NCBI GenBank assembly: GCA_015067825.1
Contig: SVLQ01000003.1
Span: 35,944-99,943, forward strand
DNA: 64,000 nucleotides
Source of the DNA: Oscillospiraceae bacterium
GTDB lineage: Bacteria > Bacillota > Clostridia > Oscillospirales > QAMX01
Direction: 5' to 3'
Of the stretch, positions 1 through 64,000 are shown one piece after another; the first letter of the stretch is position 1, and the number at the start of each line of letters is the position of its first letter. The position numbers and the translations under genes were made by a program. A model generated the notes under the pieces. It ran no database searches. It was given only the letters and a program-made list of their open reading frames with translations, and was not told the origin of the DNA.

Positions 1-1603
1 GTGCACGGCGGCCGTCCGGCGTGGGGCCGACGCGTGTGCCCTGATATTCATAGCGCGAGAACTGGTGCTCGGTGAGCAGGCAACCGTCGATGAATGCGAC
101 GGGCTTTTTGTTGCGGAACGCCATGTAAACGCGCGTGGCAAACGCCGAAGCCAACTCGTCGGCCTTTTCGTTATCCACACCGTAGCACGGGCAAGTTTTC
201 AAAACCGCAAACAGCGCCGCATCTTCGGCCTTGAGCTTGGCGAGGAACTCCTCCGCGCCAAACATCTTCTTCTCGAAAACGAGGTCGCGCACGGCCAAAA
301 GCGAGTCGATCGCGTTGATCAGGCCGCTTTCGGACGATTGCGTCCACGTGTAACGCGCACCGCCGGCGTTGAAGTCGAGCCCTTTGTCGATACAGTCGTC
401 GGTCAGAAGCGTGCGTACGGGATTGGGCAGATACTTCGCGTGATAGAGATATACTTCTAAAACACCGTCGAGGAATCGGTCGATATAACGCTCGACGTAA
501 GCGCAGAAACCTTCGTAGAACGCTTCAAACGACTCGGCCTCGGTGAGGTGGGCGTGCATGTATTCTTCAAAGAGCAGGAGCAGGGGAACGTCGTCGTCGG
601 TGCCGCCGGCGCGGGTCACGCCCTGAAACACCGTTTCGGTGCAGCCGCAGCCGCAGAAAAGCTCCAGGTCTTCTGCCGAAATTTGGGGGAATCGGTCGTG
701 GAGCATCGCTTTGATGCCGTTGATGTTATAGAAGGAGGGGTGTGTGCTGCCGTTTTTTAAGTTTTCGATCGCCAGATCCCAGATCTCCTGCGGCATCTCC
801 GGACGAACCAGCAATTCGAGCATCGGACGGCGCTTCTTGCCGATCGCGCGGAGCGCCTGCTTGGTGATCTCGTTGTATCCGTTGGTGCCGATCGTACACG
901 ACCAGTTGTCCACGGCTTCAAGGTTATCAAACAGCTCGGCGATCGCCTCGGTCAGGTCTTCGCCTCGGTAGAGATCGGCAAGACCGTCATCTAAGCAGCC
1001 GAGGTTGTCGCCGTTATCGAAGTGGAAAATCATGTTCCACGCGACCAAACCCTGATAATAAGTCTCTGCCGGGGCAAACGGCACGCGCTCCAGCGCTTCG
1101 ATCAGCTCGGCCGGTGCGTTGACCGATCGCAGGTACTCCACGCTGCGGTGGATATAGCCTTCAAACGCGTCGATCAGCGCGAGCAGACCTTCGCGGAATT
1201 CCTCGTTTTCCTGCTTGCGGATGCGCTCGCGGTACGAGGCAAGGCCTTCGCGCACGATACGCTTGTAGTTGGGGGTCGAATGTGTCCATCCGCGCTGCAT
1301 ATGGCTCAGATCGTAGAATTCACGCAGCGCCTGCGCAGCTGAGGCATCTTTGGCCTCCAGTTTGTCCCAGTCGATGTCGTACGTCTTTGCAAACTGCGGG
1401 CACACAGCACAGCCGGAGCAGAAGAATCGGCGGTAGGAGGGGTAGAGCTTATCACCGGGGACGTACTCGGCCGGTGGCAGCTGTTCGAAAAAACGAGCAT
1501 TTGCAATGGCGTGGCGGTAAAAATAACCTTTTTCGGGTGCTTCAAACAAACCGGCGGCATAGGGCTCGCCGATTTCATAAAACTTGGCGGCAATGGCGTT
1601 CAT
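1..1603 (-). CDS. Glycyl radical enzyme (PFL-like fold), N-terminal ~534 codons; the 3' end runs off the left edge
   Basis: Absent from the ORF track because there is no stop in the window. Manual translation from ATG (complement 1601-1603; RBS GGGAGAG 7 nt upstream) gives MNAIAAKFYEIGEPY... It contains ...RPMLELLVRPEMP..., ...THPSFYN..., the Cys loop FCGCGCTETVFQG and ...GPTPDGRRA at the edge, which resemble GRE core motifs. Confidence 0.75.
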   Translation of the reverse strand, partial: MNAIAAKFYEIGEPYAAGLFEAPEKGYFYRHAIANARFFEQLPPAEYVPGDKLYPSYRRFFCSGCAVCPQFAKTYDIDWDKLEAKDASAAQALREFYDLSHMQRGWTHSTPNYKRIVREGLASYRERIRKQENEEFREGLLALIDAFEGYIHRSVEYLRSVNAPAELIEALERVPFAPAETYYQGLVAWNMIFHFDNGDNLGCLDDGLADLYRGEDLTEAIAELFDNLEAVDNWSCTIGTNGYNEITKQALRAIGKKRRPMLELLVRPEMPQEIWDLAIENLKNGSTHPSFYNINGIKAMLHDRFPQISAEDLELFCGCGCTETVFQGVTRAGGTDDDVPLLLLFEEYMHAHLTEAESFEAFYEGFCAYVERYIDRFLDGVLEVYLYHAKYLPNPVRTLLTDDCIDKGLDFNAGGARYTWTQSSESGLINAIDSLLAVRDLVFEKKMFGAEEFLAKLKAEDAALFAVLKTCPCYGVDNEKADELASAFATRVYMAFRNKKPVAFIDGCLLTEHQFSRYEYQGTRVGPTPDGRRA

Positions 1604-1701
1604 ATCAAAAACTCTCCCTTGTGCGGATTGTGGACAAAATAAAGTATTGTGTTCTAATTATACCATATCCCGTACGGAATACAAGCCGATGATCAAAAAA
1701 A

Positions 1702-2736
1702 CTACGGTCGGATCGCAACTTTTATTACGCCGTCTTTCCGGGCTTCAAAAAGCTCGTAGGCCGCGTCGATCTCTGCGAGCGGATAGGTGTGGGTGATGAG
1801 CGGGAGGGTGTCGAGTTTTCCTTCTGCGATCAGCGCAAGGATCTCGCCGCAGTCGCAGCCGTCGACACCGCCGGTCTTGAAGGTGAGGTTCTTGCCGTAC
1901 ATCTCCGGCAACGGCAGGATCTGTGGCGCGTTATATAGTGCAACGACCACGACCGTCGCGTTTGGCCGTGCACATTCCCACGCGAGGCGGAAGGTATTGT
2001 CTGCACCTGCGACCTCAAATACGACGTCGGCCCCGCCGCGATCGCAGTATTTCGCGATATGGCTGCGGCAATCCTCGGGCGAAACGACATCAACGGTGGG
2101 GTAATGTGCCCGGATGAAGGCCTGCCGCTCCGCGTCTTTTTCGCAGACGATGATTTGTGCGGGCGAGCGGAGCATCGCGCAGAGCAGCGTGCAAAGGCCG
2201 GTAGGCCCTGCTCCGATGATCAGAACCGTGTCGTCGGGGCGGATTTCGGCGATCTTCGCCGCCCAAAAGCCGGTGGCGAGTACGTCGCCTGCCAAAAGAG
2301 CCTGCTCGTCAGAGACCGTGTCCGGGATCTTCGTCAGCCCTTGATCCGCCAACGGCACGCGCACGTATTCGGCCTGCCCGCCGTCGATGCGGCAGCCGAG
2401 CGCCCAACCGCCGTTTTCGTCGGTGCAGTTGTTGACGAATCCGCGCTTGCAGAAAAAGCAATCGCCGCAGAATGTCTCGACGTTGACGGCGACGCGGTCG
2501 CCGGGACGAACCGTGTGCACCTCGCTGCCGACCACCTCGACGATCCCGACCATCTCGTGGCCGACGGTGATTCCGGGGACGGCGCGCGGAACGCTGCCGT
2601 GCTTGATGTGCAGATCGCTCGCGCAGATGGAGGCGAGCGTTACTTTGACGATTGCATCGCGCGGAGAAGCTAAAACAGGCCGTTCTTTTTCGGTCAGAGC
2701 AAATTGATGGGGTGCGAGATATGTATAAGCGAGCAT
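1702..2736 (-). CDS. Zn-dependent alcohol dehydrogenase (MDR family)
   Basis: 344 aa. Has GHEMVGIVEVVG (GHE zinc motif), a Cys-rich structural Zn loop (CGDCFFCKRG) and the Rossmann motif GAGPTGL. RBS GAGGGA. Confidence 0.9.
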   Translation of the reverse strand: MLAYTYLAPHQFALTEKERPVLASPRDAIVKVTLASICASDLHIKHGSVPRAVPGITVGHEMVGIVEVVGSEVHTVRPGDRVAVNVETFCGDCFFCKRGFVNNCTDENGGWALGCRIDGGQAEYVRVPLADQGLTKIPDTVSDEQALLAGDVLATGFWAAKIAEIRPDDTVLIIGAGPTGLCTLLCAMLRSPAQIIVCEKDAERQAFIRAHYPTVDVVSPEDCRSHIAKYCDRGGADVVFEVAGADNTFRLAWECARPNATVVVVALYNAPQILPLPEMYGKNLTFKTGGVDGCDCGEILALIAEGKLDTLPLITHTYPLAEIDAAYELFEARKDGVIKVAIRP

Positions 2737-2834
2737 GGTGATCCCTCGTTTTGTTTGGTATGGTTTTATTATAGCAGATTCGAAACAGATTGCAAGTACC
2801 GGAAAATACCGCGGGGAAGACCGGAAAACAAAGT

Positions 2835-2863
2835 TTTACAACCGCGCAAAAATGTAGTATAAT
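2835..2863 (+). promoter_or_regulatory. sigma-A-type promoter for the GH2-GRE operon
   Basis: TTTACA (2835-2840), 17-nt spacer, TATAAT (2858-2863), about 33 nt upstream of the GH2 start. Confidence 0.6.
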
Positions 2864-2895
2864 GTTAGGGAGAACTCGGAAAGGGTGATGCGCAC

Positions 2896-4644
2896 ATGAA
2901 AAAACCAATGCCTCGGTTTTGCCGGCTGCAGACGCCGTTTGAAGCGCCGACCGCCGAAAGCTGGTCGGAGGTCCATCCGCGCCCGCAGATGCGGCGGGAT
3001 TCGTGGCAGAGCTTGTGCGGTACGTGGTCGCTTGCGCTCGAACACGGCGGCAGCGAAACTGCCGTGGGTGAGATCGCCGTACCGTTTCCGCCGGAATCGC
3101 GCATCTCCGGGATCGAACGTCCGCTTGCGCCGTCCGATGCATGGGTCTATCGGAAACGCTTTGCTTTAACGGATGATTTGTGCGGGAAAAATGTGTTACT
3201 CCACTTCGGCGCAGTCGACCAACGCTGCGAGGTTTGGCTCAACGGAAAACCTGTGGGCGAACACGTCGGCGGCTATCTGCCGTTTTCGTTCGATATCACC
3301 GCCTGTTTGCAGCCAGGCGAAAACGAACTGAAGGTCGCCGTCTATGATCCGCTCGATCCCGCTCTCGGCTACGGCAAGCAATGCCGGAAACGCGGCGGCA
3401 TGTGGTACACGCCGATCAGCGGCATTTGGCAGCCGGTCTGGCTGGAGGGTGTGCCCCAAAACCATATCCGTTCTCTGCGTATTACGCCGACAATGACTTC
3501 CGCCGCCATCGAAACCGTCGGCGGAGCGCTCGAAAAAACGCTGGTCCTCCACACAGACGAAGGCGATCTCTCGTATTCCTATACGGGTGACCGATTCGTG
3601 CTCTCTCCGAAATCCCCGAAGCTTTGGTCGCCGGAATCGCCGTATCTTTACCGCTTTACGCTTCTTTCCGGCGATGACCGCGTGGAATCCTATTTTGCTC
3701 TGCGCACCGTCAGCATTGAGACCGCACGCGGACAGGCGTATCTCTGCCTGAACGGAAAACCGCATTTCTTCCACGGCCTGCTCGACCAAGGCTACTACAG
3801 CGACGGGATCTATCTGCCGGCCTCTCCCGAAGGATACCGGTTCGACGTGCTGGAAATGAAACGGCTCGGCTTCAATATGCTGCGCAAACACATCAAGATC
3901 GAACCCGACCTCTTTTACTACTACTGCGATCTTTACGGGATGGCGGTGTTCCAGGACTTGGTCAACAGCGGAAAATACAGCTTTTTCTACGACACCGCGC
4001 TGCCGACGATCGGCTTCAAGCGTCTGCCGCAGCACCGCGCAGATAAACGCCGCAGAGCCGCCTTTTACCGCGAGGCCGAAGCCACCGTCGAAACGCTCTA
4101 TAACCATCCGTCGGTTCTCTGTTATACGATCTTTAACGAGGGTTGGGGCCAGTTTGACGCCGACAACGTTTACGCGCGGATGAAAACGTTGGATCCGACG
4201 CGCCTGTGGGATGCGACGTCCGGTTGGTTTTGGAAAAAGCAGAGCGACATTTCCAGCGAACACGTCTATTTCAAAAAGATCCGCATGAAAAAAAGCCCCG
4301 ATCGTCCGCAAGTCCTTTCGGAGTTCGGCGGTTACGCCTGTAAAATTGAAAACCATTCGTTTAACCCCGACAAAACCTACGGTTACCGCAAGCTTGCGAC
4401 GAAAACGGAATTCCAGACCGCCTTGGCCGAGCTCTACCGCAGCGAGGTCATACCGGCGATCCATTCGGGACTCGGTGCGGCCGTGCTTACGCAGGTCAGC
4501 GACGTCGAGGACGAGACCAACGGACTTGTGACCTACGACCGTCAGGTTACCAAAGTCGAACCTGTGGCCATGCAGCAACTGGCCGCCGAAATATTTGCGG
4601 CGTTTGCCGAAACGACCGCCGAAGAAAAGAGGGGATCGCTGTGA
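2896..4644 (+). CDS. Glycoside hydrolase family 2 (beta-galactosidase/beta-glucuronidase-like)
   Basis: 582 aa. Sugar-binding domain signature NVLLHFGAVDQRCEVWLNGKPVGEHVGGYLPFSFDIT; acid/base region NHPSVLCYTIFNEGWG; nucleophile region VLSEFGGYA. Confidence 0.85.
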   Translation: MKKPMPRFCRLQTPFEAPTAESWSEVHPRPQMRRDSWQSLCGTWSLALEHGGSETAVGEIAVPFPPESRISGIERPLAPSDAWVYRKRFALTDDLCGKNVLLHFGAVDQRCEVWLNGKPVGEHVGGYLPFSFDITACLQPGENELKVAVYDPLDPALGYGKQCRKRGGMWYTPISGIWQPVWLEGVPQNHIRSLRITPTMTSAAIETVGGALEKTLVLHTDEGDLSYSYTGDRFVLSPKSPKLWSPESPYLYRFTLLSGDDRVESYFALRTVSIETARGQAYLCLNGKPHFFHGLLDQGYYSDGIYLPASPEGYRFDVLEMKRLGFNMLRKHIKIEPDLFYYYCDLYGMAVFQDLVNSGKYSFFYDTALPTIGFKRLPQHRADKRRRAAFYREAEATVETLYNHPSVLCYTIFNEGWGQFDADNVYARMKTLDPTRLWDATSGWFWKKQSDISSEHVYFKKIRMKKSPDRPQVLSEFGGYACKIENHSFNPDKTYGYRKLATKTEFQTALAELYRSEVIPAIHSGLGAAVLTQVSDVEDETNGLVTYDRQVTKVEPVAMQQLAAEIFAAFAETTAEEKRGSL

Positions 4645-6770
4645 CGTTCTATACCGCATCCGAAACCCCGCGTCCGATCCGTTTGTCGGAGCCGACGCGC
4701 CGCTTTGCCTACGACTCGCTGCACCACCGTTACGGGCTGGATACCCGCAAGGTTCCCGCCGTCAGTCTGGATTCGGTCGAAGGCATCGAGACCATGACCG
4801 ATCTTGACCGCTACGATGCCGCGATCCGTGCGATTGCCCTGCACGCGCCGATCCGTATCTGCGAGGGCGAACGCCTGAGCGGGGCGGCGACGCTGGGGCT
4901 GGCGATCGACCATGCCGTCCCTGCCACGATCGGCGGAAAGCCCGTCTGCCACAGTATCAGCCACCTGACGATCGACTTTTTTGATGTTTTGCGCATCGGC
5001 TGCGACGGGATCATCGACAACATCCACGCGTCCATGCAAACGCATACCCAACCGCGAGAGGTACGCTTTTTGGAAAGCGCACTTTCGTGCATGGAGAGCC
5101 TGAAGATCTGGCACGGGCGCTATCTGGAAGCGCTGCAGGATCGGGCTGAATACCGTGCAAACTACGAGGCGCTGTGCCGCGTGCCGTTTGCGCCGCCGCG
5201 CAGCTTTTACGAAGCCGTGCAGAGTGTTTGGTTTATCTTTGCTTTCGTGCGTCTGTGCGGCAACTGGCCGGGCATCGGCCGACTGGATGCAATGCTTGGG
5301 CCGTACCTGCAGCGCGATCTGGCTGCCGGTGCGCTCACGCGGGATGAAGCCCGCGAGATCCTCGCACACTTTCTGATCAAAGGCTGCGAATGGATCACCG
5401 GCACTTCCAACGGCAGCGGCGATGCCCAACATTATCAGAACCTTGTCCTTGCCGGTGTGGATGAAAACGGCGTTGAAGTCACCAACGACGTGACCTATCT
5501 GCTTTTGGAACTGATCGAGGAGCTTGGCATCAGCGATTTTCCGATCACGCTGCGCCTCCGCGAAGATTCGCCGCCAGAGCTCCTGACGGCTGCGGCCGAA
5601 GTCATCCGGCACGGCGGCGGTGTGGTCGCGGTCTACAACGAAGACCTCATTATTGAATCCCTTGTGAACTACGGCTATCCTCTCGCCGATGCCCGACGGT
5701 TTGCCAACGACGGCTGCTGGGAGGTACAGATCCCCGGCGAGACCTGCTTTTCCTATGCCGCATTTGACGGTTTGGAGATCCTGCAGTCGGTCACGCTCGG
5801 CGGCTATGCCGAAGGTGTCGACTACCCAACCTATGAGGCACTTTACAACGCATTTATCCGCGATCTTTCCGCGCGCGTGGGTAGAATCTGCCGCGAGTGG
5901 ATCGACCGGCGGCTGGAGATCGGGGAAGACCGCAGCGTTTCGTGGAAACCGCAGGGAACGTGCACACTTGTATCTCTGTTTGAGCGCGGTTGTATCGCCA
6001 AGGCTAGGTCCTATCTGGAAGGCGGCCCGAACCACACGGTCTATTCGCCGCATATCGGCGGCTTGGCCGACATTGTCAACAGCCTGTACGCAATCCGAAA
6101 GCTGGTCTACGAAGAAAAACGCCTCTCTTTGCCTGAGCTTCTGGCGATCCTGCGCGAAGACTGGGCCGGAAACGAAGAGCTGCGCCGCCATGCTGCCGAA
6201 AAGTACCGCTACTTCAGCAACGATAACGATGCGGTCGATGCGATTGCCGTGCAGCTGCTCGCCGATTTTTCTGCCGCCTGCCGTGCTGTCGACGGATTTG
6301 GCGCGGTCAAATTTCCGGCCGGTGTCAGCACGTTCGGCCGTCAGCTGGAGTGGGCGCCGCACCGCTTTGCCACGCCGTTTGGCAAGCACAAAGCGGCCGT
6401 TCTGGCGGGGAACTGCTCTCCGACGCCGGGGACGGATAAAGAAGGCGCGACCGCCATTATCCGTTCCTATTGCAAAGCCGACCTCAGACTGCAGCAGAGC
6501 GGTGCCGCGCTGGATCTGCGTCTGATGCCGCGCGACGTCGCCGGTGAGGCGGGACTGCAGACGTTGGTCGGTCTGATCCGCGGATTTCTGGCGCTGGGTG
6601 GATTCTTCCTGCAGCCCGACGTGGCCGATGCCGCCGAACTGCGGCGCGCGCAGGCCGATCCGGAAAACTATCCGACGCTTTCTGTGCGCATTTCCGGCTG
6701 GAATGCGCGCTTTGTCACCCTGCAGAAAGAGTGGCAGGATATGATCATCGCACAAATGGAAAAAGCGTGA
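4641..6770 (+). CDS. Glycyl radical enzyme, eliminase-like (709 aa)
   Basis: The GTG start overlaps the GH2 stop (GTGA, 4641-4644). Core motifs: NLVLAGVDENG..., ITLRLREDSP, GGGVVAVYNED, Cys loop NDGCWEVQ. C-terminal glycyl-radical fingerprint: PENYPTLSVRISGWNARFVTLQKEWQDMII. Confidence 0.85.
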   Translation: MTFYTASETPRPIRLSEPTRRFAYDSLHHRYGLDTRKVPAVSLDSVEGIETMTDLDRYDAAIRAIALHAPIRICEGERLSGAATLGLAIDHAVPATIGGKPVCHSISHLTIDFFDVLRIGCDGIIDNIHASMQTHTQPREVRFLESALSCMESLKIWHGRYLEALQDRAEYRANYEALCRVPFAPPRSFYEAVQSVWFIFAFVRLCGNWPGIGRLDAMLGPYLQRDLAAGALTRDEAREILAHFLIKGCEWITGTSNGSGDAQHYQNLVLAGVDENGVEVTNDVTYLLLELIEELGISDFPITLRLREDSPPELLTAAAEVIRHGGGVVAVYNEDLIIESLVNYGYPLADARRFANDGCWEVQIPGETCFSYAAFDGLEILQSVTLGGYAEGVDYPTYEALYNAFIRDLSARVGRICREWIDRRLEIGEDRSVSWKPQGTCTLVSLFERGCIAKARSYLEGGPNHTVYSPHIGGLADIVNSLYAIRKLVYEEKRLSLPELLAILREDWAGNEELRRHAAEKYRYFSNDNDAVDAIAVQLLADFSAACRAVDGFGAVKFPAGVSTFGRQLEWAPHRFATPFGKHKAAVLAGNCSPTPGTDKEGATAIIRSYCKADLRLQQSGAALDLRLMPRDVAGEAGLQTLVGLIRGFLALGGFFLQPDVADAAELRRAQADPENYPTLSVRISGWNARFVTLQKEWQDMIIAQMEKA

Positions 6771-6783
6771 GAAGGAGAACCGT

Positions 6784-7194
6784 ATGATCCGAGAAATCAT
6801 CAAAGATCCGCTCTTTCTGGCCCGAAAATCTCTCCCGGCGACGGCGCTTGATCTGCCGGTCGCCCGCGATCTGCGCGATACGCTTGCGGCGCATCGTGCG
6901 GGCTGCGTTGGGATGGCGGCCAACATGATCGGCGTTTTAAAGCGAATCATCATTTTTGCCGACGGATTGAGTGCAACGGTGATGCTCAATCCGGAGATCA
7001 CCAAAAAGACCGGTCCCTACGAGACCGAAGAGGGCTGCCTTTCGCTGGAGGGTGTGCGCCCGACTACGCGCTTTCAAACGATCCGCGTGCGCTATCAGGA
7101 CGAATCCATGCGCACCCAAACCAAACAGTATGCCGGCTTTGCCGCACAGGTGATCCAGCACGAGATCGACCACTGCGACGGCATTCTGATCTGA
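6784..7194 (+). CDS. def: Short peptide deformylase-family protein (136 aa)
   Basis: EGCLS and QHEIDH metal motifs are present. Motif 1 reads CVGMAANMIG, with Met where the canonical Gln sits. RBS GAAGGAGA. Confidence 0.8.
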   Translation: MIREIIKDPLFLARKSLPATALDLPVARDLRDTLAAHRAGCVGMAANMIGVLKRIIIFADGLSATVMLNPEITKKTGPYETEEGCLSLEGVRPTTRFQTIRVRYQDESMRTQTKQYAGFAAQVIQHEIDHCDGILI

Positions 7195-7209
7195 ACGAGG
7201 AGGAAGCAT

Positions 7210-7974
7210 ATGATCGTATATTTTTCCGGCACCGGCAACAGCCGCTACTGCGCCGAATTTTTGGCCGACCAACTCGGCGACGAGCTGCTCGACAGCCGAA
7301 ACTACATCAAGCACCAAATTGCCGCCGAGCTGATCAGCGGAAAACCGTGGGTATTTGTCGCGCCGACCTATGCCTGGCAGATCCCGCAGGTCTTTGCCGA
7401 CTTTATCCGCACGGGCGAATTCAAGGGCGATGACCGCGCATGGTTCTGCCTGACCTGCGGCAGCGAGATCGGCGCGGCAAGCGAGATGCTTATAAAGCTC
7501 TGCGAAGAAGTCGGTCTCCGGTATATGGGTGTCGTTCCGGTCGAAATGCCCAACAACTACCTGTTTGGAAACGTGCCCGAAAAAGCCGAGGCCGTGGAGA
7601 TCATCCGCGCGGCACGGCCGGTTCTTGCCAGGGCGGCGGAGTGGATCGCGGCGGGCAAAGCGTTCCCGCAGGCGAGCCTGTCGGCCGCCGATCGGCTGAA
7701 ATCGCGCCTGATCGCGCCCTTGTTTGCCAAATATGCCGCCCAACCGAAGAAATTCCGTGTCAGCGATGCGTGCGTGTCGTGCGGGAAGTGCGAAGAAGCT
7801 TGTCCGCTCGGCAATATTCGTCTGGAAAACGGCCGTCCGGTTTGGGGCGAGCGCTGTGCGCAGTGCCTTGCGTGCATCGGCGTCTGCCGCAAACAGGCGA
7901 TCAACTACGGCAAATCGACTGCGGGCAAGCGGCGCTATTTCTGTGATCTGCACCATAAGGAGACCGAACGATGA
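7210..7974 (+). CDS. Flavodoxin-like domain + 2x[4Fe-4S] ferredoxin domain protein (EFR1-like)
   Basis: N-terminus MIVYFSGTGNSRYCAEF (flavodoxin-type loop). C-terminus CVSCGKCEEACP and CAQCLACIGVC cluster motifs. RBS GAGGAGGAAG. Confidence 0.75.
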   Translation: MIVYFSGTGNSRYCAEFLADQLGDELLDSRNYIKHQIAAELISGKPWVFVAPTYAWQIPQVFADFIRTGEFKGDDRAWFCLTCGSEIGAASEMLIKLCEEVGLRYMGVVPVEMPNNYLFGNVPEKAEAVEIIRAARPVLARAAEWIAAGKAFPQASLSAADRLKSRLIAPLFAKYAAQPKKFRVSDACVSCGKCEEACPLGNIRLENGRPVWGERCAQCLACIGVCRKQAINYGKSTAGKRRYFCDLHHKETER

Positions 7975-9233
7975 AACCGTATACCGACGTTGCCGCTGCA
8001 CTGATCTGGGACGGCGATCGATTTCTGATCTGCCGCCGGCCGGCGCACAAATCGAATGCGCTTCTGTGGGAATTCGTCGGTGGAAAGGCGGAACCGGGCG
8101 AAACGCTGGAGGAAACTTTGATTCGCGAGTGCCGCGAGGAGCTTGCGATCACGGTCGAACCGCGGGAACCGTTCATGCAGGTGATGCACACCTATCCCGA
8201 TATCACCGTACGGCTGACGCTTTTCAATGCCGTGATCACAGAGGGCGAACCGCAGATGCTCGAACACAGCGATCTCCGCTGGATCACACCGGCCGAGATC
8301 CCGGAATATGATTTTTGCCCGGCCGATAAGGATATTTTGCGCGAAATCATGCGGCGTGCAGGTTGTTTGCCGAAGGAAGAGTATAAGATCGGAATGTCGA
8401 TCGCGCCGAGGGCGTTTGACCCGGCAAAAGCTAAGGAACACGAGAGAAGGCTTGCCGAAGAATTCGGCGGAATGGATGCACTGCTTCGAACCCTAAAGGA
8501 GCTTGGGGCAACACACGTAGAACTGCGGACGGTCTCGCCCAACGCCGACGGCGAAGCGATGCTTGCCGTTGCCAAACGGATTTGGGAGGCCGGACTCAAG
8601 ATCACCGTCCACGGTTCGCTTCCCGAAACGATCGGCAGGTTTGAAACCGTCTATCCCTCGCTTATGCAGATTCTCCGTGAGGCAAAGGCGCATCAGAATT
8701 TTGTCAACATTACTGTTCACGCCTACAGTTCAGAAGACGACACCGACGTCGCAAAATTTGCCACCGACACCAAGCGCATCTTGTCTCTTTGGGCAGAAGA
8801 TGCCGAGCACTTGGGTTATCGGCTTGCGCTCGAGAATAACCGCAGGAAAGGCGAGTACGATCCCGGCAACAGCTGCGAGGGTGTTTTGGAGATGCTGCCG
8901 GATCGCGCCGACTTGGTCGGTTCGTGCTTCGATTTCGGCCACTATTATTACAACATGCTCTATAACGACGGCACGCCCGACAAAATGCCGCCCGAGGCAT
9001 TTCTGCACCGCGCATTCCATACCCATATCCACGCCCTCTGCGAAAAGAAAACGCATTTTCCGCTCGTCAAAGGCTCGGTCATGCCGCTCGAATGCTATGT
9101 GAAAGCACTCAAAAAGGCCGGATATAAAGGCGTTTTCAATATGGAGATCAACGTCGAACGCTTTCCGGAGCTTCCGTACCGCGAGACCATTATCGCTTCA
9201 CTGCAGGCTCTGCGTGCGGCAGTTGAACAGTAA
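7971..9233 (+). CDS. Fusion protein: MutT-type Nudix hydrolase (N-terminal ~130 aa) + xylose-isomerase-like/AP-endonuclease-2-like TIM barrel (C-terminal ~290 aa)
   Basis: ATGA overlap with the upstream gene. Nudix box GGKAEPGETLEETLIRECREELAI. The C-terminal part carries TIM-barrel metal-ligand-like ALEN, CFDFGH, THIHA and NMEIN motifs. Confidence 0.75.
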   Translation: MKPYTDVAAALIWDGDRFLICRRPAHKSNALLWEFVGGKAEPGETLEETLIRECREELAITVEPREPFMQVMHTYPDITVRLTLFNAVITEGEPQMLEHSDLRWITPAEIPEYDFCPADKDILREIMRRAGCLPKEEYKIGMSIAPRAFDPAKAKEHERRLAEEFGGMDALLRTLKELGATHVELRTVSPNADGEAMLAVAKRIWEAGLKITVHGSLPETIGRFETVYPSLMQILREAKAHQNFVNITVHAYSSEDDTDVAKFATDTKRILSLWAEDAEHLGYRLALENNRRKGEYDPGNSCEGVLEMLPDRADLVGSCFDFGHYYYNMLYNDGTPDKMPPEAFLHRAFHTHIHALCEKKTHFPLVKGSVMPLECYVKALKKAGYKGVFNMEINVERFPELPYRETIIASLQALRAAVEQ

Positions 9234-9239
9234 AAGAAA

Positions 9240-9281
9240 GACACATCCAATGGTATTGTATATCGTCGGATGTGTTTTTTC
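9240..9281 (+). terminator. Possible intrinsic terminator after the Nudix-TIM gene
   Basis: GACACATCC ... GGATGTGT stem followed by TTTTTT. The loop is long (~19 nt), so this is only moderate. Confidence 0.4.
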
Positions 9282-9336
9282 TTGTACGGAAGGCGGTGTT
9301 TATGATATAATAGCAAAAAAGAAAGGTGGGATAACG

Positions 9337-10161
9337 ATGCCGGAACTGCCGGAAGTCGAGATGGTGCGCACGGTGCTGGAGCCGCAGCTCGTCGGCGAGA
9401 CGATTGCTGACGTACGCGTTTTGCGCGAAGAGATCGTTTCGGGGATCTCGGCGGAGGAATTCTGCCGGGAACTCACCGGCGAAACGGTCGCAGCGATGAC
9501 GCGCCGCGGTAAGTTCCTGACGATCCGCTTTCAAAGCGGAAAGCGCGCGGTGCTGCATTTCCGTATGACGGGGATCCTGCTGCTGACACCGCCCTTGTTC
9601 GATCCGCTGCCGCATACGCATCTGATCCTGCGCCTTACGAGCGGAAAAGAACTGCAATTTTCCGATCAGCGGCGGTTTGGCCGCTGGTGGCTGGTCGGTG
9701 CCGACACGGAAGACATGGTGAGCGGGATCGACCGGCTTGGGCCGGAGCCGTTTGATGCGGCGATCACGCCGGAGTATCTCGCAGCGGCCTTTTGTGGGCG
9801 AACCAAAACGGTCAAGGAGTGCCTGATGGATCAAGCGCTGATCGCGGGCATCGGCAATATCTACAGCGACGAGATCCTCCATCGCGCCGGTGTCCGGCCG
9901 GATCGCCGCGCCGGAACGCTGTCGGTCGCAGAGATCGCACGGGTCGCATTGCTGATCGCGCCGACGATACGATTTTTCGTGGAGAAAAACGAAATCAGCC
10001 CGGCGGATTATCTGAAAGGGCAGGGCAAAGACTACCGGAACTCGCCGTACCTCGACGTCTATGGCCGCGGCGGAAAGCCTTGCAGAACGTGCGGCGGTAT
10101 GCTGACGAAAAAAACGGTCGGTGGCCGCGGCAGCGTTTTCTGTGCTACTTGTCAGAAATAG
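9337..10161 (+). CDS. mutM: Formamidopyrimidine-DNA glycosylase
   Basis: True start is ATG 9337 (RBS GAAAGGTGGG), giving MPELPEVEMVR... C-terminal zinc finger CRTCGGML...CATCQ. The track ORF start at 9214 is an upstream in-frame extension. Confidence 0.92.
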   Translation: MPELPEVEMVRTVLEPQLVGETIADVRVLREEIVSGISAEEFCRELTGETVAAMTRRGKFLTIRFQSGKRAVLHFRMTGILLLTPPLFDPLPHTHLILRLTSGKELQFSDQRRFGRWWLVGADTEDMVSGIDRLGPEPFDAAITPEYLAAAFCGRTKTVKECLMDQALIAGIGNIYSDEILHRAGVRPDRRAGTLSVAEIARVALLIAPTIRFFVEKNEISPADYLKGQGKDYRNSPYLDVYGRGGKPCRTCGGMLTKKTVGGRGSVFCATCQK

Positions 10162-10215
10162 GCGGATCGGATGAAAAAAATAGCGGGAAAAACTTGAGAA
10201 AATTCCGTTTGTGTG

Positions 10216-10244
10216 TTCCCATTTTACGCAGAATATGGTATAAT
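10216..10244 (+). promoter_or_regulatory. Extended -10 promoter upstream of asp23-nusB
   Basis: TGgTATAAT at 10236-10244, with a weak -35 (TTCCCA) 17 nt upstream. It would give a ~90-nt leader. Confidence 0.5.
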
Positions 10245-10336
10245 AAAGATAAGACTGGGGTTCTATACGAATTTATCCCGTCTGACGAGCTTACCGACAT
10301 ACTCCCTGAATGTCTGAAAAAACGGAGGTTACGATA

Positions 10337-10696
10337 ATGGCAAAACAAGAACACGGCACCGGCACGGTGAAAATTTCCGAAGACGTCATTGCCTCGGTCG
10401 CGGCAGTTGCTGCCAGCGAGATCGACGGTGTGAAATTCCTGAGCGGCAAAAAGCCTGCCGCCATCTCGAAAAAAGCCAATAAATTTGTCAAGCTGACCTT
10501 TACCGATTCGTCGGTCACGGTCGACGTGTCGATCGTTGTCAAATACGGCTACACGATCCCGGAAGTCGGTCAGGCCGTGCAGGACAACGTCCAGGAATGC
10601 ATCGAATCCATGACCGGTCTGCGCGTGGATGCCGTCAACGTCCACTGCACGGGTATTGCGTTCACCAAAGACGCGATGAAAAACGACGCGAAATAA
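10337..10696 (+). CDS. Asp23/Gls24-family (alkaline shock) protein
   Basis: Start at MAKQEHGTGTVKISEDVIASVAAVAASEIDGV (RBS GGAGG at ~10323), a typical Asp23 N-terminus. Confidence 0.8.
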   Translation: MAKQEHGTGTVKISEDVIASVAAVAASEIDGVKFLSGKKPAAISKKANKFVKLTFTDSSVTVDVSIVVKYGYTIPEVGQAVQDNVQECIESMTGLRVDAVNVHCTGIAFTKDAMKNDAK

Positions 10697-10713
10697 GCTG
10701 AGAGAGAACTGCC

Positions 10714-11175
10714 ATGACCAGAAAAAGTGCCAGAGAAATTGCCCTCGGCTGTATTTTTGAATGCTTTTCCCGCCGGGAAGAGCCCAATGAGATCCTCGAT
10801 CAGCGCCTGACCAAAGAGGCGATTGCCGATCTCGCCGACGAAGCGATCGTTTACCAAAACGATCTCACCGAAAAAGACGCCGCCTATATCCGCGAAGTCG
10901 TCGTGGCGGCGGTGATGAACGCCGATAAGTATTATGCCGCCGTCGACGTGCGCTCGCAGTCGTGGAGCAGATCGCGTATCGCGCGTATGACCCGTGCCAT
11001 CCTTTGCCTTGCGCTGGCGGAGATCGAATATTTGAAGGACGTTCCGCCTTCTGTCGCCGTCAACGAAGCCGTTGAGCTTGCCAAACAGTACGATACCGAA
11101 AAAGCGCCGTCGTACATCAACGGCATCCTCGGCAGCTATCTGCGCGACCGGGCCGAACCGGAATCTGCCCAATGA
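10714..11175 (+). CDS. nusB: Transcription antitermination factor NusB
   Basis: 153 aa. MTRKSAREIALGCIFE..., with conserved ...AVNEAVELAKQY...YINGILG. Confidence 0.9.
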   Translation: MTRKSAREIALGCIFECFSRREEPNEILDQRLTKEAIADLADEAIVYQNDLTEKDAAYIREVVVAAVMNADKYYAAVDVRSQSWSRSRIARMTRAILCLALAEIEYLKDVPPSVAVNEAVELAKQYDTEKAPSYINGILGSYLRDRAEPESAQ

Positions 11176-12131
11176 TCGGCACGTTAGGCATCGATACCAG
11201 CAACTATACGACCTCTGCCGCCGTCTATTCGCCCGAACTGGAAAAGCCGATTGCTGTCGGCCGTCTGCTTTCGGTCGCCAGCGGCGGCTGCGGTCTGCGT
11301 CAAAGCGACGCCGTGTTTGCCCATGTGAAAAACCTGCCCGAAATCGTCTCTGCGGCGATGGCGCAGTTTTCGGGCGAGCTGGTGGCGATCGGCGTTTCTG
11401 CGCGCCCGCGCGACGTCGACGGTTCGTATATGCCGTGTTTCCTGACCGGGATCGCGGCGGCGTCGTCTGTTGCGGCGGCCATGCGCCTGCCGCTCTATGA
11501 ATGTTCTCATCAGGCCAACCATGTGGCTGCGGCCGCTTATGCATCGGGAAATCCCCGGCTGCTCGAGCGGCCTTTTTTGGCGTGGCATCTTTCCGGCGGC
11601 ACCAGCGAGCTTCTCTACGTGCAGCCCGACGATGCCGCGATCATCCGCTGCGAACGCATCGGCGGCACGAGCGATCTGGCCGCCGGACAGGTGATCGACC
11701 GCAGCGGCGTGATGCTCGGCCTCAACTTTCCCTGCGGCAAGGCGCTGGATGCGCTGTCGCTGACGGTGGAATCTCCGCTGAAACCGGCGAAGCTTTCGGT
11801 CAAGGGGTTGGAGATGAGCCTGTCTGGACTGGAAAACAAGTCCAAAGCGCTGGTCGAAAAAGGCGAAGAACCGGCAAAGATTGCCCGTTTTGTGCTGGAA
11901 ACGGTGCTTTCCAGCGTTGTCCGCGTGACCGAAGCTGCGTTTGAAATCTACGGCAAGCTACCGGTTTTGTGCGCCGGCGGCGTCATGTGCAATACGATCA
12001 TCCGCCGCGAAATGGAGGCGCGTTTTGGCGCATCGTTTGCCGACGCGATCTATTCCGCCGACAACGCCTCGGGCACGGCCGTGCTCACCTATCTGCGCCA
12101 TAAACGTGCGGAGGAAAGCCATGGAAACTGA
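11172..12131 (+). CDS. TsaD/Kae1-family (peptidase M22, ASKHA fold) paralog
   Basis: 319 aa. N-terminus LGIDTSNYTTS; HxxxH metal motif (SHQANH); C-terminal GGVMCN. ATGA overlap with nusB and an 11-nt overlap with xseA. Confidence 0.65.
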   Translation: MIGTLGIDTSNYTTSAAVYSPELEKPIAVGRLLSVASGGCGLRQSDAVFAHVKNLPEIVSAAMAQFSGELVAIGVSARPRDVDGSYMPCFLTGIAAASSVAAAMRLPLYECSHQANHVAAAAYASGNPRLLERPFLAWHLSGGTSELLYVQPDDAAIIRCERIGGTSDLAAGQVIDRSGVMLGLNFPCGKALDALSLTVESPLKPAKLSVKGLEMSLSGLENKSKALVEKGEEPAKIARFVLETVLSSVVRVTEAAFEIYGKLPVLCAGGVMCNTIIRREMEARFGASFADAIYSADNASGTAVLTYLRHKRAEESHGN

Positions 12132-13332
12132 AAACCGTCAGGTGATCAGCGTCACCGAACTGAATTCGTATATCAAATCGCTGCTTGACGACAATCCGCT
12201 TCTGAAGCGGATCGCCGTCAAGGGCGAGATCTCCAATTATCGCCCGAATTCCTCGGGCCATCTTTATTTTACCTTGAAGGACGAGGGCAGCGCGATCCGC
12301 TGCGTGATGTTCAAAGCTGCTGCCCAAAAGTTGAGTTTTACGCCCGAGAACGGCATGAAAGTGATTGCCGTCGGCAGTATTTCGGCATTTGTCCGCGATG
12401 GGCAATATCAACTCTACCTCTCGTCGCTCACGCCGGACGGTGTGGGCGATCTGTACGTCGCGTTTGAACAGCTCAAACAGCGCCTTGGCGCCGAAGGACT
12501 TTTTGATCCGGCGAAGAAAAAGCCGATCCCGCGCTACCCGCGTATGATCGCGCTGGTCACCTCGCCGACAGGGGCCGCCATCCGTGATATGCTGCGCATT
12601 TTGAAGAAACGCTATCCGATCGCGCGCGTGCTCGTCGTACCTGTCAAAGTGCAGGGTGTCGGCGCGGCCGAAGAGATCGCCGAAGCGATCACCTATCTGA
12701 ACGGCAAACGGTATATCGACGTCATCATCGCCGGCCGCGGCGGTGGTTCGATCGAAGATCTCTGGTGCTTCAACGAAGAAGTCGTTGCTCGGGCGATCGC
12801 CGCGTCAAAGATCCCGGTGGTCTCGGCGGTCGGCCATGAGCCGGACGTTACGATTGCCGACTACGCCGCCGACCTGCGCGCAGCCACCCCCTCCAACGGC
12901 GCCGAACTGACGACGCCGGATGCCGCCGAACTGACGATGCGCTTAAACGAACGGCAGGTGCTGCTCGCACGGCAGATGACCGCCCGCATTGATGCTCTCG
13001 CCAAACGGCTGGAGGCGATCGGCGAAAAGCGCGTCTATGCCTCGCCGGTCAATTATATCGACGAAAAACGCATGGCGCTCGACTATCTGGTCAACCGCTT
13101 CCAGCACGTCGGCGAAAAAGTGCTGACGGCCGGTCAGCATCGGCTTGCCAACGCCGCTGCGCGGTTAGATGCGATGAGCCCGCTGAAGGTTTTGGGGCGC
13201 GGCTACGCGATCGCTATGCGCGAAGACGGCAGCGCCGTGCGCCGTGCCGCCGATCTTGCCGTCGGCGATTCGGTCTCCGTGCGGTTTGCCGAAGGAAAAG
13301 CCAACTGCGAAGTGACCGCAATCGAATCGTGA
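12121..13332 (+). CDS. xseA: Exodeoxyribonuclease VII large subunit
   Basis: True start is ATG 12121 (METENRQVISVTELNSYIKSLLD). Typical OB-fold N-terminus and GRGGGSIEDLWCFNEE motif. The track ORF start at 11941 is an extension inside the upstream gene. Confidence 0.92.
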   Translation: METENRQVISVTELNSYIKSLLDDNPLLKRIAVKGEISNYRPNSSGHLYFTLKDEGSAIRCVMFKAAAQKLSFTPENGMKVIAVGSISAFVRDGQYQLYLSSLTPDGVGDLYVAFEQLKQRLGAEGLFDPAKKKPIPRYPRMIALVTSPTGAAIRDMLRILKKRYPIARVLVVPVKVQGVGAAEEIAEAITYLNGKRYIDVIIAGRGGGSIEDLWCFNEEVVARAIAASKIPVVSAVGHEPDVTIADYAADLRAATPSNGAELTTPDAAELTMRLNERQVLLARQMTARIDALAKRLEAIGEKRVYASPVNYIDEKRMALDYLVNRFQHVGEKVLTAGQHRLANAAARLDAMSPLKVLGRGYAIAMREDGSAVRRAADLAVGDSVSVRFAEGKANCEVTAIES

Positions 13333-13368
13333 ATTTTATCCCTGTTTTCTTGGAAAGGAAGGGTTTTT

Positions 13369-14655
13369 GTGAATAAAAACGTACTGGTTGCCCAATCCGG
13401 CGGCCCCTCTCCCGTTATCAATGCCAGCCTTTGCGGCGTGGTCGATGCCTGCCGCGCTTATCCCGATCGTTTCGGCACGATCTATGCCGGTTACCACGGG
13501 ATCGAAGGCGTTTTGAACGAAGAATTGATCGATCTCTCCGCGCAGGATCCGCGTGAGCTTGCGCTTTTGAAGACGACGCCGTCGGCCGGCGCGGTCGGAA
13601 CCTGCCGCTATAAGCTCGCCGACGAAGGCTCCGAAGATTTCCAGCGCATTCTCGACGTCTTCCGCGCCCACGAGATCGGCTATTTTTACTACATCGGCGG
13701 CAACGATTCGATGGATACTGCCGACAAAGTTGCCCGCCTCGCCCGCGAACAGGGCTATCCGTTGGTCGTGACCGGCATTCCCAAAACGATCGACAACGAC
13801 GTCGGCGACAGCGAATTCAAGCTCCTCGACCATACGCCCGGCTACGGCAGCTGTGCGCGTTACTGGGCGTATCTGATGCAGAACGCCGACGAAGAAAACC
13901 GCGCGATCTATCCCTCCGAGTGTGTCTCGGTCTATCAGGCGATGGGGCGCAAGGCCGGCTTCATCACGGCGGCTGCTCGCCTCGGCGACCCGAACCGCGA
14001 AATGCCGCTTTTGATGTTCTTTGCCGAAACCAATTTCAACCTCGAGCAGCTGGCCGAACGCGTCAATCAAAAGCTCAAAGAGGCCAAACGCTGCATCGTC
14101 GTCGTCAACGAAGGCTTCGACATCGGTGATACCGCCGCCCGTCACGATGGCTTCGGCCACATCGAATACGGTGCGTCGGGGACGACGGCCATGCAGGCGG
14201 TCGTCACCTATCTGAACAATCAAAAGCTTGCCGCCCGCGGCCAGGCGACCGGTCAGATCCCGGGCGTTATGCAGCGTTCGTGCTCGCTCTTTATCTCCGA
14301 AACCGACGTCACCGAAGCCTATGAGGTTGCCAAAAGCGGTGTTGAGACCTCGATCACCGTCGGTAGCGGCTACATGGCGACGATTGTGCGCGCCGCCACG
14401 GACGTCTACCGTGCGGAATACCGTTATGCGCCGCTGGCGGTCGTCGCCGGCAGCGAACGCTTCCTGCCCAAATCGTGGATCACCGCCGACGGTACCGACG
14501 TTACCGACGATTTCGTCCGCTATGCGCGCCCACTGATCGGCGATCGTGTACCCGAGATCCCGATGGAAAACGGCCTGCAGCGCTTTGCGCGGCTGGAAAA
14601 AATCTTCGCCGAACAAAAACTCCCGGCCTATACACCGGTCAATCTGCGGAAATAA
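13369..14655 (+). CDS. pfp: 6-phosphofructokinase, probably pyrophosphate-dependent (Pfp-type)
   Basis: 428 aa, GTG start. Motifs QSGGPSPVINAS, IGGNDSMDTA, IPKTIDND, MGRKAG. The Asp in GGNDS, where ATP-PFKs have GGDGS, suggests the PPi type. Confidence 0.8.
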   Translation: MNKNVLVAQSGGPSPVINASLCGVVDACRAYPDRFGTIYAGYHGIEGVLNEELIDLSAQDPRELALLKTTPSAGAVGTCRYKLADEGSEDFQRILDVFRAHEIGYFYYIGGNDSMDTADKVARLAREQGYPLVVTGIPKTIDNDVGDSEFKLLDHTPGYGSCARYWAYLMQNADEENRAIYPSECVSVYQAMGRKAGFITAAARLGDPNREMPLLMFFAETNFNLEQLAERVNQKLKEAKRCIVVVNEGFDIGDTAARHDGFGHIEYGASGTTAMQAVVTYLNNQKLAARGQATGQIPGVMQRSCSLFISETDVTEAYEVAKSGVETSITVGSGYMATIVRAATDVYRAEYRYAPLAVVAGSERFLPKSWITADGTDVTDDFVRYARPLIGDRVPEIPMENGLQRFARLEKIFAEQKLPAYTPVNLRK

Positions 14656-14670
14656 ACGGAGGCGAAACGG

Positions 14671-15717
14671 ATGGAACGTACTTTTGATTTTGAAAAAGTT
14701 ATGCAGCCGATCTGGAACGATGGCGGCCTTGCGTGGTGTGAATCCGTTATGGCGGCCGAGACCGCTCCCGGCGAAACGCTGATCCCGCTCTATTACCATG
14801 CCGACGAGATCCTCTCGGTGCAAAGCGCTGATCTTCGCGTGACCTACGAAGCAGGGAAGGACTACGCTTTGGAAAACGGATGCCTCCGCATCCTGCCGGG
14901 CAGCGCGATCTCTGTCCTCACGTTAGACGAGCTGTATCCGAACGAAAAACACGACCATACCTTCGGCGGCCGCGACGGTGTTCCGTATCTGCTCTTTGGC
15001 GAAGGCACGTTTTTCCACGAACGTCAGCTGGCCGTGACTTACCGCCACAGCGATGGCTGGCGCGGCCCTGTCCCTGCCGGAAAGACCGAACTTCTGCCCA
15101 AACTGGCCCGAAAACTGGCCGAAAGAGCGCCCTTCCGCTTCCTGATCTTCGGCGATTCGATCACCGCAGGCGGCAATGCCAGCGGTTGTACCGGCATCGC
15201 GCCGTATCTGCCGCGCTTTGGCGAACTGTTCGCCGAGGATCTTGTCCGCCGCAGCGGCTGCGCGATCGACGCGGTCAACACCGCCGTCGGCGGCATGGCT
15301 GCCGACTGGGGCATGAAGACCGCCGGAGAAAACGTCGCGGTCTACCGTCCCGATCTGGTGCTGATCGGCTTCGGTATGAACGACGGCAGCGGCCATTGCA
15401 CGAAAGAAGAATTTGCTAACCGCGTGCGTTCGATCATTGAAACAACGCGTGCCGCAAACCCCAATTGCGAATTTATCCTTGTGACCTCGATTCTTCCCAA
15501 CGCCAAGGCTTGTCTCTACGGCACGCAGGCGGACTGCGCCGAAGGGATGCGCAGCCTGAAAGGCGAGGGGATCGCGGTTGCCGATATGATGCCGGTACAC
15601 GAAGAACTGCTGACGAAAAAGCGCTACGTCGATATGACCGGCAACAACGTCAACCATCCCAACGACTATCTCCACCGTGCCTATGCGCAGATCGTCGCAT
15701 CGCTGATGCCGCTGTAA
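14671..15717 (+). CDS. SGNH/GDSL-family hydrolase with an N-terminal accessory domain
   Basis: Blocks FLIFGDSITAGG, GFGMNDG and NNVNHPNDYLH (the Ser/Gly/Asn/His blocks). Confidence 0.75.
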   Translation: MERTFDFEKVMQPIWNDGGLAWCESVMAAETAPGETLIPLYYHADEILSVQSADLRVTYEAGKDYALENGCLRILPGSAISVLTLDELYPNEKHDHTFGGRDGVPYLLFGEGTFFHERQLAVTYRHSDGWRGPVPAGKTELLPKLARKLAERAPFRFLIFGDSITAGGNASGCTGIAPYLPRFGELFAEDLVRRSGCAIDAVNTAVGGMAADWGMKTAGENVAVYRPDLVLIGFGMNDGSGHCTKEEFANRVRSIIETTRAANPNCEFILVTSILPNAKACLYGTQADCAEGMRSLKGEGIAVADMMPVHEELLTKKRYVDMTGNNVNHPNDYLHRAYAQIVASLMPL

Positions 15718-15806
15718 CGGTCGGCCCGTCGAAAAAAATGAAAACCGCATAAATAATGTGCGGATTTTTGTGAAGATGCGCCATAGAATTTAACGGATAG
15801 TTGTAG

Positions 15807-15832
15807 TATAATTTATCAAAGTAAATTGATAA
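15807..15832 (+). promoter_or_regulatory. his operon -10 box plus an adjacent perfect palindrome (candidate operator)
   Basis: TATAAT at 15807-15812 is followed immediately by TTATCAA-agtaaa-TTGATAA (15813-15832), 22 nt before the hisZ ATG. Confidence 0.45.
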
Positions 15833-15854
15833 ACAGATAAAGGAATGAAGTAGT

Positions 15855-17069
15855 ATGTTGAAACGTGGCTGCGGCACCCCGCACGGCGTCCACGACGTTT
15901 TGTTTGCGCAGAGCCGTATGCGCCGTCAGATCGGTACAAAGCTGACGGAATGTTATGAAAAACGCGGCTATGCGGAAGTGAAAACGCCGCTTTTGGAATA
16001 TTATGATCTCTTCTTGCAGGGCGAAAGCGCTTCAGATACGGCCAGTATGTACAAGTTGGTCGACGGCGGTGAGGTGCTCGTCATCCGTCCCGACTCCACC
16101 GCCCCGATCGGGCGTTTGGTTTCGTCCCGCCTGCAGACCGCACCGCTGCCGCTGCGGCTCTACTACCACCAGGATGTGTTCCGTGTTTGCGGCGGCCATC
16201 GCGGCGAACGCGCCCAAACGACGCAGTGCGGCGTGGAATTGATCGGCGCTAAGGGTCTGCGCGCCGACACCGAGATCGCCGAAACGGCATTGCGCGCGCT
16301 GGCGGAAACGGGGCTGCAGGACTATAAGATCGAACTCGGCCACGCCGGGATCTTCCGCGCATTGGCTGCGGCGATCGAGTTCCGCGAAGGCGACGGCGAA
16401 AAAGTCCGTTACCTGACCGAAATCAAGAACTACGCGGCGGTCAACGATGTTCTGAAGGAATACGACGCCGAGTACCACGATGCGTGCGAGGCGCTGCGCC
16501 GTCTGCCGCGCATTTTTGGCGGCGGTGAGATCTTCGCCGAAGCCGAACAGATCATCAAAACGCCGGCCGCGGCGGAAGCGCTTGCGTATCTGAAAACCGT
16601 CTACGAGGCGCTTTGTGCGCTCGGCTGCGGCGATCGGGTCGTTCTCGATCTGGCGCTCGTCAACCATATGGAATACTATACCGGTATCGTCCTCAGCGGC
16701 TACGCCCACGGAACCGGCGAGCCGATCATTTCCGGCGGCCGTTACGATACGCTGATCGCTAACTACGGTATGGACGTCGCAGCGACCGGTTTCGTTGTCA
16801 ACGTCGATGCTGTCGCCGAAGCACTGGAGAAAAGCGGTCTTTCGGCCGGACCGGCACCTGCCGCCGAGCTCGTGCACTACGAGCCGGATTTTGCCTCGTT
16901 TGCCTACGCCTATGCCGCCGAAAAACGCGCGGCCGGTTTTACCGTAGAGCTCTCCTGCGAAGAGAGCGTGGAGGCCGCACTTGCGGTCGCCAATCAGAAG
17001 GAGATCCCTGTGCTCGTCGTCTTTGACGCCTCCGGGATCCGCAGACTCGAGGGGAGGACGGCTGAATGA
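15855..17069 (+). CDS. hisZ: ATP phosphoribosyltransferase regulatory subunit
   Basis: 404 aa, class-II aaRS-like (HisRS paralog). ATGA overlap with the short-form hisG. Confidence 0.85.
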   Translation: MLKRGCGTPHGVHDVLFAQSRMRRQIGTKLTECYEKRGYAEVKTPLLEYYDLFLQGESASDTASMYKLVDGGEVLVIRPDSTAPIGRLVSSRLQTAPLPLRLYYHQDVFRVCGGHRGERAQTTQCGVELIGAKGLRADTEIAETALRALAETGLQDYKIELGHAGIFRALAAAIEFREGDGEKVRYLTEIKNYAAVNDVLKEYDAEYHDACEALRRLPRIFGGGEIFAEAEQIIKTPAAAEALAYLKTVYEALCALGCGDRVVLDLALVNHMEYYTGIVLSGYAHGTGEPIISGGRYDTLIANYGMDVAATGFVVNVDAVAEALEKSGLSAGPAPAAELVHYEPDFASFAYAYAAEKRAAGFTVELSCEESVEAALAVANQKEIPVLVVFDASGIRRLEGRTAE

Positions 17070-17695
17070 GAAAGATCCGCATTGCTTTAACCAAAGGCCG
17101 GCTTCTGGAAGAGTCGATCGCACTTTTTGAACGCGCCGGCATCGAATGCGAAAGCCTGCGCCATCCGGGGCGCCGTCTGATCCTGCCGATCGCTGACGGC
17201 GAGATGGAAGCCGTGCTGGCCAAGGCTGCCGACGTCATTACCTACGTCGAAAACGGTGTCTGCGACATCGGTATCGTCGGCAAGGATACGATCATGGAAT
17301 GTGCCACCGGCCTTTATGAGATCATGGATCTCGGCTTTGGCCGCTGCCGCTTTGCCGTGGCGGGACCGAAAGAACGCACGCTTGCCGACGGCAAATACCG
17401 CCGTGCGGCGACGAAATATCTCACGGTCGCCGGCAACTATTTTGAACGCAAAAAGATGGACGTCGAACTGATCAAAATCGAAGGCTCGGTCGAACTGGCA
17501 CCGCTCCTCGACCTCTCCGACGTCATCGTCGATATCGTTGAGACCGGCTCGACTCTGAAAGCCAACGGCCTTGAGGTCTACGAAACCGTGGCCGAGATCT
17601 CGGCGCGGCTCGTGGTCAACGTGGCATCGCTGAAGCTCAGAAAGAGCGAGATCGATGCGTTTACGCGCAAGATCGAGGCTGTTTTGAAGGCGTGA
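17066..17695 (+). CDS. hisG: ATP phosphoribosyltransferase, short form
   Basis: 209 aa. MRKIRIALTKGRLLEE..., DIVETGSTLKANGL. Confidence 0.92.
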   Translation: MRKIRIALTKGRLLEESIALFERAGIECESLRHPGRRLILPIADGEMEAVLAKAADVITYVENGVCDIGIVGKDTIMECATGLYEIMDLGFGRCRFAVAGPKERTLADGKYRRAATKYLTVAGNYFERKKMDVELIKIEGSVELAPLLDLSDVIVDIVETGSTLKANGLEVYETVAEISARLVVNVASLKLRKSEIDAFTRKIEAVLKA

Positions 17696-17723
17696 GCCGG
17701 GAATTTCAAAAGAAAGAAGAACT

Positions 17724-19028
17724 GTGACGATGGAACAGATCCGATTGATCGAAGAAAAACAGGTCCTGACTGTTTGGGCGGAAATGAACCGCCAAACCGA
17801 AGCGGTCGGCAAAAATATCAACGCTGCCGTCGAACCGATCCTGGCTGCCGTGCGCACCGAGGGCGATGCCGCCGTTCGCCGCTATACCAAGCAGTTTGAC
17901 GGAATCGAGCTCGATTCGTTCGAACTGGCGAAAAGCGAACTGGATGCAGCGCTTGCCGCCGCTCCGGCCGAACTGACGAATGCTTTGGAGCGCGCCGCTG
18001 CGCGTATCCGCGCGTTCCATGCCAAACAGCTGCAGAACAGCTGGATGACGGAGTCGGCCGATGGCACGGTGCTTGGACAGCGCGTGCTGCCGCTGGAACG
18101 CGTCGGCGTCTACGTGCCGGGCGGAAGCGCGGCGTATCCGTCGTCGGTGCTGATGAATATTATTCCGGCCAAGCTCGCCGGTGTTGACGAGGTCATCGTC
18201 ATCACGCCGCCGTTCAAGAGTGAACGGGGGAGACTGGCCGTTTTGTCGGCGGCGAAGATCGCCGGCGCCGACCGTGTGTTCACCGTCGGCGGTGCGCAGG
18301 CCATTGCCGCCGTTGCCTACGGTACCGAATCGATCCCCAAGGTCGACAAGATCACCGGCCCGGGCAATGCATTCGTTGCGGCGGCCAAGAGCATGGTCTA
18401 CGGAAAGGTCGATATCGATATGGTTGCCGGTCCCAGCGAGATCCTGATCATCGCCGACGACACGGCCGATGCCGAGTACCTCGCAGCCGATATGCTTTCG
18501 CAGGCCGAGCACGATGCGCTTGCCAGCAGCGTGCTGCTGACGACCTCGCAGCGCGTGGCCGAAGAGACCGCCGCCGCGCTTAAGCGCCAGACCGCCGAAC
18601 GCAGCCGCCGCGAGATCATCGAAAAATCGCTCGCAAGTAACGGCCTGATCGTCGTTTGTGAGAGCCTTGCATCGGCCGCCGAAATTGCCAACACGATCGC
18701 GCCGGAACACCTCGAGATCGTGACCGAAAATCCGATGGCCATGCTGCCGAAGATCCGCAACGCCGGTTCGATCTTCCTCGGAGCTTATTCGCCCGAACCG
18801 CTCGGCGACTATATGGCCGGCCCCAATCACGTTCTGCCCACGAGCGGCACAGCGCGCTTTATGTCGCCGCTCGGTGTCGACAGCTTTATCAAAAAGAGCA
18901 GCTTTATCATGGCCACTCCCGAACTCTTGGAATCCCTGACCGACGATATCGTGGTCCTTGCCGAAAACGAAGGGCTCGATGCCCACGCCCAGGCGATCCG
19001 CGTTCGCCGCGAGCATCCGCTCCGATAG
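17724..19028 (+). CDS. hisD: Histidinol dehydrogenase
   Basis: 434 aa. GPGNAFVAAAK, SQAEHD, PEHLE, ...GDYMAGPNHVLPT. Confidence 0.93.
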   Translation: MTMEQIRLIEEKQVLTVWAEMNRQTEAVGKNINAAVEPILAAVRTEGDAAVRRYTKQFDGIELDSFELAKSELDAALAAAPAELTNALERAAARIRAFHAKQLQNSWMTESADGTVLGQRVLPLERVGVYVPGGSAAYPSSVLMNIIPAKLAGVDEVIVITPPFKSERGRLAVLSAAKIAGADRVFTVGGAQAIAAVAYGTESIPKVDKITGPGNAFVAAAKSMVYGKVDIDMVAGPSEILIIADDTADAEYLAADMLSQAEHDALASSVLLTTSQRVAEETAAALKRQTAERSRREIIEKSLASNGLIVVCESLASAAEIANTIAPEHLEIVTENPMAMLPKIRNAGSIFLGAYSPEPLGDYMAGPNHVLPTSGTARFMSPLGVDSFIKKSSFIMATPELLESLTDDIVVLAENEGLDAHAQAIRVRREHPLR

Positions 19029-19054
19029 TCCGCTAACGAAAGGAACGACCACCG

Positions 19055-20134
19055 ATGTCTTTATCTTTGATCCCCGAAAAAGTGCAGACGCTCAAGCCCT
19101 ACGGCTTTGAAGATACGAGCGGATGCACGATCAAAGCCGATGCCAACGAGAGCTTTGTTTCGCTCCCCGACGATCTGCGCGCCAAACTCGCCAAAATCGC
19201 CCAAAACGCGCTCTTCAACCGCTATCCCGATCCGCTTTCGACCGATGCCTGCGCTGCCTACGGTGCTTACGTCGGTGTCGACAGCCGCTATATCACCGCC
19301 GGCAACGGTTCGGATGAGCTTCTGATGATTATCATCAACTCTCTTCTCTCGCGCGGCGATAAGCTGCTGGTCGCCGAACCGGACTTCTCCATGTATCGCT
19401 TCTACGCAAACCTCGCCGAGGTCGAAGCGGTCAATATCGGCAAAGACGCCGATTATTGCCTGAGCGCCGATGCGCTCAAAAAGGCCGCAAAGGAATACGG
19501 CGCGAAGGCGATCATGTTCTCCAATCCCTGTTCTCCGACGGGCCAGGCCCTTTCGCGCGAAGAAGTGCTCGATTGCGTCGATTCCTGTCCGGACGTTTTG
19601 TGGATCGTTGACGAAGCCTATATGGATTTCTGGGACGAACCGACCCACAAGGATGCGCTTACACGCGGCAACATGATCGTACTGCGCACCTGCTCGAAGG
19701 CGGTCGGTCTGGCTGCGCTCCGCCTTGGATTTGCCATCTGCGGCGATACGCTGACCGAGGCGCTCAGAAAAGCGAAATCTCCGGCAAACGTCAACGCTCT
19801 GACCAATGCGATGGCTGCCGCGGTGCTTTCCGACCGCTCGTATCTGCGCAGTGCCTGCATGCGCATCCGCCAGGCGACGGCGCGGCTTTACGCCGGGCTG
19901 AAGGCTGCCGAAGAGACCTACGGCGTGATCCGGGCGTTGCCGACGAAAGCGAATTTCGTGTTCGTCGAAACGGCCGACGCGGCTGCCGCGCAGGAATACC
20001 TGAAACAGCGGGCGATTCTGGTTCGCCGCCTCGGTACGCGCCTGCGCATCACCGCCTGCGGTGAGACCGACAACGAAGCGATCATCTCCGCGATCGAATC
20101 ATACTGCGCCGAACAGGCGCGAAAGGAGCAGTGA
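19055..20134 (+). CDS. hisC: Histidinol-phosphate aminotransferase
   Basis: 359 aa class-II aminotransferase. ...YPDP..., NPCSPTG, VDEAY, RTCSKAVGLAALRLGF (PLP Lys). Confidence 0.9.
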   Translation: MSLSLIPEKVQTLKPYGFEDTSGCTIKADANESFVSLPDDLRAKLAKIAQNALFNRYPDPLSTDACAAYGAYVGVDSRYITAGNGSDELLMIIINSLLSRGDKLLVAEPDFSMYRFYANLAEVEAVNIGKDADYCLSADALKKAAKEYGAKAIMFSNPCSPTGQALSREEVLDCVDSCPDVLWIVDEAYMDFWDEPTHKDALTRGNMIVLRTCSKAVGLAALRLGFAICGDTLTEALRKAKSPANVNALTNAMAAAVLSDRSYLRSACMRIRQATARLYAGLKAAEETYGVIRALPTKANFVFVETADAAAAQEYLKQRAILVRRLGTRLRITACGETDNEAIISAIESYCAEQARKEQ

Positions 20135-20715
20135 CCATGCGCACAGCTGCCGAAAAAAGAACCTCCAAAGAAACCGACATCTTAGTCGAGATCAATCTCG
20201 ATGGCAGTGGGATCGCCGAGATCGATACCGGCATCGGCTTTTTTGACCATATGCTCACGGCGCTCGCCTGCCACGCAAACTTTGATCTCAAGGTCAAGGC
20301 GGTCGGCGATCTGCACGTCGACTTCCACCACACCGTCGAAGATACGGGTATCCTGATCGGCAAAGCGTTGCTTTCCGCTTTGGGTGATAAGAAAATCGTG
20401 CGCTACGGCACGGCTGCCGTGCCGATGGACGAGGCACTTGCCGAAACGATCCTCGATATCTCCGGCCGTGCGTATCTGCGCTTTGACGACGGTGGCCTCT
20501 CGCAGAAGATCATGCCGGGCTTCGACTCGGCGTTGCCGGTGGAATTTTTGCGCGCGGTCGCGATGAACGCCGGTATCACGCTGCACGCGTCGATCCGCTA
20601 CGGCGACAACGCCCACCACATGGCCGAAGCGCTCTTTAAGTCGCTGGGCCGTGCGCTGCGCATTGCGGTCGCACCGACGGAACGCGTTGTTTCAACAAAG
20701 GGGATCCTCGACTGA
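20131..20715 (+). CDS. hisB: Imidazoleglycerol-phosphate dehydratase
   Basis: 194 aa. DTGIGFFDHML, HHTVED, HHMAEALFKSLGRAL. The start may be ATG 20137. Confidence 0.92.
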   Translation: MTMRTAAEKRTSKETDILVEINLDGSGIAEIDTGIGFFDHMLTALACHANFDLKVKAVGDLHVDFHHTVEDTGILIGKALLSALGDKKIVRYGTAAVPMDEALAETILDISGRAYLRFDDGGLSQKIMPGFDSALPVEFLRAVAMNAGITLHASIRYGDNAHHMAEALFKSLGRALRIAVAPTERVVSTKGILD

Positions 20716-21320
20716 TGACCGGAATTATCGACTATGGTGCGGGCAATCTGCACAGCGTCCGCAACGCTCTTTCCTTTCTCGGTGCCGATCTGAAGCTCTG
20801 CACCTCTGCGGCCGATCTGGCGGAATGCGACCGTCTGATCCTGCCCGGTGTCGGTGCGTTCGGGCCGGCCATGGCGCAGCTTGCGCGCTGCGGCCTCGTG
20901 GAAGCGCTTCGCGCGTTTGCCGCATCCGGCAAACCGTTTTTGGGAATCTGCCTGGGAATGCAGATGCTCTTTGACGAGAGCATGGAATTTGGGATTCACG
21001 CCGGTCTCGGTCTGATCCCGGGCAGGGTGATCCCGATCGATGCCGAAACGCTTCCGGTCCCGCATATGGGCTGGAACGCGCTGGACGTGCGGTTTGCCAC
21101 GCCCTGTCTCTTGGCGGAAGATGCCGGCCGATACGTCTATTTCGTCCATTCGTTCCGTGCCGACTGCGCCGACGACTTTATCGCCGCCGACTCTTCTTAC
21201 GGCGAACAGATCCCGGCGCTGGTGGCGCGCGGCAACGTGCTTGGCGCGCAGTTCCACCCGGAAAAAAGCGGCACCTTCGGGCTGTCGATCCTGAAGCGCT
21301 TTCTTGCAATGCAGCCTTGA
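20715..21320 (+). CDS. hisH: Imidazole glycerol phosphate synthase, glutaminase subunit
   Basis: 201 aa. LPGVGAFG, GICLGMQML (catalytic Cys), FHPEKS. Confidence 0.92.
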   Translation: MTGIIDYGAGNLHSVRNALSFLGADLKLCTSAADLAECDRLILPGVGAFGPAMAQLARCGLVEALRAFAASGKPFLGICLGMQMLFDESMEFGIHAGLGLIPGRVIPIDAETLPVPHMGWNALDVRFATPCLLAEDAGRYVYFVHSFRADCADDFIAADSSYGEQIPALVARGNVLGAQFHPEKSGTFGLSILKRFLAMQP

Positions 21321-21325
21321 CGATG

Positions 21326-21361
21326 TGGCAGCCTGTGTGTAACGGGCTGCCGCGTTTTTTT
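21326..21361 (+). terminator. Intrinsic terminator after hisH
   Basis: GGCAGCC (21327-21333) / GGCTGCC (21345-21351) stem followed by a T-run (21355-21361). Confidence 0.65.
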
Positions 21362-21424
21362 ACCGATAAAATCAGACAAAATCCCGGCAGTTTACCAAAT
21401 ATACTTTTTTTTTCACATCGCTTA

Positions 21425-21433
21425 TGGTATAAT
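21425..21433 (+). promoter_or_regulatory. Extended -10 promoter for hisF-hisI-hisE
   Basis: TGgTATAAT at 21425-21433, preceded by a T-rich tract, 36 nt before the hisF ATG. Confidence 0.5.
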
Positions 21434-21469
21434 ATAGGATAGAAACCATTTGGTTCAAAGGAGAAACGT

Positions 21470-22234
21470 ATGCTTGCAAAACGAATCATTCCGTGCCTCG
21501 ACGTCAAGGACGGGCGCGTCGTCAAGGGGCTCAATTTCGTGGACCTGCGCGACGTCGGCGATCCGGTTGAGGCCGCGAAGTTTTATAACGAGTCCGGTGC
21601 GGACGAACTCGTATTCCTCGATATCACCGCAACGCACGAACAGCGCAAGACCGTTATCGACGTCGTCGAGCGCACGGCGCGCGAGGTTTTTATCCCTCTG
21701 ACGGTTGGCGGCGGTATCTCTTCGGTCGAAACGATGCACGATCTGCTGCGCGCCGGTGCGGATAAGATCTCGATCAACTCCGCCGCGATCCGCGATCCCG
21801 AGCTCGTCGCCCGCGCAGCCGACCGTTTTGGCAGCCAGTGCGTGGTGGTCGCCATCGATACCAAAACGATGCCCGACGGCGCGCGTCACGTCGTGATCAA
21901 CGGCGGCCGCATCGATACCGGAGTCGATGCGATCGAATGGGCGAAAAAGGTCGAAAAGCTCGGCGCAGGTGAACTGCTCGTCACCTCAATGGACACCGAC
22001 GGAACCAAAAAAGGCTACGACCTGACGACGCTCGATGATATCTGTAAAGCCGTCAACATCCCCGTTATCGCCTCCGGCGGTGCGGGCACGATGGAGCATT
22101 TTGCCGAAGCTTTTGAAAAAACCAACGTCTCGGCGGCACTTGCCGCATCGCTGTTCCACTTCCGCGAAATCGATATCCTCGAACTCAAACGCTACCTTGC
22201 CGACCGCGGCATTCCGGTGCGTCTGGCGAAATAG
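21470..22234 (+). CDS. hisF: Imidazole glycerol phosphate synthase, cyclase subunit
   Basis: 254 aa. [39 protein letters not shown]. Confidence 0.93.
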
Positions 22235-22246
22235 GGAGGGGATACC

Positions 22247-22570
22247 GTGCAGACGATCGACTACGATCAGATCTTTTCCGGCCGCGAACTCGTCCCGGCA
22301 ATCGTGCAGGACGATGCGACGGGGGAAGTTCTGATGCTTGCGTACATGAACCGCGAATCGCTCCGCCTGACCATCGAAACCGGCACGACCTGGTTCTTCA
22401 GCCGTTCGCGCCAAAAGCTCTGGAACAAAGGTGAGACCAGCGGGAACAAGCAGACGGTGCGTTCGATTTGGCTCGACTGCGATGCCGATACCATCCTTAT
22501 CAAAGCGACACCGGCCGGTCCGGCCTGCCACACCGGCAACCGCACCTGCTTTTTCACCCAATTACAATAA
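22247..22570 (+). CDS. hisI: Phosphoribosyl-AMP cyclohydrolase (stand-alone)
   Basis: 107 aa, GTG start. [41 protein letters not shown]. Confidence 0.88.
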
Positions 22571-22602
22571 ACTGGAATTTACCCGCAAAGGAGAACAAAA
22601 CC

Positions 22603-22929
22603 ATGTCCGACGTGCTCAAAGATCTTGCGGCGGTGATCGAACAGCGCCGTGCCGAACCGCAGGAAGGCTCCTACACCTGCTATCTGTTTGAAAAAGGACT
22701 CGATAAGATCCTCAAAAAAGTCGCGGAAGAATGCGGCGAAACGATCATTGCCGCCAAAAACGCCGATAAAGGCGAGATCTGCTACGAAGTCTGCGACCTG
22801 ATCTACCATCTGCTCGTTATGATGAACGAGACCGGCGTACCGCTCGACGACGTTTTCGCCGAGCTTGCCGCCCGCAGCGCCAAAATCGGAAATCTGAAAC
22901 AAATGAAAAACACCGACCGCAATACCTGA
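22603..22929 (+). CDS. hisE: Phosphoribosyl-ATP pyrophosphatase (stand-alone)
   Basis: True start is ATG 22603 (RBS AAGGAGAA). MSDVLKDLAAVIEQRRAEPQEGSYTCYLFEKG...E.CDLIYHLLVMM. The track ORF start at 22468 lies inside hisI. Confidence 0.88.
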   Translation: MSDVLKDLAAVIEQRRAEPQEGSYTCYLFEKGLDKILKKVAEECGETIIAAKNADKGEICYEVCDLIYHLLVMMNETGVPLDDVFAELAARSAKIGNLKQMKNTDRNT

Positions 22930-22953
22930 TCGGTGAAAAAAGGAGACGTTTTT

Positions 22954-23985
22954 ATGAGATTGGAAGAATATGTGCCTTTCAGTGAACTGGTCGTCCCCGA
23001 AACCGAAGTTACCAAATCGCGCCTGCCGGTCATCGACGCCCACTCCCACTGGGGAAAGCTCCTCTTAGGCGATAACTATAACGCCGCCTACGATACGACG
23101 GCGGTCGTCAACGCGCTCAAGTCGGTCGGCCTCGAAGGCATCGTCAACGTCGACGGTTTCTGGGGCGAAGAACTCGACAAAATGCTCGCCAAGACCGAAG
23201 AATCCGCAGGTTTCATCAAAACCTTCTCCAGCGTCGACGTGACGCGTGCCGGCGAACGTGATTTCGAATCGCTCGTTTACCGCACGATCCGCGATGCCAA
23301 AGCCAAAGGGGTGGCCGGCCTGAAATTCTGGAAGGTCATCGGCCTTCTGTACCGCTATCCGAACGGCGAATTTATCCGCCCCGATGACGAGCAGTTGCGC
23401 TGCATCTGGCAGTGCGCGGCGGAATTTGATCTGCCGGTGCTCTTCCACATCGCCGACCCGGTTGCCTTCTTCAAACCGATCGACGAAGTGAACGAACGCT
23501 ACGAAGAACTGCACGAGCATCCCGACTGGGCGTTCAACGCGCCGGAACTCTATAAGTTCCAGGAACTGATGGAAATGCAGTACAAAATGGTCGCCGAAAA
23601 CCCGCAGACTAAGTTCATTCTCGCACACGTTGCTGGCTATTCCGAGAACCTCGGCGCCGTCGGCAAGTGGCTGGACGAGCTGCCGAATATGTACGTCGAC
23701 ATCGCCGAACGTATTTCCGAACTCGGCCGCCAGCCGTACTCGTCGCGCGCGTTTTTCGAAAAATACGCCGACCGCGTCATCTTCGGCACGGACATGACGC
23801 CGACGACCGACATGACCCGTCACAAGATCTACTTCCGCTTCCTCGAGACCCGTGACGAATACTTCCAGTACGACTGGACGCCCAACGGCCGTCAGGGCAG
23901 ATGGCGTATCTACGGTATCGACCTGCCGGACGAAGTTCTGGAGAAGCTCTACACGAAAAATATCCGCAAACTGATCGGAGAATAA
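22954..23985 (+). CDS. Amidohydrolase-superfamily metal-dependent TIM-barrel hydrolase (amidohydrolase_2-like)
   Basis: Likely start is ATG 22954 (RBS AAAGGAGA); the track start 22933 is GTG. Motifs VIDAHSHWG, FHIADP, ILAHVAG, FGTDM. It begins 25 nt after hisE with no terminator between. Confidence 0.7.
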   Translation: MRLEEYVPFSELVVPETEVTKSRLPVIDAHSHWGKLLLGDNYNAAYDTTAVVNALKSVGLEGIVNVDGFWGEELDKMLAKTEESAGFIKTFSSVDVTRAGERDFESLVYRTIRDAKAKGVAGLKFWKVIGLLYRYPNGEFIRPDDEQLRCIWQCAAEFDLPVLFHIADPVAFFKPIDEVNERYEELHEHPDWAFNAPELYKFQELMEMQYKMVAENPQTKFILAHVAGYSENLGAVGKWLDELPNMYVDIAERISELGRQPYSSRAFFEKYADRVIFGTDMTPTTDMTRHKIYFRFLETRDEYFQYDWTPNGRQGRWRIYGIDLPDEVLEKLYTKNIRKLIGE

Positions 23986-24017
23986 AAAATTATAATAGAT
24001 TGTGAGGACGAATTCCA

Positions 24018-25052
24018 ATGAGCAAGACTTATGACGAAATGAAAAGCCAGTATGGCGCCCTGCGTGAAACCGCCTTGTATATCCGCAACCGCATCAACGT
24101 TCTGAACCGCTTCCTCGAAGAAAAACCGGTCAAAACCGTCGCGTTCCTCGGCTGCGGCTCCAGCTTCTCCGTTTCCAAATCTCTGGAAGCGATCTACCGC
24201 AACCTCTCCGGCAACTCCGCGATGAGCCTTGCCGCCGGCGATCTGATGCTCCACACCGAAAACTACCGCATCGCGCTGGAAGATTCCGTCATCGTCGCCG
24301 TTACCCGTTCGGGCAGCACGAGCGAAGTTCTGCGTGCGCTGGAAGCAATCAAAGCGATCGCCTCCGTCCGCGTGATCGCTCTGACCTGTGTTGAAGGCGC
24401 TCCGATCACCGAACTCTCCGACGTTACCTTCAATATGCCGTGGGCGTTTGACGAAAGCGTCTGCCAGACGAGAACCGTCTCGAACCTCTACCTCGCCGGT
24501 GCGATCCTTGCCGCCGGTATCGCCAAGAACTTCGAAGCGATCGACGCGGTCGAAGCGACCGTCAACGAACTCGAAGCCTATGCCGAACGCATCGAACCGA
24601 TGTTCTTGCAGCTCGCGAAGGAAAAATGGGACCATGCGGTCGTTCTCGCCGACGGTGAGATCGGCGGCATCGCCGAAGAAGGCGCGCTTGCCTTCAAGGA
24701 AATCTGCCAGCTCAACTCCAACTACTACGGTTTGCTCGACAGCCGTCACGGTCCGATGGTCATGGTCGGCAAGACCACGCTCGTCATCGCCAGTCTCGGC
24801 GCTGCCGGCGAGCAGGAATGCCGCCTTGTTGCCGACGTGACGAAGAAATACGCCACGGTCCTCACGGTTTCCGACGAAGCCAAGGAGCTGCCGAAGACCT
24901 ACGCCAACATCGCCTTCGGCCGTCCGCTCGACGTGATCGGCCGCGGCCTTGCCCTGATCGTTGTCTGCCAGCTTGCTGCCTACTACAAATCGCTCGTCCG
25001 CGGCGTCAACCCCGATGCCCCGACCGGTCTGGATGCCTGGATCAAGCTGTAA
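24018..25052 (+). CDS. Double SIS-domain sugar-phosphate isomerase/deglycase-like protein (AgaS/FrlB/GlmS-isomerase type)
   Basis: 344 aa. FLGCGSSFSV and TRSGSTSEV SIS motifs, plus a second SIS half. Confidence 0.75.
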   Translation: MSKTYDEMKSQYGALRETALYIRNRINVLNRFLEEKPVKTVAFLGCGSSFSVSKSLEAIYRNLSGNSAMSLAAGDLMLHTENYRIALEDSVIVAVTRSGSTSEVLRALEAIKAIASVRVIALTCVEGAPITELSDVTFNMPWAFDESVCQTRTVSNLYLAGAILAAGIAKNFEAIDAVEATVNELEAYAERIEPMFLQLAKEKWDHAVVLADGEIGGIAEEGALAFKEICQLNSNYYGLLDSRHGPMVMVGKTTLVIASLGAAGEQECRLVADVTKKYATVLTVSDEAKELPKTYANIAFGRPLDVIGRGLALIVVCQLAAYYKSLVRGVNPDAPTGLDAWIKL

Positions 25053-25074
25053 CAGAAAAAACGGAGGATTTTGT

Positions 25075-26019
25075 ATGAAACCCTTTGATATTTTAGCCAT
25101 CGGCGAACTCAACGTCGACCTGATCTTAACCGGTATGAGCTCTCTGCCGATTCCGGGCCGCGAACTGATCGCCGAAACTTGTACCCTGACGATGGGCAGC
25201 TCGACGGCTATCTGCGCTGCGGGTATGGCCGGTCTCGGTCTGAAAACCGCCTTTACCGGTAAGGTCGGCAAAGATGGCTACGGCGAACTTGCTTCCTCGA
25301 CCCTTGCGGGCTACGGCATCGATCTTTCTCACCTGATCGTCGATCCGTCGATCCAGACGGGCATTACGGTTTCGCTTTCCGCCAAGGATAACAGCGACCG
25401 TGCGATGGTGACCTATCTGGGTGCGATCAGCGCGATGCGCGCTGAAGACGTCAGCGACGAGCTGCTGGCGAAAACGCGCCATATCCACGTCGGCTCTTTC
25501 TTCCTGCAGAGCGATCTGCGTCCGGGTCTGGCCAAGCTCTTTGAACGTGCGCACGAGCTCGGCGTCACGACGTCGCTCGACGCCGGCTGGGACGATACGA
25601 ACGTTTGGGACTACGGTCTGATGGACGTTCTGAAGCACACCGACGTGTTCCTGCCCAATGAAGTCGAATCCGCGGCCATCACCAAGAACGAAAACGTCCG
25701 CGAAGCCGCGCTGGAACTCTCCAAAATCTGCCGCATCTGCGTGGTCAAATGCGGCGGCAAGGGTGCCGTTTGCGCCTCGAACGGCCAGGTCTATGAAGCT
25801 GCGACCTACAAAGCCCCTGTGCGCGATACGACCGGTGCCGGTGACTCGTTCAACGCGGGCTTCCTCTATGCGTTCCTTGCGGGCTACTCGCTGGAAAAAT
25901 CGCTTTGCTACGGCAACGCCTGCGGCTCGCTGAGTGTGGCGCGCTTTGGCGGCGCTTCTTCGTGCCCCAACCTCGCCGAAGCTGAGCAGGTCATTGCGAC
26001 CGGCGTAGTCGAAGGCTAA
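25075..26019 (+). CDS. PfkB-family carbohydrate kinase
   Basis: True start is ATG 25075 (RBS ACGGAGGA). MKPFDILAIGELNVDLI, DTTGAGDSFNAGFLYA. Confidence 0.85.
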   Translation: MKPFDILAIGELNVDLILTGMSSLPIPGRELIAETCTLTMGSSTAICAAGMAGLGLKTAFTGKVGKDGYGELASSTLAGYGIDLSHLIVDPSIQTGITVSLSAKDNSDRAMVTYLGAISAMRAEDVSDELLAKTRHIHVGSFFLQSDLRPGLAKLFERAHELGVTTSLDAGWDDTNVWDYGLMDVLKHTDVFLPNEVESAAITKNENVREAALELSKICRICVVKCGGKGAVCASNGQVYEAATYKAPVRDTTGAGDSFNAGFLYAFLAGYSLEKSLCYGNACGSLSVARFGGASSCPNLAEAEQVIATGVVEG

Positions 26020-26504
26020 AACCGAACCGATAATTCGCTGAGCGCGGCCGGAGCTGCCAAGATCCGGCCGTGCTCGTGTAATTTTGCCGCGAGAACTGCG
26101 CTCTCGATCGGTTCGGCGAATTCGCAGAGCTGATCGGGTACGACGGAAAACGGCGGCGAGAGCAGCAGATAGAGCGCACCGCCGTAGTCGTAGAGCGCCG
26201 AGCGGTCGGGAGTTGCGATATGGTGCAGCGATCGGACGGCGTCGATTAGGTCACTTGCACTGCGGAATCGAAACACGGCGTGTTCTGCAGCGGATTGGGC
26301 GGTGATGAACAGCATGCTTTGTCCGCCGCGCTCGAAGGATTCTACCGTCAGCTGCCCATCCGGCAAAAAAACATCTGCCTCGGCGAGCAGCGTATGTACA
26401 GCTTCGCTGTGCCCGTATTGGCGGCAGAGATCGGCAAAAAAGGCTTGCTCTCTTCGGCTCAAAAACAGAACGACACTTCGCGCACCAATCGTGAGCTTGC
26501 GCAT
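26016..26504 (-). CDS. Hypothetical protein, possibly a MecA-like adaptor C-terminal domain
   Basis: 162 aa. The tail ...SALYDYGGALYLLLSPP...LCEFAEPIES...LHEHGRILAAPAALSEL resembles the MecA C-terminal domain pattern, judged by eye only. Confidence 0.4.
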   Translation of the reverse strand: MRKLTIGARSVVLFLSRREQAFFADLCRQYGHSEAVHTLLAEADVFLPDGQLTVESFERGGQSMLFITAQSAAEHAVFRFRSASDLIDAVRSLHHIATPDRSALYDYGGALYLLLSPPFSVVPDQLCEFAEPIESAVLAAKLHEHGRILAAPAALSELSVRF

Positions 26505-26603
26505 GGGTCACATCCTCTCAAACTTCATTTTGTCTGCTTATTGATATGAAAACGGACAAGATGATTATACAACACTTTTCAAAAATACGGAATACCTGAA
26601 ATT

Positions 26604-26631
26604 TTGGAAATTCTCTGCCCGAAATTTCCAA
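26604..26631 (+). promoter_or_regulatory. 9-bp inverted repeat in the leader of the foldase-like lipoprotein gene
   Basis: TTGGAAATT (26604-26612), 10 nt, AATTTCCAA (26623-26631), ending 24 nt before the ATG at 26656. Confidence 0.3.
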
Positions 26632-26655
26632 TCCCCGAAAGAAAGGGAATCAACT

Positions 26656-27675
26656 ATGCTGTTGTCCAATTCCATGCGCCGACTGCGGTCGATTGCAGCG
26701 GTTGCTCTTTGTCTGGTGATCCTCTGCCTGTGCGCTTGCTCGGCGGAGGTCGCCGGAGAAGCCGGATGCCTCTTTTTGAACGGCGAAAACGTCGCGGTCG
26801 ATTGGGTACTCAAGATCAACGGGAAAGAAGTCAGCGCCGATACCTACCGCTACCAGTTCCTGACGATGCGCGATGAAAATGACGAAGGCGACGAGAACTT
26901 TTGGACCGACGAAAACGCCGCGACTTTGAAAGAACAGGTCACCGAGTTTGTTGCTCTGCTCGTCACCGTCGAAGAACTCGCCGCCGACTACGGCATTGTG
27001 CGTGGGGCCGAATCTGCCGCCTATGCCGAACAGGAATTTTTGGCGACGCAGGCGGGCTTTGCCAGCGAAGAGGAGTTCCACGACGCCATGGCCGGGCTCT
27101 ATATGAACGAAACCTCGTATAAATACCAGCTGGAATCCGACTATCTGCAAATGCAGCTGTATTCGACGCTCTTCGGCGAAGGCGGCCGCTATGCGCTCAG
27201 CAACGAGGAATTTGTCGAGCTGGTCCGCAGCGACTATGTGCGCGTGCGCTATCTCGCGATCAACTACGATGCATCGAACTACGCTGAAAAACGTGCTCAC
27301 GCCGAAAATCTGGCACAGATGGCCACGGACGAGAACTTTGTCGAGCTTGTCAACCAGTACAGCGAAGAAAAGGGCATGGTCAGCAATCCCGACGGTCTCT
27401 ATCTCCGAGCGGGTATGACGACGGATGCGGCTTTTGAATCGGCCAGTTTTGCGCTGGAAGAAAACGAGATCAGCGGTCTTGTTGAGACCGACCACGCGTT
27501 CTACGTGATCAAGCGCCTTGCGCCGGAAACGGAGTACATCGAGCAGAATATCGAAGACATGATCAGTGACTACTACGGCAGTATCTTCTCGCAGCTCCTG
27601 CTGGATGCCGCTGAAGGCTATACGGTCGAATACGCCGAGATCTTCGACGAGATCAGCGTTTCGACGATGGGTTGA
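26656..27675 (+). CDS. Lipoprotein, PrsA/SurA-like foldase (parvulin-like C-terminal region)
   Basis: Signal peptide plus lipobox (LCLCAC|S). C-terminal ...FESASFALEENEISGLVETDHAFYVIKRL resembles the end of a parvulin domain. Confidence 0.45.
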   Translation: MLLSNSMRRLRSIAAVALCLVILCLCACSAEVAGEAGCLFLNGENVAVDWVLKINGKEVSADTYRYQFLTMRDENDEGDENFWTDENAATLKEQVTEFVALLVTVEELAADYGIVRGAESAAYAEQEFLATQAGFASEEEFHDAMAGLYMNETSYKYQLESDYLQMQLYSTLFGEGGRYALSNEEFVELVRSDYVRVRYLAINYDASNYAEKRAHAENLAQMATDENFVELVNQYSEEKGMVSNPDGLYLRAGMTTDAAFESASFALEENEISGLVETDHAFYVIKRLAPETEYIEQNIEDMISDYYGSIFSQLLLDAAEGYTVEYAEIFDEISVSTMG

Positions 27676-27689
27676 TCGATCCGTGCATT

Positions 27690-27734
27690 AAAAAAGACCG
27701 TTCTGACGGGTTGTCCGTCAGAACGGTCTTTTTG
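27690..27734. terminator. Bidirectional intrinsic terminator
   Basis: A-run, 14-bp perfect stem GACCGTTCTGACGG (27696-27709) / CCGTCAGAACGGTC (27715-27728), T-run. It lies between convergent genes. Confidence 0.85.
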
Positions 27735-27739
27735 CTTGC

Positions 27740-28894
27740 TCAATTTGCGGCAGGGAGAATATCGATGATCACGTATTCTGCCGGGGCGGAGGTTTTGATG
27801 GGGTATTTCCAGCCGGCGATCCCGGCAGTGACGAATCCGGCGAATCCGTCGGTCTCGACCAAGCCGTAATCATTGTCGTTGATCCCGAAGATCGCCAGCA
27901 GCCAGTTGACCGGCCAAAACTGCCCGGCGTGGGTATGGCCGGAGAGCAGCAGATCGGTGCCGGCGCGGATGTTTTCTTCGTAGTTCTGCGGCTGATGGTC
28001 GAGCACGAGCCAATAGTCGCTCGGGTCCGCGTCGGTAAACAGATTCTCCACGGACGAGCGCGGCGCGTTTCGCTCCATCGAAAGATCCTCGCGCCCGGCG
28101 ATCACCAGATCGTCGGCGGCGGCAACGGTGCTGTCGCAAAGGATCGTGATCCCGTTTTGCTCGATCGCATCTACGAGCTCGTCGGTGGTGTATTTCGAAT
28201 GCTGCGAGTAGCGCTGGCGGTCGTGATTCCCGTAGGAAAAGTACGTCCCAAGCGTGGTCTCGACCGAGCCAAACGCCTTGTAGACCGCCTGCATCTGCGC
28301 TTTGGTCGTGCTTTCGTCGGTGATGTCGCCGACCAGACAAAGTACGTCAACGCCTTGCGCGCTGATCTCGTCGCAGACCGCCTGCAGCTCGGCTTCGTCG
28401 ATGGAAACGCCGAAGTGCAGATCGGCAATCAATGCCACACGGTAACCCTCACTGCGGATCGCCTTGTCTGTTTCGACTGTAACGGCCGTCTGCGAAACGT
28501 TTTGCATGTTCCAATATCCAATCCCCATCAGCGCGGAAGTGACCAGAACGGGGGCGAGAAAGGCCTTGTGCAGCATTCCGAGGGCTTTGGGCAGGCCTTC
28601 CTTGCAGAGTCGGTGCAGAAGCAGAAAGATGAGGTCGGTGAGCATCGAGAAAAAGAGGAAATGGAGCAGGATGACACCGGACATCGAAAAGAGGTTGAGC
28701 GAACAAAGCATAATGAAAACGGCGAGGACGATCAGCAGAGCCGTGCGCGGCTTCGTATCCGTGCGCAGGCGCAGATTGCCGGCTGTGCGGCGCAGTACGC
28801 GGAAAACGTAGTACCCCATACCAACTGCCGCGGCCAAAAGAAAGACCAGTAAAACGGCCATACCGCCGGAAAATCGCATACGCATCCCTCCCAA
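27740..28894 (-). CDS. Membrane-anchored metallophosphoesterase (YkuE-like)
   Basis: N-terminal TM helices followed by DLHFG, GDITD, GNHD and GHTHAGQ. The start is uncertain: TTG 28894, or ATG 28879 with GGGAGGG 6 nt upstream. Confidence 0.8.
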   Translation of the reverse strand: MGGMRMRFSGGMAVLLVFLLAAAVGMGYYVFRVLRRTAGNLRLRTDTKPRTALLIVLAVFIMLCSLNLFSMSGVILLHFLFFSMLTDLIFLLLHRLCKEGLPKALGMLHKAFLAPVLVTSALMGIGYWNMQNVSQTAVTVETDKAIRSEGYRVALIADLHFGVSIDEAELQAVCDEISAQGVDVLCLVGDITDESTTKAQMQAVYKAFGSVETTLGTYFSYGNHDRQRYSQHSKYTTDELVDAIEQNGITILCDSTVAAADDLVIAGREDLSMERNAPRSSVENLFTDADPSDYWLVLDHQPQNYEENIRAGTDLLLSGHTHAGQFWPVNWLLAIFGINDNDYGLVETDGFAGFVTAGIAGWKYPIKTSAPAEYVIIDILPAAN

Positions 28895-28961
28895 AAATCT
28901 CTCCCATATTCTACAGAAGAGCCACAGTCAAATCAAGCAGAATTTTGTAAACAAACGGCGG

Positions 28962-29855
28962 TCAATGATTTTCGCAGTCGCTATTTTCCGAAGCGTTCTC
29001 TTTCGGCAACAGCATCAAACCGAGGAAACAAGCAAACGGAATGCAGGAATAGAGCAGCCATGCCGCCAGTTCCCACGAGGAACGATCCCAAAACCGAATG
29101 AGCCCCGGGAAGTCTGAAAAGATGCCGGGGAAATGCACGTCAAGGGGAGAAACGGTGTAGGGGACGAGAAGGTGTGGGTATATAAGAATGAAAAGCAAAA
29201 ATGCTAACGCTTCCAGAACAGGCAGCTTTCGGCGAGGGTTGGGCGAAGAGATTTCCTTTGCCAAAAGCATCGCAAAAAGTCCTGCTAAAAGCTCAAGGAC
29301 AAAACCGACTAAAATCCAATAGTCATCACCTCGAGCGGAAACTCTTGCCAAGGCAAAGAAACAACCGTAAATTGCTTCTCCGAAATAGGCCGCCCCTGTC
29401 AACGCCAGTGCGCCGGAAAACAGCGCAGTTGGCCGACGGCCGAAGCAGGCGAGAAAATAAACCGTCAGCATGACCCCAGCGAGGATGTGCAGCAAAAACC
29501 AGTGGCGCGAGAAGTAGAAAACGCTCTCGAGAAACTGCAGGGAAGGAATCAGATTGCAGATGTAAAAGACTGTTGCGGCCATTGCACAGGCTGCCGCCAC
29601 AACGCGCAAAGCCGTTTGCCATCGACCCTGTTTGCGATGCAGCAAAACCTCGTGGCGTCCGTGGGCGGCATACGCCCAATATCCGCTGAATCCTATACCG
29701 ATCAGGATTGCAGACGGCAGATAAAGGAAGATCCGGCTGATCGCGGAATATGTTTTTGTTGTGGATTCAGCGGCAAATCCGGGAACAAACAGAATGAAAC
29801 AAAGCGAAAGCAGTCCGATTCCGCCAAGCGATAAACGGGTCAGTCCTTTTCTCAT
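28962..29855 (-). CDS. Unknown polytopic membrane protein, paralog 1 of 3 (297 aa)
   Basis: MRKGLTRLSLGG... Multiple hydrophobic helices. Shares VFY(I/L)xNLIP(S/P)LQ(F/W) and Y(F/L)L..(F/Y)(G/S)R(R/K)P blocks with paralog 2. RBS GGGAGGTTTCACAATG. Confidence 0.7.
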   Translation of the reverse strand: MRKGLTRLSLGGIGLLSLCFILFVPGFAAESTTKTYSAISRIFLYLPSAILIGIGFSGYWAYAAHGRHEVLLHRKQGRWQTALRVVAAACAMAATVFYICNLIPSLQFLESVFYFSRHWFLLHILAGVMLTVYFLACFGRRPTALFSGALALTGAAYFGEAIYGCFFALARVSARGDDYWILVGFVLELLAGLFAMLLAKEISSPNPRRKLPVLEALAFLLFILIYPHLLVPYTVSPLDVHFPGIFSDFPGLIRFWDRSSWELAAWLLYSCIPFACFLGLMLLPKENASENSDCENH

Positions 29856-29871
29856 TGTGAAACCTCCCTTT

Positions 29872-30765
29872 TTATGTCGGTATAACCGGAACCTCCGCGC
29901 ACTGATCCGGCTCTTTGTTTTGCACGCGCAGCGGGAGAAATACTGTCGAGATCAGCATGGCCACAAACAGTCCGGTCATCGGCAGGATGACAAGGAAGAA
30001 TTCTCCGATCGGCAAAAGTTTGCAAACAGGGTGGCCAAGCCCATTGGTTATGGAATAGAGGACGGCAAAAAAGAAAAGATTGGCCAAAAATGAAAGCGAA
30101 CCGGCGATACGGAATTTTTTTGTGCTGCGGCGAGCAGGGCGGGTGAGAATGGCGAGATAGGCGAGCAGGGAAGTTGCGGCGAGCCCGATAAATAAGAACG
30201 GGAGAAATGACAAAGCTTCATCCGCTCCGAAGGTAAGCCCGAAAATGACAGACACCGAGATCAGTAACGGGAAGAATAGCTGTCCTGCGGCGGCAAGCCA
30301 AAAGGCTGCCGGAAGAAGTTGAGAGGGCTTACGGCTGTAGAAGAACAGCAGATAGATCGTCAGACACAAGGCGCTGAGCCCCCAAAATGGAAATATCAGA
30401 AGACCATATGGATCGGTATCCAACTTGAACCATTGCAGCGGCGGGATCAGGTTGACCAGATAAAATACCGAACTGTACGCTGCCAATGCGGCTGCGAGAT
30501 AGCGTAAAACCGTGTGCAGTCGGCTGCCATCGGCATGCAGGACTGTGTCAACCGAAGTCCCGAATTCGTAAGCGCGCAGCCCTGATATGATCAAAACGAT
30601 ACCAACGATTCCGGGAGCGCCATTGAGAAGCAACATGACCAAATTGACCGGATCAAACATGTCTTTGAGGCGATGAATATCGAGAAAGTCGCCTTCCGAG
30701 ATGAAAACTGCGGCCAAACCGAGACCGAGCAAACCGAGCAATATGCGGATCAAACCTTTTCTCAT
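29872..30765 (-). CDS. Unknown polytopic membrane protein, paralog 2 of 3 (297 aa)
   Basis: MRKGLIRILLGL... RBS AAGGAGGTTTACGATG. It ends 16 nt before paralog 1 starts. Confidence 0.7.
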   Translation of the reverse strand: MRKGLIRILLGLLGLGLAAVFISEGDFLDIHRLKDMFDPVNLVMLLLNGAPGIVGIVLIISGLRAYEFGTSVDTVLHADGSRLHTVLRYLAAALAAYSSVFYLVNLIPPLQWFKLDTDPYGLLIFPFWGLSALCLTIYLLFFYSRKPSQLLPAAFWLAAAGQLFFPLLISVSVIFGLTFGADEALSFLPFLFIGLAATSLLAYLAILTRPARRSTKKFRIAGSLSFLANLFFFAVLYSITNGLGHPVCKLLPIGEFFLVILPMTGLFVAMLISTVFLPLRVQNKEPDQCAEVPVIPT

Positions 30766-30798
30766 CGTAAACCTCCTTTACGTGCGGTGGGAAGAAGC

Positions 30799-31665
30799 TT
30801 AATTCTTCCCTTCCTGATTGTACAGCGGTAGCTGGTTCAGCACCAAACAAGCAATGACGGGCAAAAGCATTTGCGGCAGATATTCTTGCAGAAAAGCGAT
30901 CCACAAAGCGGATGCCGGCGGATTATTGTAAAGGGAATAGTACGAAACGTATTGCATAAGAAATGCTGTACACAGCAAAACCGCACAACTTAAACTGCAA
31001 CTGCGAATTGTTTTGCGCACGGGTGTTTCGGCATACAAGGCTTTGGCAATCTGTAAGTATCCAACTCCGGCAAAGACGAACAACGGATATGGCAGCAAAA
31101 GGAAAATTTCGGCCACGATATTGGTATTCCCACGCAACGCCGACCAAAGAATCAGCAATAGCTGCAGTACGTTTTCCGAAAAATAAACATAGCCGAATAG
31201 TGCGATCGCCGCGACCAATAAACCGTGAGACCGTCTTTTGATGAGCAGGATAGAGTAGGCTGTAATCAAACCGATGCCGATCGCCAACGCTAGGTGATTT
31301 AAATTGGGAATGATTTCAAGCTCTATTCGGGTCGGGGAGTGGCGCTCTATCGAAGACTCTGAACATGTAAGAATACCGTAAAACGCCATACAGAGCAGCG
31401 ACGGGAGAAGGATGCCGACGGCAAACGTCAATTCCTTTCGGGAAAGCTTGATATGCGGTAAAATGTCAAACCGTTCGCCTTGGCAGAAAGCACGAATCCC
31501 GGAAATCAGTATGGCGAGCCAAACAATCGCAGGGTGGCACATGATGATCCAGGCGGTGACGATTTCTCCGATGCTTTTGTTTCGGGTATTCAGATTCAAA
31601 AGAATCAGCAGCCAAAGAACCGTAAAAATTCCGCCGACAACCATCCGAATGATTCCTTTTCTCAT
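30799..31665 (-). CDS. Unknown polytopic membrane protein, paralog 3 of 3 (288 aa, most divergent)
   Basis: True start is ATG at complement 31665 (RBS AAGGAGGTTTTACGATG), giving MRKGIIRMVVGG... The 663-aa track ORF (30799..32790) is a read-through extension antisense to the dehydrogenase gene. Confidence 0.65.
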   Translation of the reverse strand: MRKGIIRMVVGGIFTVLWLLILLNLNTRNKSIGEIVTAWIIMCHPAIVWLAILISGIRAFCQGERFDILPHIKLSRKELTFAVGILLPSLLCMAFYGILTCSESSIERHSPTRIELEIIPNLNHLALAIGIGLITAYSILLIKRRSHGLLVAAIALFGYVYFSENVLQLLLILWSALRGNTNIVAEIFLLLPYPLFVFAGVGYLQIAKALYAETPVRKTIRSCSLSCAVLLCTAFLMQYVSYYSLYNNPPASALWIAFLQEYLPQMLLPVIACLVLNQLPLYNQEGKN

Positions 31666-31722
31666 CGTAAAACCTCCTTGTGCAAAATTGGCGGAAAACC
31701 AAATATCGCCTCCTCTGAATTT

Positions 31723-31751
31723 ATTATAACATAAGGATATCGGTGTGTAAA
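31723..31751 (-). promoter_or_regulatory. sigma-A-type promoter for the three-paralog operon
   Basis: On the minus strand: TTTACA (31751-31746), 17-nt spacer, TATAAT (31728-31723), about 57 nt upstream of the paralog-3 ATG. Confidence 0.55.
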
Positions 31752-31810
31752 TACGGAAATATGGACAAACCGCAAGGAATCGCAATAAAATATGCAGTTT
31801 GGAAGACGGC

Positions 31811-31839
31811 TTGACAAATTCCTTGTCGGCGGATACAAT
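31811..31839 (+). promoter_or_regulatory. sigma-A-type promoter for the dehydrogenase gene
   Basis: TTGACA (31811-31816), 17-nt spacer, TACAAT (31834-31839). Confidence 0.6.
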
Positions 31840-31875
31840 AACAGTAGCGATGAAGCATACAACGCCAAAGGCGAA

Positions 31876-32844
31876 ATGAGGGTTTTTATGACCGCGATCT
31901 ATCTCTGCGAGCATGTCCAGAACGTCCGCAATGTTTACCAAACCGAAGATCCCGTGTTCCGCAAGGCCGATCTGCTGGCCGATCCGGCTGCGTTTGCCGA
32001 AACGGAGTACGTTTTTTCTACGTGGGGAATGCCCCCTTTGAACGAGGCGGAGATCCGCCATCTGCTGCCGCGGCTGAAAGCCGTTTTCTACGCTGCCGGA
32101 TCGGTGCAGGCGTTTGCCCGCCCGTTTCTCGCGTCCGGTGTCAAGGTCTTTTCCGCGTGGGCGGCCAATGCCGTGCCGGTCGCGGAATACACGGTGGCGC
32201 AGATCATTCTCGCCAACAAAGGCTTTTTCCGCTCGATGCGCTATACCGATCGCAAGCGCGCCGAGGCCGATTCTGCGGCCTATCCCGGTAACTATGATGC
32301 GAAGGTCGGCATCATCGGTGCCGGCATGATCGGCAAACTGGTGATCCGGAAGCTGAAGGACTACGCACTTGAGGTGCTCGTGTTCGATCCGTTCCTGCCC
32401 GACGAAACGGCAGCGGAGCTCGGCGTAAAGAAGGTTGATCTGCAAACGATCTTTGCCGAGTGCGACGTGGTTTCCAATCACCTCGCCAACAATGCCGAGA
32501 CGCAAGGAATGCTCAACGGCGCGCTTTTTGCATCGATGCGCCCCAACGCCACCTTTTTGAATACCGGCCGTGGCGCACAGGTGGTCGAGGCCGATCTGAT
32601 CCGCTCGCTCCAATCCCGCCCCGACCTGACCGCGATCCTCGACGTCACCGATCCCGAACCGCCCTTGCCCGGAAGTCCGCTCTACTCGCTTACTAACTGC
32701 ATCCTGACCCCGCATATCGCCGGCAGCAGCGGCAGGGAAGTGCGGCGCATGGGTGAGTTCATGCGCGAGGAATATGAAAATCTGACGCAAAATAGACCCT
32801 GCCGCTACGAAGTGACGGCAGAAATGCTCAAAACGATGGCATAG
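31876..32844 (+). CDS. D-isomer-specific 2-hydroxyacid dehydrogenase family protein
   Basis: Start at ATG 31876 or 31888 (GAGGG RBS). NAD motif GIIGAGMIG; NTGRG; catalytic-region ILTPHIAGSS. Confidence 0.85.
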   Translation: MRVFMTAIYLCEHVQNVRNVYQTEDPVFRKADLLADPAAFAETEYVFSTWGMPPLNEAEIRHLLPRLKAVFYAAGSVQAFARPFLASGVKVFSAWAANAVPVAEYTVAQIILANKGFFRSMRYTDRKRAEADSAAYPGNYDAKVGIIGAGMIGKLVIRKLKDYALEVLVFDPFLPDETAAELGVKKVDLQTIFAECDVVSNHLANNAETQGMLNGALFASMRPNATFLNTGRGAQVVEADLIRSLQSRPDLTAILDVTDPEPPLPGSPLYSLTNCILTPHIAGSSGREVRRMGEFMREEYENLTQNRPCRYEVTAEMLKTMA

Positions 32845-32878
32845 AAAACGGCGGCCAAAGCGAATGCTTTGGCCGCCG
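32845..32878 (-). terminator. Intrinsic terminator (U-tract on the minus strand) between convergent genes
   Basis: 13-bp stem CGGCGGCCAAAGC (32849-32861) / GCTTTGGCCGCCG (32866-32878). The T-run is only on the minus-strand reading. Confidence 0.7.
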
Positions 32879-32894
32879 AGCTGTATATAGTGGC

Positions 32895-33965
32895 TTACGC
32901 GAGAGAGAGAAGCAAATCACTCCAACGCGCGGTTTCCCGGAGTGGTGCGTAAACCGCGCGTTCTGCTGAAGTGATTGCCCCAACCATATCGTCTTTCGCA
33001 GATGCTTGTGTCAAATCGACATCGAATTCTGCCGAAACGAGATAGGCCGGTATATCATGGTTTGCGGCGTAATGATCAAATGCGACCGCGTGGTCCCGTG
33101 CTGTTTCTAAGGCACACCATGCATCGTCAAATGCGTTTTGCGATGCATATGCCCAAGCTAACAACTCATAACAGGCGGATAACTCGGCCCCAAACCGGGA
33201 GTCAGTAGCAGCCTCGGATAGAATCTTGATTGCCCACGTACATTTAGAAATGACTGCATCGCTGTCTTGGGTACGGTACAATACCGTTGCGTACCACGAA
33301 AACAACTGTGAGAACTCATAGATTGTGCGATCCAACAGGAGTTTCAGGTTGTCCTTGGCCGATACGTCGCTTTGGGCAATAATTGCTGCTTGTGTGAGCT
33401 GTGGGAAAAGCCCTGGGATATTGCTGCCGATTTGGGAACAGCATGTTTTAGCGTGTTCATAATCGCCCCGGAGACAATAAAGATTAGCCAGATAGTTCAT
33501 TGCCCACGATTTTCGAGCAACAACGGGGTCGTTTTCGGCAACCGCAGAAAAGAGCGTAAATGCTTCGCTTTCTAAAAGCTCTCTTTCGTTTTTGCCTTTG
33601 CCTCGGGTGGCGAGCAGCTTGTGACGCGCGAGTTCGAACATTAAATGGGTGTTAGCAGGATATCGTTTGGATGCATGTGCAAGAAGTTCCAGCGCTTTCT
33701 CGGCATTGCCTGCATGGTAATATGTGTTTGCTTCGGCTACTATGTCAGCTGCAGTTTTCTTGATTTGGGTGTTATAGCCGAGGAGATAGACGACGGAACA
33801 GTCAAATATTTCGGCTAATTTTGGCAGTAGGGTAATATCCGGGTAAGCGTTACATGTTTCCCATTTGGAGACTGCGGCAATAGAGACGCCGAGCATATCA
33901 GCCAAACGCTCTTGAGTATATCCGCGTTCGCGGCGCAAGGAAAATATGGTCTCATGAATGTTCAT
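32895..33965 (-). CDS. XRE-family HTH + TPR-repeat transcriptional regulator (RRNPP-like architecture)
   Basis: 356 aa. N-terminus LRRERGYTQERLADMLGVSIAAVSKWETCNAYPDITLLPKLAEIF (Cro/C1 HTH). The remainder is TPR-like helical repeats (YYHAGNAEKALELL..., LANLYCLRGDYEHAK...). By eye the gene is more A/T-rich than its flanks. Confidence 0.8.
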   Translation of the reverse strand: MNIHETIFSLRRERGYTQERLADMLGVSIAAVSKWETCNAYPDITLLPKLAEIFDCSVVYLLGYNTQIKKTAADIVAEANTYYHAGNAEKALELLAHASKRYPANTHLMFELARHKLLATRGKGKNERELLESEAFTLFSAVAENDPVVARKSWAMNYLANLYCLRGDYEHAKTCCSQIGSNIPGLFPQLTQAAIIAQSDVSAKDNLKLLLDRTIYEFSQLFSWYATVLYRTQDSDAVISKCTWAIKILSEAATDSRFGAELSACYELLAWAYASQNAFDDAWCALETARDHAVAFDHYAANHDIPAYLVSAEFDVDLTQASAKDDMVGAITSAERAVYAPLRETARWSDLLLSLA

Positions 33966-34101
33966 ATGCGTTCCTCCTGATATTTTTTTGTAAGCTTACA
34001 GTTATATTATACACAGGAGTGGCATCAAACACAATGGAATGATTTTCGAATTGGTTGTAAGAATTTTTAACTGATAGTTGAATATCTATCGAACCAAAGC
34101 T

Positions 34102-34137
34102 TATCCCCCGCGCATTCCACAAAATGCGCGGGGGATA
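34102..34137 (-). terminator. GC-rich hairpin downstream of the EamA gene
   Basis: TATCCCCCGCGCA (34102-34114) / TGCGCGGGGGATA (34125-34137). The U-tract is weak. Confidence 0.55.
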
Positions 34138-34162
34138 AGGATGAAGGTCTCTTGCTTGGTTC

Positions 34163-34999
34163 TTAAACTTTCAGCAGTACGATCGAAGCAACGCCGATGA
34201 CCAAACCTATGGTTTGCAGAAGCTTCAGCTTTTCCTTGAAGCACAAAATTCCGATGCCCCAGACGGCGATCATCTGGGCGATGGAAACGATCGGGAACAG
34301 TACGGATGCGTTTTCCGTCGCAGACAGGTACAGCACGATATAGGTTGAGCTGCAGTTGGCAACGCCGGCCAGCAGCCCCAGAAAACTCGGCCGAAACGCT
34401 TCTTTTTGTTCTCTTTTGGCGTAAATGATTGCCACCAGAATGAGCGAGATGCAGAGCATCGCCCAAAACATAAACTCTGTTCTGTAGAGCGCAGGGAATT
34501 TGATTTGGTGCAGCTTTTGTACGACCGAGCAGACACCGTTTGTAAGCAAGGTGGCCAGCGAATAAAACAGCCATTTTGCGGAGAATCCGTTTTCTTTTTT
34601 TCGGTTGATCAGCAGCATAGAGAGCAGCAGCAGAACGATCCCGATCGTTTTGAAGACCGTCAATTGTTCATCCCAAAAGATGATTCCGAAGAAAAAGGGG
34701 ATGACCAGCGAAAACGCGGCGATGGTGCTCGTCAGGGCCATCGGGCCGATGGCTAAAGCTTTTAGGCCCGTGTGCATAGAGATGCAAAGCGAAATGCCGT
34801 AACCGACTCCGAACAGGACGGTTGGAAGGTGAAAGGAAAAACCGGCTACGATGCCGATGGCGAGGAACAGGATCGCACCGATCGCCGCTTTCGCAATGTT
34901 AAAGCGCAGCGTACCTCCGCCGCGCTTGGCGTAGTACTTGCCAAGCGTGGATTGTCCGGCTGAACAGACGACGTTGAGTAAATAGAGGATCGCGGTCAT
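34163..34999 (-). CDS. EamA/DMT-superfamily transporter
   Basis: 278 aa, about 10 TM helices, with two EamA-like halves. Confidence 0.7.
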   Translation of the reverse strand: MTAILYLLNVVCSAGQSTLGKYYAKRGGGTLRFNIAKAAIGAILFLAIGIVAGFSFHLPTVLFGVGYGISLCISMHTGLKALAIGPMALTSTIAAFSLVIPFFFGIIFWDEQLTVFKTIGIVLLLLSMLLINRKKENGFSAKWLFYSLATLLTNGVCSVVQKLHQIKFPALYRTEFMFWAMLCISLILVAIIYAKREQKEAFRPSFLGLLAGVANCSSTYIVLYLSATENASVLFPIVSIAQMIAVWGIGILCFKEKLKLLQTIGLVIGVASIVLLKV

Positions 35000-35002
35000 A
35001 TT

Positions 35003-36349
35003 TTACACCTCAATCTGTTCTTTGGCCCAGCCGCAGTCGGCGTAGGTGTTGCCCTCAAAGCTCACTCTGCGCAGCATGGTGGCCGTTTCCGTGCGGGATC
35101 CGCTGAATTTCGACCAGGGGAAGGTCACCGCGCCAAAGGCTTGGGCGCAGCCCAAAACGGAGCTGATGTGTTCTTTTAACGTGTGCCAGGTCGTCAGCAT
35201 TACGCCGAACATGGCGTTTTGTTCGACCGTTTGGATGTGGGCGCAGTAATTGTCGCCGTCGTACCAAGGCGCACCGATCACGTCTCTGCCGCAGTCTTTC
35301 AAAGAGAGCAACGAGGGGACGGGGACGTCGCAGCAATCGTACTGCCAATCCACGAACACCGAGGATTTTGCGGTGGCATTGCGGAGGGCTTCGACCTCGT
35401 CTTTTTCCCCGGAGGAATAGCAATCTTTGAAAATACCTTTCTCCAATAGCATATCCATCCACAGCATCGGCCGCCGTCCTTCGGTCTCGACTTCGTGGGT
35501 CAGGCGGGCGAGATAACCGGGCAGTTCTTGGCGGAGTGCCGGATTTCGGGAGATATAATCGGCCTCATCGCACCCGATATGGATGAACTCGCTGTCGGGA
35601 AACACCTCGTAAAGCTCGGCCCGAACCTGCTTCAAAAGCGAGAACACCCGCTCGGACGAAATGTTCCAAGCCCAACCGTCCGGCGTAAAGAGATGGCCAA
35701 GACGCGGGTTTTGATCGAGCACAACGTGCTTGCCGTAGCACACGCGGGAAGCCGACGCATGGCCGAGCTGGTTAAACATCGGGATAGCTTCGAGCCCAAG
35801 CTCTCGGCATTCCTTGGCCAGCTCCTTTGCCGCTTCTTTGGGGAAAGCGTGCGGCCACGCCAACTCCTGCAGGCAATCGTATTGCAGCATCCCCCAAAAC
35901 TCGAACACGATATGCGTGTACTGGCAAAGAGCCGCAAGACGGGTAAGCTTTTTGATATAGTACAAATCGTTTTCCGGGAAAATGCAGATATGGATCATGC
36001 GGTTGGCGAGCCTGTAATTGCTTTCTTCTGTGACGTATCGGATCTTCAGCGCGGTTTCGTCCGGTTCGATCTTCATCAGCAGCGACAGAAAACCGTGCAT
36101 CAGTCCGCGGTAGTCTTTGCCGACGATCGCGATCCCGCACTCGTCGACGGTCAACGCGTATTCCTTTCCGTCGGGAAGCGCGGGCAACTGCGTACTGCCA
36201 ACGCGAAACGTGGCGTCTTCGCCCGGTTCAAATTCGATTTCGCCGGCTGTCAGCGTAAAGCTGTTCCAAAGCTTTCGGACCGTTTCGTTCTGCATGCGTT
36301 CGTCGGCAACAGCAACGGTTTTGTTATTCAAAAACAGATAATTATTCAT
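35003..36349 (-). CDS. GH20-like glycoside hydrolase (beta-N-acetylhexosaminidase-like)
   Basis: 448 aa. N-terminal EYALTVDECGIAIVGKDYRGLMHGFLSL; EAIPMFNQLGHASA; FIHIGCDEA (D-E catalytic pair position). The canonical HLTDD block is not obvious. Confidence 0.55.
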   Translation of the reverse strand: MNNYLFLNNKTVAVADERMQNETVRKLWNSFTLTAGEIEFEPGEDATFRVGSTQLPALPDGKEYALTVDECGIAIVGKDYRGLMHGFLSLLMKIEPDETALKIRYVTEESNYRLANRMIHICIFPENDLYYIKKLTRLAALCQYTHIVFEFWGMLQYDCLQELAWPHAFPKEAAKELAKECRELGLEAIPMFNQLGHASASRVCYGKHVVLDQNPRLGHLFTPDGWAWNISSERVFSLLKQVRAELYEVFPDSEFIHIGCDEADYISRNPALRQELPGYLARLTHEVETEGRRPMLWMDMLLEKGIFKDCYSSGEKDEVEALRNATAKSSVFVDWQYDCCDVPVPSLLSLKDCGRDVIGAPWYDGDNYCAHIQTVEQNAMFGVMLTTWHTLKEHISSVLGCAQAFGAVTFPWSKFSGSRTETATMLRRVSFEGNTYADCGWAKEQIEV

Positions 36350-36444
36350 CTAAAAGCCACCTCTCGTGAGCCAGTATGTACCGCTATTATAGCACATCGC
36401 CCCCAAAAAGTAAATCAACCGGGATATTGAGAGACGGAATCGTA

Positions 36445-36480
36445 TAAAAAGAGATCCCCGCGCACAAAAGGCGCGGGGAT
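36445..36480 (-). terminator. Intrinsic terminator after the small membrane protein gene
   Basis: CCCCGCGC (36456-36463) / GCGCGGGG (36471-36478), with a T-run on the minus strand. Confidence 0.7.
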
Positions 36481-36484
36481 ACTT

Positions 36485-36904
36485 TCATACGTTATAGAAT
36501 TTAACGTGCCAGATCGCCGTAAAGAGGATGCCGATGGCAAGGAAGATAAGTCCTGTTACCAAAATACAGTGGCTGCTTTGCTTTTTGGATTTGCTGAGCT
36601 TGCGCGCACGGTAATCGGCGTATTTCTCGTGTTTCATTCTGCCCATCGGAATGAAGGTGAGCACAACGTTTCGGAGAATAAACCCAATCCCAAGGAGCGC
36701 GCCTTCGCCGCTGATGTACAGCATGCCGGCAAACAGCGTCATCAGTATGCCGGAAACGAAGAAAGCGTCAGAGAGGATCTGGACGTTTACCGCAGCCCTG
36801 TCCGTGAAGAAGCCCTTCGACCAGATCACGAGGAAGGCGATAAACACCTCGATGCCAACACAAATCGCGTATTTTGTTAACGTTGCTTTGGTTTTATCGT
36901 TCAC
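36485..36904 (-). CDS. Small membrane protein (DUF3899-like?)
   Basis: 139 aa, 3-4 hydrophobic helices. The family call is by impression only. Confidence 0.4.
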   Translation of the reverse strand: MNDKTKATLTKYAICVGIEVFIAFLVIWSKGFFTDRAAVNVQILSDAFFVSGILMTLFAGMLYISGEGALLGIGFILRNVVLTFIPMGRMKHEKYADYRARKLSKSKKQSSHCILVTGLIFLAIGILFTAIWHVKFYNV

Positions 36905-36926
36905 TTTGCTTTAACCATCCGTCCTG

Positions 36927-38195
36927 TTACTTGACTTGCTGCTTGTATCTCGCTTCTTCCGCATCGTTGCACTGCACGAAGTGTCCCGGCGTGATCTCGC
37001 GGAACGACGGCGCATCGACCGAATAATCGTGCTCTGCGATGGGATTGTAGTGGATTCTCGTGCGCTGCTTTTCGTACACGGGGTCGGGCAGGGGGATCGC
37101 GGAGAGCAGCGACTTCGTGTACGGGTGCAGGGGATTCTTGAAGAGCTCGTCGGAATCGGCCAGCTCGACCATCTTACCGAAGTACATAACGCCGATACGG
37201 TCGGAGAAGTATTTAACAACCGACAGGTCGTGCGCGATGAACATAATGGTGAGCCCCAGGCGTTCGCGGAGATCGTTGAGCAGGTTGATGACCTGCGCCT
37301 GGATCGAAACGTCGAGCGCGGAGATCGGCTCGTCGGCGATGATCATCTCGGGCTGCATGACGACCGCTCGCGCGATACCGATGCGCTGGCGCTGACCGCC
37401 GGAGAATTCGTGCGGATAGCGGTCGGCGTGTTCACGCACGAGACCGACCGTCTCGAGGATCTCGTAGACCTTTTCGTTGATGTAATCCTTGTCGGTGATC
37501 CCGTTGATCACGAGACCTTCGGCAATGATATCACGGACGGTCATACGGGGGTCGAGAGAAGCGATCGGATCCTGGAAGATCATCTGGATCTGGGTGATGA
37601 GCTTAGACTTTTTCGCAACGCGGCAGCGGCTTTTGTATTCCTTGTGCAGCGCTTTGAGCTGGGCTTCATCGCCCTTGGCAGCCTCAAATTTTTCGGCGTA
37701 TTCGGCTTCCAGCGCCTTGAGCTGGGCTTCCGCATGCTGCTTGTCAACCTGCTTGCTGTCGGACTTGGCGTCTTTGATCAGCGCACGGTTCTTGGCAACG
37801 GTATCGTCGAGATCCTTTTTGATCTGCTGGATCTCTGCCTGGATGGCCGCTTTTCTCGCAGCATCCTCGGTCTTTTCGGCGCGGAGCGCCTTGATTTTCT
37901 TGGAAGCATCGGACTTGGCGGCAGAAATCGCATCCTGATAGGAGCGGATACCGGCACCGATTCGCTGCCCTTTGAAGTAGACGTTACCGGAGGTTGCGTT
38001 GTACAGCTTGATGATGGATCGACCGGTCGTGGTCTTACCGCAGCCGGATTCACCGACGAGACCAAAGGTTTCGCCCTTGTGAACCTCAAAACTGACGTCG
38101 TCGACGGCTTTCAGGTCTTTGTGGCCCAGACGGAAATACTGGCAAAGGTGGTCCACTTTCAGCAAAACTTCGCGTTTATTCTCCATGGTTGCCAC
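36927..38195 (-). CDS. oppF: Opp/Dpp-family ABC ATPase (OppF-like) with a ~115-aa insertion
   Basis: Walker [10 protein letters not shown]; Q-loop IQMIFQDP; signature [14 protein letters not shown]; Walker [12 protein letters not shown]; C-terminal oligopeptide-ABC domain. Lys/Glu/Ala-rich helical insert at aa ~81-195. Confidence 0.88.
37647..37730 (-). repeat. Internal 21-nt direct repeat inside the OppF insertion
   Basis: CAGCGC(T/C)TTGAGCTGGGCTTC at 37647-37667 and 37710-37730 (1 mismatch, 63 nt apart). It encodes EAQLKAL twice, 21 aa apart. Confidence 0.8.
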
Positions 38196-40407
38196 CTCTT
38201 TCCTTCATTCTCTGAATACGATCGGTGATGATCTTGGGCATTTCAACCTTGGGTGCATTGGGATGGAGCAGCCAGGTTGCGGCATAGTGCGTGGGCGAAA
38301 CCTCGTACATCGGAGGCTGCATCTCGAAGTCGATCTCCATGGCGTACTTGTTTCTTTCCGCGAACGCATCGCCGACCGGGGGATAGATCATGTTCGGCGG
38401 CGTGCCGGGGATCGCATCCAGCTTTTCGTTGGTGTCGAGGTCGGGCATGGAGGAGAGCAGAGCCCAGGTGTAGGGGTGCTGCGGGTTGTAGAACACTTCT
38501 TCGGCAGTGCCGTACTCGACGATCTTACCGGCATACATAACGGCAATTCTGTCCGCCATGTTGGCGACGACGCCGAGGTCGTGCGTGATGAAGATGATCG
38601 AGAGGTTGTGTTCGCGCTTCAGGCGGTTGATCAGTTCCAGGATCTGCGCCTGGATCGTAACGTCAAGAGCCGTCGTGGGTTCGTCACAGATGAGGATATC
38701 GGGGTTCGCGGAGAGCGCGATCGCGATAACGATACGCTGACGCATACCGCCCGAGAACTCAAACGGATACTGTCTGTAACGCATTCTCGCTTCGGGAATA
38801 CCGACCTCTTCCATGAGCTTGATCGCCTTTTCTTTGGCGATTCGCTTGGTCAGCGTGTAAACGATCTGCGAAGCCTTGTCCTTGAGGTAATCGATGATCT
38901 CGATGCAGCGCTTGTCGGCGTCAAAGTTTGCGACGACTTCGAGGTCAGCCGTGAACTTGTTCATAACGCGGGTGAGAACCGAAACGATTGTTTCGATCTG
39001 GAATTCGGGATCGATGACCGACTTCGGAACGACTTTCCAGTCGACCTTCTTGCCCTTGGCAAGAAGGTCCTCGCGTTTTGCGGTCTGACGCGCAAAACGC
39101 GCTTCTTCCTTGGGATTGTTCTTGATATAGAAGAAGTATTTCTCAACTTCTCTCTGGAGTGCACCGCCGAAGGTGTAGGCCACGTTGTCCTTGATAACGG
39201 CCAACGGATCGATCGCCGCGAGAACGCTCTGGTTGACGCTCTTGCAGGTTGCATCCGCTTCTTTGTCAGAGAACTTTCCGGCTTTGAAGAAGCTGATCGC
39301 ATTTTTAAGGGCCTCGATGGCAGCCTTCTTGTTTTCGACGTTTTTCTTAAACGAGTAGAGCACCGCGATCTTTTCGAGCGCGATGAAGGCGTTCATGAAG
39401 TCCTCGTCGAGGAACTTGCCCGCGATCTCGTTCGCTTCGTCGGCAGGCATCTGGCTGAAATCGGTTTCGGGCTTTTTGTAGACGTAGTAACCGATTCTGA
39501 AGAAGTTGTACTGGGGCTGCTCCAGCATTTCCGTTGCCGTTTGCTTCAGCGCCTCGAGCACCTTGACGGTTTCGGGAGAGGCTTCTTTCTTGGCGGCGTT
39601 CATGCCGGCGATCTTCTTAACGCCGTCAAAAACGGAGACTTTCGAGCGCTCGGCACGCATCACGGTGTCAAACGCGGCAGCATGTTCCTTCAGAACGTCC
39701 GCATACTTCGAAACAAAATACTTGTCGTCGATTTCCTTGAGGCGACGGCCGATGAGCTTCATCGTACCCACCACGTCGACCTTCTGCTTCTTCTCGGTGA
39801 GGAAGAGGAGATCTTCAATCACGGCGATCATTTCTTCCGCTGCGGTACGGGCTTCGTTGTAGCTGTTTTCCAGCTTGATCGCCTGAATGTTGAAATCGTC
39901 AAAGGTCTTGATGTATTTTTCGATGTCCGCGACGGAAGCGCTCGCGTTGGGGGTCTCAGCAAGCGCCTTCTTCATCATTTCGGACAGCTCCGCAAGGGTC
40001 GCATTAAACGTGGCGCGGCCTTCTTTGCGGTTGGCCTTGTTTTTCAAGAGCATGGCTTCGGTGATCTGCTTACCGATGCGCATGATGGGGTTCAGAGCGG
40101 AAAGGGGATCCTGGAAGATCATCGCGATCTTGTCGCCGCGGAGCTTGTGCATCTCTTCTTCCGGGATGCGCATCAGATCCTGGCCGTCGTAAAGGATCTC
40201 GCCGCCTTCGAAGATCGCGTTGCCGGCGGAAATACCCATGATCGCCTTCGACGTAACGGACTTACCGGAGCCGGATTCACCGACGATGGCGAGTGTTTCA
40301 CCCTTGTAAAGGTCGAAGGAAATGTTGCGAACGGCCTGAACCTTACCGGCGTCAGTACGGAAAGAGACTTTAAGGTCGTTGACCGATAATTTGACTTCTT
40401 TATTCAT
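38176..40407 (-). CDS. oppD: Opp/Dpp-family ABC ATPase (OppD-like) with a ~400-aa insertion (743 aa)
   Basis: Walker A GESGSGKSV; Q-loop IAMIFQDP; then ~400 aa with no ABC motif; then signature FSGGMRQRIVIAIAL; Walker B ILICDEPTTALD; H-loop ITHDL. Confidence 0.88.
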   Translation of the reverse strand: MNKEVKLSVNDLKVSFRTDAGKVQAVRNISFDLYKGETLAIVGESGSGKSVTSKAIMGISAGNAIFEGGEILYDGQDLMRIPEEEMHKLRGDKIAMIFQDPLSALNPIMRIGKQITEAMLLKNKANRKEGRATFNATLAELSEMMKKALAETPNASASVADIEKYIKTFDDFNIQAIKLENSYNEARTAAEEMIAVIEDLLFLTEKKQKVDVVGTMKLIGRRLKEIDDKYFVSKYADVLKEHAAAFDTVMRAERSKVSVFDGVKKIAGMNAAKKEASPETVKVLEALKQTATEMLEQPQYNFFRIGYYVYKKPETDFSQMPADEANEIAGKFLDEDFMNAFIALEKIAVLYSFKKNVENKKAAIEALKNAISFFKAGKFSDKEADATCKSVNQSVLAAIDPLAVIKDNVAYTFGGALQREVEKYFFYIKNNPKEEARFARQTAKREDLLAKGKKVDWKVVPKSVIDPEFQIETIVSVLTRVMNKFTADLEVVANFDADKRCIEIIDYLKDKASQIVYTLTKRIAKEKAIKLMEEVGIPEARMRYRQYPFEFSGGMRQRIVIAIALSANPDILICDEPTTALDVTIQAQILELINRLKREHNLSIIFITHDLGVVANMADRIAVMYAGKIVEYGTAEEVFYNPQHPYTWALLSSMPDLDTNEKLDAIPGTPPNMIYPPVGDAFAERNKYAMEIDFEMQPPMYEVSPTHYAATWLLHPNAPKVEMPKIITDRIQRMKERGGNHGE

Positions 40408-40409
40408 GC

Positions 40410-41990
40410 TTAATCCTCCGTTCCTCTGAGCGACGGGTTAAACGCATCGCGCAAACCGTTGCCGAACAAGTTGAAGCTGAGCATCAAAAGAACCAGGAAC
40501 ATACAGGGGAAGAGCGCCACATAACCGGCGTCTGCCATGATGGACTGCTGGCCGGCGGCGATCAGCGTACCGACGCTGGTCGTGTTACCGGCTTCGAGGT
40601 TGATAATACCCAGATAGGAAAGGCTGGTTTCCGAGTAGATCATCGAGGGGATGACCAGGGCAAAGCTCGTGACGATCGTACCGAGACCGTTGGGGAAGAT
40701 GTGCTTGAACATGATTCGCGCGTCTCTTGCGCCCAGCGTTCTGGCCGCCAAAACGTATTCCTGGTTCTTAAAGCGGTAGAACTGCATACGCGTTCTGCCG
40801 GCCATGCCGATCCATCCCGTGACAAAGAACGAAATGAACAGAACGAGCACCTGGCTGGACGCGCCCATGTGGTACTTCAGAAGTGTGATAACGATCATCG
40901 AGGGGACAGAGCCCAGGATTTCGGCAAATCTTTCCATGAAGAGGTCGATCTTGCCGCCAAAGTAACCGGAGATGGAACCCCAGATAACACCGACGACGAA
41001 GTTGACGATCGCAACGACCGAAGCAAAAATGAACGAGAATCTGGCGCCGTAGGCGAGGCAGGCGAAGATATCCTTACCGGTCTGCGTCGTACCGAAGAGG
41101 AACAGCGGTTCCGTGATGCCGTCCTGCATGACCTGCGTGTGCTGGTAGATGTAGTATTCGTAGTATTCGGCACGGACTTCGATACCGCCGTCGACCTTAC
41201 GGCCGTAGACGTAGAAGTACTGGTCGCCGTCCTTGAGAATACCGTCTTTCCCTTCAATTCGGAGGGAGTCGTACTCGGCCATCAGGCCGTTTTCGTTACC
41301 GACCGAATACTTCCAGTAGTTGGGGACGATCTTGCCGTTTTCCAGCTTGGGGCGCAGGGTAGCGGCATTGGGGTTTTCCACTTTGTAGTAGATGTTGGCG
41401 TCGTATTTGTTCTTTTCCAGCGTCGGTCTGTCATTGACGTTGACCACCGGATAGAGAACCTGTCTGCCGGTTTCGTTCTGATATCTCTGGATGTCTTTGT
41501 ATTCTTCCGGAGAGATGATCTTGTATTTACCGAAGCCGACACCGAAATAGGTATCGTAGCGGTAGCTGTAGTTGGCACCGTCATCGCTGATGGTGTATTC
41601 GCCGCCTTTGATGATTTCTCTGCCCGTTTCGGTTTCGAGCGCGAGATCCTTGAGGTAACCGATTCGGCTTGTGTTCTTCTCTTTACAGCCGTCCCAAAAA
41701 CCGAGGTCGTTTTCGGCGAAGAAGTTGACCTTGGGGGTCACGTAGGCATAGACCATGTCATAGTATGCGGGCTTGAAGGGGGTGAACAGCGGAGCAATGA
41801 TCGCAAAAAGCACCAGCACGGAAATGACGATGCCGCCGACGACCGCGCCCTTGTTCTTGCAGAAACGCTTGAAAGCGCCCTGGAAATAGCTGACGGGCTT
41901 TGTTGCGAACTTGCTGTCGTGGGACAGGTCGTTTTTGGTCACAAACCGGAATTTCTCTGCGGGGATGGTAATCGTATTCTTGTTTTCCAT
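40410..41990 (-). CDS. oppC: Opp/Dpp-family ABC permease (OppC-like) with a ~200-230-aa extracytoplasmic insertion (526 aa)
   Basis: TM1 at aa ~50-72. A long hydrophilic segment follows, up to LFGTTQTGKDIFACLAYGARFS, then a canonical BPD-transporter core (EAA-like ...LAARTLGARDARIMFKHIFPN). Confidence 0.85.
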   Translation of the reverse strand: MENKNTITIPAEKFRFVTKNDLSHDSKFATKPVSYFQGAFKRFCKNKGAVVGGIVISVLVLFAIIAPLFTPFKPAYYDMVYAYVTPKVNFFAENDLGFWDGCKEKNTSRIGYLKDLALETETGREIIKGGEYTISDDGANYSYRYDTYFGVGFGKYKIISPEEYKDIQRYQNETGRQVLYPVVNVNDRPTLEKNKYDANIYYKVENPNAATLRPKLENGKIVPNYWKYSVGNENGLMAEYDSLRIEGKDGILKDGDQYFYVYGRKVDGGIEVRAEYYEYYIYQHTQVMQDGITEPLFLFGTTQTGKDIFACLAYGARFSFIFASVVAIVNFVVGVIWGSISGYFGGKIDLFMERFAEILGSVPSMIVITLLKYHMGASSQVLVLFISFFVTGWIGMAGRTRMQFYRFKNQEYVLAARTLGARDARIMFKHIFPNGLGTIVTSFALVIPSMIYSETSLSYLGIINLEAGNTTSVGTLIAAGQQSIMADAGYVALFPCMFLVLLMLSFNLFGNGLRDAFNPSLRGTED

Positions 41991-41992
41991 AA

Positions 41993-43000
41993 TTACTTAG
42001 CCCCCATTCTGATTCTAGGGTCAATGAAGCCGTAGCTGATGTCGATAACGATACCGGCGGCCAGGCCGACGAGGGTATAGAAGCCGGACAGCAGCATAAA
42101 GAAGTCGTAGTCCTGGAAGGTGATCGAGTTGAGGTAGAGACCACCGACGCCGTTGATACCGAAGATTCTTTCGTAGATCAGCGAGCCGGACAGAACCGAA
42201 ATGAACTCACTCAAGATCGAGGGGAAGATAACGACCATCGAGTTGCGCATCGCGTGACGATAGATCGCCTGCTTCTTGGTCAGACCTTTGGTACGCGCCA
42301 GAAGCATGAACTCACCGGTCAGAACTTCGGAGAGCTCTGCACGGGTGTAACGCGCGTAGCCTGCGATAGAGCCCAGACACATGGCAAATACGGCGGGGAT
42401 CATGGAACGGAAAACTTCCCAAGTGAAGTAGTCGTTACTCGTCGACATGGTTAGCGGGAACCAACCGAGCTTAAAGCAGAACACGTACTGAATCATAATG
42501 GCCAGAACAATGCCGGGAACCGATATCAACAAAATAATGAAAATATTGATCAACTGGTCTTGCCATTTGTTCTTTTTCAGCGCAGCCAAAATACCCAAAC
42601 CGAGACCGATCGGAACACCGATGAGGGTAGAATAAATGTTGATCAGGATCGTGGGCGGGAGATGGCTGACGAATACCTTCCAGATGTTCATGTTCAGATA
42701 TTCGCCGTAGGTGGTGACGATACCGAAGTCACCTTGGGTCACTATTCTCTTGATATAGGTTACGAACTGGGTGAGGATCGGGACACGGTCATAATCCCAG
42801 ACACCGTTTTCGCCCTCTTGAATGTTGGTAATCCAACCTCTGCCTTCAAGAGTTTTATAAATGATTTCAGGGTCCTGTCCCGGAAGCGCATTCGTGGGGA
42901 TCGGCAGGAGCTTGATCAGCACAAAGCACATCGTGAAAATGATGATGAATGTGAACAGCATCAAGCCCAAACGCTTCGACACATATTTAAACATATACAT
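41993..43000 (-). CDS. oppB: Opp/Dpp-family ABC permease (OppB-like)
   Basis: Likely start is ATG at complement 43000 (MYMFKYVSKRL; RBS GAGGAG 9 nt upstream). The core has ...LARTKGLTKKQAIYRHAMRNS. Confidence 0.85.
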   Translation of the reverse strand: MYMFKYVSKRLGLMLFTFIIIFTMCFVLIKLLPIPTNALPGQDPEIIYKTLEGRGWITNIQEGENGVWDYDRVPILTQFVTYIKRIVTQGDFGIVTTYGEYLNMNIWKVFVSHLPPTILINIYSTLIGVPIGLGLGILAALKKNKWQDQLINIFIILLISVPGIVLAIMIQYVFCFKLGWFPLTMSTSNDYFTWEVFRSMIPAVFAMCLGSIAGYARYTRAELSEVLTGEFMLLARTKGLTKKQAIYRHAMRNSMVVIFPSILSEFISVLSGSLIYERIFGINGVGGLYLNSITFQDYDFFMLLSGFYTLVGLAAGIVIDISYGFIDPRIRMGAK

Positions 43001-43235
43001 AGGTTTTTCTCCTCTGTTTTTGTTGTTTTCCAATTCATATAGTGTTCGAGCCTAAAAAGGAGTTGTCCGTAAAGATCTGTGCGCACTGCCAAAACGACGT
43101 TTAAAACCTGCGACTAATAGTTTTTCTGATTCTTTTGCAGGGGATAACAGGGGATTTGCGACTCTCTATCTTCGTAACAGTCTTATCTTTCACTATGGCA
43201 ATTTTGTGGATTTCCGTGCTCTTTTTAATGTCTAA

Positions 43236-43282
43236 CAATGCCAAACCAGCGGTGAGCAAAATGCTCACCGCCGTTGGCATTG
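43236..43282 (-). other. Strong imperfect hairpin in the oppA-oppB intergenic region (candidate attenuator or mRNA stabiliser)
   Basis: CAATGCCAAaCcaGCGGTGAGCA / TGCTCACCGCcgtTGGCATTG. There is no clear U-tract. It sits within a 290-bp untranslated gap. Confidence 0.45.
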
Positions 43283-43323
43283 GTTAGATAGTTAGATTAA
43301 TCTAAGCAATCAGTTACCTGAAA

Positions 43324-45852
43324 TTACTCGGACTTCTTGTACTCGGCGGAGAGGTCGTTGTTGTTCGCGGCAACATATTCGGCCCATTCAGCGTCGGTGT
43401 AGTTAACTTCGATGTATCTGAGACCACCGAAGCCCATGAAGGTGTGTTCTTCTTCGGAGAAGTAGGAGAACTTCGCGCCGAGGAAGGAGCCACCGCCGTC
43501 GGCGATCAGCATGACGGAACGGCTTTCCTTAATGGTGAGTTCTTCGAGAGCGGAGAGGATCATAAGTCTCGCTTCGACCGGGGCGTAGCCTTCGCTCCAG
43601 TTGTAGGTCTTGGCCTGGTTTTCGGTAGCGGCAAGACCGTTGAGGCAGTAGTACCAGTTCTGGACGCTCATCGTGATCTCTTCGCCCGCGCCTTCGTATT
43701 CGCCGGCCGGCATCTTGAGAGTCAGGTTGATAGCGGAGGTATCCCAGTACATATGGTAGTTGAGGTCATCGTCCGGGTTGACGAACGCGCCGATGATGTC
43801 GAACGGGTTGAACGCGTTGCCGGAGAAGCCGTAACCGAAGCCGATCTGGGTGTCACCGGAGCGGAACGCTTCGGCCCACTGGGCGCCGGCGGAGGCGTCA
43901 AAGACGACGTCAATCTTGCCTTCCAGGGCGGTGCCGGCGGTCAGACCGTCGAGAACATCCTGGAGGTAGCTGGCGCGGAATCTCTGCTTATCGGTGTCGG
44001 AAGAGGAACCGTAAACAAGGGTGATGTTCTTGGAGGCATCGTAGCCATACTCATCGGGGTTGGCGAGGAGGATGTCGATGGCTTCCTGCATCTTCTGTTT
44101 CGCGAGGGTCGGGTTGTAACCGGTCAGAGCGCTGTAAGCTTCGTCGGTGGTGAGGTTGGTGAGGTCGCCGCCGGACCACTTGCCGTCAGCATTCTGTTCG
44201 AAGCCGTAGGCGCGGAGGATGCCTTCCTTGGCGATGGTGGCGTTACGATACTGACCACCGTCGGCGAGTTCAGGCGAGTTTTCGATGTCATAGTAGTAAG
44301 CAACATTCAGCAGACCGAAGCAGGGAACAGCAGAACCCGGCCAGATCTTTTCAACGATGTCGCTGCGGTTCAGACCGAGGTTGAACGCATGTCTGAATTC
44401 CTGGATCGCGAGGATACCGTTGTTGTTTTCGCTGTTCTTCAGCTTGGTGAGGTCGCTGAAGAGCTGCATACCGAAGGTACCGGTAGAGGTCGAGGTGAAG
44501 TAAACGTACTTGGAGTCGAGGTATTCGGCGACGTTTTCGGTCTGGAGGGAAGCGTCGTCGTAGGAGCCGTTCAGGAAGCCCATCCACTTGGTGGCGAATT
44601 CTTCGACCTTACGGCAGTTGATGGCGCTGACGTTGTACTGGTTCTTGTACTGGTCCATGTTCCAGCCGTACCAGTTTTCGTTCTTAACGAGCTTGTAGTG
44701 AGAACCGGCTTCAAACTCAACGAGTTTGTACGGGCCCCAGCTGGCGGTCGTTTCGAGCGAGGAGTTGTAGTTGGAGGTCCAGAGGGTCGCGCCGTCGGCC
44801 GGAGCGATCTTGGAGGCTTCATACTTCGCCTGGTGGACAACCGGGAGGCTGGAGAAGTAGTACGGAGCCCAAACGGAGAGGCTGCCGTCTTCCTTCAGGA
44901 AGGAGTAGGTCTTGTCGAGGCAGAGAACGATAGCGTTTTCTTCGGGGATCGCGTAGATACCAACGTTTTCCCAAGCGACGTTACGGTCTTTGTTTTCGAC
45001 GTAGATAGCAGCGTCGTAGCCAGCGCCGACACCGACTTCGGTGTAGTCAGCGTAGCCAGCCCACAGATCCGCACCGGAGATCGGGTCGGAACCGTCAGCG
45101 TTGTTGTAAACGGTCGTATCGTCGATAGCGGCCCATTCCGGAGCTTCGTTGCCTTCAGCATCCAGATAACCGGCGGCGCCCCACATGTTCCAAAGGTTCA
45201 CGTACAGCTTCTGGCCGGCGTCGATGGCTTCCTGGTTGGAGCCGTAGCCGAGGCTCGCGACGGTCTCATAAGTACCTTCCTGGTTCTGGAAGAAGTAGGT
45301 CTTAGAGTTCTTGATCATCAGGGTGTCGTAGTAGGTGTTGGCGCGGAAGTTCATGAAGGCCGGGTCGAGCAGCTGCTTCATCGAGTATTCGAAGTCAGCG
45401 GCGGTGATGGCCGTGCCGTCGTCCCACTTCAGGTCATCGCGAAGGGTGATCTTCCAGGCGTAGCCGCCTTCAGCCTTCTGTTCATCGGTGTAGCCCCACT
45501 TCGCATCGACGGTCGAGGTAACGTCCTCGAGCTTGGTCGCGGCGGAGTAGTTGGTGGTGTAGGCACCGGAAACGAGGCCGGCCTTGTTGATGGTACCGTC
45601 ATCGTTGAACTTTTCGTCGTTTTCGAATTTGTAGTCATATTCGAAGAACGAAGAACCAATGTAGCTCATGATCTGAGTATCATTGTTGTCAGCGTAGGTG
45701 AACTCGTTCCAGTTGCTGGGCATGACGGACGTCGTCGTGTTGTATTCTGCCTGCTTGAGGTTGGCGTCGGGGATTTCTTTGGTACCGCAACCCGCGAAGA
45801 TCGCCGCAACAAGCACCAGACACAAACACATAGAAATGAGTCTGCGGGTCAT
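43324..45852 (-). CDS. oppA: Family-5 (OppA/DppA-like) extracellular solute-binding lipoprotein, unusually large (~842 aa)
   Basis: Likely start is ATG at complement 45852 (RBS AGGAGGAG). Lipobox LVAAIFAGC|G. SBP_bac_5-like core with extra segments. Confidence 0.8.
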   Translation of the reverse strand: MTRRLISMCLCLVLVAAIFAGCGTKEIPDANLKQAEYNTTTSVMPSNWNEFTYADNNDTQIMSYIGSSFFEYDYKFENDEKFNDDGTINKAGLVSGAYTTNYSAATKLEDVTSTVDAKWGYTDEQKAEGGYAWKITLRDDLKWDDGTAITAADFEYSMKQLLDPAFMNFRANTYYDTLMIKNSKTYFFQNQEGTYETVASLGYGSNQEAIDAGQKLYVNLWNMWGAAGYLDAEGNEAPEWAAIDDTTVYNNADGSDPISGADLWAGYADYTEVGVGAGYDAAIYVENKDRNVAWENVGIYAIPEENAIVLCLDKTYSFLKEDGSLSVWAPYYFSSLPVVHQAKYEASKIAPADGATLWTSNYNSSLETTASWGPYKLVEFEAGSHYKLVKNENWYGWNMDQYKNQYNVSAINCRKVEEFATKWMGFLNGSYDDASLQTENVAEYLDSKYVYFTSTSTGTFGMQLFSDLTKLKNSENNNGILAIQEFRHAFNLGLNRSDIVEKIWPGSAVPCFGLLNVAYYYDIENSPELADGGQYRNATIAKEGILRAYGFEQNADGKWSGGDLTNLTTDEAYSALTGYNPTLAKQKMQEAIDILLANPDEYGYDASKNITLVYGSSSDTDKQRFRASYLQDVLDGLTAGTALEGKIDVVFDASAGAQWAEAFRSGDTQIGFGYGFSGNAFNPFDIIGAFVNPDDDLNYHMYWDTSAINLTLKMPAGEYEGAGEEITMSVQNWYYCLNGLAATENQAKTYNWSEGYAPVEARLMILSALEELTIKESRSVMLIADGGGSFLGAKFSYFSEEEHTFMGFGGLRYIEVNYTDAEWAEYVAANNNDLSAEYKKSE

Positions 45853-45901
45853 TGTTTTCTCCTCCTGTGAAGAATATTTTTTCTTGTTATCCAAGCAGTC
45901 A

Positions 45902-45943
45902 TTTCGTTGTAATCATGCCAGAACCCGCGTGATTACAACGAAA
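45902..45943. promoter_or_regulatory. 14-bp perfect inverted repeat upstream of oppA
   Basis: TTTCGTTGTAATCA (45902-45915), 14 nt, TGATTACAACGAAA (45930-45943), 50-90 nt upstream of the oppA ATG. Confidence 0.45.
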
Positions 45944-46343
45944 AACCACATAGAAAACATGGATACGATAATTGTAGCATATAAACTGTTGTTTGTCAAC
46001 CGTCGTTCGTAATTTAATGTCAGTTTTCGTCGTATTTTATGCACTGGTTTAGCAAAATAAAGTGGAAAAGCGGCAAGGGCAGGCCGAAAAAGCAACAATA
46101 ATTGAAACATTCGTTTTCGGCTGAAAAAAGCGGGAAGCGGAGCTTTGTATGGCGGCAATAATATCAAATGGACGCTGCTTTTGCTCGCTCATGATACTCT
46201 TAAAACACATGCAAATGAAAGAACACCCCGAAAACAGAAGCTTATTCGCTCAAACAAAAAGTGAAACCGGATGCATTGCGTATAAATCACCATGTATTAC
46301 AAATAATAGGATCACGATCTGAATTCAGAGGAGATTTGTATAT

Positions 46344-46880
46344 ATGAAAGCAACAGGTATTGTACGCCGTATCGACGACCTTGGACGTGTCGTGATCCCC
46401 AAAGAGATCCGCCGTGTGCTCCGCATCCGCGACGGCGATCCGATGGAGATCTTTACGAACCGCGAAGGCGAAGTGATCTTCAAGAAGTATTCGCCCGTCG
46501 GCGAACTGACACCGTTTGCCCAGCAGCTCTGCGAGACGATGGCCAAGACGACGGGCTATACCGTCGCGATCTGCGACCGCGACGCCGTGATTGCCTCTGC
46601 CGGACCGCAAAAAAAGGCGCTGACCGAGAAGAAGGTCAGCGCGGAGCTGGAGGCGGTGATGAAGGAACGCAAGCCGCATTTTGCGGAAACGCGCGGCGGC
46701 GGTGTACCGGTCGCTGATGGCAGCGAGGTCAAGGCTATGGCAGCGATCCCGGTGATCGTGCTCGGCGACATCACGGGATGTGCGCTGATGATCGGCGGCG
46801 AAAACGACGTCTGCACGGATACCGAGCGCAAGCTCTGCCAAAGCGTTGCGCTGTTTCTGGGCAAGCAGCTGGACGAATAG
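46344..46880 (+). CDS. spoVT: Stage V sporulation protein T (AbrB-type N-terminus + GAF-like C-terminus)
   Basis: 178 aa. MKATGIVRRIDDLGRVVIPKEIRRVLRIRDGDPMEIF. Confidence 0.92.
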   Translation: MKATGIVRRIDDLGRVVIPKEIRRVLRIRDGDPMEIFTNREGEVIFKKYSPVGELTPFAQQLCETMAKTTGYTVAICDRDAVIASAGPQKKALTEKKVSAELEAVMKERKPHFAETRGGGVPVADGSEVKAMAAIPVIVLGDITGCALMIGGENDVCTDTERKLCQSVALFLGKQLDE

Positions 46881-47429
46881 TCAGCAGGGCAGCCGCGTGA
46901 GCAAAATTTGGGCGACTACGCCGCAAATACCGCCGGAAACGACCGACAGCAAAAGCAGGTACGGCAGGTACGCCGTGAACAGCAACGGCTCGGCAAGCAC
47001 GATCGCGGCAGCGGCGATCTGACCGACCATGTGCATGGCGGCGGCAAGGATCGATGTGCCGACGGGCGAAACGTGCGGCAGCCGAAAGACCACGCACGAA
47101 ACCAAAACCGCCAGCGTGCCGCCGCTGATGCTGAGCAAAGCGGAGATCGGCGAGCCGAACAGGAGCGCACCGAGCGCCAGCCGCAAAAACTGCACGGTGA
47201 GCGCATTTGCGATCCCGAAGCGGTAGAGCGCAAACAGGACGATGACGTTGGCGAGTCCGAGTTTGAAGCCGGGAATGGGCAAGGGGAGTGCTGCCATCAG
47301 CGGACGCTCCAGCCAGGAGACGATCAGCGCGGCGGCCACGAACATGGCCGAAACCGCCACTCTGCGGACAGTCGGTTTAGTAGACAACGGCATCCACCTC
47401 CGTTTCTCCCGTACCGACGATGCGGACAA
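46881..47429 (-). CDS. Gx-transporter / heptaprenyl-diphosphate-synthase-component-I-like membrane protein
   Basis: About 5 TM helices; ...PGFKLGLANVIVLFALYRFG... The start is uncertain (47429 or ATG at 47393). Its stop codon abuts the spoVT stop. Confidence 0.55.
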   Translation of the reverse strand: MSASSVREKRRWMPLSTKPTVRRVAVSAMFVAAALIVSWLERPLMAALPLPIPGFKLGLANVIVLFALYRFGIANALTVQFLRLALGALLFGSPISALLSISGGTLAVLVSCVVFRLPHVSPVGTSILAAAMHMVGQIAAAAIVLAEPLLFTAYLPYLLLLSVVSGGICGVVAQILLTRLPC

Positions 47430-47778
47430 CGATTTGGTTGGGCAGGCAGACGAGCATTTGCCCGGAGCTGCGGATCGCTCCCGTTCGCACGCAGAACCGA
47501 TCGGGGCAATCGGCGTCCTCGATGCGGACGCTGCCGGATTCGATCACAACGGTCAAATGTCCGTCAATGAGATACGATCCGTCCTTCGCAAGAGGGAATG
47601 CTTCCGCCGGGGCAGAACCGACGGTAACCTCGACGTGAGCCGCCGCTTCACCGCGCAGGCCGAGCAGGAATAAAACAACAGCCGCCAGCAAAATGAGACA
47701 AACGATGAAAAGGTCGCCTGATTTCAGGCGGCCTTTTTTGTCGGATCGTTTGGACGGATCAGCAATGACACGGTTCAT
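47377..47778 (-). CDS. NusG domain II-containing (DUF1312-like) membrane-anchored protein
   Basis: 133 aa with an N-terminal TM helix. ...DGHLTVVIESGSVRIEDADCPDRFCVRTGAIRSSGQMLVCLPNQIVVRI. Overlaps the rnfB 3' end by 20 nt. Confidence 0.65.
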   Translation of the reverse strand: MNRVIADPSKRSDKKGRLKSGDLFIVCLILLAAVVLFLLGLRGEAAAHVEVTVGSAPAEAFPLAKDGSYLIDGHLTVVIESGSVRIEDADCPDRFCVRTGAIRSSGQMLVCLPNQIVVRIVGTGETEVDAVVY

Positions 47779-48559
47779 AGCGTTGGATACAGCCGACCGG
47801 GCAGCCTTCGACGCACTTGCCGCAGCCGATACATTTGGAGTATTCGATCACGGCGGTGTTGCCGTGAACCTTGATCGCACCGGATTCGCAGACTCTCTCG
47901 CACTTCTTGCAGGCGATGCAACCGTTTTTGCAGGTGAGGCGCGTTTCCTTGCCGGAGGCTTTGGAGCTGCAGGTGACGAATTCCGTCGAGTTTTTGGGGC
48001 GCGGCAGGATCATGTGCTTGGGGCAGGTACGGGCGCAGAGCAGACAGCCCGTGCACTTGTGCGGGTCGATCTCGGCGCAGCCGTTGGTAACGGTGATCGC
48101 GCCGTACGCGCAGACCTTCGCGCAGTCGCCAAAGCCGAGGCAGCCGTCCAGACACGAGCTGCGCCCTCCGTAGAACTGCGACGATGCCGCGCAGGAGAGA
48201 ACGCCCTTGTATTCGTACTTGTCACGCGTGACGTCGTAATGGCCGCGGCAGGCGACGAACGCGATCTGTTCCTCGACGGCCTGGAACGCTACACCCGTGA
48301 TCTCGCTGATCGCCTTGGCAGATGCCATACCGCCGGGAACGCAGAGGTTGGGGGCGAGCTTTTCCGTAACCGCCTTTTTGGCGTATTCGTCGCATCCGGC
48401 AAAACCGCAGAGACCGCAGTTGAGCCCGGGCAGCGCATCGCGCACCTTCAGCTCGTCATCGGTCTGCTGGCCGGGAAATTTGCGGGAGAGGTAGGTGAGC
48501 AGGATGCCGGCGATGAGCGCCAGGCCGACAAACAATAACAGCGGAAGCAAATATTCCAT
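47759..48559 (-). CDS. rnfB: Rnf complex subunit B (polyferredoxin)
   Basis: N-terminal TM helix, CGLCGFAGCDEYA, and several CxxCxxCxxxCP motifs. Confidence 0.9.
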   Translation of the reverse strand: MEYLLPLLLFVGLALIAGILLTYLSRKFPGQQTDDELKVRDALPGLNCGLCGFAGCDEYAKKAVTEKLAPNLCVPGGMASAKAISEITGVAFQAVEEQIAFVACRGHYDVTRDKYEYKGVLSCAASSQFYGGRSSCLDGCLGFGDCAKVCAYGAITVTNGCAEIDPHKCTGCLLCARTCPKHMILPRPKNSTEFVTCSSKASGKETRLTCKNGCIACKKCERVCESGAIKVHGNTAVIEYSKCIGCGKCVEGCPVGCIQRYEPCHC

Positions 48560-48582
48560 CGGGGTGCTCCTTTCCTGTTGGT

Positions 48583-49170
48583 TCAGCCGATCAGACCGGC
48601 AAAGCCTGCAAACGACAGGCTGACGATCGACGCTGCGATCAGCGCCGAGGGGATCCCGCGGAAGGCCTTGGGAATGTCGCAGGTCTCCAGCTTTTCGCGC
48701 ACGCCGGAGAACATCACCAGCGCAACAGAGAAACCGATGCCGGCGCCGAAGGCGTTGACGATCGACTCAATAAAGCCGTAGTTGTTGTCGATGTTCAAAA
48801 TCGTCACGCCGAGCACGGCGCAGTTGGTGGTAATCAGCGGCAGATAAACGCCGAGGGAAGCGTAGAGCGAGGGCAGAACGCGCTTCAAAACGATTTCAAC
48901 GACCTGAACGAGCGTTGCGATGATCAGGATAAACGCGATGATCTTCAGATAGCTCATCCCGAAGGGATCTAATATATAATGGAAGATCGGCCAAGTGACG
49001 GCGGCGGAAAGCGTCATGACGAAGGTGACCGCGCCGCTCATGCCGAGTGCGCTCGAGGTCTTTTTGGAAACGCCGAGGAAAGGGCAGCACCCTAAAAACT
49101 TGGAGAGAACGAAGTTATCCACGAAAATCGAACCAACCAGAATGACGGCAATGCTTTTCCAAAGTTCCAT
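48583..49170 (-). CDS. rnfA: Rnf complex subunit A
   Basis: 195 aa, 6 TM helices. ...NFVLSKFLGCCPFLGVS... Confidence 0.9.
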   Translation of the reverse strand: MELWKSIAVILVGSIFVDNFVLSKFLGCCPFLGVSKKTSSALGMSGAVTFVMTLSAAVTWPIFHYILDPFGMSYLKIIAFILIIATLVQVVEIVLKRVLPSLYASLGVYLPLITTNCAVLGVTILNIDNNYGFIESIVNAFGAGIGFSVALVMFSGVREKLETCDIPKAFRGIPSALIAASIVSLSFAGFAGLIG

Positions 49171-49838
49171 CAGACAGCCTCCTTTTCACAGGCCTTGGCG
49201 CAGGCCGAAGCCGCCGGACATCCGCTGCAGCCGACCTTTTGCTTCGACAGTCGGTATCCGCTGAGGGCGTTGATCGCGGCGGTGATCAGTCCGAGGACGA
49301 AGAAACCGCCTGCCGGCAGGATGAAGAAGAGCATTCCCGAAGCGTCCTCACCGGCGAAATGAAGACCAAACCAGCTCAGATTGCCGATGATCTCGCGCAC
49401 CGTGCTGATCAGGAGCAGGGAACCGGTAAACCCGAGCCCCATGCCCAGCCCGTCGACGATCGATGCACCGACCGGATTTTTTGAGGCGAACATCTCGGCT
49501 CGGCCGAGGATGATGCAGTTGACAACGATCAGCGAGAGAAACAAGCCTAAAGATTCGTAGAGCGTAGAGAGGTATGCTTCCATTAATAAAGAGATCGCGG
49601 TGACGAAGCCGGCGACGATGACGATATACGAGGGCAGACGCACTTCCTTGGGGATCACGTTGCGCAGCGCCGAGATCGCCGCATTGGAGCAGATCAGAAC
49701 GGCCGTCGTCGCAAGTCCCATGCCGACGGCGTTTTCCGCCATCGTGGTCACGGCGAGCGAGGGGCACATGCCGAGCAATAACCGCAGGTTGGGGTTTTCA
49801 TTGAACATGCCGTTCAAAAGGATTTTTTTGTACTGCAT
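49170..49838 (-). CDS. rnfE: Rnf complex subunit E (with a Cys-rich C-terminal tail)
   Basis: Likely start is ATG at complement 49838 (RBS GAAGGAGGGAG). MQYKKILLNGMFNENPNLRLLLGMCP. The tail is ...GCSGCPAASACAKACEKEAV. Confidence 0.88.
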   Translation of the reverse strand: MQYKKILLNGMFNENPNLRLLLGMCPSLAVTTMAENAVGMGLATTAVLICSNAAISALRNVIPKEVRLPSYIVIVAGFVTAISLLMEAYLSTLYESLGLFLSLIVVNCIILGRAEMFASKNPVGASIVDGLGMGLGFTGSLLLISTVREIIGNLSWFGLHFAGEDASGMLFFILPAGGFFVLGLITAAINALSGYRLSKQKVGCSGCPAASACAKACEKEAV

Positions 49839-49855
49839 TGTCTCCCTCCTTCGTG

Positions 49856-50416
49856 TTATTGCGCCGACCATTCGGCGTAGGCATCCATTGCCGCGTTGAC
49901 CGCGACGATCACGGCCTTCGACGATTTTGTCGCGCCGGTAACGGTATCGACCTTGACACCCGTTTTGCCGTCAGCCGAGAAATACTCGCCGCCGACAAAG
50001 CGGTTTAAGAACGAATCGCTCCCGGTTCGCGAACCGACACCGGGCGTTTCCGTGCTTTTCAGAATCCGTACCCCAACGACCTTGCCGTCCGCTCCGATGC
50101 CGACGAGCACGCGGATCGGCGAGGAGTCGTACTGCCCGCTGCTGAGGGCGGTGATCAGGTAACCGGCGTTTGTTTTAACGACCTGAACGGCCGTCCCTTT
50201 TTCTTCGGGGATCCCGCTTTCGGTCGGGTAGAGGAGTTCAAATTCGGTAGCGTCCGGCAGGATCGCAAGGTAGTCTTCTTTCAGCGATTCAACGACCTCG
50301 GCGGGGTCCATGATCATCGCCTGTGAAGTGAAATGGTTGATAACCGCCAGCAGTCCGCCGACTGCCGCGCAGATACAAAGCAAAACGAGTGTTGGGCGGA
50401 GAGTTTCTTTTTTCAT
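49856..50416 (-). CDS. rnfG: Rnf complex subunit G (FMN-binding)
   Basis: 186 aa. N-terminal TM helix, and TVTGATKSSKAV (flavinylation motif). Confidence 0.88.
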   Translation of the reverse strand: MKKETLRPTLVLLCICAAVGGLLAVINHFTSQAMIMDPAEVVESLKEDYLAILPDATEFELLYPTESGIPEEKGTAVQVVKTNAGYLITALSSGQYDSSPIRVLVGIGADGKVVGVRILKSTETPGVGSRTGSDSFLNRFVGGEYFSADGKTGVKVDTVTGATKSSKAVIVAVNAAMDAYAEWSAQ

Positions 50417-50452
50417 ACGTGCGCACCGTGCTTTCTTTCGATTTGTAGTCGC

Positions 50453-51370
50453 TTATGCGCCGAAGGGACGCGGACGGACGTAACGGTCGATCAGCGGTGT
50501 GAGGATGTTCATCAGCAGGATCGCAAACGAAACACCTTCCGCATAAGCGCCGAACGAGCGGATCACGGCGGTCACCAGACCGCAGCCGAGCGCAAAGATC
50601 ACTTTGCCCGCCTTCGTCACTGGGGTGGTCGAATAGTCGGTCGCCATAAAGATCGCACCCAACAGCAGACCGCCGGAAAGGATGGAGTAGAGCGGGTCGG
50701 CACCGAAGAGCCAGCAGAGCAGGGTGGTCGAGCCGATGTAGCAGAGCGGAATCAGCGGCGAGATCACGCGGCGGACGACCAAATAGATGCCGCCGACGAG
50801 CAGCGCGAGCGCACAGGTCTCGCCGAAGCAGCCTCCGCGCTGACCGATGAACATTTCCCAAAGCGAGGGGAGAACCGCATTTTCCTGCATCGGTGTCGCC
50901 GTCGTCACGGCATCGGCCGCGCTGCGCCATGCACCGGGGGCGGTGTAGGCAGTCATATGCGAGGCAAACGAGAGGAAGAGAACGATACGGGCGACGATGG
51001 CGGGATTGGCGAAGTTCTGGCCGATGCCGCCAAAGAGCTGTTTGGTGAAAACGATGGCAAAGATCGCACCGATCGGCAGGAGCCACAGCGGTGCGGTCGA
51101 CGGCAGGTTGAAGGCGATCAGCATCCCGGTGACCACGGCGCTGAGGTCGGAGATCGTACTTTGACGGCGGAAGAGCTTTTGCGCGCCCCATTCACAGCCA
51201 ACGCAGCAGATCACGCTGATCGCGGTCATCAAAAGCGTCCGTGGCCCAAACCACCAGACCGATGCTGCCAGCGACGGGCAAAGTGCTATCATCACGTCGA
51301 GCATGATGCGGGTGGTCGTGGTTGGGGATTTTATATGCGGAGATGAGGTGACGACGAAGGAATGTTCCAT
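50453..51370 (-). CDS. rnfD: Rnf complex subunit D
   Basis: 305 aa polytopic. ...SSPHI..., FMATDYSTTP. Confidence 0.9.
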   Translation of the reverse strand: MEHSFVVTSSPHIKSPTTTTRIMLDVMIALCPSLAASVWWFGPRTLLMTAISVICCVGCEWGAQKLFRRQSTISDLSAVVTGMLIAFNLPSTAPLWLLPIGAIFAIVFTKQLFGGIGQNFANPAIVARIVLFLSFASHMTAYTAPGAWRSAADAVTTATPMQENAVLPSLWEMFIGQRGGCFGETCALALLVGGIYLVVRRVISPLIPLCYIGSTTLLCWLFGADPLYSILSGGLLLGAIFMATDYSTTPVTKAGKVIFALGCGLVTAVIRSFGAYAEGVSFAILLMNILTPLIDRYVRPRPFGA

Positions 51371-51391
51371 AAATACGCGCTCCTCCTCTGG

Positions 51392-52717
51392 TTACGATTG
51401 AATATTCAAAGCTTTTTTGGCGGCGTCCTCGGCCTTCAGGTAGCCCTTGGCGATCTGGTTTTTGTGCGAGAGATCGCGCTTGGCCGGGCAAACGTACGAG
51501 CAACAGCCGCAGTTGATGCAGAGCTCGACGTTCTGGCGCCGGAGCTCGTCGATATCGCGGCGGGCGTACGCCTTTTCGATCATCAGCGGCGCTAGCCGGA
51601 TCGGGCACGCTTCCACGCATTTCCCGCAGCGGATGCACGGCGAGTGATCTCGGTCGTAGGGCTTTTGGAAACAGAGCAGGGCGTTGGCCGTTTTGGTCAC
51701 GGGACGGGTCGTGTCGATCACGCAGTTACCCATCATAACGCCGCCGGCGATCACCATTTGCAGCTTTTCTTTCGGAACGTTGCAGAACGCGAGCACGTCG
51801 TCGATCGGCGTACCGATCGGCACGCGCACGTTCAGCGGCTTGGGGACGAGATCGCCGTCAACGGTCAGTCTGCGCGAAAGCAGCGGCATGCCGGACTTGG
51901 CGTAGTCGGCGATGGCGGAGACCGTCGAGACGTTCATAACGATCGCGCCGCAGTCGGCGGGGAGCTTGCCTCTGCCGACGACGATACCGTCGGCTTCGTA
52001 AAGCAAAACCTTTTCCGCACCCTTGGGGTATTTGTCGCCGAGGATCCGCACTTCAATATCGGTACGGCCGGCGCAGCGGCGTTCCAGCTCGTTGATGGCG
52101 GCGGGCTTGTTGTGCTCGACGCAAATGACCGTGTGCGGGATTTGTGTGCAGCGCATGATGAGCTCAATCCCGGCAAAAATGCCGTCGGCGTTTTCCAGTA
52201 CCTCACGGTTGTCGCTGGTGATGTAGGGTTCGCATTCGGCTAAGTTGATGTACAGTGCCTTGATCCGGTCCATATGTTCGTAGGCGAGCTTGACGTGAGC
52301 GGGGAATCCGGCGCCGCCCAAACCGACGATGCCGGATTCGCGTACCGCAGCCACCAGTTCTTTGGCGTTGGTGATCGTTGGTGGTTTCAGCTCCGGCCAC
52401 GGCGTTTGCAAGCCGTCGGATTCGATGGTAAGGCTGGGCGTAGGCACACCGTTGGGCATCAGGACGATCTCTCGTGCCTTGACCACGCCGGATACCGGGG
52501 AGTGCACGGGCGACGAGACAAATGCCGACGAGTCGCCGATTTTTTGCCCGACGTAAACGGTATCGCCGACCGCAACGATCGGATCGCACACCGCACCAAT
52601 ATGCTGGCGCATGGGGATCGTGACGGTGGCGGGAACAGGCATCTCTATGGTTTCGCAAAAACGCGTGTGCTTTTTGTGCGACAGTCGGATTCCTCGCAGG
52701 GTTCTGGATTTGAACAT
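51392..52717 (-). CDS. rnfC: Rnf complex subunit C
   Basis: 441 aa. GLGGAGFP, with two ferredoxin motifs CIRCGKCVEACP and CINCGCCSYVCP. Confidence 0.92.
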   Translation of the reverse strand: MFKSRTLRGIRLSHKKHTRFCETIEMPVPATVTIPMRQHIGAVCDPIVAVGDTVYVGQKIGDSSAFVSSPVHSPVSGVVKAREIVLMPNGVPTPSLTIESDGLQTPWPELKPPTITNAKELVAAVRESGIVGLGGAGFPAHVKLAYEHMDRIKALYINLAECEPYITSDNREVLENADGIFAGIELIMRCTQIPHTVICVEHNKPAAINELERRCAGRTDIEVRILGDKYPKGAEKVLLYEADGIVVGRGKLPADCGAIVMNVSTVSAIADYAKSGMPLLSRRLTVDGDLVPKPLNVRVPIGTPIDDVLAFCNVPKEKLQMVIAGGVMMGNCVIDTTRPVTKTANALLCFQKPYDRDHSPCIRCGKCVEACPIRLAPLMIEKAYARRDIDELRRQNVELCINCGCCSYVCPAKRDLSHKNQIAKGYLKAEDAAKKALNIQS

Positions 52718-52823
52718 CCGTCAACCTCCTCCAAAGCGCGATCCTCGCGGTGCGCGATAAAATGTTCTTGCATTAATTATACAAGAAGTGACCAAAAAAA
52801 TCAATACTTTTTGTCCAAAAAGG

Positions 52824-52859
52824 AAAAACCCCGGAGACTCTTCTCCAAAGTCTCCGGGG
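52824..52859 (-). terminator. Intrinsic terminator after the P-type ATPase gene
   Basis: CCCCGGAGAC (52829-52838) / GTCTCCGGGG (52850-52859), with a T-run on the minus strand. Confidence 0.8.
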
Positions 52860-52868
52860 TCGGGTGCG

Positions 52869-55499
52869 TTATTTTTGCTTGCGGCGGTGTTCGGGGCGGA
52901 TCAGTCCAAAGAGTTTTGCGGCTTCCATGGCCGCGAGCGGTACGAAAATCAGCCCGACGAGGATCGCATACAGCTTGCCGGGCAGACGGATCAGCCCAAA
53001 TGCTGCGGAAACCGGCGTGAAAAGCACGATCGCCACAAGTGCGAGGGAAGCGAGCGCGGCCAGATTCAGCGTACGGTTGCCGAAGGGGCCGATGGCAAAA
53101 AGCGAGCGTTCGGAGCGCTGGTTGTAAGCCTGAACGATCTGCGTCAACGCCAGTACCATGAATGCGGCGGTCTGGCCACCCTCTAAAAGCCCGGTCATCG
53201 ATTCGCCGAGACGGAAGGCGATCAGCGTCAGCGCGGCGAACATACAGCCCTGCAAGCAGATGCGTACACCCAGTCCGTTGGCAAAAATGCCTTCATCCTT
53301 GGGCTTGGGCTTGCGTTCCATCACGCCCGGTTCCACGGCCTCCATGCCGAGTGCGATCGCCGGCAGACTGTCGGTGACAAGGTTGATCCACAAAAGCTGC
53401 ATCGAAAGCAGCGGTGTTTTTTGCCAAAGGATCATCGCCAGAAAAACGGTCAGTACTTCGCCGATGTTGGTACCCAGCAGGAACCCGACGACCTTTTTGA
53501 TATTGGCGTAAATGCCGCGGCCCTCGCGCACCGCATCGACGATGGTGGCAAAATTGTCGTCGGTGAGCGTCATGTCGGCCGCACCCTTGGCGACGTCTGT
53601 ACCGGTAATGCCCATCGCGCAGCCGATGTCGGCGGCCTTCAGCGCCGGTGCATCGTTGACGCCGTCGCCCGTCATCGAAACGACTTCGCCTTTCTTCTGC
53701 CACGCGCGGACGATACGGATCTTGTTTTCCGGCGAAACACGGGCGTAGACCGCGATCTCGCGCACGCTCTGATCCAGTTCCTGTTCGCTCATTGCATCCA
53801 GTTCCGCACCCGTGATCGCGCGGTCACCGTCTTCTAAAATACCGAGCTGCCGTGCGATCGCCGAAGCGGTAACGACGTGGTCACCGGTGATCATCACGGG
53901 CTTGATACCGGCCTTGCGGCAGACCGCAACGGCGGCCTTGGCTTCCGGGCGCGGCGGGTCGATCATGCCGACCAGACCGAGCAAAGTGAGCCCATCTTCG
54001 AGCGTCTCGCTCGTGATCTCTGCAGGCAGAGCGTCGATCTCTTTGGCGGCGATTGCGAGAACGCGCAGGGCCTCGCGGCTCATTGCGTCGTTTTGCGCGC
54101 GGGCGGCGTCGATATTGCCGCCAACGCAGCGCTGTGCGAGCATATCAAACGCACCCTTGACGATCACGACGAGCTTGCCGTCGATTTTATTCACCGTCGT
54201 CATCAGCTTGCGGTCGGAGTCGAAGGGGATCTCGGCGAGCCGCGGATAGCTTTGATTGAGCGCGTCTTTTTCCATGCCGTTTCGGTGTGCGGCAAAGACG
54301 ATGGCTGTTTCGGTCGGATCGCCGATGTGGCGAACGGCATCGCCTTCAAAGGCGATCGCACCGTTGGAGCAGAGCGTGCCAAAACGCAGCAGCTTGCGGA
54401 TCGGATCGGTGTTTTCGCCGGAAATATCCTCGCTTTGTTCGGCGAGACTGTCGTAGGCTTTAACGAGCGTCATGCGGTTTTGCGTCAGCGTGCCGGTTTT
54501 ATCCGAGCAGATGATCGAGGCGCTGCCCAGCGTTTCGACTGCGGGCAGGCGACGGATGATCGCGTTTTTCTTCACCATGCGCTGCACGCCGATCGACAAA
54601 ACAATCGTAACGATTGCGGGCAGTCCTTCGGGGATCGCCGAGACCGCCAGCGAAACTGCGGTCATAAAGATCTCCATTACGTGCATCCCGTTGGCCAAAC
54701 CGACGGCGAAGATGACGGCGCAGGCACCGAGCGCGACGAAGCCGAGGTATTTGCCGAGCTTAGCGAGCTTTTGCTGCAGCGGCGTTTGGCCGTCGTTTTC
54801 GCTGTTCAAAAGCCCTGCGATCTTGCCCATCTCCGTCTGCATCCCCGTTGCCGTAACGATCGCCGTGGCCGTGCCGTAGGTGATGCTGCAGCCGGAGAAG
54901 ACCATGTTCGTGCGGTCGCCGATCGGTGCGTTTTCCGAAACCTCCGCCTCGGCATCTTTTTCCGAGGGGACCGATTCACCGGTCAGCGCCGATTCTTCCG
55001 ATTTCAGACTCGCCGACAGGAGAAGCCGTGCATCCGCCGGGACGAAATCGCCGGCCTCCAGCTTGATGATATCGCCGACGACCAGATCGGCGGCGGGGAT
55101 GATCGTTTCAACGCCGTCGCGGATCACGCGTGCGTGCGGTGCCGACATGTTTTTCAGCGCATCCAGCGCTTTTTCGGCTTTGCTCTCCTGAAAAACACCC
55201 ATGACCGCGTTGAGAATCACGATCGCTAAAATCAGCGCGGGTTCAAAAAATTCCTTCGGGTTGCCTTCGTAACAGGCGATCGCAAACGAGACGATCGCCG
55301 CGGCGATCAGAATCAAAATCATCGCGTCTTTGAACTGATCCAAAAACCGCAGAAGCATCGAGCGCTTCTTCTTTTCCTGCAGTTTGTTTGCGCCGTTCTC
55401 CGAAAGACGTTTGTCGGCCTCGGATGCGCGGAGTCCGCGGACGGGATCGCTGCCCAGTTCGGCGATCAAAGCGGAACGGTCTTGACTGTGTGTGCTCAA
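52869..55499 (-). CDS. Cation-translocating P-type ATPase, Ca2+-type (P2A-like)
   Basis: Likely TTG start at complement 55499 (RBS GGAGG 8 nt upstream). Motifs TGES, CSDKTGTLTQN, MITGDH, MTGDGVNDAPALK. Confidence 0.88.
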   Translation of the reverse strand: MSTHSQDRSALIAELGSDPVRGLRASEADKRLSENGANKLQEKKKRSMLLRFLDQFKDAMILILIAAAIVSFAIACYEGNPKEFFEPALILAIVILNAVMGVFQESKAEKALDALKNMSAPHARVIRDGVETIIPAADLVVGDIIKLEAGDFVPADARLLLSASLKSEESALTGESVPSEKDAEAEVSENAPIGDRTNMVFSGCSITYGTATAIVTATGMQTEMGKIAGLLNSENDGQTPLQQKLAKLGKYLGFVALGACAVIFAVGLANGMHVMEIFMTAVSLAVSAIPEGLPAIVTIVLSIGVQRMVKKNAIIRRLPAVETLGSASIICSDKTGTLTQNRMTLVKAYDSLAEQSEDISGENTDPIRKLLRFGTLCSNGAIAFEGDAVRHIGDPTETAIVFAAHRNGMEKDALNQSYPRLAEIPFDSDRKLMTTVNKIDGKLVVIVKGAFDMLAQRCVGGNIDAARAQNDAMSREALRVLAIAAKEIDALPAEITSETLEDGLTLLGLVGMIDPPRPEAKAAVAVCRKAGIKPVMITGDHVVTASAIARQLGILEDGDRAITGAELDAMSEQELDQSVREIAVYARVSPENKIRIVRAWQKKGEVVSMTGDGVNDAPALKAADIGCAMGITGTDVAKGAADMTLTDDNFATIVDAVREGRGIYANIKKVVGFLLGTNIGEVLTVFLAMILWQKTPLLSMQLLWINLVTDSLPAIALGMEAVEPGVMERKPKPKDEGIFANGLGVRICLQGCMFAALTLIAFRLGESMTGLLEGGQTAAFMVLALTQIVQAYNQRSERSLFAIGPFGNRTLNLAALASLALVAIVLFTPVSAAFGLIRLPGKLYAILVGLIFVPLAAMEAAKLFGLIRPEHRRKQK

Positions 55500-55682
55500 G
55501 ATGAGAGCCTCCTTGTTTTGTTTTGGTGTGGGTGCACCGAGTGCAATTATTATAAGATTATTTTTCCTGAAATTCAAGAACAAATTGTAAATTCGGACGC
55601 AAAAAGTGACAAAAACAGAAAAAATAAAAGACCCAAAACGATGGATGGGATTGGCTTTGCAAATTGTGTGTGAAACAAAGAA

Positions 55683-55714
55683 TCTCTGGAGAAGCGACGA
55701 TGCTTCTCCAGAGA
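55683..55714 (-). terminator. Intrinsic terminator after tcdA
   Basis: 13-bp perfect stem TCTCTGGAGAAGC / GCTTCTCCAGAGA, with a U-rich tail on the minus strand. Confidence 0.8.
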
Positions 55715-55718
55715 AAAA

Positions 55719-56447
55719 TTATGTATTCTTTTTGTTTGTAAGTAAAAAGTCGACCGCGCGCGAAGCGAGGATCAACCCGGCGGCATTCGGTACGAAAGCC
55801 GCACTTGCGATCTTGCGCGGTGGATCATCGGGCGATTGTGCGGTATTTGGTGCAAAATCCTCGCGCGGCGGTTCGGTGGATGCCACCACGGGCAAACTGC
55901 CGATCCCGAGCTTGCGGAGTCCTTGGCGGATACGGCGGCAGAGCGGACAGCCGGTGACGGAAAACACGTCGGTGACGATCAGCTTGGTCGGATCGGTGCG
56001 CTTCCCGCAACCCATTGCCGCAATCACGGGGATCTTTTTTTCGCTGCAAACGGCGTACAGGCGGAGCTTTGCGCGAACGTCGTCGATCGCGTCGATGCAG
56101 TAGTCAACGTCGTCCAAAAACGAAAAGTCGGAATCCGGCGTGAGCATTTCTGTGATCGTCGTCAACCGGCAATCCGGATGGATGTCGGCGATGCGGCGGG
56201 CGGCGGCTTCGGTTTTGGCGAGGCCGACCGTGGAGCGAAGGGCGAACATTTGCCGGTTCAGGTTGGAAGGGGCGATCTCGTCGCCGTCGACGAGGACGAG
56301 CCGTCCGATCCCGGTCCGCGCGAGCGCTTCGGCCGCAGCTGCGCCGACACCGCCGAGACCGATTACCGCCACGCAGGCGTTTTGGAATCTGTCGACGGCG
56401 TCTTCGCCGAAAAGCATCTGTGTGCGGCTGTAAAAAGGATCGCTCAT
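55719..56447 (-). CDS. tcdA: tRNA threonylcarbamoyladenosine dehydratase (ThiF/E1-like)
   Basis: 242 aa. VAVIGLGGVGAAAAEALARTGIG, CIDAID. Confidence 0.8.
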   Translation of the reverse strand: MSDPFYSRTQMLFGEDAVDRFQNACVAVIGLGGVGAAAAEALARTGIGRLVLVDGDEIAPSNLNRQMFALRSTVGLAKTEAAARRIADIHPDCRLTTITEMLTPDSDFSFLDDVDYCIDAIDDVRAKLRLYAVCSEKKIPVIAAMGCGKRTDPTKLIVTDVFSVTGCPLCRRIRQGLRKLGIGSLPVVASTEPPREDFAPNTAQSPDDPPRKIASAAFVPNAAGLILASRAVDFLLTNKKNT

Positions 56448-56462
56448 AGCTAAGCTCCGTTT

Positions 56463-57155
56463 CTAAAAGGTGATCGGCGGCACAGCAAGTGTGTCGCCGA
56501 TGATTTTTCCGGTGTGGATCTGCAGAGTTCGTCCGGCTGACTGCGCGACCTTTGCATCGTGCGTGATCAAAACGATGGTCACGCCGGTTTCGTTCAGCCG
56601 CTTTAAGATCGAAGTCACCTGCATGGCCGATTCTGCGTCGAGGTTGCCGGTCGGTTCGTCCGCGAGGATCAGCCTCGGCGAGGTTGCGATCGCCCTTGCG
56701 ATCGCAACGCGCTGCTGCTGCCCGCCCGACATCTCCGACGGGTAGTGGTGGATGCGGTGCGAAAGCCCCACGAGATCGAGGGCAGCCAAAGCGGCCGCCC
56801 GACGGGCATCGGGTGCGACCGAGCGGAATACCAACCCAAGCTCAACGTTTTCGAGCGCGGTCATCCGCGGGACGAGGTTGTAGTTCTGAAAGATGAAACC
56901 GATCAGGTTGCGGCGCAGCTTCGTCAGTCTGCGGTCGCTCGCGCGCGAGATCTCGTGGCCGTTCAGCGTGTACTTCCCGCTGTCGGCGCGGTCGAGCAGG
57001 CCGAGGATATTGAGCAGCGTCGATTTTCCGGATCCGGAACTGCCGACGATGGCGGTGAATTCGCCCGCGGCGATATCCAGATCGATCTCGTCGACCGCGT
57101 CAACGCGGCCGGCGGCACTTTGGTAGGTTTTGCGGAGTCCTCGCGCGTGGATCAT
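56463..57155 (-). CDS. ABC transporter ATP-binding protein (MacB/LolD/FtsE-like), no adjacent permease
   Basis: 230 aa. GSSGSGKSTLLN, MSGGQQQRVAIARA, LILADEPTGNLD. Confidence 0.88.
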   Translation of the reverse strand: MIHARGLRKTYQSAAGRVDAVDEIDLDIAAGEFTAIVGSSGSGKSTLLNILGLLDRADSGKYTLNGHEISRASDRRLTKLRRNLIGFIFQNYNLVPRMTALENVELGLVFRSVAPDARRAAALAALDLVGLSHRIHHYPSEMSGGQQQRVAIARAIATSPRLILADEPTGNLDAESAMQVTSILKRLNETGVTIVLITHDAKVAQSAGRTLQIHTGKIIGDTLAVPPITF

Positions 57156-57219
57156 AAGCCTGTCTGCCTTTCATCGTTTGTGCAGACAGTATGTGCAAAA
57201 ATGCGGTCGGCAATACGCC

Positions 57220-58404
57220 TTACAGCGCCTTGGCCTGCAGGAGTTCCACCTTGTCCAGGCGTTCCCACGGCAGGTTGAGCTCGTTGCGGCCGAAGTGACC
57301 GTAGGCCGCGACCGGGCGGTAGATCGGACGGCGCAGATCGAGCGTTTCGATGATGGCCGCGGGGCGCAGATCGAAGCATTCGTTGATCAGCGCGTTCAGA
57401 CGGTCATCGCTAATCTTGCCGGTGCCGAAGGTGTCCACGGCGACCATGACGGGGCGGGCAACACCGATGGCGTAGGCGATCGAAACCTCGGCGATCGTGG
57501 CGAGGCCGGCGGCGACGATGTGCTTGGCAACGTAGCGCGCCATGTACGAGGCCGAACGGTCGACCTTCGTCGGGTCCTTGCCCGAATAGGCACCGCCGCC
57601 GTGACGGGCGTAGCCGCCGTAGGTGTCGACGATGATCTTACGGCCGGTGAGACCGCTGTCACCCTGCGGGCCGCCGACAACAAAGCGACCGGTGGGGTTG
57701 ATGTAGTAACGCGTGTCGGCCGAGAGCAGCTCTGCCGGCAGCACCTTTTTGATGACTTCTTCCATCACGCCTTCGCGCACCGTTTCGATCGAAACGTCGC
57801 CGGAGTGCTGGGTCGAGACAACGACAGAGGGGATCGCGCGCACCTTGCGGTCGTCGTCGTACTCGACGCTGACCTGCGCCTTGCCGTCCGGCCACACGAA
57901 GGGCAGAATGCCCGCTTTGCGGACTTCGGCCAGACGCTTGGTGAGCTGGTGGGCGTAGTAGATCGGGGCGGGCATCAGCTCGGCCGTTTCGTTGCACGCA
58001 AGGCCGAAAACCATGCCCTGGTCACCGGCACCGGTGGAGTCGAAGCGGTCTTCGCTCGCGCTCTTGGCTTCGATCGACGCGTTGACGCCCATCGCGATGT
58101 CCGGCGACTGCTTGTCGAGGCAGGTCATGACCGCACAGGTCTTGTAGTCAAAGCCCATTGCCGAATCGGTGTAGCCGATCTCTTTGACGGTGTTGCGGAC
58201 GATCGCCTGGATGTCGGGCGAGCAGTTCGCGGTGATCTCGCCGGCCACAACGACCACACCGGTCGTCGTGAGGGTCTCGCAGGCGACGTGTGCCTGCGGG
58301 TCGTACGCGAGGATCGCGTCCAGAACGCCGTCGGAGATGGCGTCGCAAACCTTATCCGGATGTCCTTCGGTGACGGACTCGGAGGTAAACTGTCTGTATT
58401 TCAT
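57220..58404 (-). CDS. metK: S-adenosylmethionine synthase
   Basis: True start is ATG at complement 58404 ([18 protein letters not shown]). Motifs [22 protein letters not shown]. Confidence 0.95.
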
Positions 58405-58491
58405 AGTGGGAACCGCCTTTCTGTGACGAAAACATAGTATGTGGGCGACAGCCTGAAAGGGGACTGTCGAATTTTGTCCATAAGCTATTAT

Positions 58492-58520
58492 ATTGTACAC
58501 GAGAATCGCCCGCTTGTCAA
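58492..58520 (-). promoter_or_regulatory. sigma-A promoter of metK
   Basis: On the minus strand: TTGACA (58520-58515), 17-nt spacer, TACAAT (58497-58492). It would give a ~85-nt leader. Confidence 0.65.
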
Positions 58521-58656
58521 TTCTTTCTTCAAAATTGCGAAGAAATCGCCGTCTTCCTGCAGGAGGCACACGTTGATGGGGGGGGGCAGAACAAACGTTT
58601 TAATCAAAACTTCACAGAAATGTATAAAAACATTTGTTCTTTTTCGGAGAGAGGTG

Positions 58657-58665
58657 TGGTATAAT
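58657..58665 (+). promoter_or_regulatory. Extended -10 promoter for the radical-SAM/DUF4130 pair
   Basis: TGgTATAAT at 58657-58665, about 97 nt upstream of ATG 58763. Confidence 0.5.
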
Positions 58666-58762
58666 AACTGTACAAATGTTCGACAATGCAAATCACTGTC
58701 CGTTTTATGGACAAATGGCTGTGTTATACTATGGACAAGCAAAGCAAACGGAGGCGGGAAAG

Positions 58763-60031
58763 ATGGATCTGGAACAAAAACTGGCGATCCTCGGCGAGGC
58801 CGCGCGCTACGATGCGTCCTGCGCATCGTGCGGGAGCGAACGTCAGGCGCCAAAGGGAAAAGGCGTGGGGAATGCCTACAAAGCGGGGATCTGCCATTCG
58901 TGGACGGAAGACGGCCGCTGTGTGTCTCTGCTGAAGGTGCTGATGTCCAATGCCTGCCAGTATAACTGCGCCTACTGTGCCAACCGCTGCAGCGCCAATA
59001 CCGAACGTGCGACGATGACCCCGCGTGAGATCGCCCACTTAACCGCGGAATTTTTCCGCCGCAATTATATTGAGGGCTTGTTTATCAGCTCCGGCGTGGT
59101 CAAAAACGCCGACTACACGATGGAGCTGATGGCCGAAGCGGTGCGGCTTTTGCGCACGGAATACCGCTTCTACGGCTATATCCACGCCAAGGTGATCCCG
59201 GGGACCGATCCGCTGCTCGTGCAGCGGCTGGGGCTGATGGTCGACCGTGTGAGCGTCAACATCGAGCTGCCGTCGGAGCGTTCCCTCGAGCTGCTGGCAC
59301 CGCAAAAGTCCAAACAAAAGATCCTTGCGCCGATGGGCCAGATCCGCGCGATGCAAACGCAGAATCTTGCCGAACGCCGCCGATTCCGCTCTGCACCGAA
59401 GTTTGCACCGGGCGGCCAGTCGACGCAAATGATCGTCGGCGCGACGGGGGAGAGCGACAGCCAGATCTTGCGCCTTGCCTCCGGGCTCTATAAAAACTAT
59501 GAATTGCGGCGCGTCTATTTCTCCGCCTACGTTCCCGTCGGCAGCCACCCTGCTCTGCCGCCGGCCGACGTCAAAACACCGCTGCGGCGCGAGCACCGCC
59601 TCTATCAGGCCGATTGGCTGATGCGCCGCTATCGGTTCGACGTTTCCGAGATCACCGGCGACGACGAAAACCTCGACGAAGCGGTCGATCCCAAGTGCGC
59701 GTGGGCGCTCCGCCACCCCGAATTCTTCCCGGTCGAGATCAACACCGCCGATCAGGAAATGCTGATCCGCGTTCCCGGGATCGGCCTCATCGGTGCGCGG
59801 CATATTATCGCCGCCCGCCGCAGCCGCAAGCTGGAACTCGAAGACCTCGCCAAGCTCGGCGTGGTCACCAAACGTGCGCGCTATTTTATCACCTGTAAGG
59901 GCCGCAGCGCCCTCAAACACGCATTCCCGCCGGAACTTCTGCGCGCGATCCTCGCAGACGCGCGTGAGAATCCCGACCAAATGAGCTTAGCCGAAACCCT
60001 GCAGCCGCAGCTTGCCGCCGCGGAAATTTAA
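58763..60031 (+). CDS. Radical SAM protein of the 'putative DNA modification/repair' type, with a C-terminal HhH region
   Basis: True start is ATG 58763 (RBS GGAGGCGGG). MDLEQKLAILGEAARYDASCASCGS; cluster motif CQYNCAYCANR; HhH-like IRVPGIGLIGARHIIAAR. Confidence 0.8.
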   Translation: MDLEQKLAILGEAARYDASCASCGSERQAPKGKGVGNAYKAGICHSWTEDGRCVSLLKVLMSNACQYNCAYCANRCSANTERATMTPREIAHLTAEFFRRNYIEGLFISSGVVKNADYTMELMAEAVRLLRTEYRFYGYIHAKVIPGTDPLLVQRLGLMVDRVSVNIELPSERSLELLAPQKSKQKILAPMGQIRAMQTQNLAERRRFRSAPKFAPGGQSTQMIVGATGESDSQILRLASGLYKNYELRRVYFSAYVPVGSHPALPPADVKTPLRREHRLYQADWLMRRYRFDVSEITGDDENLDEAVDPKCAWALRHPEFFPVEINTADQEMLIRVPGIGLIGARHIIAARRSRKLELEDLAKLGVVTKRARYFITCKGRSALKHAFPPELLRAILADARENPDQMSLAETLQPQLAAAEI

Positions 60032-60044
60032 AGGAGGAGATCCC

Positions 60045-60815
60045 GTGGTATTTCTCTATGACGGAACTTATGAAGGTTTCCTGACCGCTGTTTTTGACGT
60101 ATACGCCACCAAACGCCAAAGCGAAGCGCTGATTTGTCCCACCGACAGCAATGCGTCGCTGCCGCTCGACGCATGGGTCGAGACCGTATCCGACGGCGCG
60201 AAAGCTGACCGCGTGGCCAAACGCTTGATCGCGCTGGAAATCGCCGAGACGGTGTTCGACGCGTGGCTCTCGCGCGAGGGAGAGATCGAAAACCGTCTGC
60301 TCTCGGTGATCTCGCTCGCCCTCCGCGAACAGACGACACCCTTGCAGCGCCTGTGGCATCCCGACGTGCGCGTGGTCGTCAAAGCGGCCGGACGCGTCGG
60401 CAACGAAGCCCACCGCTATCTGCAATTCGTCCGCTTTGTCAAGATCGCGCCCAATCAACCGGCTCTGACCGACGGCACCGAAACGCCGGGGCTGTACGTC
60501 GCCGATATCGAACCGGAGTACGATATCCTCCCCAAAATCGCCGGTCATTTTGCCCGCCGTTTCCAGGATCAACGGTTCATCATCCGTGACAAGACCCATG
60601 CCCAAGCCCTCGTCTACGACACCCATTCCTGCCAGATCGTCACCTTCCCCGAGCTTCTCGACCAACCGCTGCCGGAAGATCCGCAGTTTGCGTCGCTCTG
60701 GCAGCACTACTTCGACTCCGTGGCGATCCCGTGGCGGCGCAACTTGAAGCTGCAGCAGCATTTTGTACCGCTGAAGTACCGCCGCCACATGACGGAGTTT
60801 CAGCCGCACCGGTAA
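60045..60815 (+). CDS. DUF4130-type 'probable DNA metabolism protein', partner of the radical SAM protein
   Basis: GTG 60045 (RBS AAGGAGGAG 5 nt upstream), giving VVFLYDGTYEGFLTAVFDVYA... 256 aa, with no fused UDG domain. Confidence 0.7.
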   Translation: MVFLYDGTYEGFLTAVFDVYATKRQSEALICPTDSNASLPLDAWVETVSDGAKADRVAKRLIALEIAETVFDAWLSREGEIENRLLSVISLALREQTTPLQRLWHPDVRVVVKAAGRVGNEAHRYLQFVRFVKIAPNQPALTDGTETPGLYVADIEPEYDILPKIAGHFARRFQDQRFIIRDKTHAQALVYDTHSCQIVTFPELLDQPLPEDPQFASLWQHYFDSVAIPWRRNLKLQQHFVPLKYRRHMTEFQPHR

Positions 60816-60906
60816 ATGTCGCTCCCAAAGCGACCATGGAACACGTAAAATCTGCTATACTGTAACCGTAACGAAACGGACAACGTCCGAATTTTGGAGG
60901 CAAGTT

Positions 60907-61158
60907 ATGGATCGGCAGTTTACGGAACAGGACATTCTCAACGCAAAAGAGCTCTGCTTATTTGACAACAGAGTCCTTTATCTGATCACAGAGGATGACG
61001 AAGCTTACGGCTTTACCGGAGGAGCGTGGTTCTACAAAAGTAACTTTTGGGATTATTTTGAATCGGAGTCGATGTTGTCTTATTTGTCAATGCCGACAAA
61101 AGAGGAAGCTGTGGCTTTATACAGAGCGTGGCGCAATGAGGCGGATATGCGGTCTTAG
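60907..61158 (+). CDS. Hypothetical small protein (83 aa)
   Basis: Strong RBS (GGAGG 6 nt before the ATG). More A/T-rich than its neighbours and followed by a terminator. No recognisable motif. Confidence 0.5.
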   Translation: MDRQFTEQDILNAKELCLFDNRVLYLITEDDEAYGFTGGAWFYKSNFWDYFESESMLSYLSMPTKEEAVALYRAWRNEADMRS

Positions 61159-61181
61159 TTCTTTTAAGTCTGATAAGTCTG

Positions 61182-61218
61182 AAAAAAACGGTGTACGATC
61201 AAATCGTACACCGTTTTT
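61182..61218. terminator. Bidirectional intrinsic terminator
   Basis: A-run, CGGTGTACGAT (61189-61199) / ATCGTACACCG (61203-61213), T-run. Confidence 0.85.
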
Positions 61219-61229
61219 GATTGCGTTTA

Positions 61230-61706
61230 TTATTTGATTGCGCCTTCGATCGTTTCTAAGATCGTCGCTGCATCGTCGGAGACGACGAGCCAGACGTAGT
61301 CGCCGCTCGTTTTGATTTCCGAGGCGTTGATCTTGTCGTATTCCGCCGGGATGTAGTTGTTCATTTCGTTGAGTTTCTGGGTACGGAAGCTTTCGAGCTT
61401 TGCTTTGATCGTTTCCAGCGAATCCTTGTCGGCGGCGTGGTAGATGAAGAGCATATCGCCCAGAACCGCATCGGCGGGGATCAGCGCCACGCCTTCGGAG
61501 TAGGCGGCTTCGGGAATGCCGACGTAGGCGAGCGTCTCAGCGGCGTCGAGCTCTAAAAGTTCGGGCAGCGTGACCTTGGCGGTGATGTCGGCGTAGATCT
61601 CGGCAATGGGCTTCACTTCTTTTTCTTCGCTGCCGCCGCAGGCTGCCATGGCAAAGAGCATGCAGAGGGCGAGAACAAAAAGCATGATCGATTTCGTGTG
61701 TTTCAT
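61230..61706 (-). CDS. DUF4358-like lipoprotein
   Basis: 158 aa. Lipobox FAMAAC|G. Overall pattern ...MLFIYHAADKDSLETIKAKLESF...YVWLVVS. Confidence 0.55.
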   Translation of the reverse strand: MKHTKSIMLFVLALCMLFAMAACGGSEEKEVKPIAEIYADITAKVTLPELLELDAAETLAYVGIPEAAYSEGVALIPADAVLGDMLFIYHAADKDSLETIKAKLESFRTQKLNEMNNYIPAEYDKINASEIKTSGDYVWLVVSDDAATILETIEGAIK

Positions 61707-61739
61707 AAAAATCCTTCTTTCTGAATTTGAGTGGGAAAT

Positions 61740-62819
61740 TTAGCTGAGCTTGGAGGCCGCGTAGCCCTTCAGCAGAGCGGTCCAAACGTCGTAGGCAGCG
61801 GTCGTCTGATGGACGTAGCCGTCGGAGCAGTAGGCCGCTTTGAGGTTGCCGTCGGTATCGGCGAGCGGGTCGGCGATGTTGATGAATTCATAGCCGTTGG
61901 TGTGGCAGAAGTCGATCAGCGCGAGGTTCAGTGCACGCAGGTTGGCGCTGGTGAGCTTGCCTCGTTCGCCGCCTGCTTTTACGTAGGTCGCGCTCAAAAC
62001 GTAGAACTGCACATCCGGAACTGCGGCCTTGATCTTGCCGAATAGCGTGCCGAAGTTTTCGATCGTTTTTTCCACGCCGTAGAGGCCGACGTCGTTCAAA
62101 CCGAACATGACAAAGACCTTTTTCGCACCCGTCAGCGGGATCGACTGCCAAAGCTGCATCTGCTCGCCCTGATACGCCGGGTGGACGGATTCACCGCTGA
62201 CAGCCCAAAGCGAGTTGCCGGCCCCCAAACTGCCGGAAACGAGGAACTGCGCGCCGTCGCTGCCGCCGAAGAAGAGCGAATCGGACTTACGAACCTTGGA
62301 AACGTAGTTGCGCCAGCCGAGCGAGATCGAGTCGCCGACGAAAACGGCGTCATCAAAGAACGAGAAGATCTGCGAATCGGACAGACCGCGCGTATCCGTC
62401 GAGGGAGCTGCGACGGGGAGCAGAACCGAGCCGGCCACGAGCGAAGACGTCTGCGGCGGAGTCGTCGGTGTCGGGGTCGTTGCGGCGGTGGTGGCGGAAG
62501 TCGTTGTTTGTGAGGTGACGGGCGGTTCGGTGTCGGTGGGGGTGAAGGTCACGCCCTGCGTGGTCGTTTGCGATGCAGCCGTAGTGGTCGCCTGCGAAGC
62601 CGGTGTTGTGGTAAAGATCGGCACTGCCGAGACATAACCGCTCTGCATCCCCGATTCGGTGGTCGTTTGATCCGGGGAGGATGGGGATGTGCTTACGGTC
62701 GGTTTTCCGGAAGTGGAGGAAACGGTGGTTTCGGCGGGCTCACCCGTGGAGCAGGCAAACAAACCGAAGAACATCGCGGCACAAAGCAACAGGCATATCG
62801 TCGGACGGAGATGCTTCAT
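61740..62819 (-). CDS. SGNH/GDSL-like hydrolase lipoprotein with a Thr/Ser/Pro-rich linker
   Basis: Lipobox GLFAC|S. About 100 aa of T/S/P low complexity (nt ~62435-62741). Then FVGDSISLGW, MFGLNDVG and ...DGYVHQT. Confidence 0.7.
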   Translation of the reverse strand: MKHLRPTICLLLCAAMFFGLFACSTGEPAETTVSSTSGKPTVSTSPSSPDQTTTESGMQSGYVSAVPIFTTTPASQATTTAASQTTTQGVTFTPTDTEPPVTSQTTTSATTAATTPTPTTPPQTSSLVAGSVLLPVAAPSTDTRGLSDSQIFSFFDDAVFVGDSISLGWRNYVSKVRKSDSLFFGGSDGAQFLVSGSLGAGNSLWAVSGESVHPAYQGEQMQLWQSIPLTGAKKVFVMFGLNDVGLYGVEKTIENFGTLFGKIKAAVPDVQFYVLSATYVKAGGERGKLTSANLRALNLALIDFCHTNGYEFINIADPLADTDGNLKAAYCSDGYVHQTTAAYDVWTALLKGYAASKLS

Positions 62820-62937
62820 GGATTTCGGTAACTCCTATCGTTATTATTTATGATAAGAACATATTCGCACCTTATTATACCCCTGTGAGTGTAGAAAGTC
62901 AAGTGCGGAAATGTTAATAGAAATTCTGAAAACCGAT

Positions 62938-62966
62938 ATTGACGAGGCCGGAAAAAATCAGTATAA
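62938..62966 (+). promoter_or_regulatory. sigma-A promoter of nrdR
   Basis: TTGACG (62938-62943), 17-nt spacer, TATAAT (62961-62966). Confidence 0.65.
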
Positions 62967-63053
62967 TTATGGTGTCGGATTGTAAACGATCCAACCGTTA
63001 ATACATAAGAAAGGCAGCCGGAGCACCTCTTGTCTTCGGCGTTGGTAAACGAT

Positions 63054-63530
63054 ATGAAGTGTCCCTACTGCGGCGATACCGACAGCAAAGTTGTCGATTC
63101 GCGCCCCGACGAAGAAAACGACAGCATCCGTCGGCGGCGCGAATGTACCAAGTGCGGGCGCCGCTTCACAACGCATGAACAGGTTGAGAGCTTTCCGATT
63201 CTGGTCAGCAAAAAGGACGGCAAGCGTGAACGCTTCGACCGCAATAAGCTTATCCGCGGGATCGTCAAAGCTTGTGAAAAACGCCCGGTGAGCGCGGTCG
63301 ATATCGAAGAGTTGGTCAACGATATCGAACAGACCGTCCGCAACACGATGGAACACGAAGTGAGCACGGCAGAACTGGGCGAGATGGTCATGGATAAGCT
63401 CTATGCGCTCGACGAGGTCGCCTACGTGCGGTTTGCCTCGGTCTATCGCCAGTTCCGCGACGTCAATACGTTCTACGACGAGCTGCGCAAGCTGCTGGAA
63501 AAAAGCGAAGGCAACAGACCGCAGGCATAA
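63054..63530 (+). CDS. nrdR: Transcriptional repressor NrdR
   Basis: True start is ATG 63054. [17 protein letters not shown]...[12 protein letters not shown] (zinc ribbon) plus an ATP-cone. Confidence 0.95.
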
Positions 63531-63552
63531 CCTGTATTCAAGGAGAAAAACG

Positions 63553-63792
63553 ATGGAACAAACCGACTCCAAAAGCTTTGAGGCGCTGATGACGCGCCTG
63601 GAAGAGATCACCCGCAAGCTCGAACGCGGCGATATCCCGTTGGAAGAGAGCTTGAAGATGTTTGAAGAAGGCACCGCTCTGATCGGCGTGTGCAAAAAAA
63701 TGCTCGACAGCGCCGAACAGAAGGTGCGTCTGCTCGTGCGCGACGAAACCGGTGAAAAATTGGTGCCGTTTGACGGGGAGGGAGAACAGTGA
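63553..63792 (+). CDS. xseB: Exodeoxyribonuclease VII small subunit
   Basis: True start is ATG 63553 (RBS AAGGAGAA). MEQTDSKSFEALMTRLEEITRKLERGDIPLEESLKMFEEG. Confidence 0.9.
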   Translation: MEQTDSKSFEALMTRLEEITRKLERGDIPLEESLKMFEEGTALIGVCKKMLDSAEQKVRLLVRDETGEKLVPFDGEGEQ

Positions 63793-64000
63793 ACCCTGCA
63801 TGGACCCTTGCGTCGAAAGCCGCAGCGGTGGAAGCTGCGCTCAATACGCTCTTTTGCGAGCCGGAACCGACGCCGCGCGTGCGCCTGAATGAATCGCTGC
63901 GCTACAGCATCGTCGGCGGCGGCAAGCGTCTGCGCCCCGTTCTGCTGCTTTCGTTTGCGGAGCTGGGCGGCTGCGACATGGACGCAGCCATGGACTTTGC
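63789..64000 (+). CDS. Polyprenyl (farnesyl/geranylgeranyl) diphosphate synthase, N-terminal fragment (runs off the right edge)
   Basis: GTG 63789 overlaps the xseB stop. Manual translation gives ...LRYSIVGGGKRLRPVLLLSFAELGG... Absent from the ORF track because there is no stop in the window. Confidence 0.75.
   Translation, partial: MNPAWTLASKAAAVEAALNTLFCEPEPTPRVRLNESLRYSIVGGGKRLRPVLLLSFAELGGCDMDAAMDF

What the first reader, a model, noticed from the sequence alone, without database searches (positions are those of the whole stretch)
1..6770. Two glycyl-radical-enzyme paralogs bracket a Zn-ADH and a GH2 glycosidase; GH2 and GRE are translationally coupled and no activase is visible
Seen in the sequence:
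- The minus-strand gene 1..1603 (manual translation) and the 709-aa gene 4641..6770 both show PFL-like GRE core motifs.
- The complete GRE ends ...PENYPTLSVRISGWNARFVTLQKEWQDMII. This aligns with the glycyl-radical fingerprint (RVxG-aromatic-x-A-x-F) of characterised GREs.
- Both carry a Gly-Cys-x-Glu thiyl loop: GCWE in the 709-aa protein and GCTE in the truncated one.
- They flank a Zn alcohol dehydrogenase and a GH2 glycosidase. The GH2 stop and GRE start overlap (GTGA, 4641-4644).
- No PflA-type radical-SAM activase occurs anywhere in the 64 kb.

Established knowledge:
- The Cys-x-Glu arrangement is the one used by the 1,2-eliminase class (B12-independent glycerol/propanediol dehydratases, choline TMA-lyase, hydroxyproline dehydratase).
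- 709 aa is short relative to the roughly 800-850 aa of characterised eliminases.

Inference: this may be a pathway in which a glycoside is hydrolysed, the released polyol or amino-alcohol undergoes radical elimination, and the aldehyde product is reduced by the ADH. Neither the substrate nor the reason for a second paralog can be read from the sequence.
Basis: partly seen in the sequence, partly recalled or inferred. Interest (0 to 1): 0.7.

Follow-up and report, generated by a model that had tools for sequence, protein, structure and literature searches.

The report
Two orphan compact glycyl radical enzymes
The window carries two intact but uncharacterised, unusually short glycyl radical enzymes from different families with no activating enzyme nearby; their pairing with a sugar-cleaving enzyme and an alcohol dehydrogenase occurs only in this lineage, so it is not evidence of a shared pathway.

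Summary
Window 1..1603(-) is the N-terminal 534 aa of a 656-aa glycyl radical enzyme (GRE656). Window 4641..6770(+) is a complete 709-aa one (GRE709). Both have the PFL-like barrel, a canonical glycyl loop and a Cys-x-Glu loop. The GH2 stop and GRE709 start overlap (GTGA). No activase lies in the 64 kb or in about 4.9 kb of the same locus recovered beyond the window's left edge.

The two proteins are only 25% identical and fall far below every curated cut-off, so they represent two unannotated clades.

The proposed GH2 -> GRE -> ADH pathway is not conserved. In 80 other species, GRE709 orthologues typically sit as AraC regulator / GRE / activase (activase 51 of 70, AraC 43 of 72). A GH2 directly upstream occurs in 0 of 80. 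GH2-GRE709 recurs only in a 94%-identical relative. None of the 11 GRE656-family loci from other organisms has an ADH directly upstream or an activase within about 7 kb, but they lie unusually often beside glycoside hydrolases of varied families.

Best reading: two divergent operons juxtaposed in one lineage, each encoding a compact eliminase/isomerase-class GRE that is activated in trans. The substrates are unknown and possibly carbohydrate-derived. This is a reasonable enzyme-discovery target but not a surprising finding.

The parts
1..1603 (-). GRE656: N-terminal 534 aa of a 656-aa compact glycyl radical enzyme, cut by the window edge. The Cys loop CGCTE lies at 635-649 (C321, E323). The probable His164 equivalent is H108 in GWTHSTPNY. 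The glycyl loop VRVGGYS lies beyond the window.
   Evidence: Translation. Full-length sequence from L001. Pfam PFL-like and Gly_radical. AF2 pLDDT 88 with Foldseek TM about 0.83 to glycerol dehydratase 1r8w. Codon check.
1604..1701 (-). 98-bp spacer between ADH and GRE656. It holds a Shine-Dalgarno-like AAGGGAGAG before the ATG and a possible internal promoter (TTGTAT-16-TGgTATAAT on the minus strand).
   Evidence: Read directly from the sequence. The promoter-like site falls below the scanner threshold, so it is my own reading.
1702..2736 (-). Zn-dependent medium-chain alcohol dehydrogenase, 344 aa, upstream of GRE656 on the same strand.
   Evidence: Pfam ADH_N and ADH_zinc_N. Nearest solved structures are 5yln (1e-64) and 4cpd, annotated alcohol dehydrogenase (6e-57). 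All NCBIfam equivalogs are below cut-off.
2737..2895 (.). Divergent intergenic region with two promoter-like sites. On the plus strand, 2835-2863 (TTTACA-17-TATAAT, 11 of 12 matches) faces GH2. On the minus strand, 2795-2768 (TTGCAA-16-TATAAT with a TG extension, 10 of 12) faces ADH.
2896..4644 (+). GH2 glycoside hydrolase, 582 aa, of the beta-D-galactofuranosidase-like subgroup. Motifs resembling the catalytic acid/base (FNEGWG) and nucleophile (LSEFGG) are present.
   Evidence: Pfam GH2 N, middle and TIM-barrel domains. PDB 7sf2 2e-100 and beta-D-galactofuranosidase 9j6n 7e-91. Motifs read from the translation; their catalytic role was not checked by alignment to a characterised GH2.
4641..6770 (+). 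GRE709: complete 709-aa compact glycyl radical enzyme. The GTG start overlaps the GH2 stop (GTGA). Key residues are H108, Y265, C359-W360-E361 (5715-5723), Y372 and G686 (6696-6698) in VRISGWNARF.
   Evidence: Pfam. Family alignment. Profile alignment to glycerol dehydratase 1r8w. AF2 pLDDT 83 with Foldseek TM about 0.8. Listed residues invariant in 81 of 81 sequences. Codon checks.
6784..9233 (+). Tightly packed downstream genes, probably co-transcribed with GH2-GRE709: peptide deformylase (6784-7194), EFR1-family flavodoxin/2x[4Fe-4S] ferredoxin (7210-7974), and a NUDIX plus xylose-isomerase-like TIM barrel protein (7971-9233). Intergenic gaps are 13, 15 and -4 bp.
   Evidence: The same gene order occurs in the 94%-identical relative L143. 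No strong terminator-like site lies in the short gaps between these genes.

Best explanation
The region holds two divergently transcribed operons, each carrying one member of a different, functionally unannotated clade of compact glycyl radical enzymes.

Catalytic machinery (shown):
- Both enzymes keep the full radical machinery of the Cys-x-Glu class, which comprises the 1,2-eliminases and isomerases.
- This machinery is a C-terminal glycine that stores the radical, a Cys-loop cysteine that abstracts a substrate hydrogen, and a glutamate two residues later that deprotonates a substrate hydroxyl.
- GRE709 also keeps a histidine (H108) at the position of the general acid His164 of glycerol dehydratase.

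Inferred reaction: each enzyme probably performs radical C-O (or C-N or C-S) cleavage next to a hydroxyl on a small hydroxylated metabolite, giving a carbonyl product.

Inferred activation: because neither gene has a neighbouring activase, the glycyl radical must be installed in trans by a radical-SAM activase encoded elsewhere in the genome.

Gene arrangement (shown): the normal home of GRE709 orthologues is a self-contained AraC regulator / GRE / activase module. Here the gene has been relocated behind a GH2 gene and in front of housekeeping genes, an arrangement seen only in near-identical relatives.

Conclusion: the GH2-GRE709 and ADH-GRE656 pairings are lineage-specific juxtapositions, not a conserved glycoside -> radical elimination -> reduction pathway. 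The substrates are unknown. A carbohydrate-derived substrate is plausible, mainly for GRE656.
For: Fold and motifs:
- Pfam domain hits for both proteins.
- AF2 models score pTM 0.87 and 0.89 and match all solved GRE eliminases and isomerases at TM about 0.8.
- Profile alignment to glycerol dehydratase maps H164 to H108, Y339 to Y265, C433 to C359 and E435 to E361, and the glycyl loop RVAGY to RISGW (G686).
- These residues are invariant in 81 of 81 family members, including the 20 that lack an adjacent activase (19 other species plus the window). Those members are scattered over the tree.

Distinct clades:
- The best NCBIfam scores are 275.6 bits against the 678.2 cut-off of the broad PFL2-3 subfamily, and 232 against 1100 for HypD.
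- The two proteins are 25% identical to each other.

Size of the GRE709 family:
- More than 2,400 clusters (90% identity) match at E<=1e-10, and the 120 best-scoring ones listed are about 700-746 aa, mostly 704-716.
- Relatives occur at 563 sites in a collection holding one genome per species; the 80 best loci kept all come from uncultured Clostridia MAGs.

Gene context:
- An activase lies directly downstream in 51 of 70 GRE709 loci, and a divergent AraC regulator upstream in 43 of 72. No other neighbour recurs in more than 5 of 80 loci, and a GH2 directly upstream occurs in 0 of 80.
- GH2-GRE709-def-EFR1 recurs only at 94% identity.
- The window's close GRE656 relatives (55-74% identity) have no ADH directly upstream and no activase within about 7 kb.

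Literature: a 2026 review states that the CXE motif is shared by eliminases and isomerases and that entire GRE clades remain unannotated (PMC13450708).
Against: - No activase could be located, because the rest of the genome is not available. Trans-activation is therefore inferred, and activases are generally thought to be partner-specific.
- The 4-bp GH2/GRE709 overlap with a good Shine-Dalgarno site shows that the two proteins are co-expressed in this lineage, which could reflect a real, recently evolved functional link.
- ADH directly upstream of GRE656 matches the classic eliminase-plus-reductase logic.
- Substrate-contact residues differ from every characterised enzyme. The His281/Ser282 loop of glycerol dehydratase is replaced by CGNWPGIG, and Asp447 by Tyr372. 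The reaction class is therefore inferred from three or four catalytic residues only.
- The GRE709 glycyl loop is modelled with low confidence (pLDDT below 50 for residues 676-694).
Confidence: 0.7

Rival explanations
1. GH2 hydrolyses a glycoside, GRE709 (and/or GRE656) performs a radical 1,2-elimination on the released polyol or amino-alcohol, and the Zn-ADH reduces the resulting aldehyde. The four genes would then form one catabolic unit.
For: - The GH2 stop and GRE709 start overlap, with a Shine-Dalgarno site upstream.
- ADH lies directly upstream of GRE656.
- The two operons share one 159-bp divergent promoter region.
- The ADH resembles solved zinc alcohol dehydrogenases more than polyol dehydrogenases.
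- A few AE-less GRE709 loci in other species have other glycosidases nearby, such as a GH78 directly upstream in L046.
- GRE isomerases acting on sugar derivatives exist (PflD, YbiW).
Against: - A GH2 directly upstream of GRE709 occurs in 0 of 80 other species. The only conserved neighbours are AraC and the activase.
- The arrangement recurs only at 94% identity.
- No ADH lies directly upstream of GRE656 in any of the 11 related loci.
- ADH and GH2 are on opposite strands in different operons.
- The GH2 is closest to galactofuranosidases, whose product enters ordinary galactose metabolism.
Confidence: 0.12
2. GRE656 is the carbohydrate-linked enzyme. Its family acts on a sugar-derived metabolite, such as a deoxy- or anhydro-sugar, a sugar alcohol or a diol, that is produced downstream of many different glycosidases. 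In this genome the Zn-ADH is its redox partner. GRE709 would then be an unrelated passenger.
For: - Ten of the 11 GRE656-family loci examined (55-74% identity) have a glycoside hydrolase within a few genes.
- Five have one as an immediate neighbour: GH31 in L093, GH3 in L094, BNR/sialidase-like plus GH29 in L141, GH5 in L134, and DUF4838/GH67N in L144. The GH2 in L135 and the GH28 in L145 lie two genes away.
- Xylose-isomerase-like TIM barrels (AP_endonuc_2), GFO/IDH/MocA dehydrogenases and PF12831 FAD oxidoreductases also recur in these loci.
- By a rough count of mine from the gene tables, about 5% of genes are GHs in the fully annotated GRE709 contexts, against about 15% in GRE656 contexts.
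Against: - The sample is small and the loci are not phylogenetically independent.
- The GH families all differ, so no single pathway is indicated.
- These organisms are glycan degraders with many GH genes.
- No transporter, kinase or aldolase recurs.
- The enrichment estimate is hand-counted, not a formal test.
Confidence: 0.3
3. The two GREs are decaying or non-radical relics. Having lost their activases, they are no longer activated and persist as pseudo-enzymes.
For: No activase lies in 64 kb or in the left flank. All examined loci of the window's close GRE656 relatives also lack an adjacent activase.
Against: - Both ORFs are intact.
- G686, C359, E361 and H108 are invariant in all 20 AE-less GRE709 sequences, which are scattered over the tree.
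- The GRE656 family keeps G631, C321 and E323 invariant across 24 members at 58-98% identity.
- GRE709 has a good Shine-Dalgarno site and sits in a tight operon.
Confidence: 0.05

Closest known systems
B12-independent glycerol dehydratase (C. butyricum DhaB1, PDB 1R8W/1R9D) and GRE 1,2-propanediol dehydratase (R. inulinivorans, PDB 5I2A/5I2G; also 9RCO)
   Same: - These are the best sequence and fold matches for both proteins. The profile E-value for GRE709 is 1e-93, with TM about 0.8.
- They share the 10-stranded barrel, the RxxG-aromatic glycyl loop and the G-C-x-E Cys loop.
- In GRE709 the counterparts of the general-acid His (H164/H166 to H108) and of Tyr339 (Y265) are kept.
- In most species the GRE709 partner activase is about 299 aa with two ferredoxin-like clusters, as expected for this class.
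   Different: - Identity is only 18-25%.
- The proteins are 80-190 aa shorter, mostly through N-terminal deletions.
- The His281/Ser282 substrate loop is replaced by CGNWPGIG, and Asp447 by Tyr372.
- The residue between Cys and Glu is Trp in GRE709 and Thr in GRE656, whereas it is Val in the solved enzymes shown in the alignments.
- No 1,3-propanediol dehydrogenase or microcompartment genes are nearby.
- There is no adjacent activase here.
GRE isomerases PflD and YbiW (1,5-anhydromannitol-/1,5-anhydroglucitol-6-phosphate to 1-deoxyfructose-6-phosphate) and HplG
   Same: They share the CXE motif and fold (TM about 0.8). They act on sugar-derived substrates, which fits the carbohydrate-rich neighbourhoods of the GRE656 family.
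   Different: - The NCBIfam PflD equivalog scores 216 bits against a cut-off of 1109.
- No PTS, kinase or aldolase genes are nearby.
- The phosphate-binding residues were not examined.
trans-4-hydroxy-L-proline dehydratase HypD (PDB 6VXC)
   Same: This is the best single PDB sequence hit for GRE656 (1.8e-37). The Cys loop aligns as SGCVETG against CGCTETV. It is a gut Clostridia GRE whose product enters central metabolism without a dedicated partner enzyme.
   Different: Scores against the HypD equivalog are 69-232 bits against a cut-off of 1100. Identity is about 20%. No P5C reductase lies nearby.
TIGR01774 PFL2/PFL3 'formate C-acetyltransferase/glycerol dehydratase family' GRE subfamily
   Same: It is the top NCBIfam hit for GRE709 (8.4e-82) and covers residues 105-707.
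   Different: The score is 275.6 bits against a trusted cut-off of 678.2. GRE656 scores only 70.7 bits on its truncated sequence. By the curated threshold neither protein is a member.

Membership tests
Glycyl radical enzyme superfamily (PFL-like) | PFL-like ten-stranded alpha/beta barrel | tested here: met
   PF02901 scores 3.4e-80 for GRE709 and 4e-38 for GRE656. The AF2 models align to more than 40 solved GREs at TM about 0.8.
Glycyl radical enzyme superfamily (PFL-like) | C-terminal glycyl radical domain with an R-[VI]-x-G-[FYW] loop | tested here: met
   PF01228 scores 1e-17 and 1.3e-17. The loops are RISGW with G686 and RVGGY with G631. Both are invariant in their families.
Glycyl radical enzyme superfamily (PFL-like) | Catalytic cysteine on the Cys loop | tested here: met
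   C359 aligns with C433 of glycerol dehydratase and C438 of propanediol dehydratase. C321 of GRE656 aligns with the HypD Cys loop.
Glycyl radical enzyme superfamily (PFL-like) | Cognate radical-SAM activating enzyme encoded with the GRE | tested here: not met
   There is none in the 64-kb window and none in about 4.9 kb of the same locus beyond its left edge. The feature is met in relatives: 51 of 70 GRE709 orthologue loci have an activase directly downstream. Whether this genome encodes one elsewhere cannot be tested here.
GRE 1,2-eliminase / isomerase class | C-x-E motif on the Cys loop, with the glutamate as base for a substrate hydroxyl | tested here: met
   GCWEV and CGCTE are aligned to the CXE of GD, PD and HypD. 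The motif definition comes from PMC13450708.
GRE dehydratases (GD, PD, HypD) | General-acid histidine equivalent to GD His164 | tested here: met
   H108 of GRE709 aligns with H164 of GD and H166 of PD, and is invariant in 81 of 81 sequences. For GRE656 the assignment of H108 in GWTHSTPNY rests on motif resemblance only, so it is inconclusive.
B12-independent glycerol / propanediol dehydratase | Substrate-binding residues His281/Ser282 and Asp447 (GD numbering, from my own knowledge of the GD structure papers) | tested here: not met
   The His-Ser loop is replaced by CGNWPGIG, which is two residues shorter, and Asp447 aligns with Tyr372.
NCBIfam equivalogs: HypD, CutC, HpsG/HpfG, PflD, indoleacetate decarboxylase, HPAD, PFL | Score at or above the curated cut-off | tested here: not met
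   GRE709 scores 76-232 bits against cut-offs of 994-1150. GRE656 (truncated) scores 36-71 bits.
GH2 beta-D-galactofuranosidase-like glycosidases (the neighbouring gene) | GH2 domain set with catalytic acid/base and nucleophile glutamates | tested here: inconclusive
   The GH2 N, middle and TIM-barrel domains are present. The protein scores 7e-91 to Galf-ase 9j6n and 2e-100 to 7sf2. The FNEGWG and LSEFGG motifs are present but were not mapped onto a characterised GH2 catalytic pair. Substrate specificity was not tested.

The most novel reading that the evidence does not exclude
GRE709 is the founding example of a large, previously unrecognised clade of compact glycyl radical enzymes. Relatives were found at 563 sites in a collection holding one genome per species, and the 80 best loci all come from uncultured gut and rumen Clostridia. 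The clade has its own AraC regulator and activase, and it may catalyse a radical dehydration or isomerisation not yet described, possibly on a plant-glycan-derived metabolite. GRE656 would be a second such clade, embedded in glycan-degradation loci and always activated in trans.
Probability: 0.35. Interest if true: 0.65.

Novelty: new member of a known kind. Interest (0 to 1): 0.45.

Why it matters
Glycyl radical enzymes carry out difficult anaerobic chemistry in gut microbes, including trimethylamine, H2S, p-cresol and skatole formation. A 2026 review states that whole clades still have no assigned function.

- **A defined target.** This window points to two such clades. For GRE709 the work defines a clean three-gene module (AraC regulator, GRE, activase) that could be cloned from many MAGs and screened.
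- **A corrected context.** The local GH2/ADH arrangement should not be used to choose candidate substrates.
- **Open questions.** Repeated loss of activase adjacency with full retention of the catalytic residues raises the question of how promiscuous GRE activases are. If GRE656 proves to act on a sugar-derived compound, it would add a radical step to glycan fermentation in ruminant and human guts.

Tried and rejected
- **Activase search.** I looked for an activase in the window by CxxxCxxC regex, tblastn and a custom HMM. Only ferredoxin domains of RnfB and the EFR1 protein matched.
- **Genome sequence further left.** The larger contigs that carry the ADH did not return DNA, so only 8-kb metagenome contigs were available.
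- **Extra conserved neighbours of GRE709.** All-vs-all clustering of 654 neighbouring ORFs found nothing beyond AraC and the activase. Small clusters (GH78, SDR, PF12831 oxidoreductase, MatE) occur in at most 5 of 80 loci.
- **Pocket-based substrate prediction.** The prediction tool returns no coordinates, so only alignment-based residue mapping was possible.
- **Literature.** Searches for a characterised short GRE, or for GRE/glycosidase clusters, found nothing relevant.
- **Non-canonical aminoacyl radical enzyme (Ala/Ser/Thr in place of Gly; the class noted).** Rejected, because both proteins have the glycine.
- **YjjI-like family (my reading of PF11230).** This Pfam family is recorded for a few distant GRE656 relatives but did not hit a 98%-identical copy of the window's protein (P0121) at E<=0.01.
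- **Rfam.** A scan of the whole window found no riboswitch or other RNA.
- **Unused tools.** The third homologue search and the representative-library search were not run, because without genomic context they could not answer the open questions.

Full report
**Layout**

The left end of the window holds two divergently transcribed gene sets.
- On the minus strand, a Zn-dependent alcohol dehydrogenase (1702..2736) is followed after 98 bp by a PFL-like gene (1603..1) that runs off the window.
- On the plus strand, a 582-aa GH2 (2896..4644) is followed by a 709-aa PFL-like gene (4641..6770).
- The plus-strand set continues with gaps of 13, 15 and -4 bp into peptide deformylase, an EFR1-family flavodoxin/ferredoxin and a NUDIX/TIM-barrel protein.
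- The 159-bp gap between ADH and GH2 contains the two best promoter-like sites of the region, one facing each way.

The 'bracketing' is therefore two operons, ADH->GRE656 and GH2->GRE709->def->..., and not one unit.

**Checking the observation**

- GRE709 scores PFL-like 3.4e-80 and Gly_radical 1e-17 in Pfam. The truncated gene scores PFL-like 2.8e-39.
- Metagenome contigs that encode an identical ADH protein extend about 4.9 kb beyond the window's left edge. They show that the truncated gene is 656 aa and ends ...DLIVRVGGYSELFIRL. It is followed by a response regulator and a histidine kinase, not an activase.
- A 98%-identical protein scores Gly_radical 1.3e-17.
- The motif codons were verified: GCWEV at 5712-5726, RISGWNA at 6687-6707, and CGCTE at 635-649 on the minus strand.
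- The GH2 TGA and the GRE709 GTG overlap as GTGA, with GAGGGG seven to twelve bases upstream.
- The GTG start is credible. Almost all of the 120 best homologues listed cover at least 99% of the query, and the family alignment begins at residue 1, with M1 nearly invariant and F3 and Y4 invariant.
- No activase is present. A CxxxCxxC scan finds only a radical SAM + helix-hairpin-helix protein at 58.6-60.0 kb and RnfB. An HMM built from 53 activases found beside orthologues hits only the ferredoxin domains of RnfB and the EFR1 protein.

**What the two proteins are**

- They are 25% identical to each other, about as far apart as either is from any solved GRE (16-25%).
- Every curated NCBIfam model is missed by a wide margin. 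GRE709 scores 275.6 bits against the 678.2 cut-off of the broad PFL2-3 subfamily, and 232 against 1100 for HypD. CutC, HpsG/HpfG, PflD and the decarboxylases score lower still.
- AlphaFold models built from family alignments are confident (pLDDT 83 and 88, pTM 0.87 and 0.89). The GRE709 glycyl loop itself is poorly modelled.
- Both models superpose on essentially all solved eliminases, isomerases and decarboxylases at TM about 0.8. Propanediol and glycerol dehydratases rank first.

A profile alignment to glycerol dehydratase gives this residue map for GRE709:

| Glycerol dehydratase | GRE709 |
|---|---|
| His164 | H108 |
| Tyr339 | Y265 |
| Cys433 | C359 |
| Glu435 | E361 |
| RVAGY glycyl loop | RISGW (G686) |
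| Asp447 | Y372 |
| His281/Ser282 loop | shorter CGNWPGIG loop |

In the solved enzymes shown in the alignments the residue between Cys and Glu is Val. It is Trp in GRE709 and Thr in GRE656.

The general catalytic apparatus of the Cys-x-Glu class is thus intact, but the substrate-contact residues match no known enzyme. A 2026 review (PMC13450708) notes that CXE is shared by 1,2-eliminases and by the newer isomerases (PflD, YbiW, HplG). The motif alone therefore does not fix the reaction type.

The short length comes mostly from the N-terminus. Compared with GD or PD, GRE709 lacks about 55-80 residues before the first barrel motif. Compared with HypD, GRE656 lacks about 130.

**How widespread the families are**

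- GRE709 has more than 2,400 homologous clusters (90% identity) at E<=1e-10. The 120 best-scoring ones listed are about 700-746 aa, mostly 704-716, and the few that carry a name are called 'hypothetical protein'.
- A scan of a collection holding one genome per species found 563 sites that encode a relative. The 80 best loci kept are all from uncultured Clostridia MAGs of ruminant, deer, pika and human guts.
- GRE656 has a smaller family, with 289 clusters at E<=1e-10 among the candidates scored.

**Genomic context: the test of the pathway idea**

*GRE709.*
- I searched the 80 GRE709 loci with the window's GH2, ADH, def and EFR1 proteins and with an activase and an AraC regulator taken from an orthologous locus.
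- I also clustered all 654 neighbouring ORFs against each other.
- Only two neighbours recur. A roughly 299-aa activase with two ferredoxin-type clusters lies directly downstream and often overlaps the GRE (51 of 70 loci with enough flank). A divergent AraC-family regulator lies upstream (43 of 72).
- No other cluster occurs in more than 5 of 80 loci.
- A GH2 directly upstream occurs in 0 of 80. Three loci have a 30%-identical GH2 3-6 kb away on the other strand.
- The window's order GH2-GRE709-def-EFR1-NUDIX recurs only in a 94%-identical relative. The next closest relative (64%) has AraC-GRE-activase.
- Nineteen of the 70 loci lack an adjacent activase, as the window does. These are scattered over the family tree and keep H108, Y265, C359, W360, E361, Y372 and G686 without exception. 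This argues for trans-activation rather than decay.

*GRE656.*
- Eleven loci at 55-74% identity were examined. None has an ADH directly upstream or an activase within about 7 kb.
- More distant relatives (37-42%) usually do have an activase directly downstream.

**What survives of the carbohydrate idea**

The GRE656-family loci are notable for their neighbours.
- GH31 lies directly upstream in L093, and GH3 is adjacent in L094.
- A BNR/sialidase-like protein lies upstream in L141, with GH29 downstream and GH95 nearby.
- GH5 is adjacent in L134, with GH43 nearby.
- A GH2 lies two genes away in L135.
- A DUF4838/GH67N protein lies directly downstream in L144, with GH16 and six xylose-isomerase-like TIM-barrel genes.
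- L145 has GH28 and GH109-like genes.
- PF12831 FAD oxidoreductases, GFO/IDH/MocA dehydrogenases and amidohydrolases also recur.

A GH is the immediate neighbour in 5 of 8 informative loci. My rough expectation is 10-15%, given about 5% GH genes in the annotated GRE709 contexts. This is a hand count on a small, non-independent sample, and the GH families all differ, so I treat it as a lead and not a result.

A few AE-less GRE709 loci also have glycosidases or oxidoreductases in place of AraC, including a GH78 rhamnosidase directly upstream in L046, an SDR in L047, and PF12831 in L013, L040 and L046.

The window's GH2 is closest to beta-D-galactofuranosidase-type GH2 enzymes (9j6n, 7e-91) and contains FNEGWG and LSEFGG motifs that resemble the GH2 catalytic acid/base and nucleophile motifs. 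Its product would not obviously need a radical enzyme. The ADH resembles solved zinc-dependent alcohol dehydrogenases (5yln, 4cpd). It could reduce an aldehyde made by GRE656, but that pairing is unique to this lineage.

**Most likely mechanism**

Shown:
- Both proteins have the GRE fold, glycyl loop, thiyl cysteine and CXE glutamate.
- GRE709 also has the dehydratase histidine.
- Orthologues of GRE709 normally travel with their own activase and an AraC regulator.

Inferred:
- An activase encoded elsewhere installs the glycyl radical. The radical passes to Cys359 (or Cys321 in GRE656), which abstracts a hydrogen from a carbon bearing or adjacent to a hydroxyl.
- Glu361 (or Glu323) deprotonates that hydroxyl. 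A vicinal leaving group, most likely OH protonated by His108, departs, and the product radical retakes the hydrogen to give a carbonyl compound.
- GRE709 modules carry no conserved aldehyde-handling partner or microcompartment. This hints that the product is a benign ketone or a central metabolite, as with HypD or the isomerases, and not a toxic aldehyde. This point is speculation.

**Comparison with known systems, and novelty**

Both enzymes work like the GRE eliminase/isomerase class and meet its tested defining features, apart from the adjacent activase. They fail membership of every characterised family that could be tested. I therefore file them as new members (two unannotated clades) of a known kind.

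The field already recognises that many GRE clades are unassigned, so their existence is not surprising. Three things are useful:
- the definition of the conserved AraC-GRE-activase module for the large GRE709 clade;
- the evidence that the local GH2/ADH context is misleading;
- the possible glycan link of the GRE656 clade.

**Limits**

- The rest of the genome was not available, so the activase question remains open.
- No tree with the characterised enzymes was built, because their sequences could not be imported. Clade separation rests on HMM scores and pairwise identities.
- Pocket analysis was limited to alignments.
- The GH enrichment is not a formal statistic.

Noticed in passing
window 7210-7974 (+): An EFR1-family protein (flavodoxin-like domain plus 2x[4Fe-4S]; NF038196, 1e-73) lies two genes downstream of GRE709 in the same tight operon. 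In my recollection, flavodoxins and ferredoxins are the usual reductants of GRE activases, so it could supply electrons for activation. It may equally be a housekeeping neighbour of def.
   Followed up: no
window 7971-9233 (+) versus L143 5394-6676: In the window, NUDIX and the xylose-isomerase-like TIM barrel (AP_endonuc_2) form one 420-aa ORF. In the 94%-identical relative they are two separate genes of 133 aa and 282 aa. This is either a gene fusion in one lineage or a frameshift or annotation difference in the other.
   Followed up: no
window 1604-1701 (-): The 98-bp ADH-GRE656 spacer contains a possible extended -10 promoter (TTGTAT-16-TGgTATAAT on the minus strand), which falls below the scanner's threshold. 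GRE656 may therefore be transcribed independently of ADH.
   Followed up: partly
L013, L040, L046 (GRE709 loci); L141, L145 (GRE656 loci): PF12831 FAD-dependent oxidoreductases (416-764 aa) recur within a few kb of members of both GRE families in unrelated genomes. No known link to GRE chemistry is apparent.
   Followed up: partly
L144 1-15843: A GRE656-family gene sits among six xylose-isomerase-like TIM-barrel (AP_endonuc_2) genes, an aldehyde dehydrogenase, a GH16 and a DUF4838/GH67N protein. This is an unusually dense sugar-isomerase/epimerase-like cluster.
   Followed up: no
L083 6256-12124; L038 8390-16987; L099; L116: Some genomes place two or three different GRE families side by side, sometimes with a single activase between them. 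This is consistent with one activase serving more than one GRE.
   Followed up: no
L089 1269-3868 and L001 5425-7828: A response regulator/histidine kinase pair homologous to the one downstream of GRE656 (47% and 37% identity) lies directly upstream of an AE-less GRE709 orthologue in another species, at the position where other loci have the AraC regulator.
   Followed up: no
window 35003-45894 (-): An Opp-type ABC transporter operon has an unusually large solute-binding protein (856 aa) and a 743-aa ATPase carrying an insertion, next to a GH20-like gene. This region has lower GC (0.48-0.54) than the rest of the window.
   Followed up: partly
window 58628-60028 (+): A radical SAM + helix-hairpin-helix protein (CQYNCAYC motif) is the only radical-SAM gene in the window. 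It is not a GRE activase.
   Followed up: yes
window 1-64000: No Rfam family reaches its gathering score on either strand of the whole 64 kb, so there is no tRNA, riboswitch or other known RNA.
   Followed up: yes
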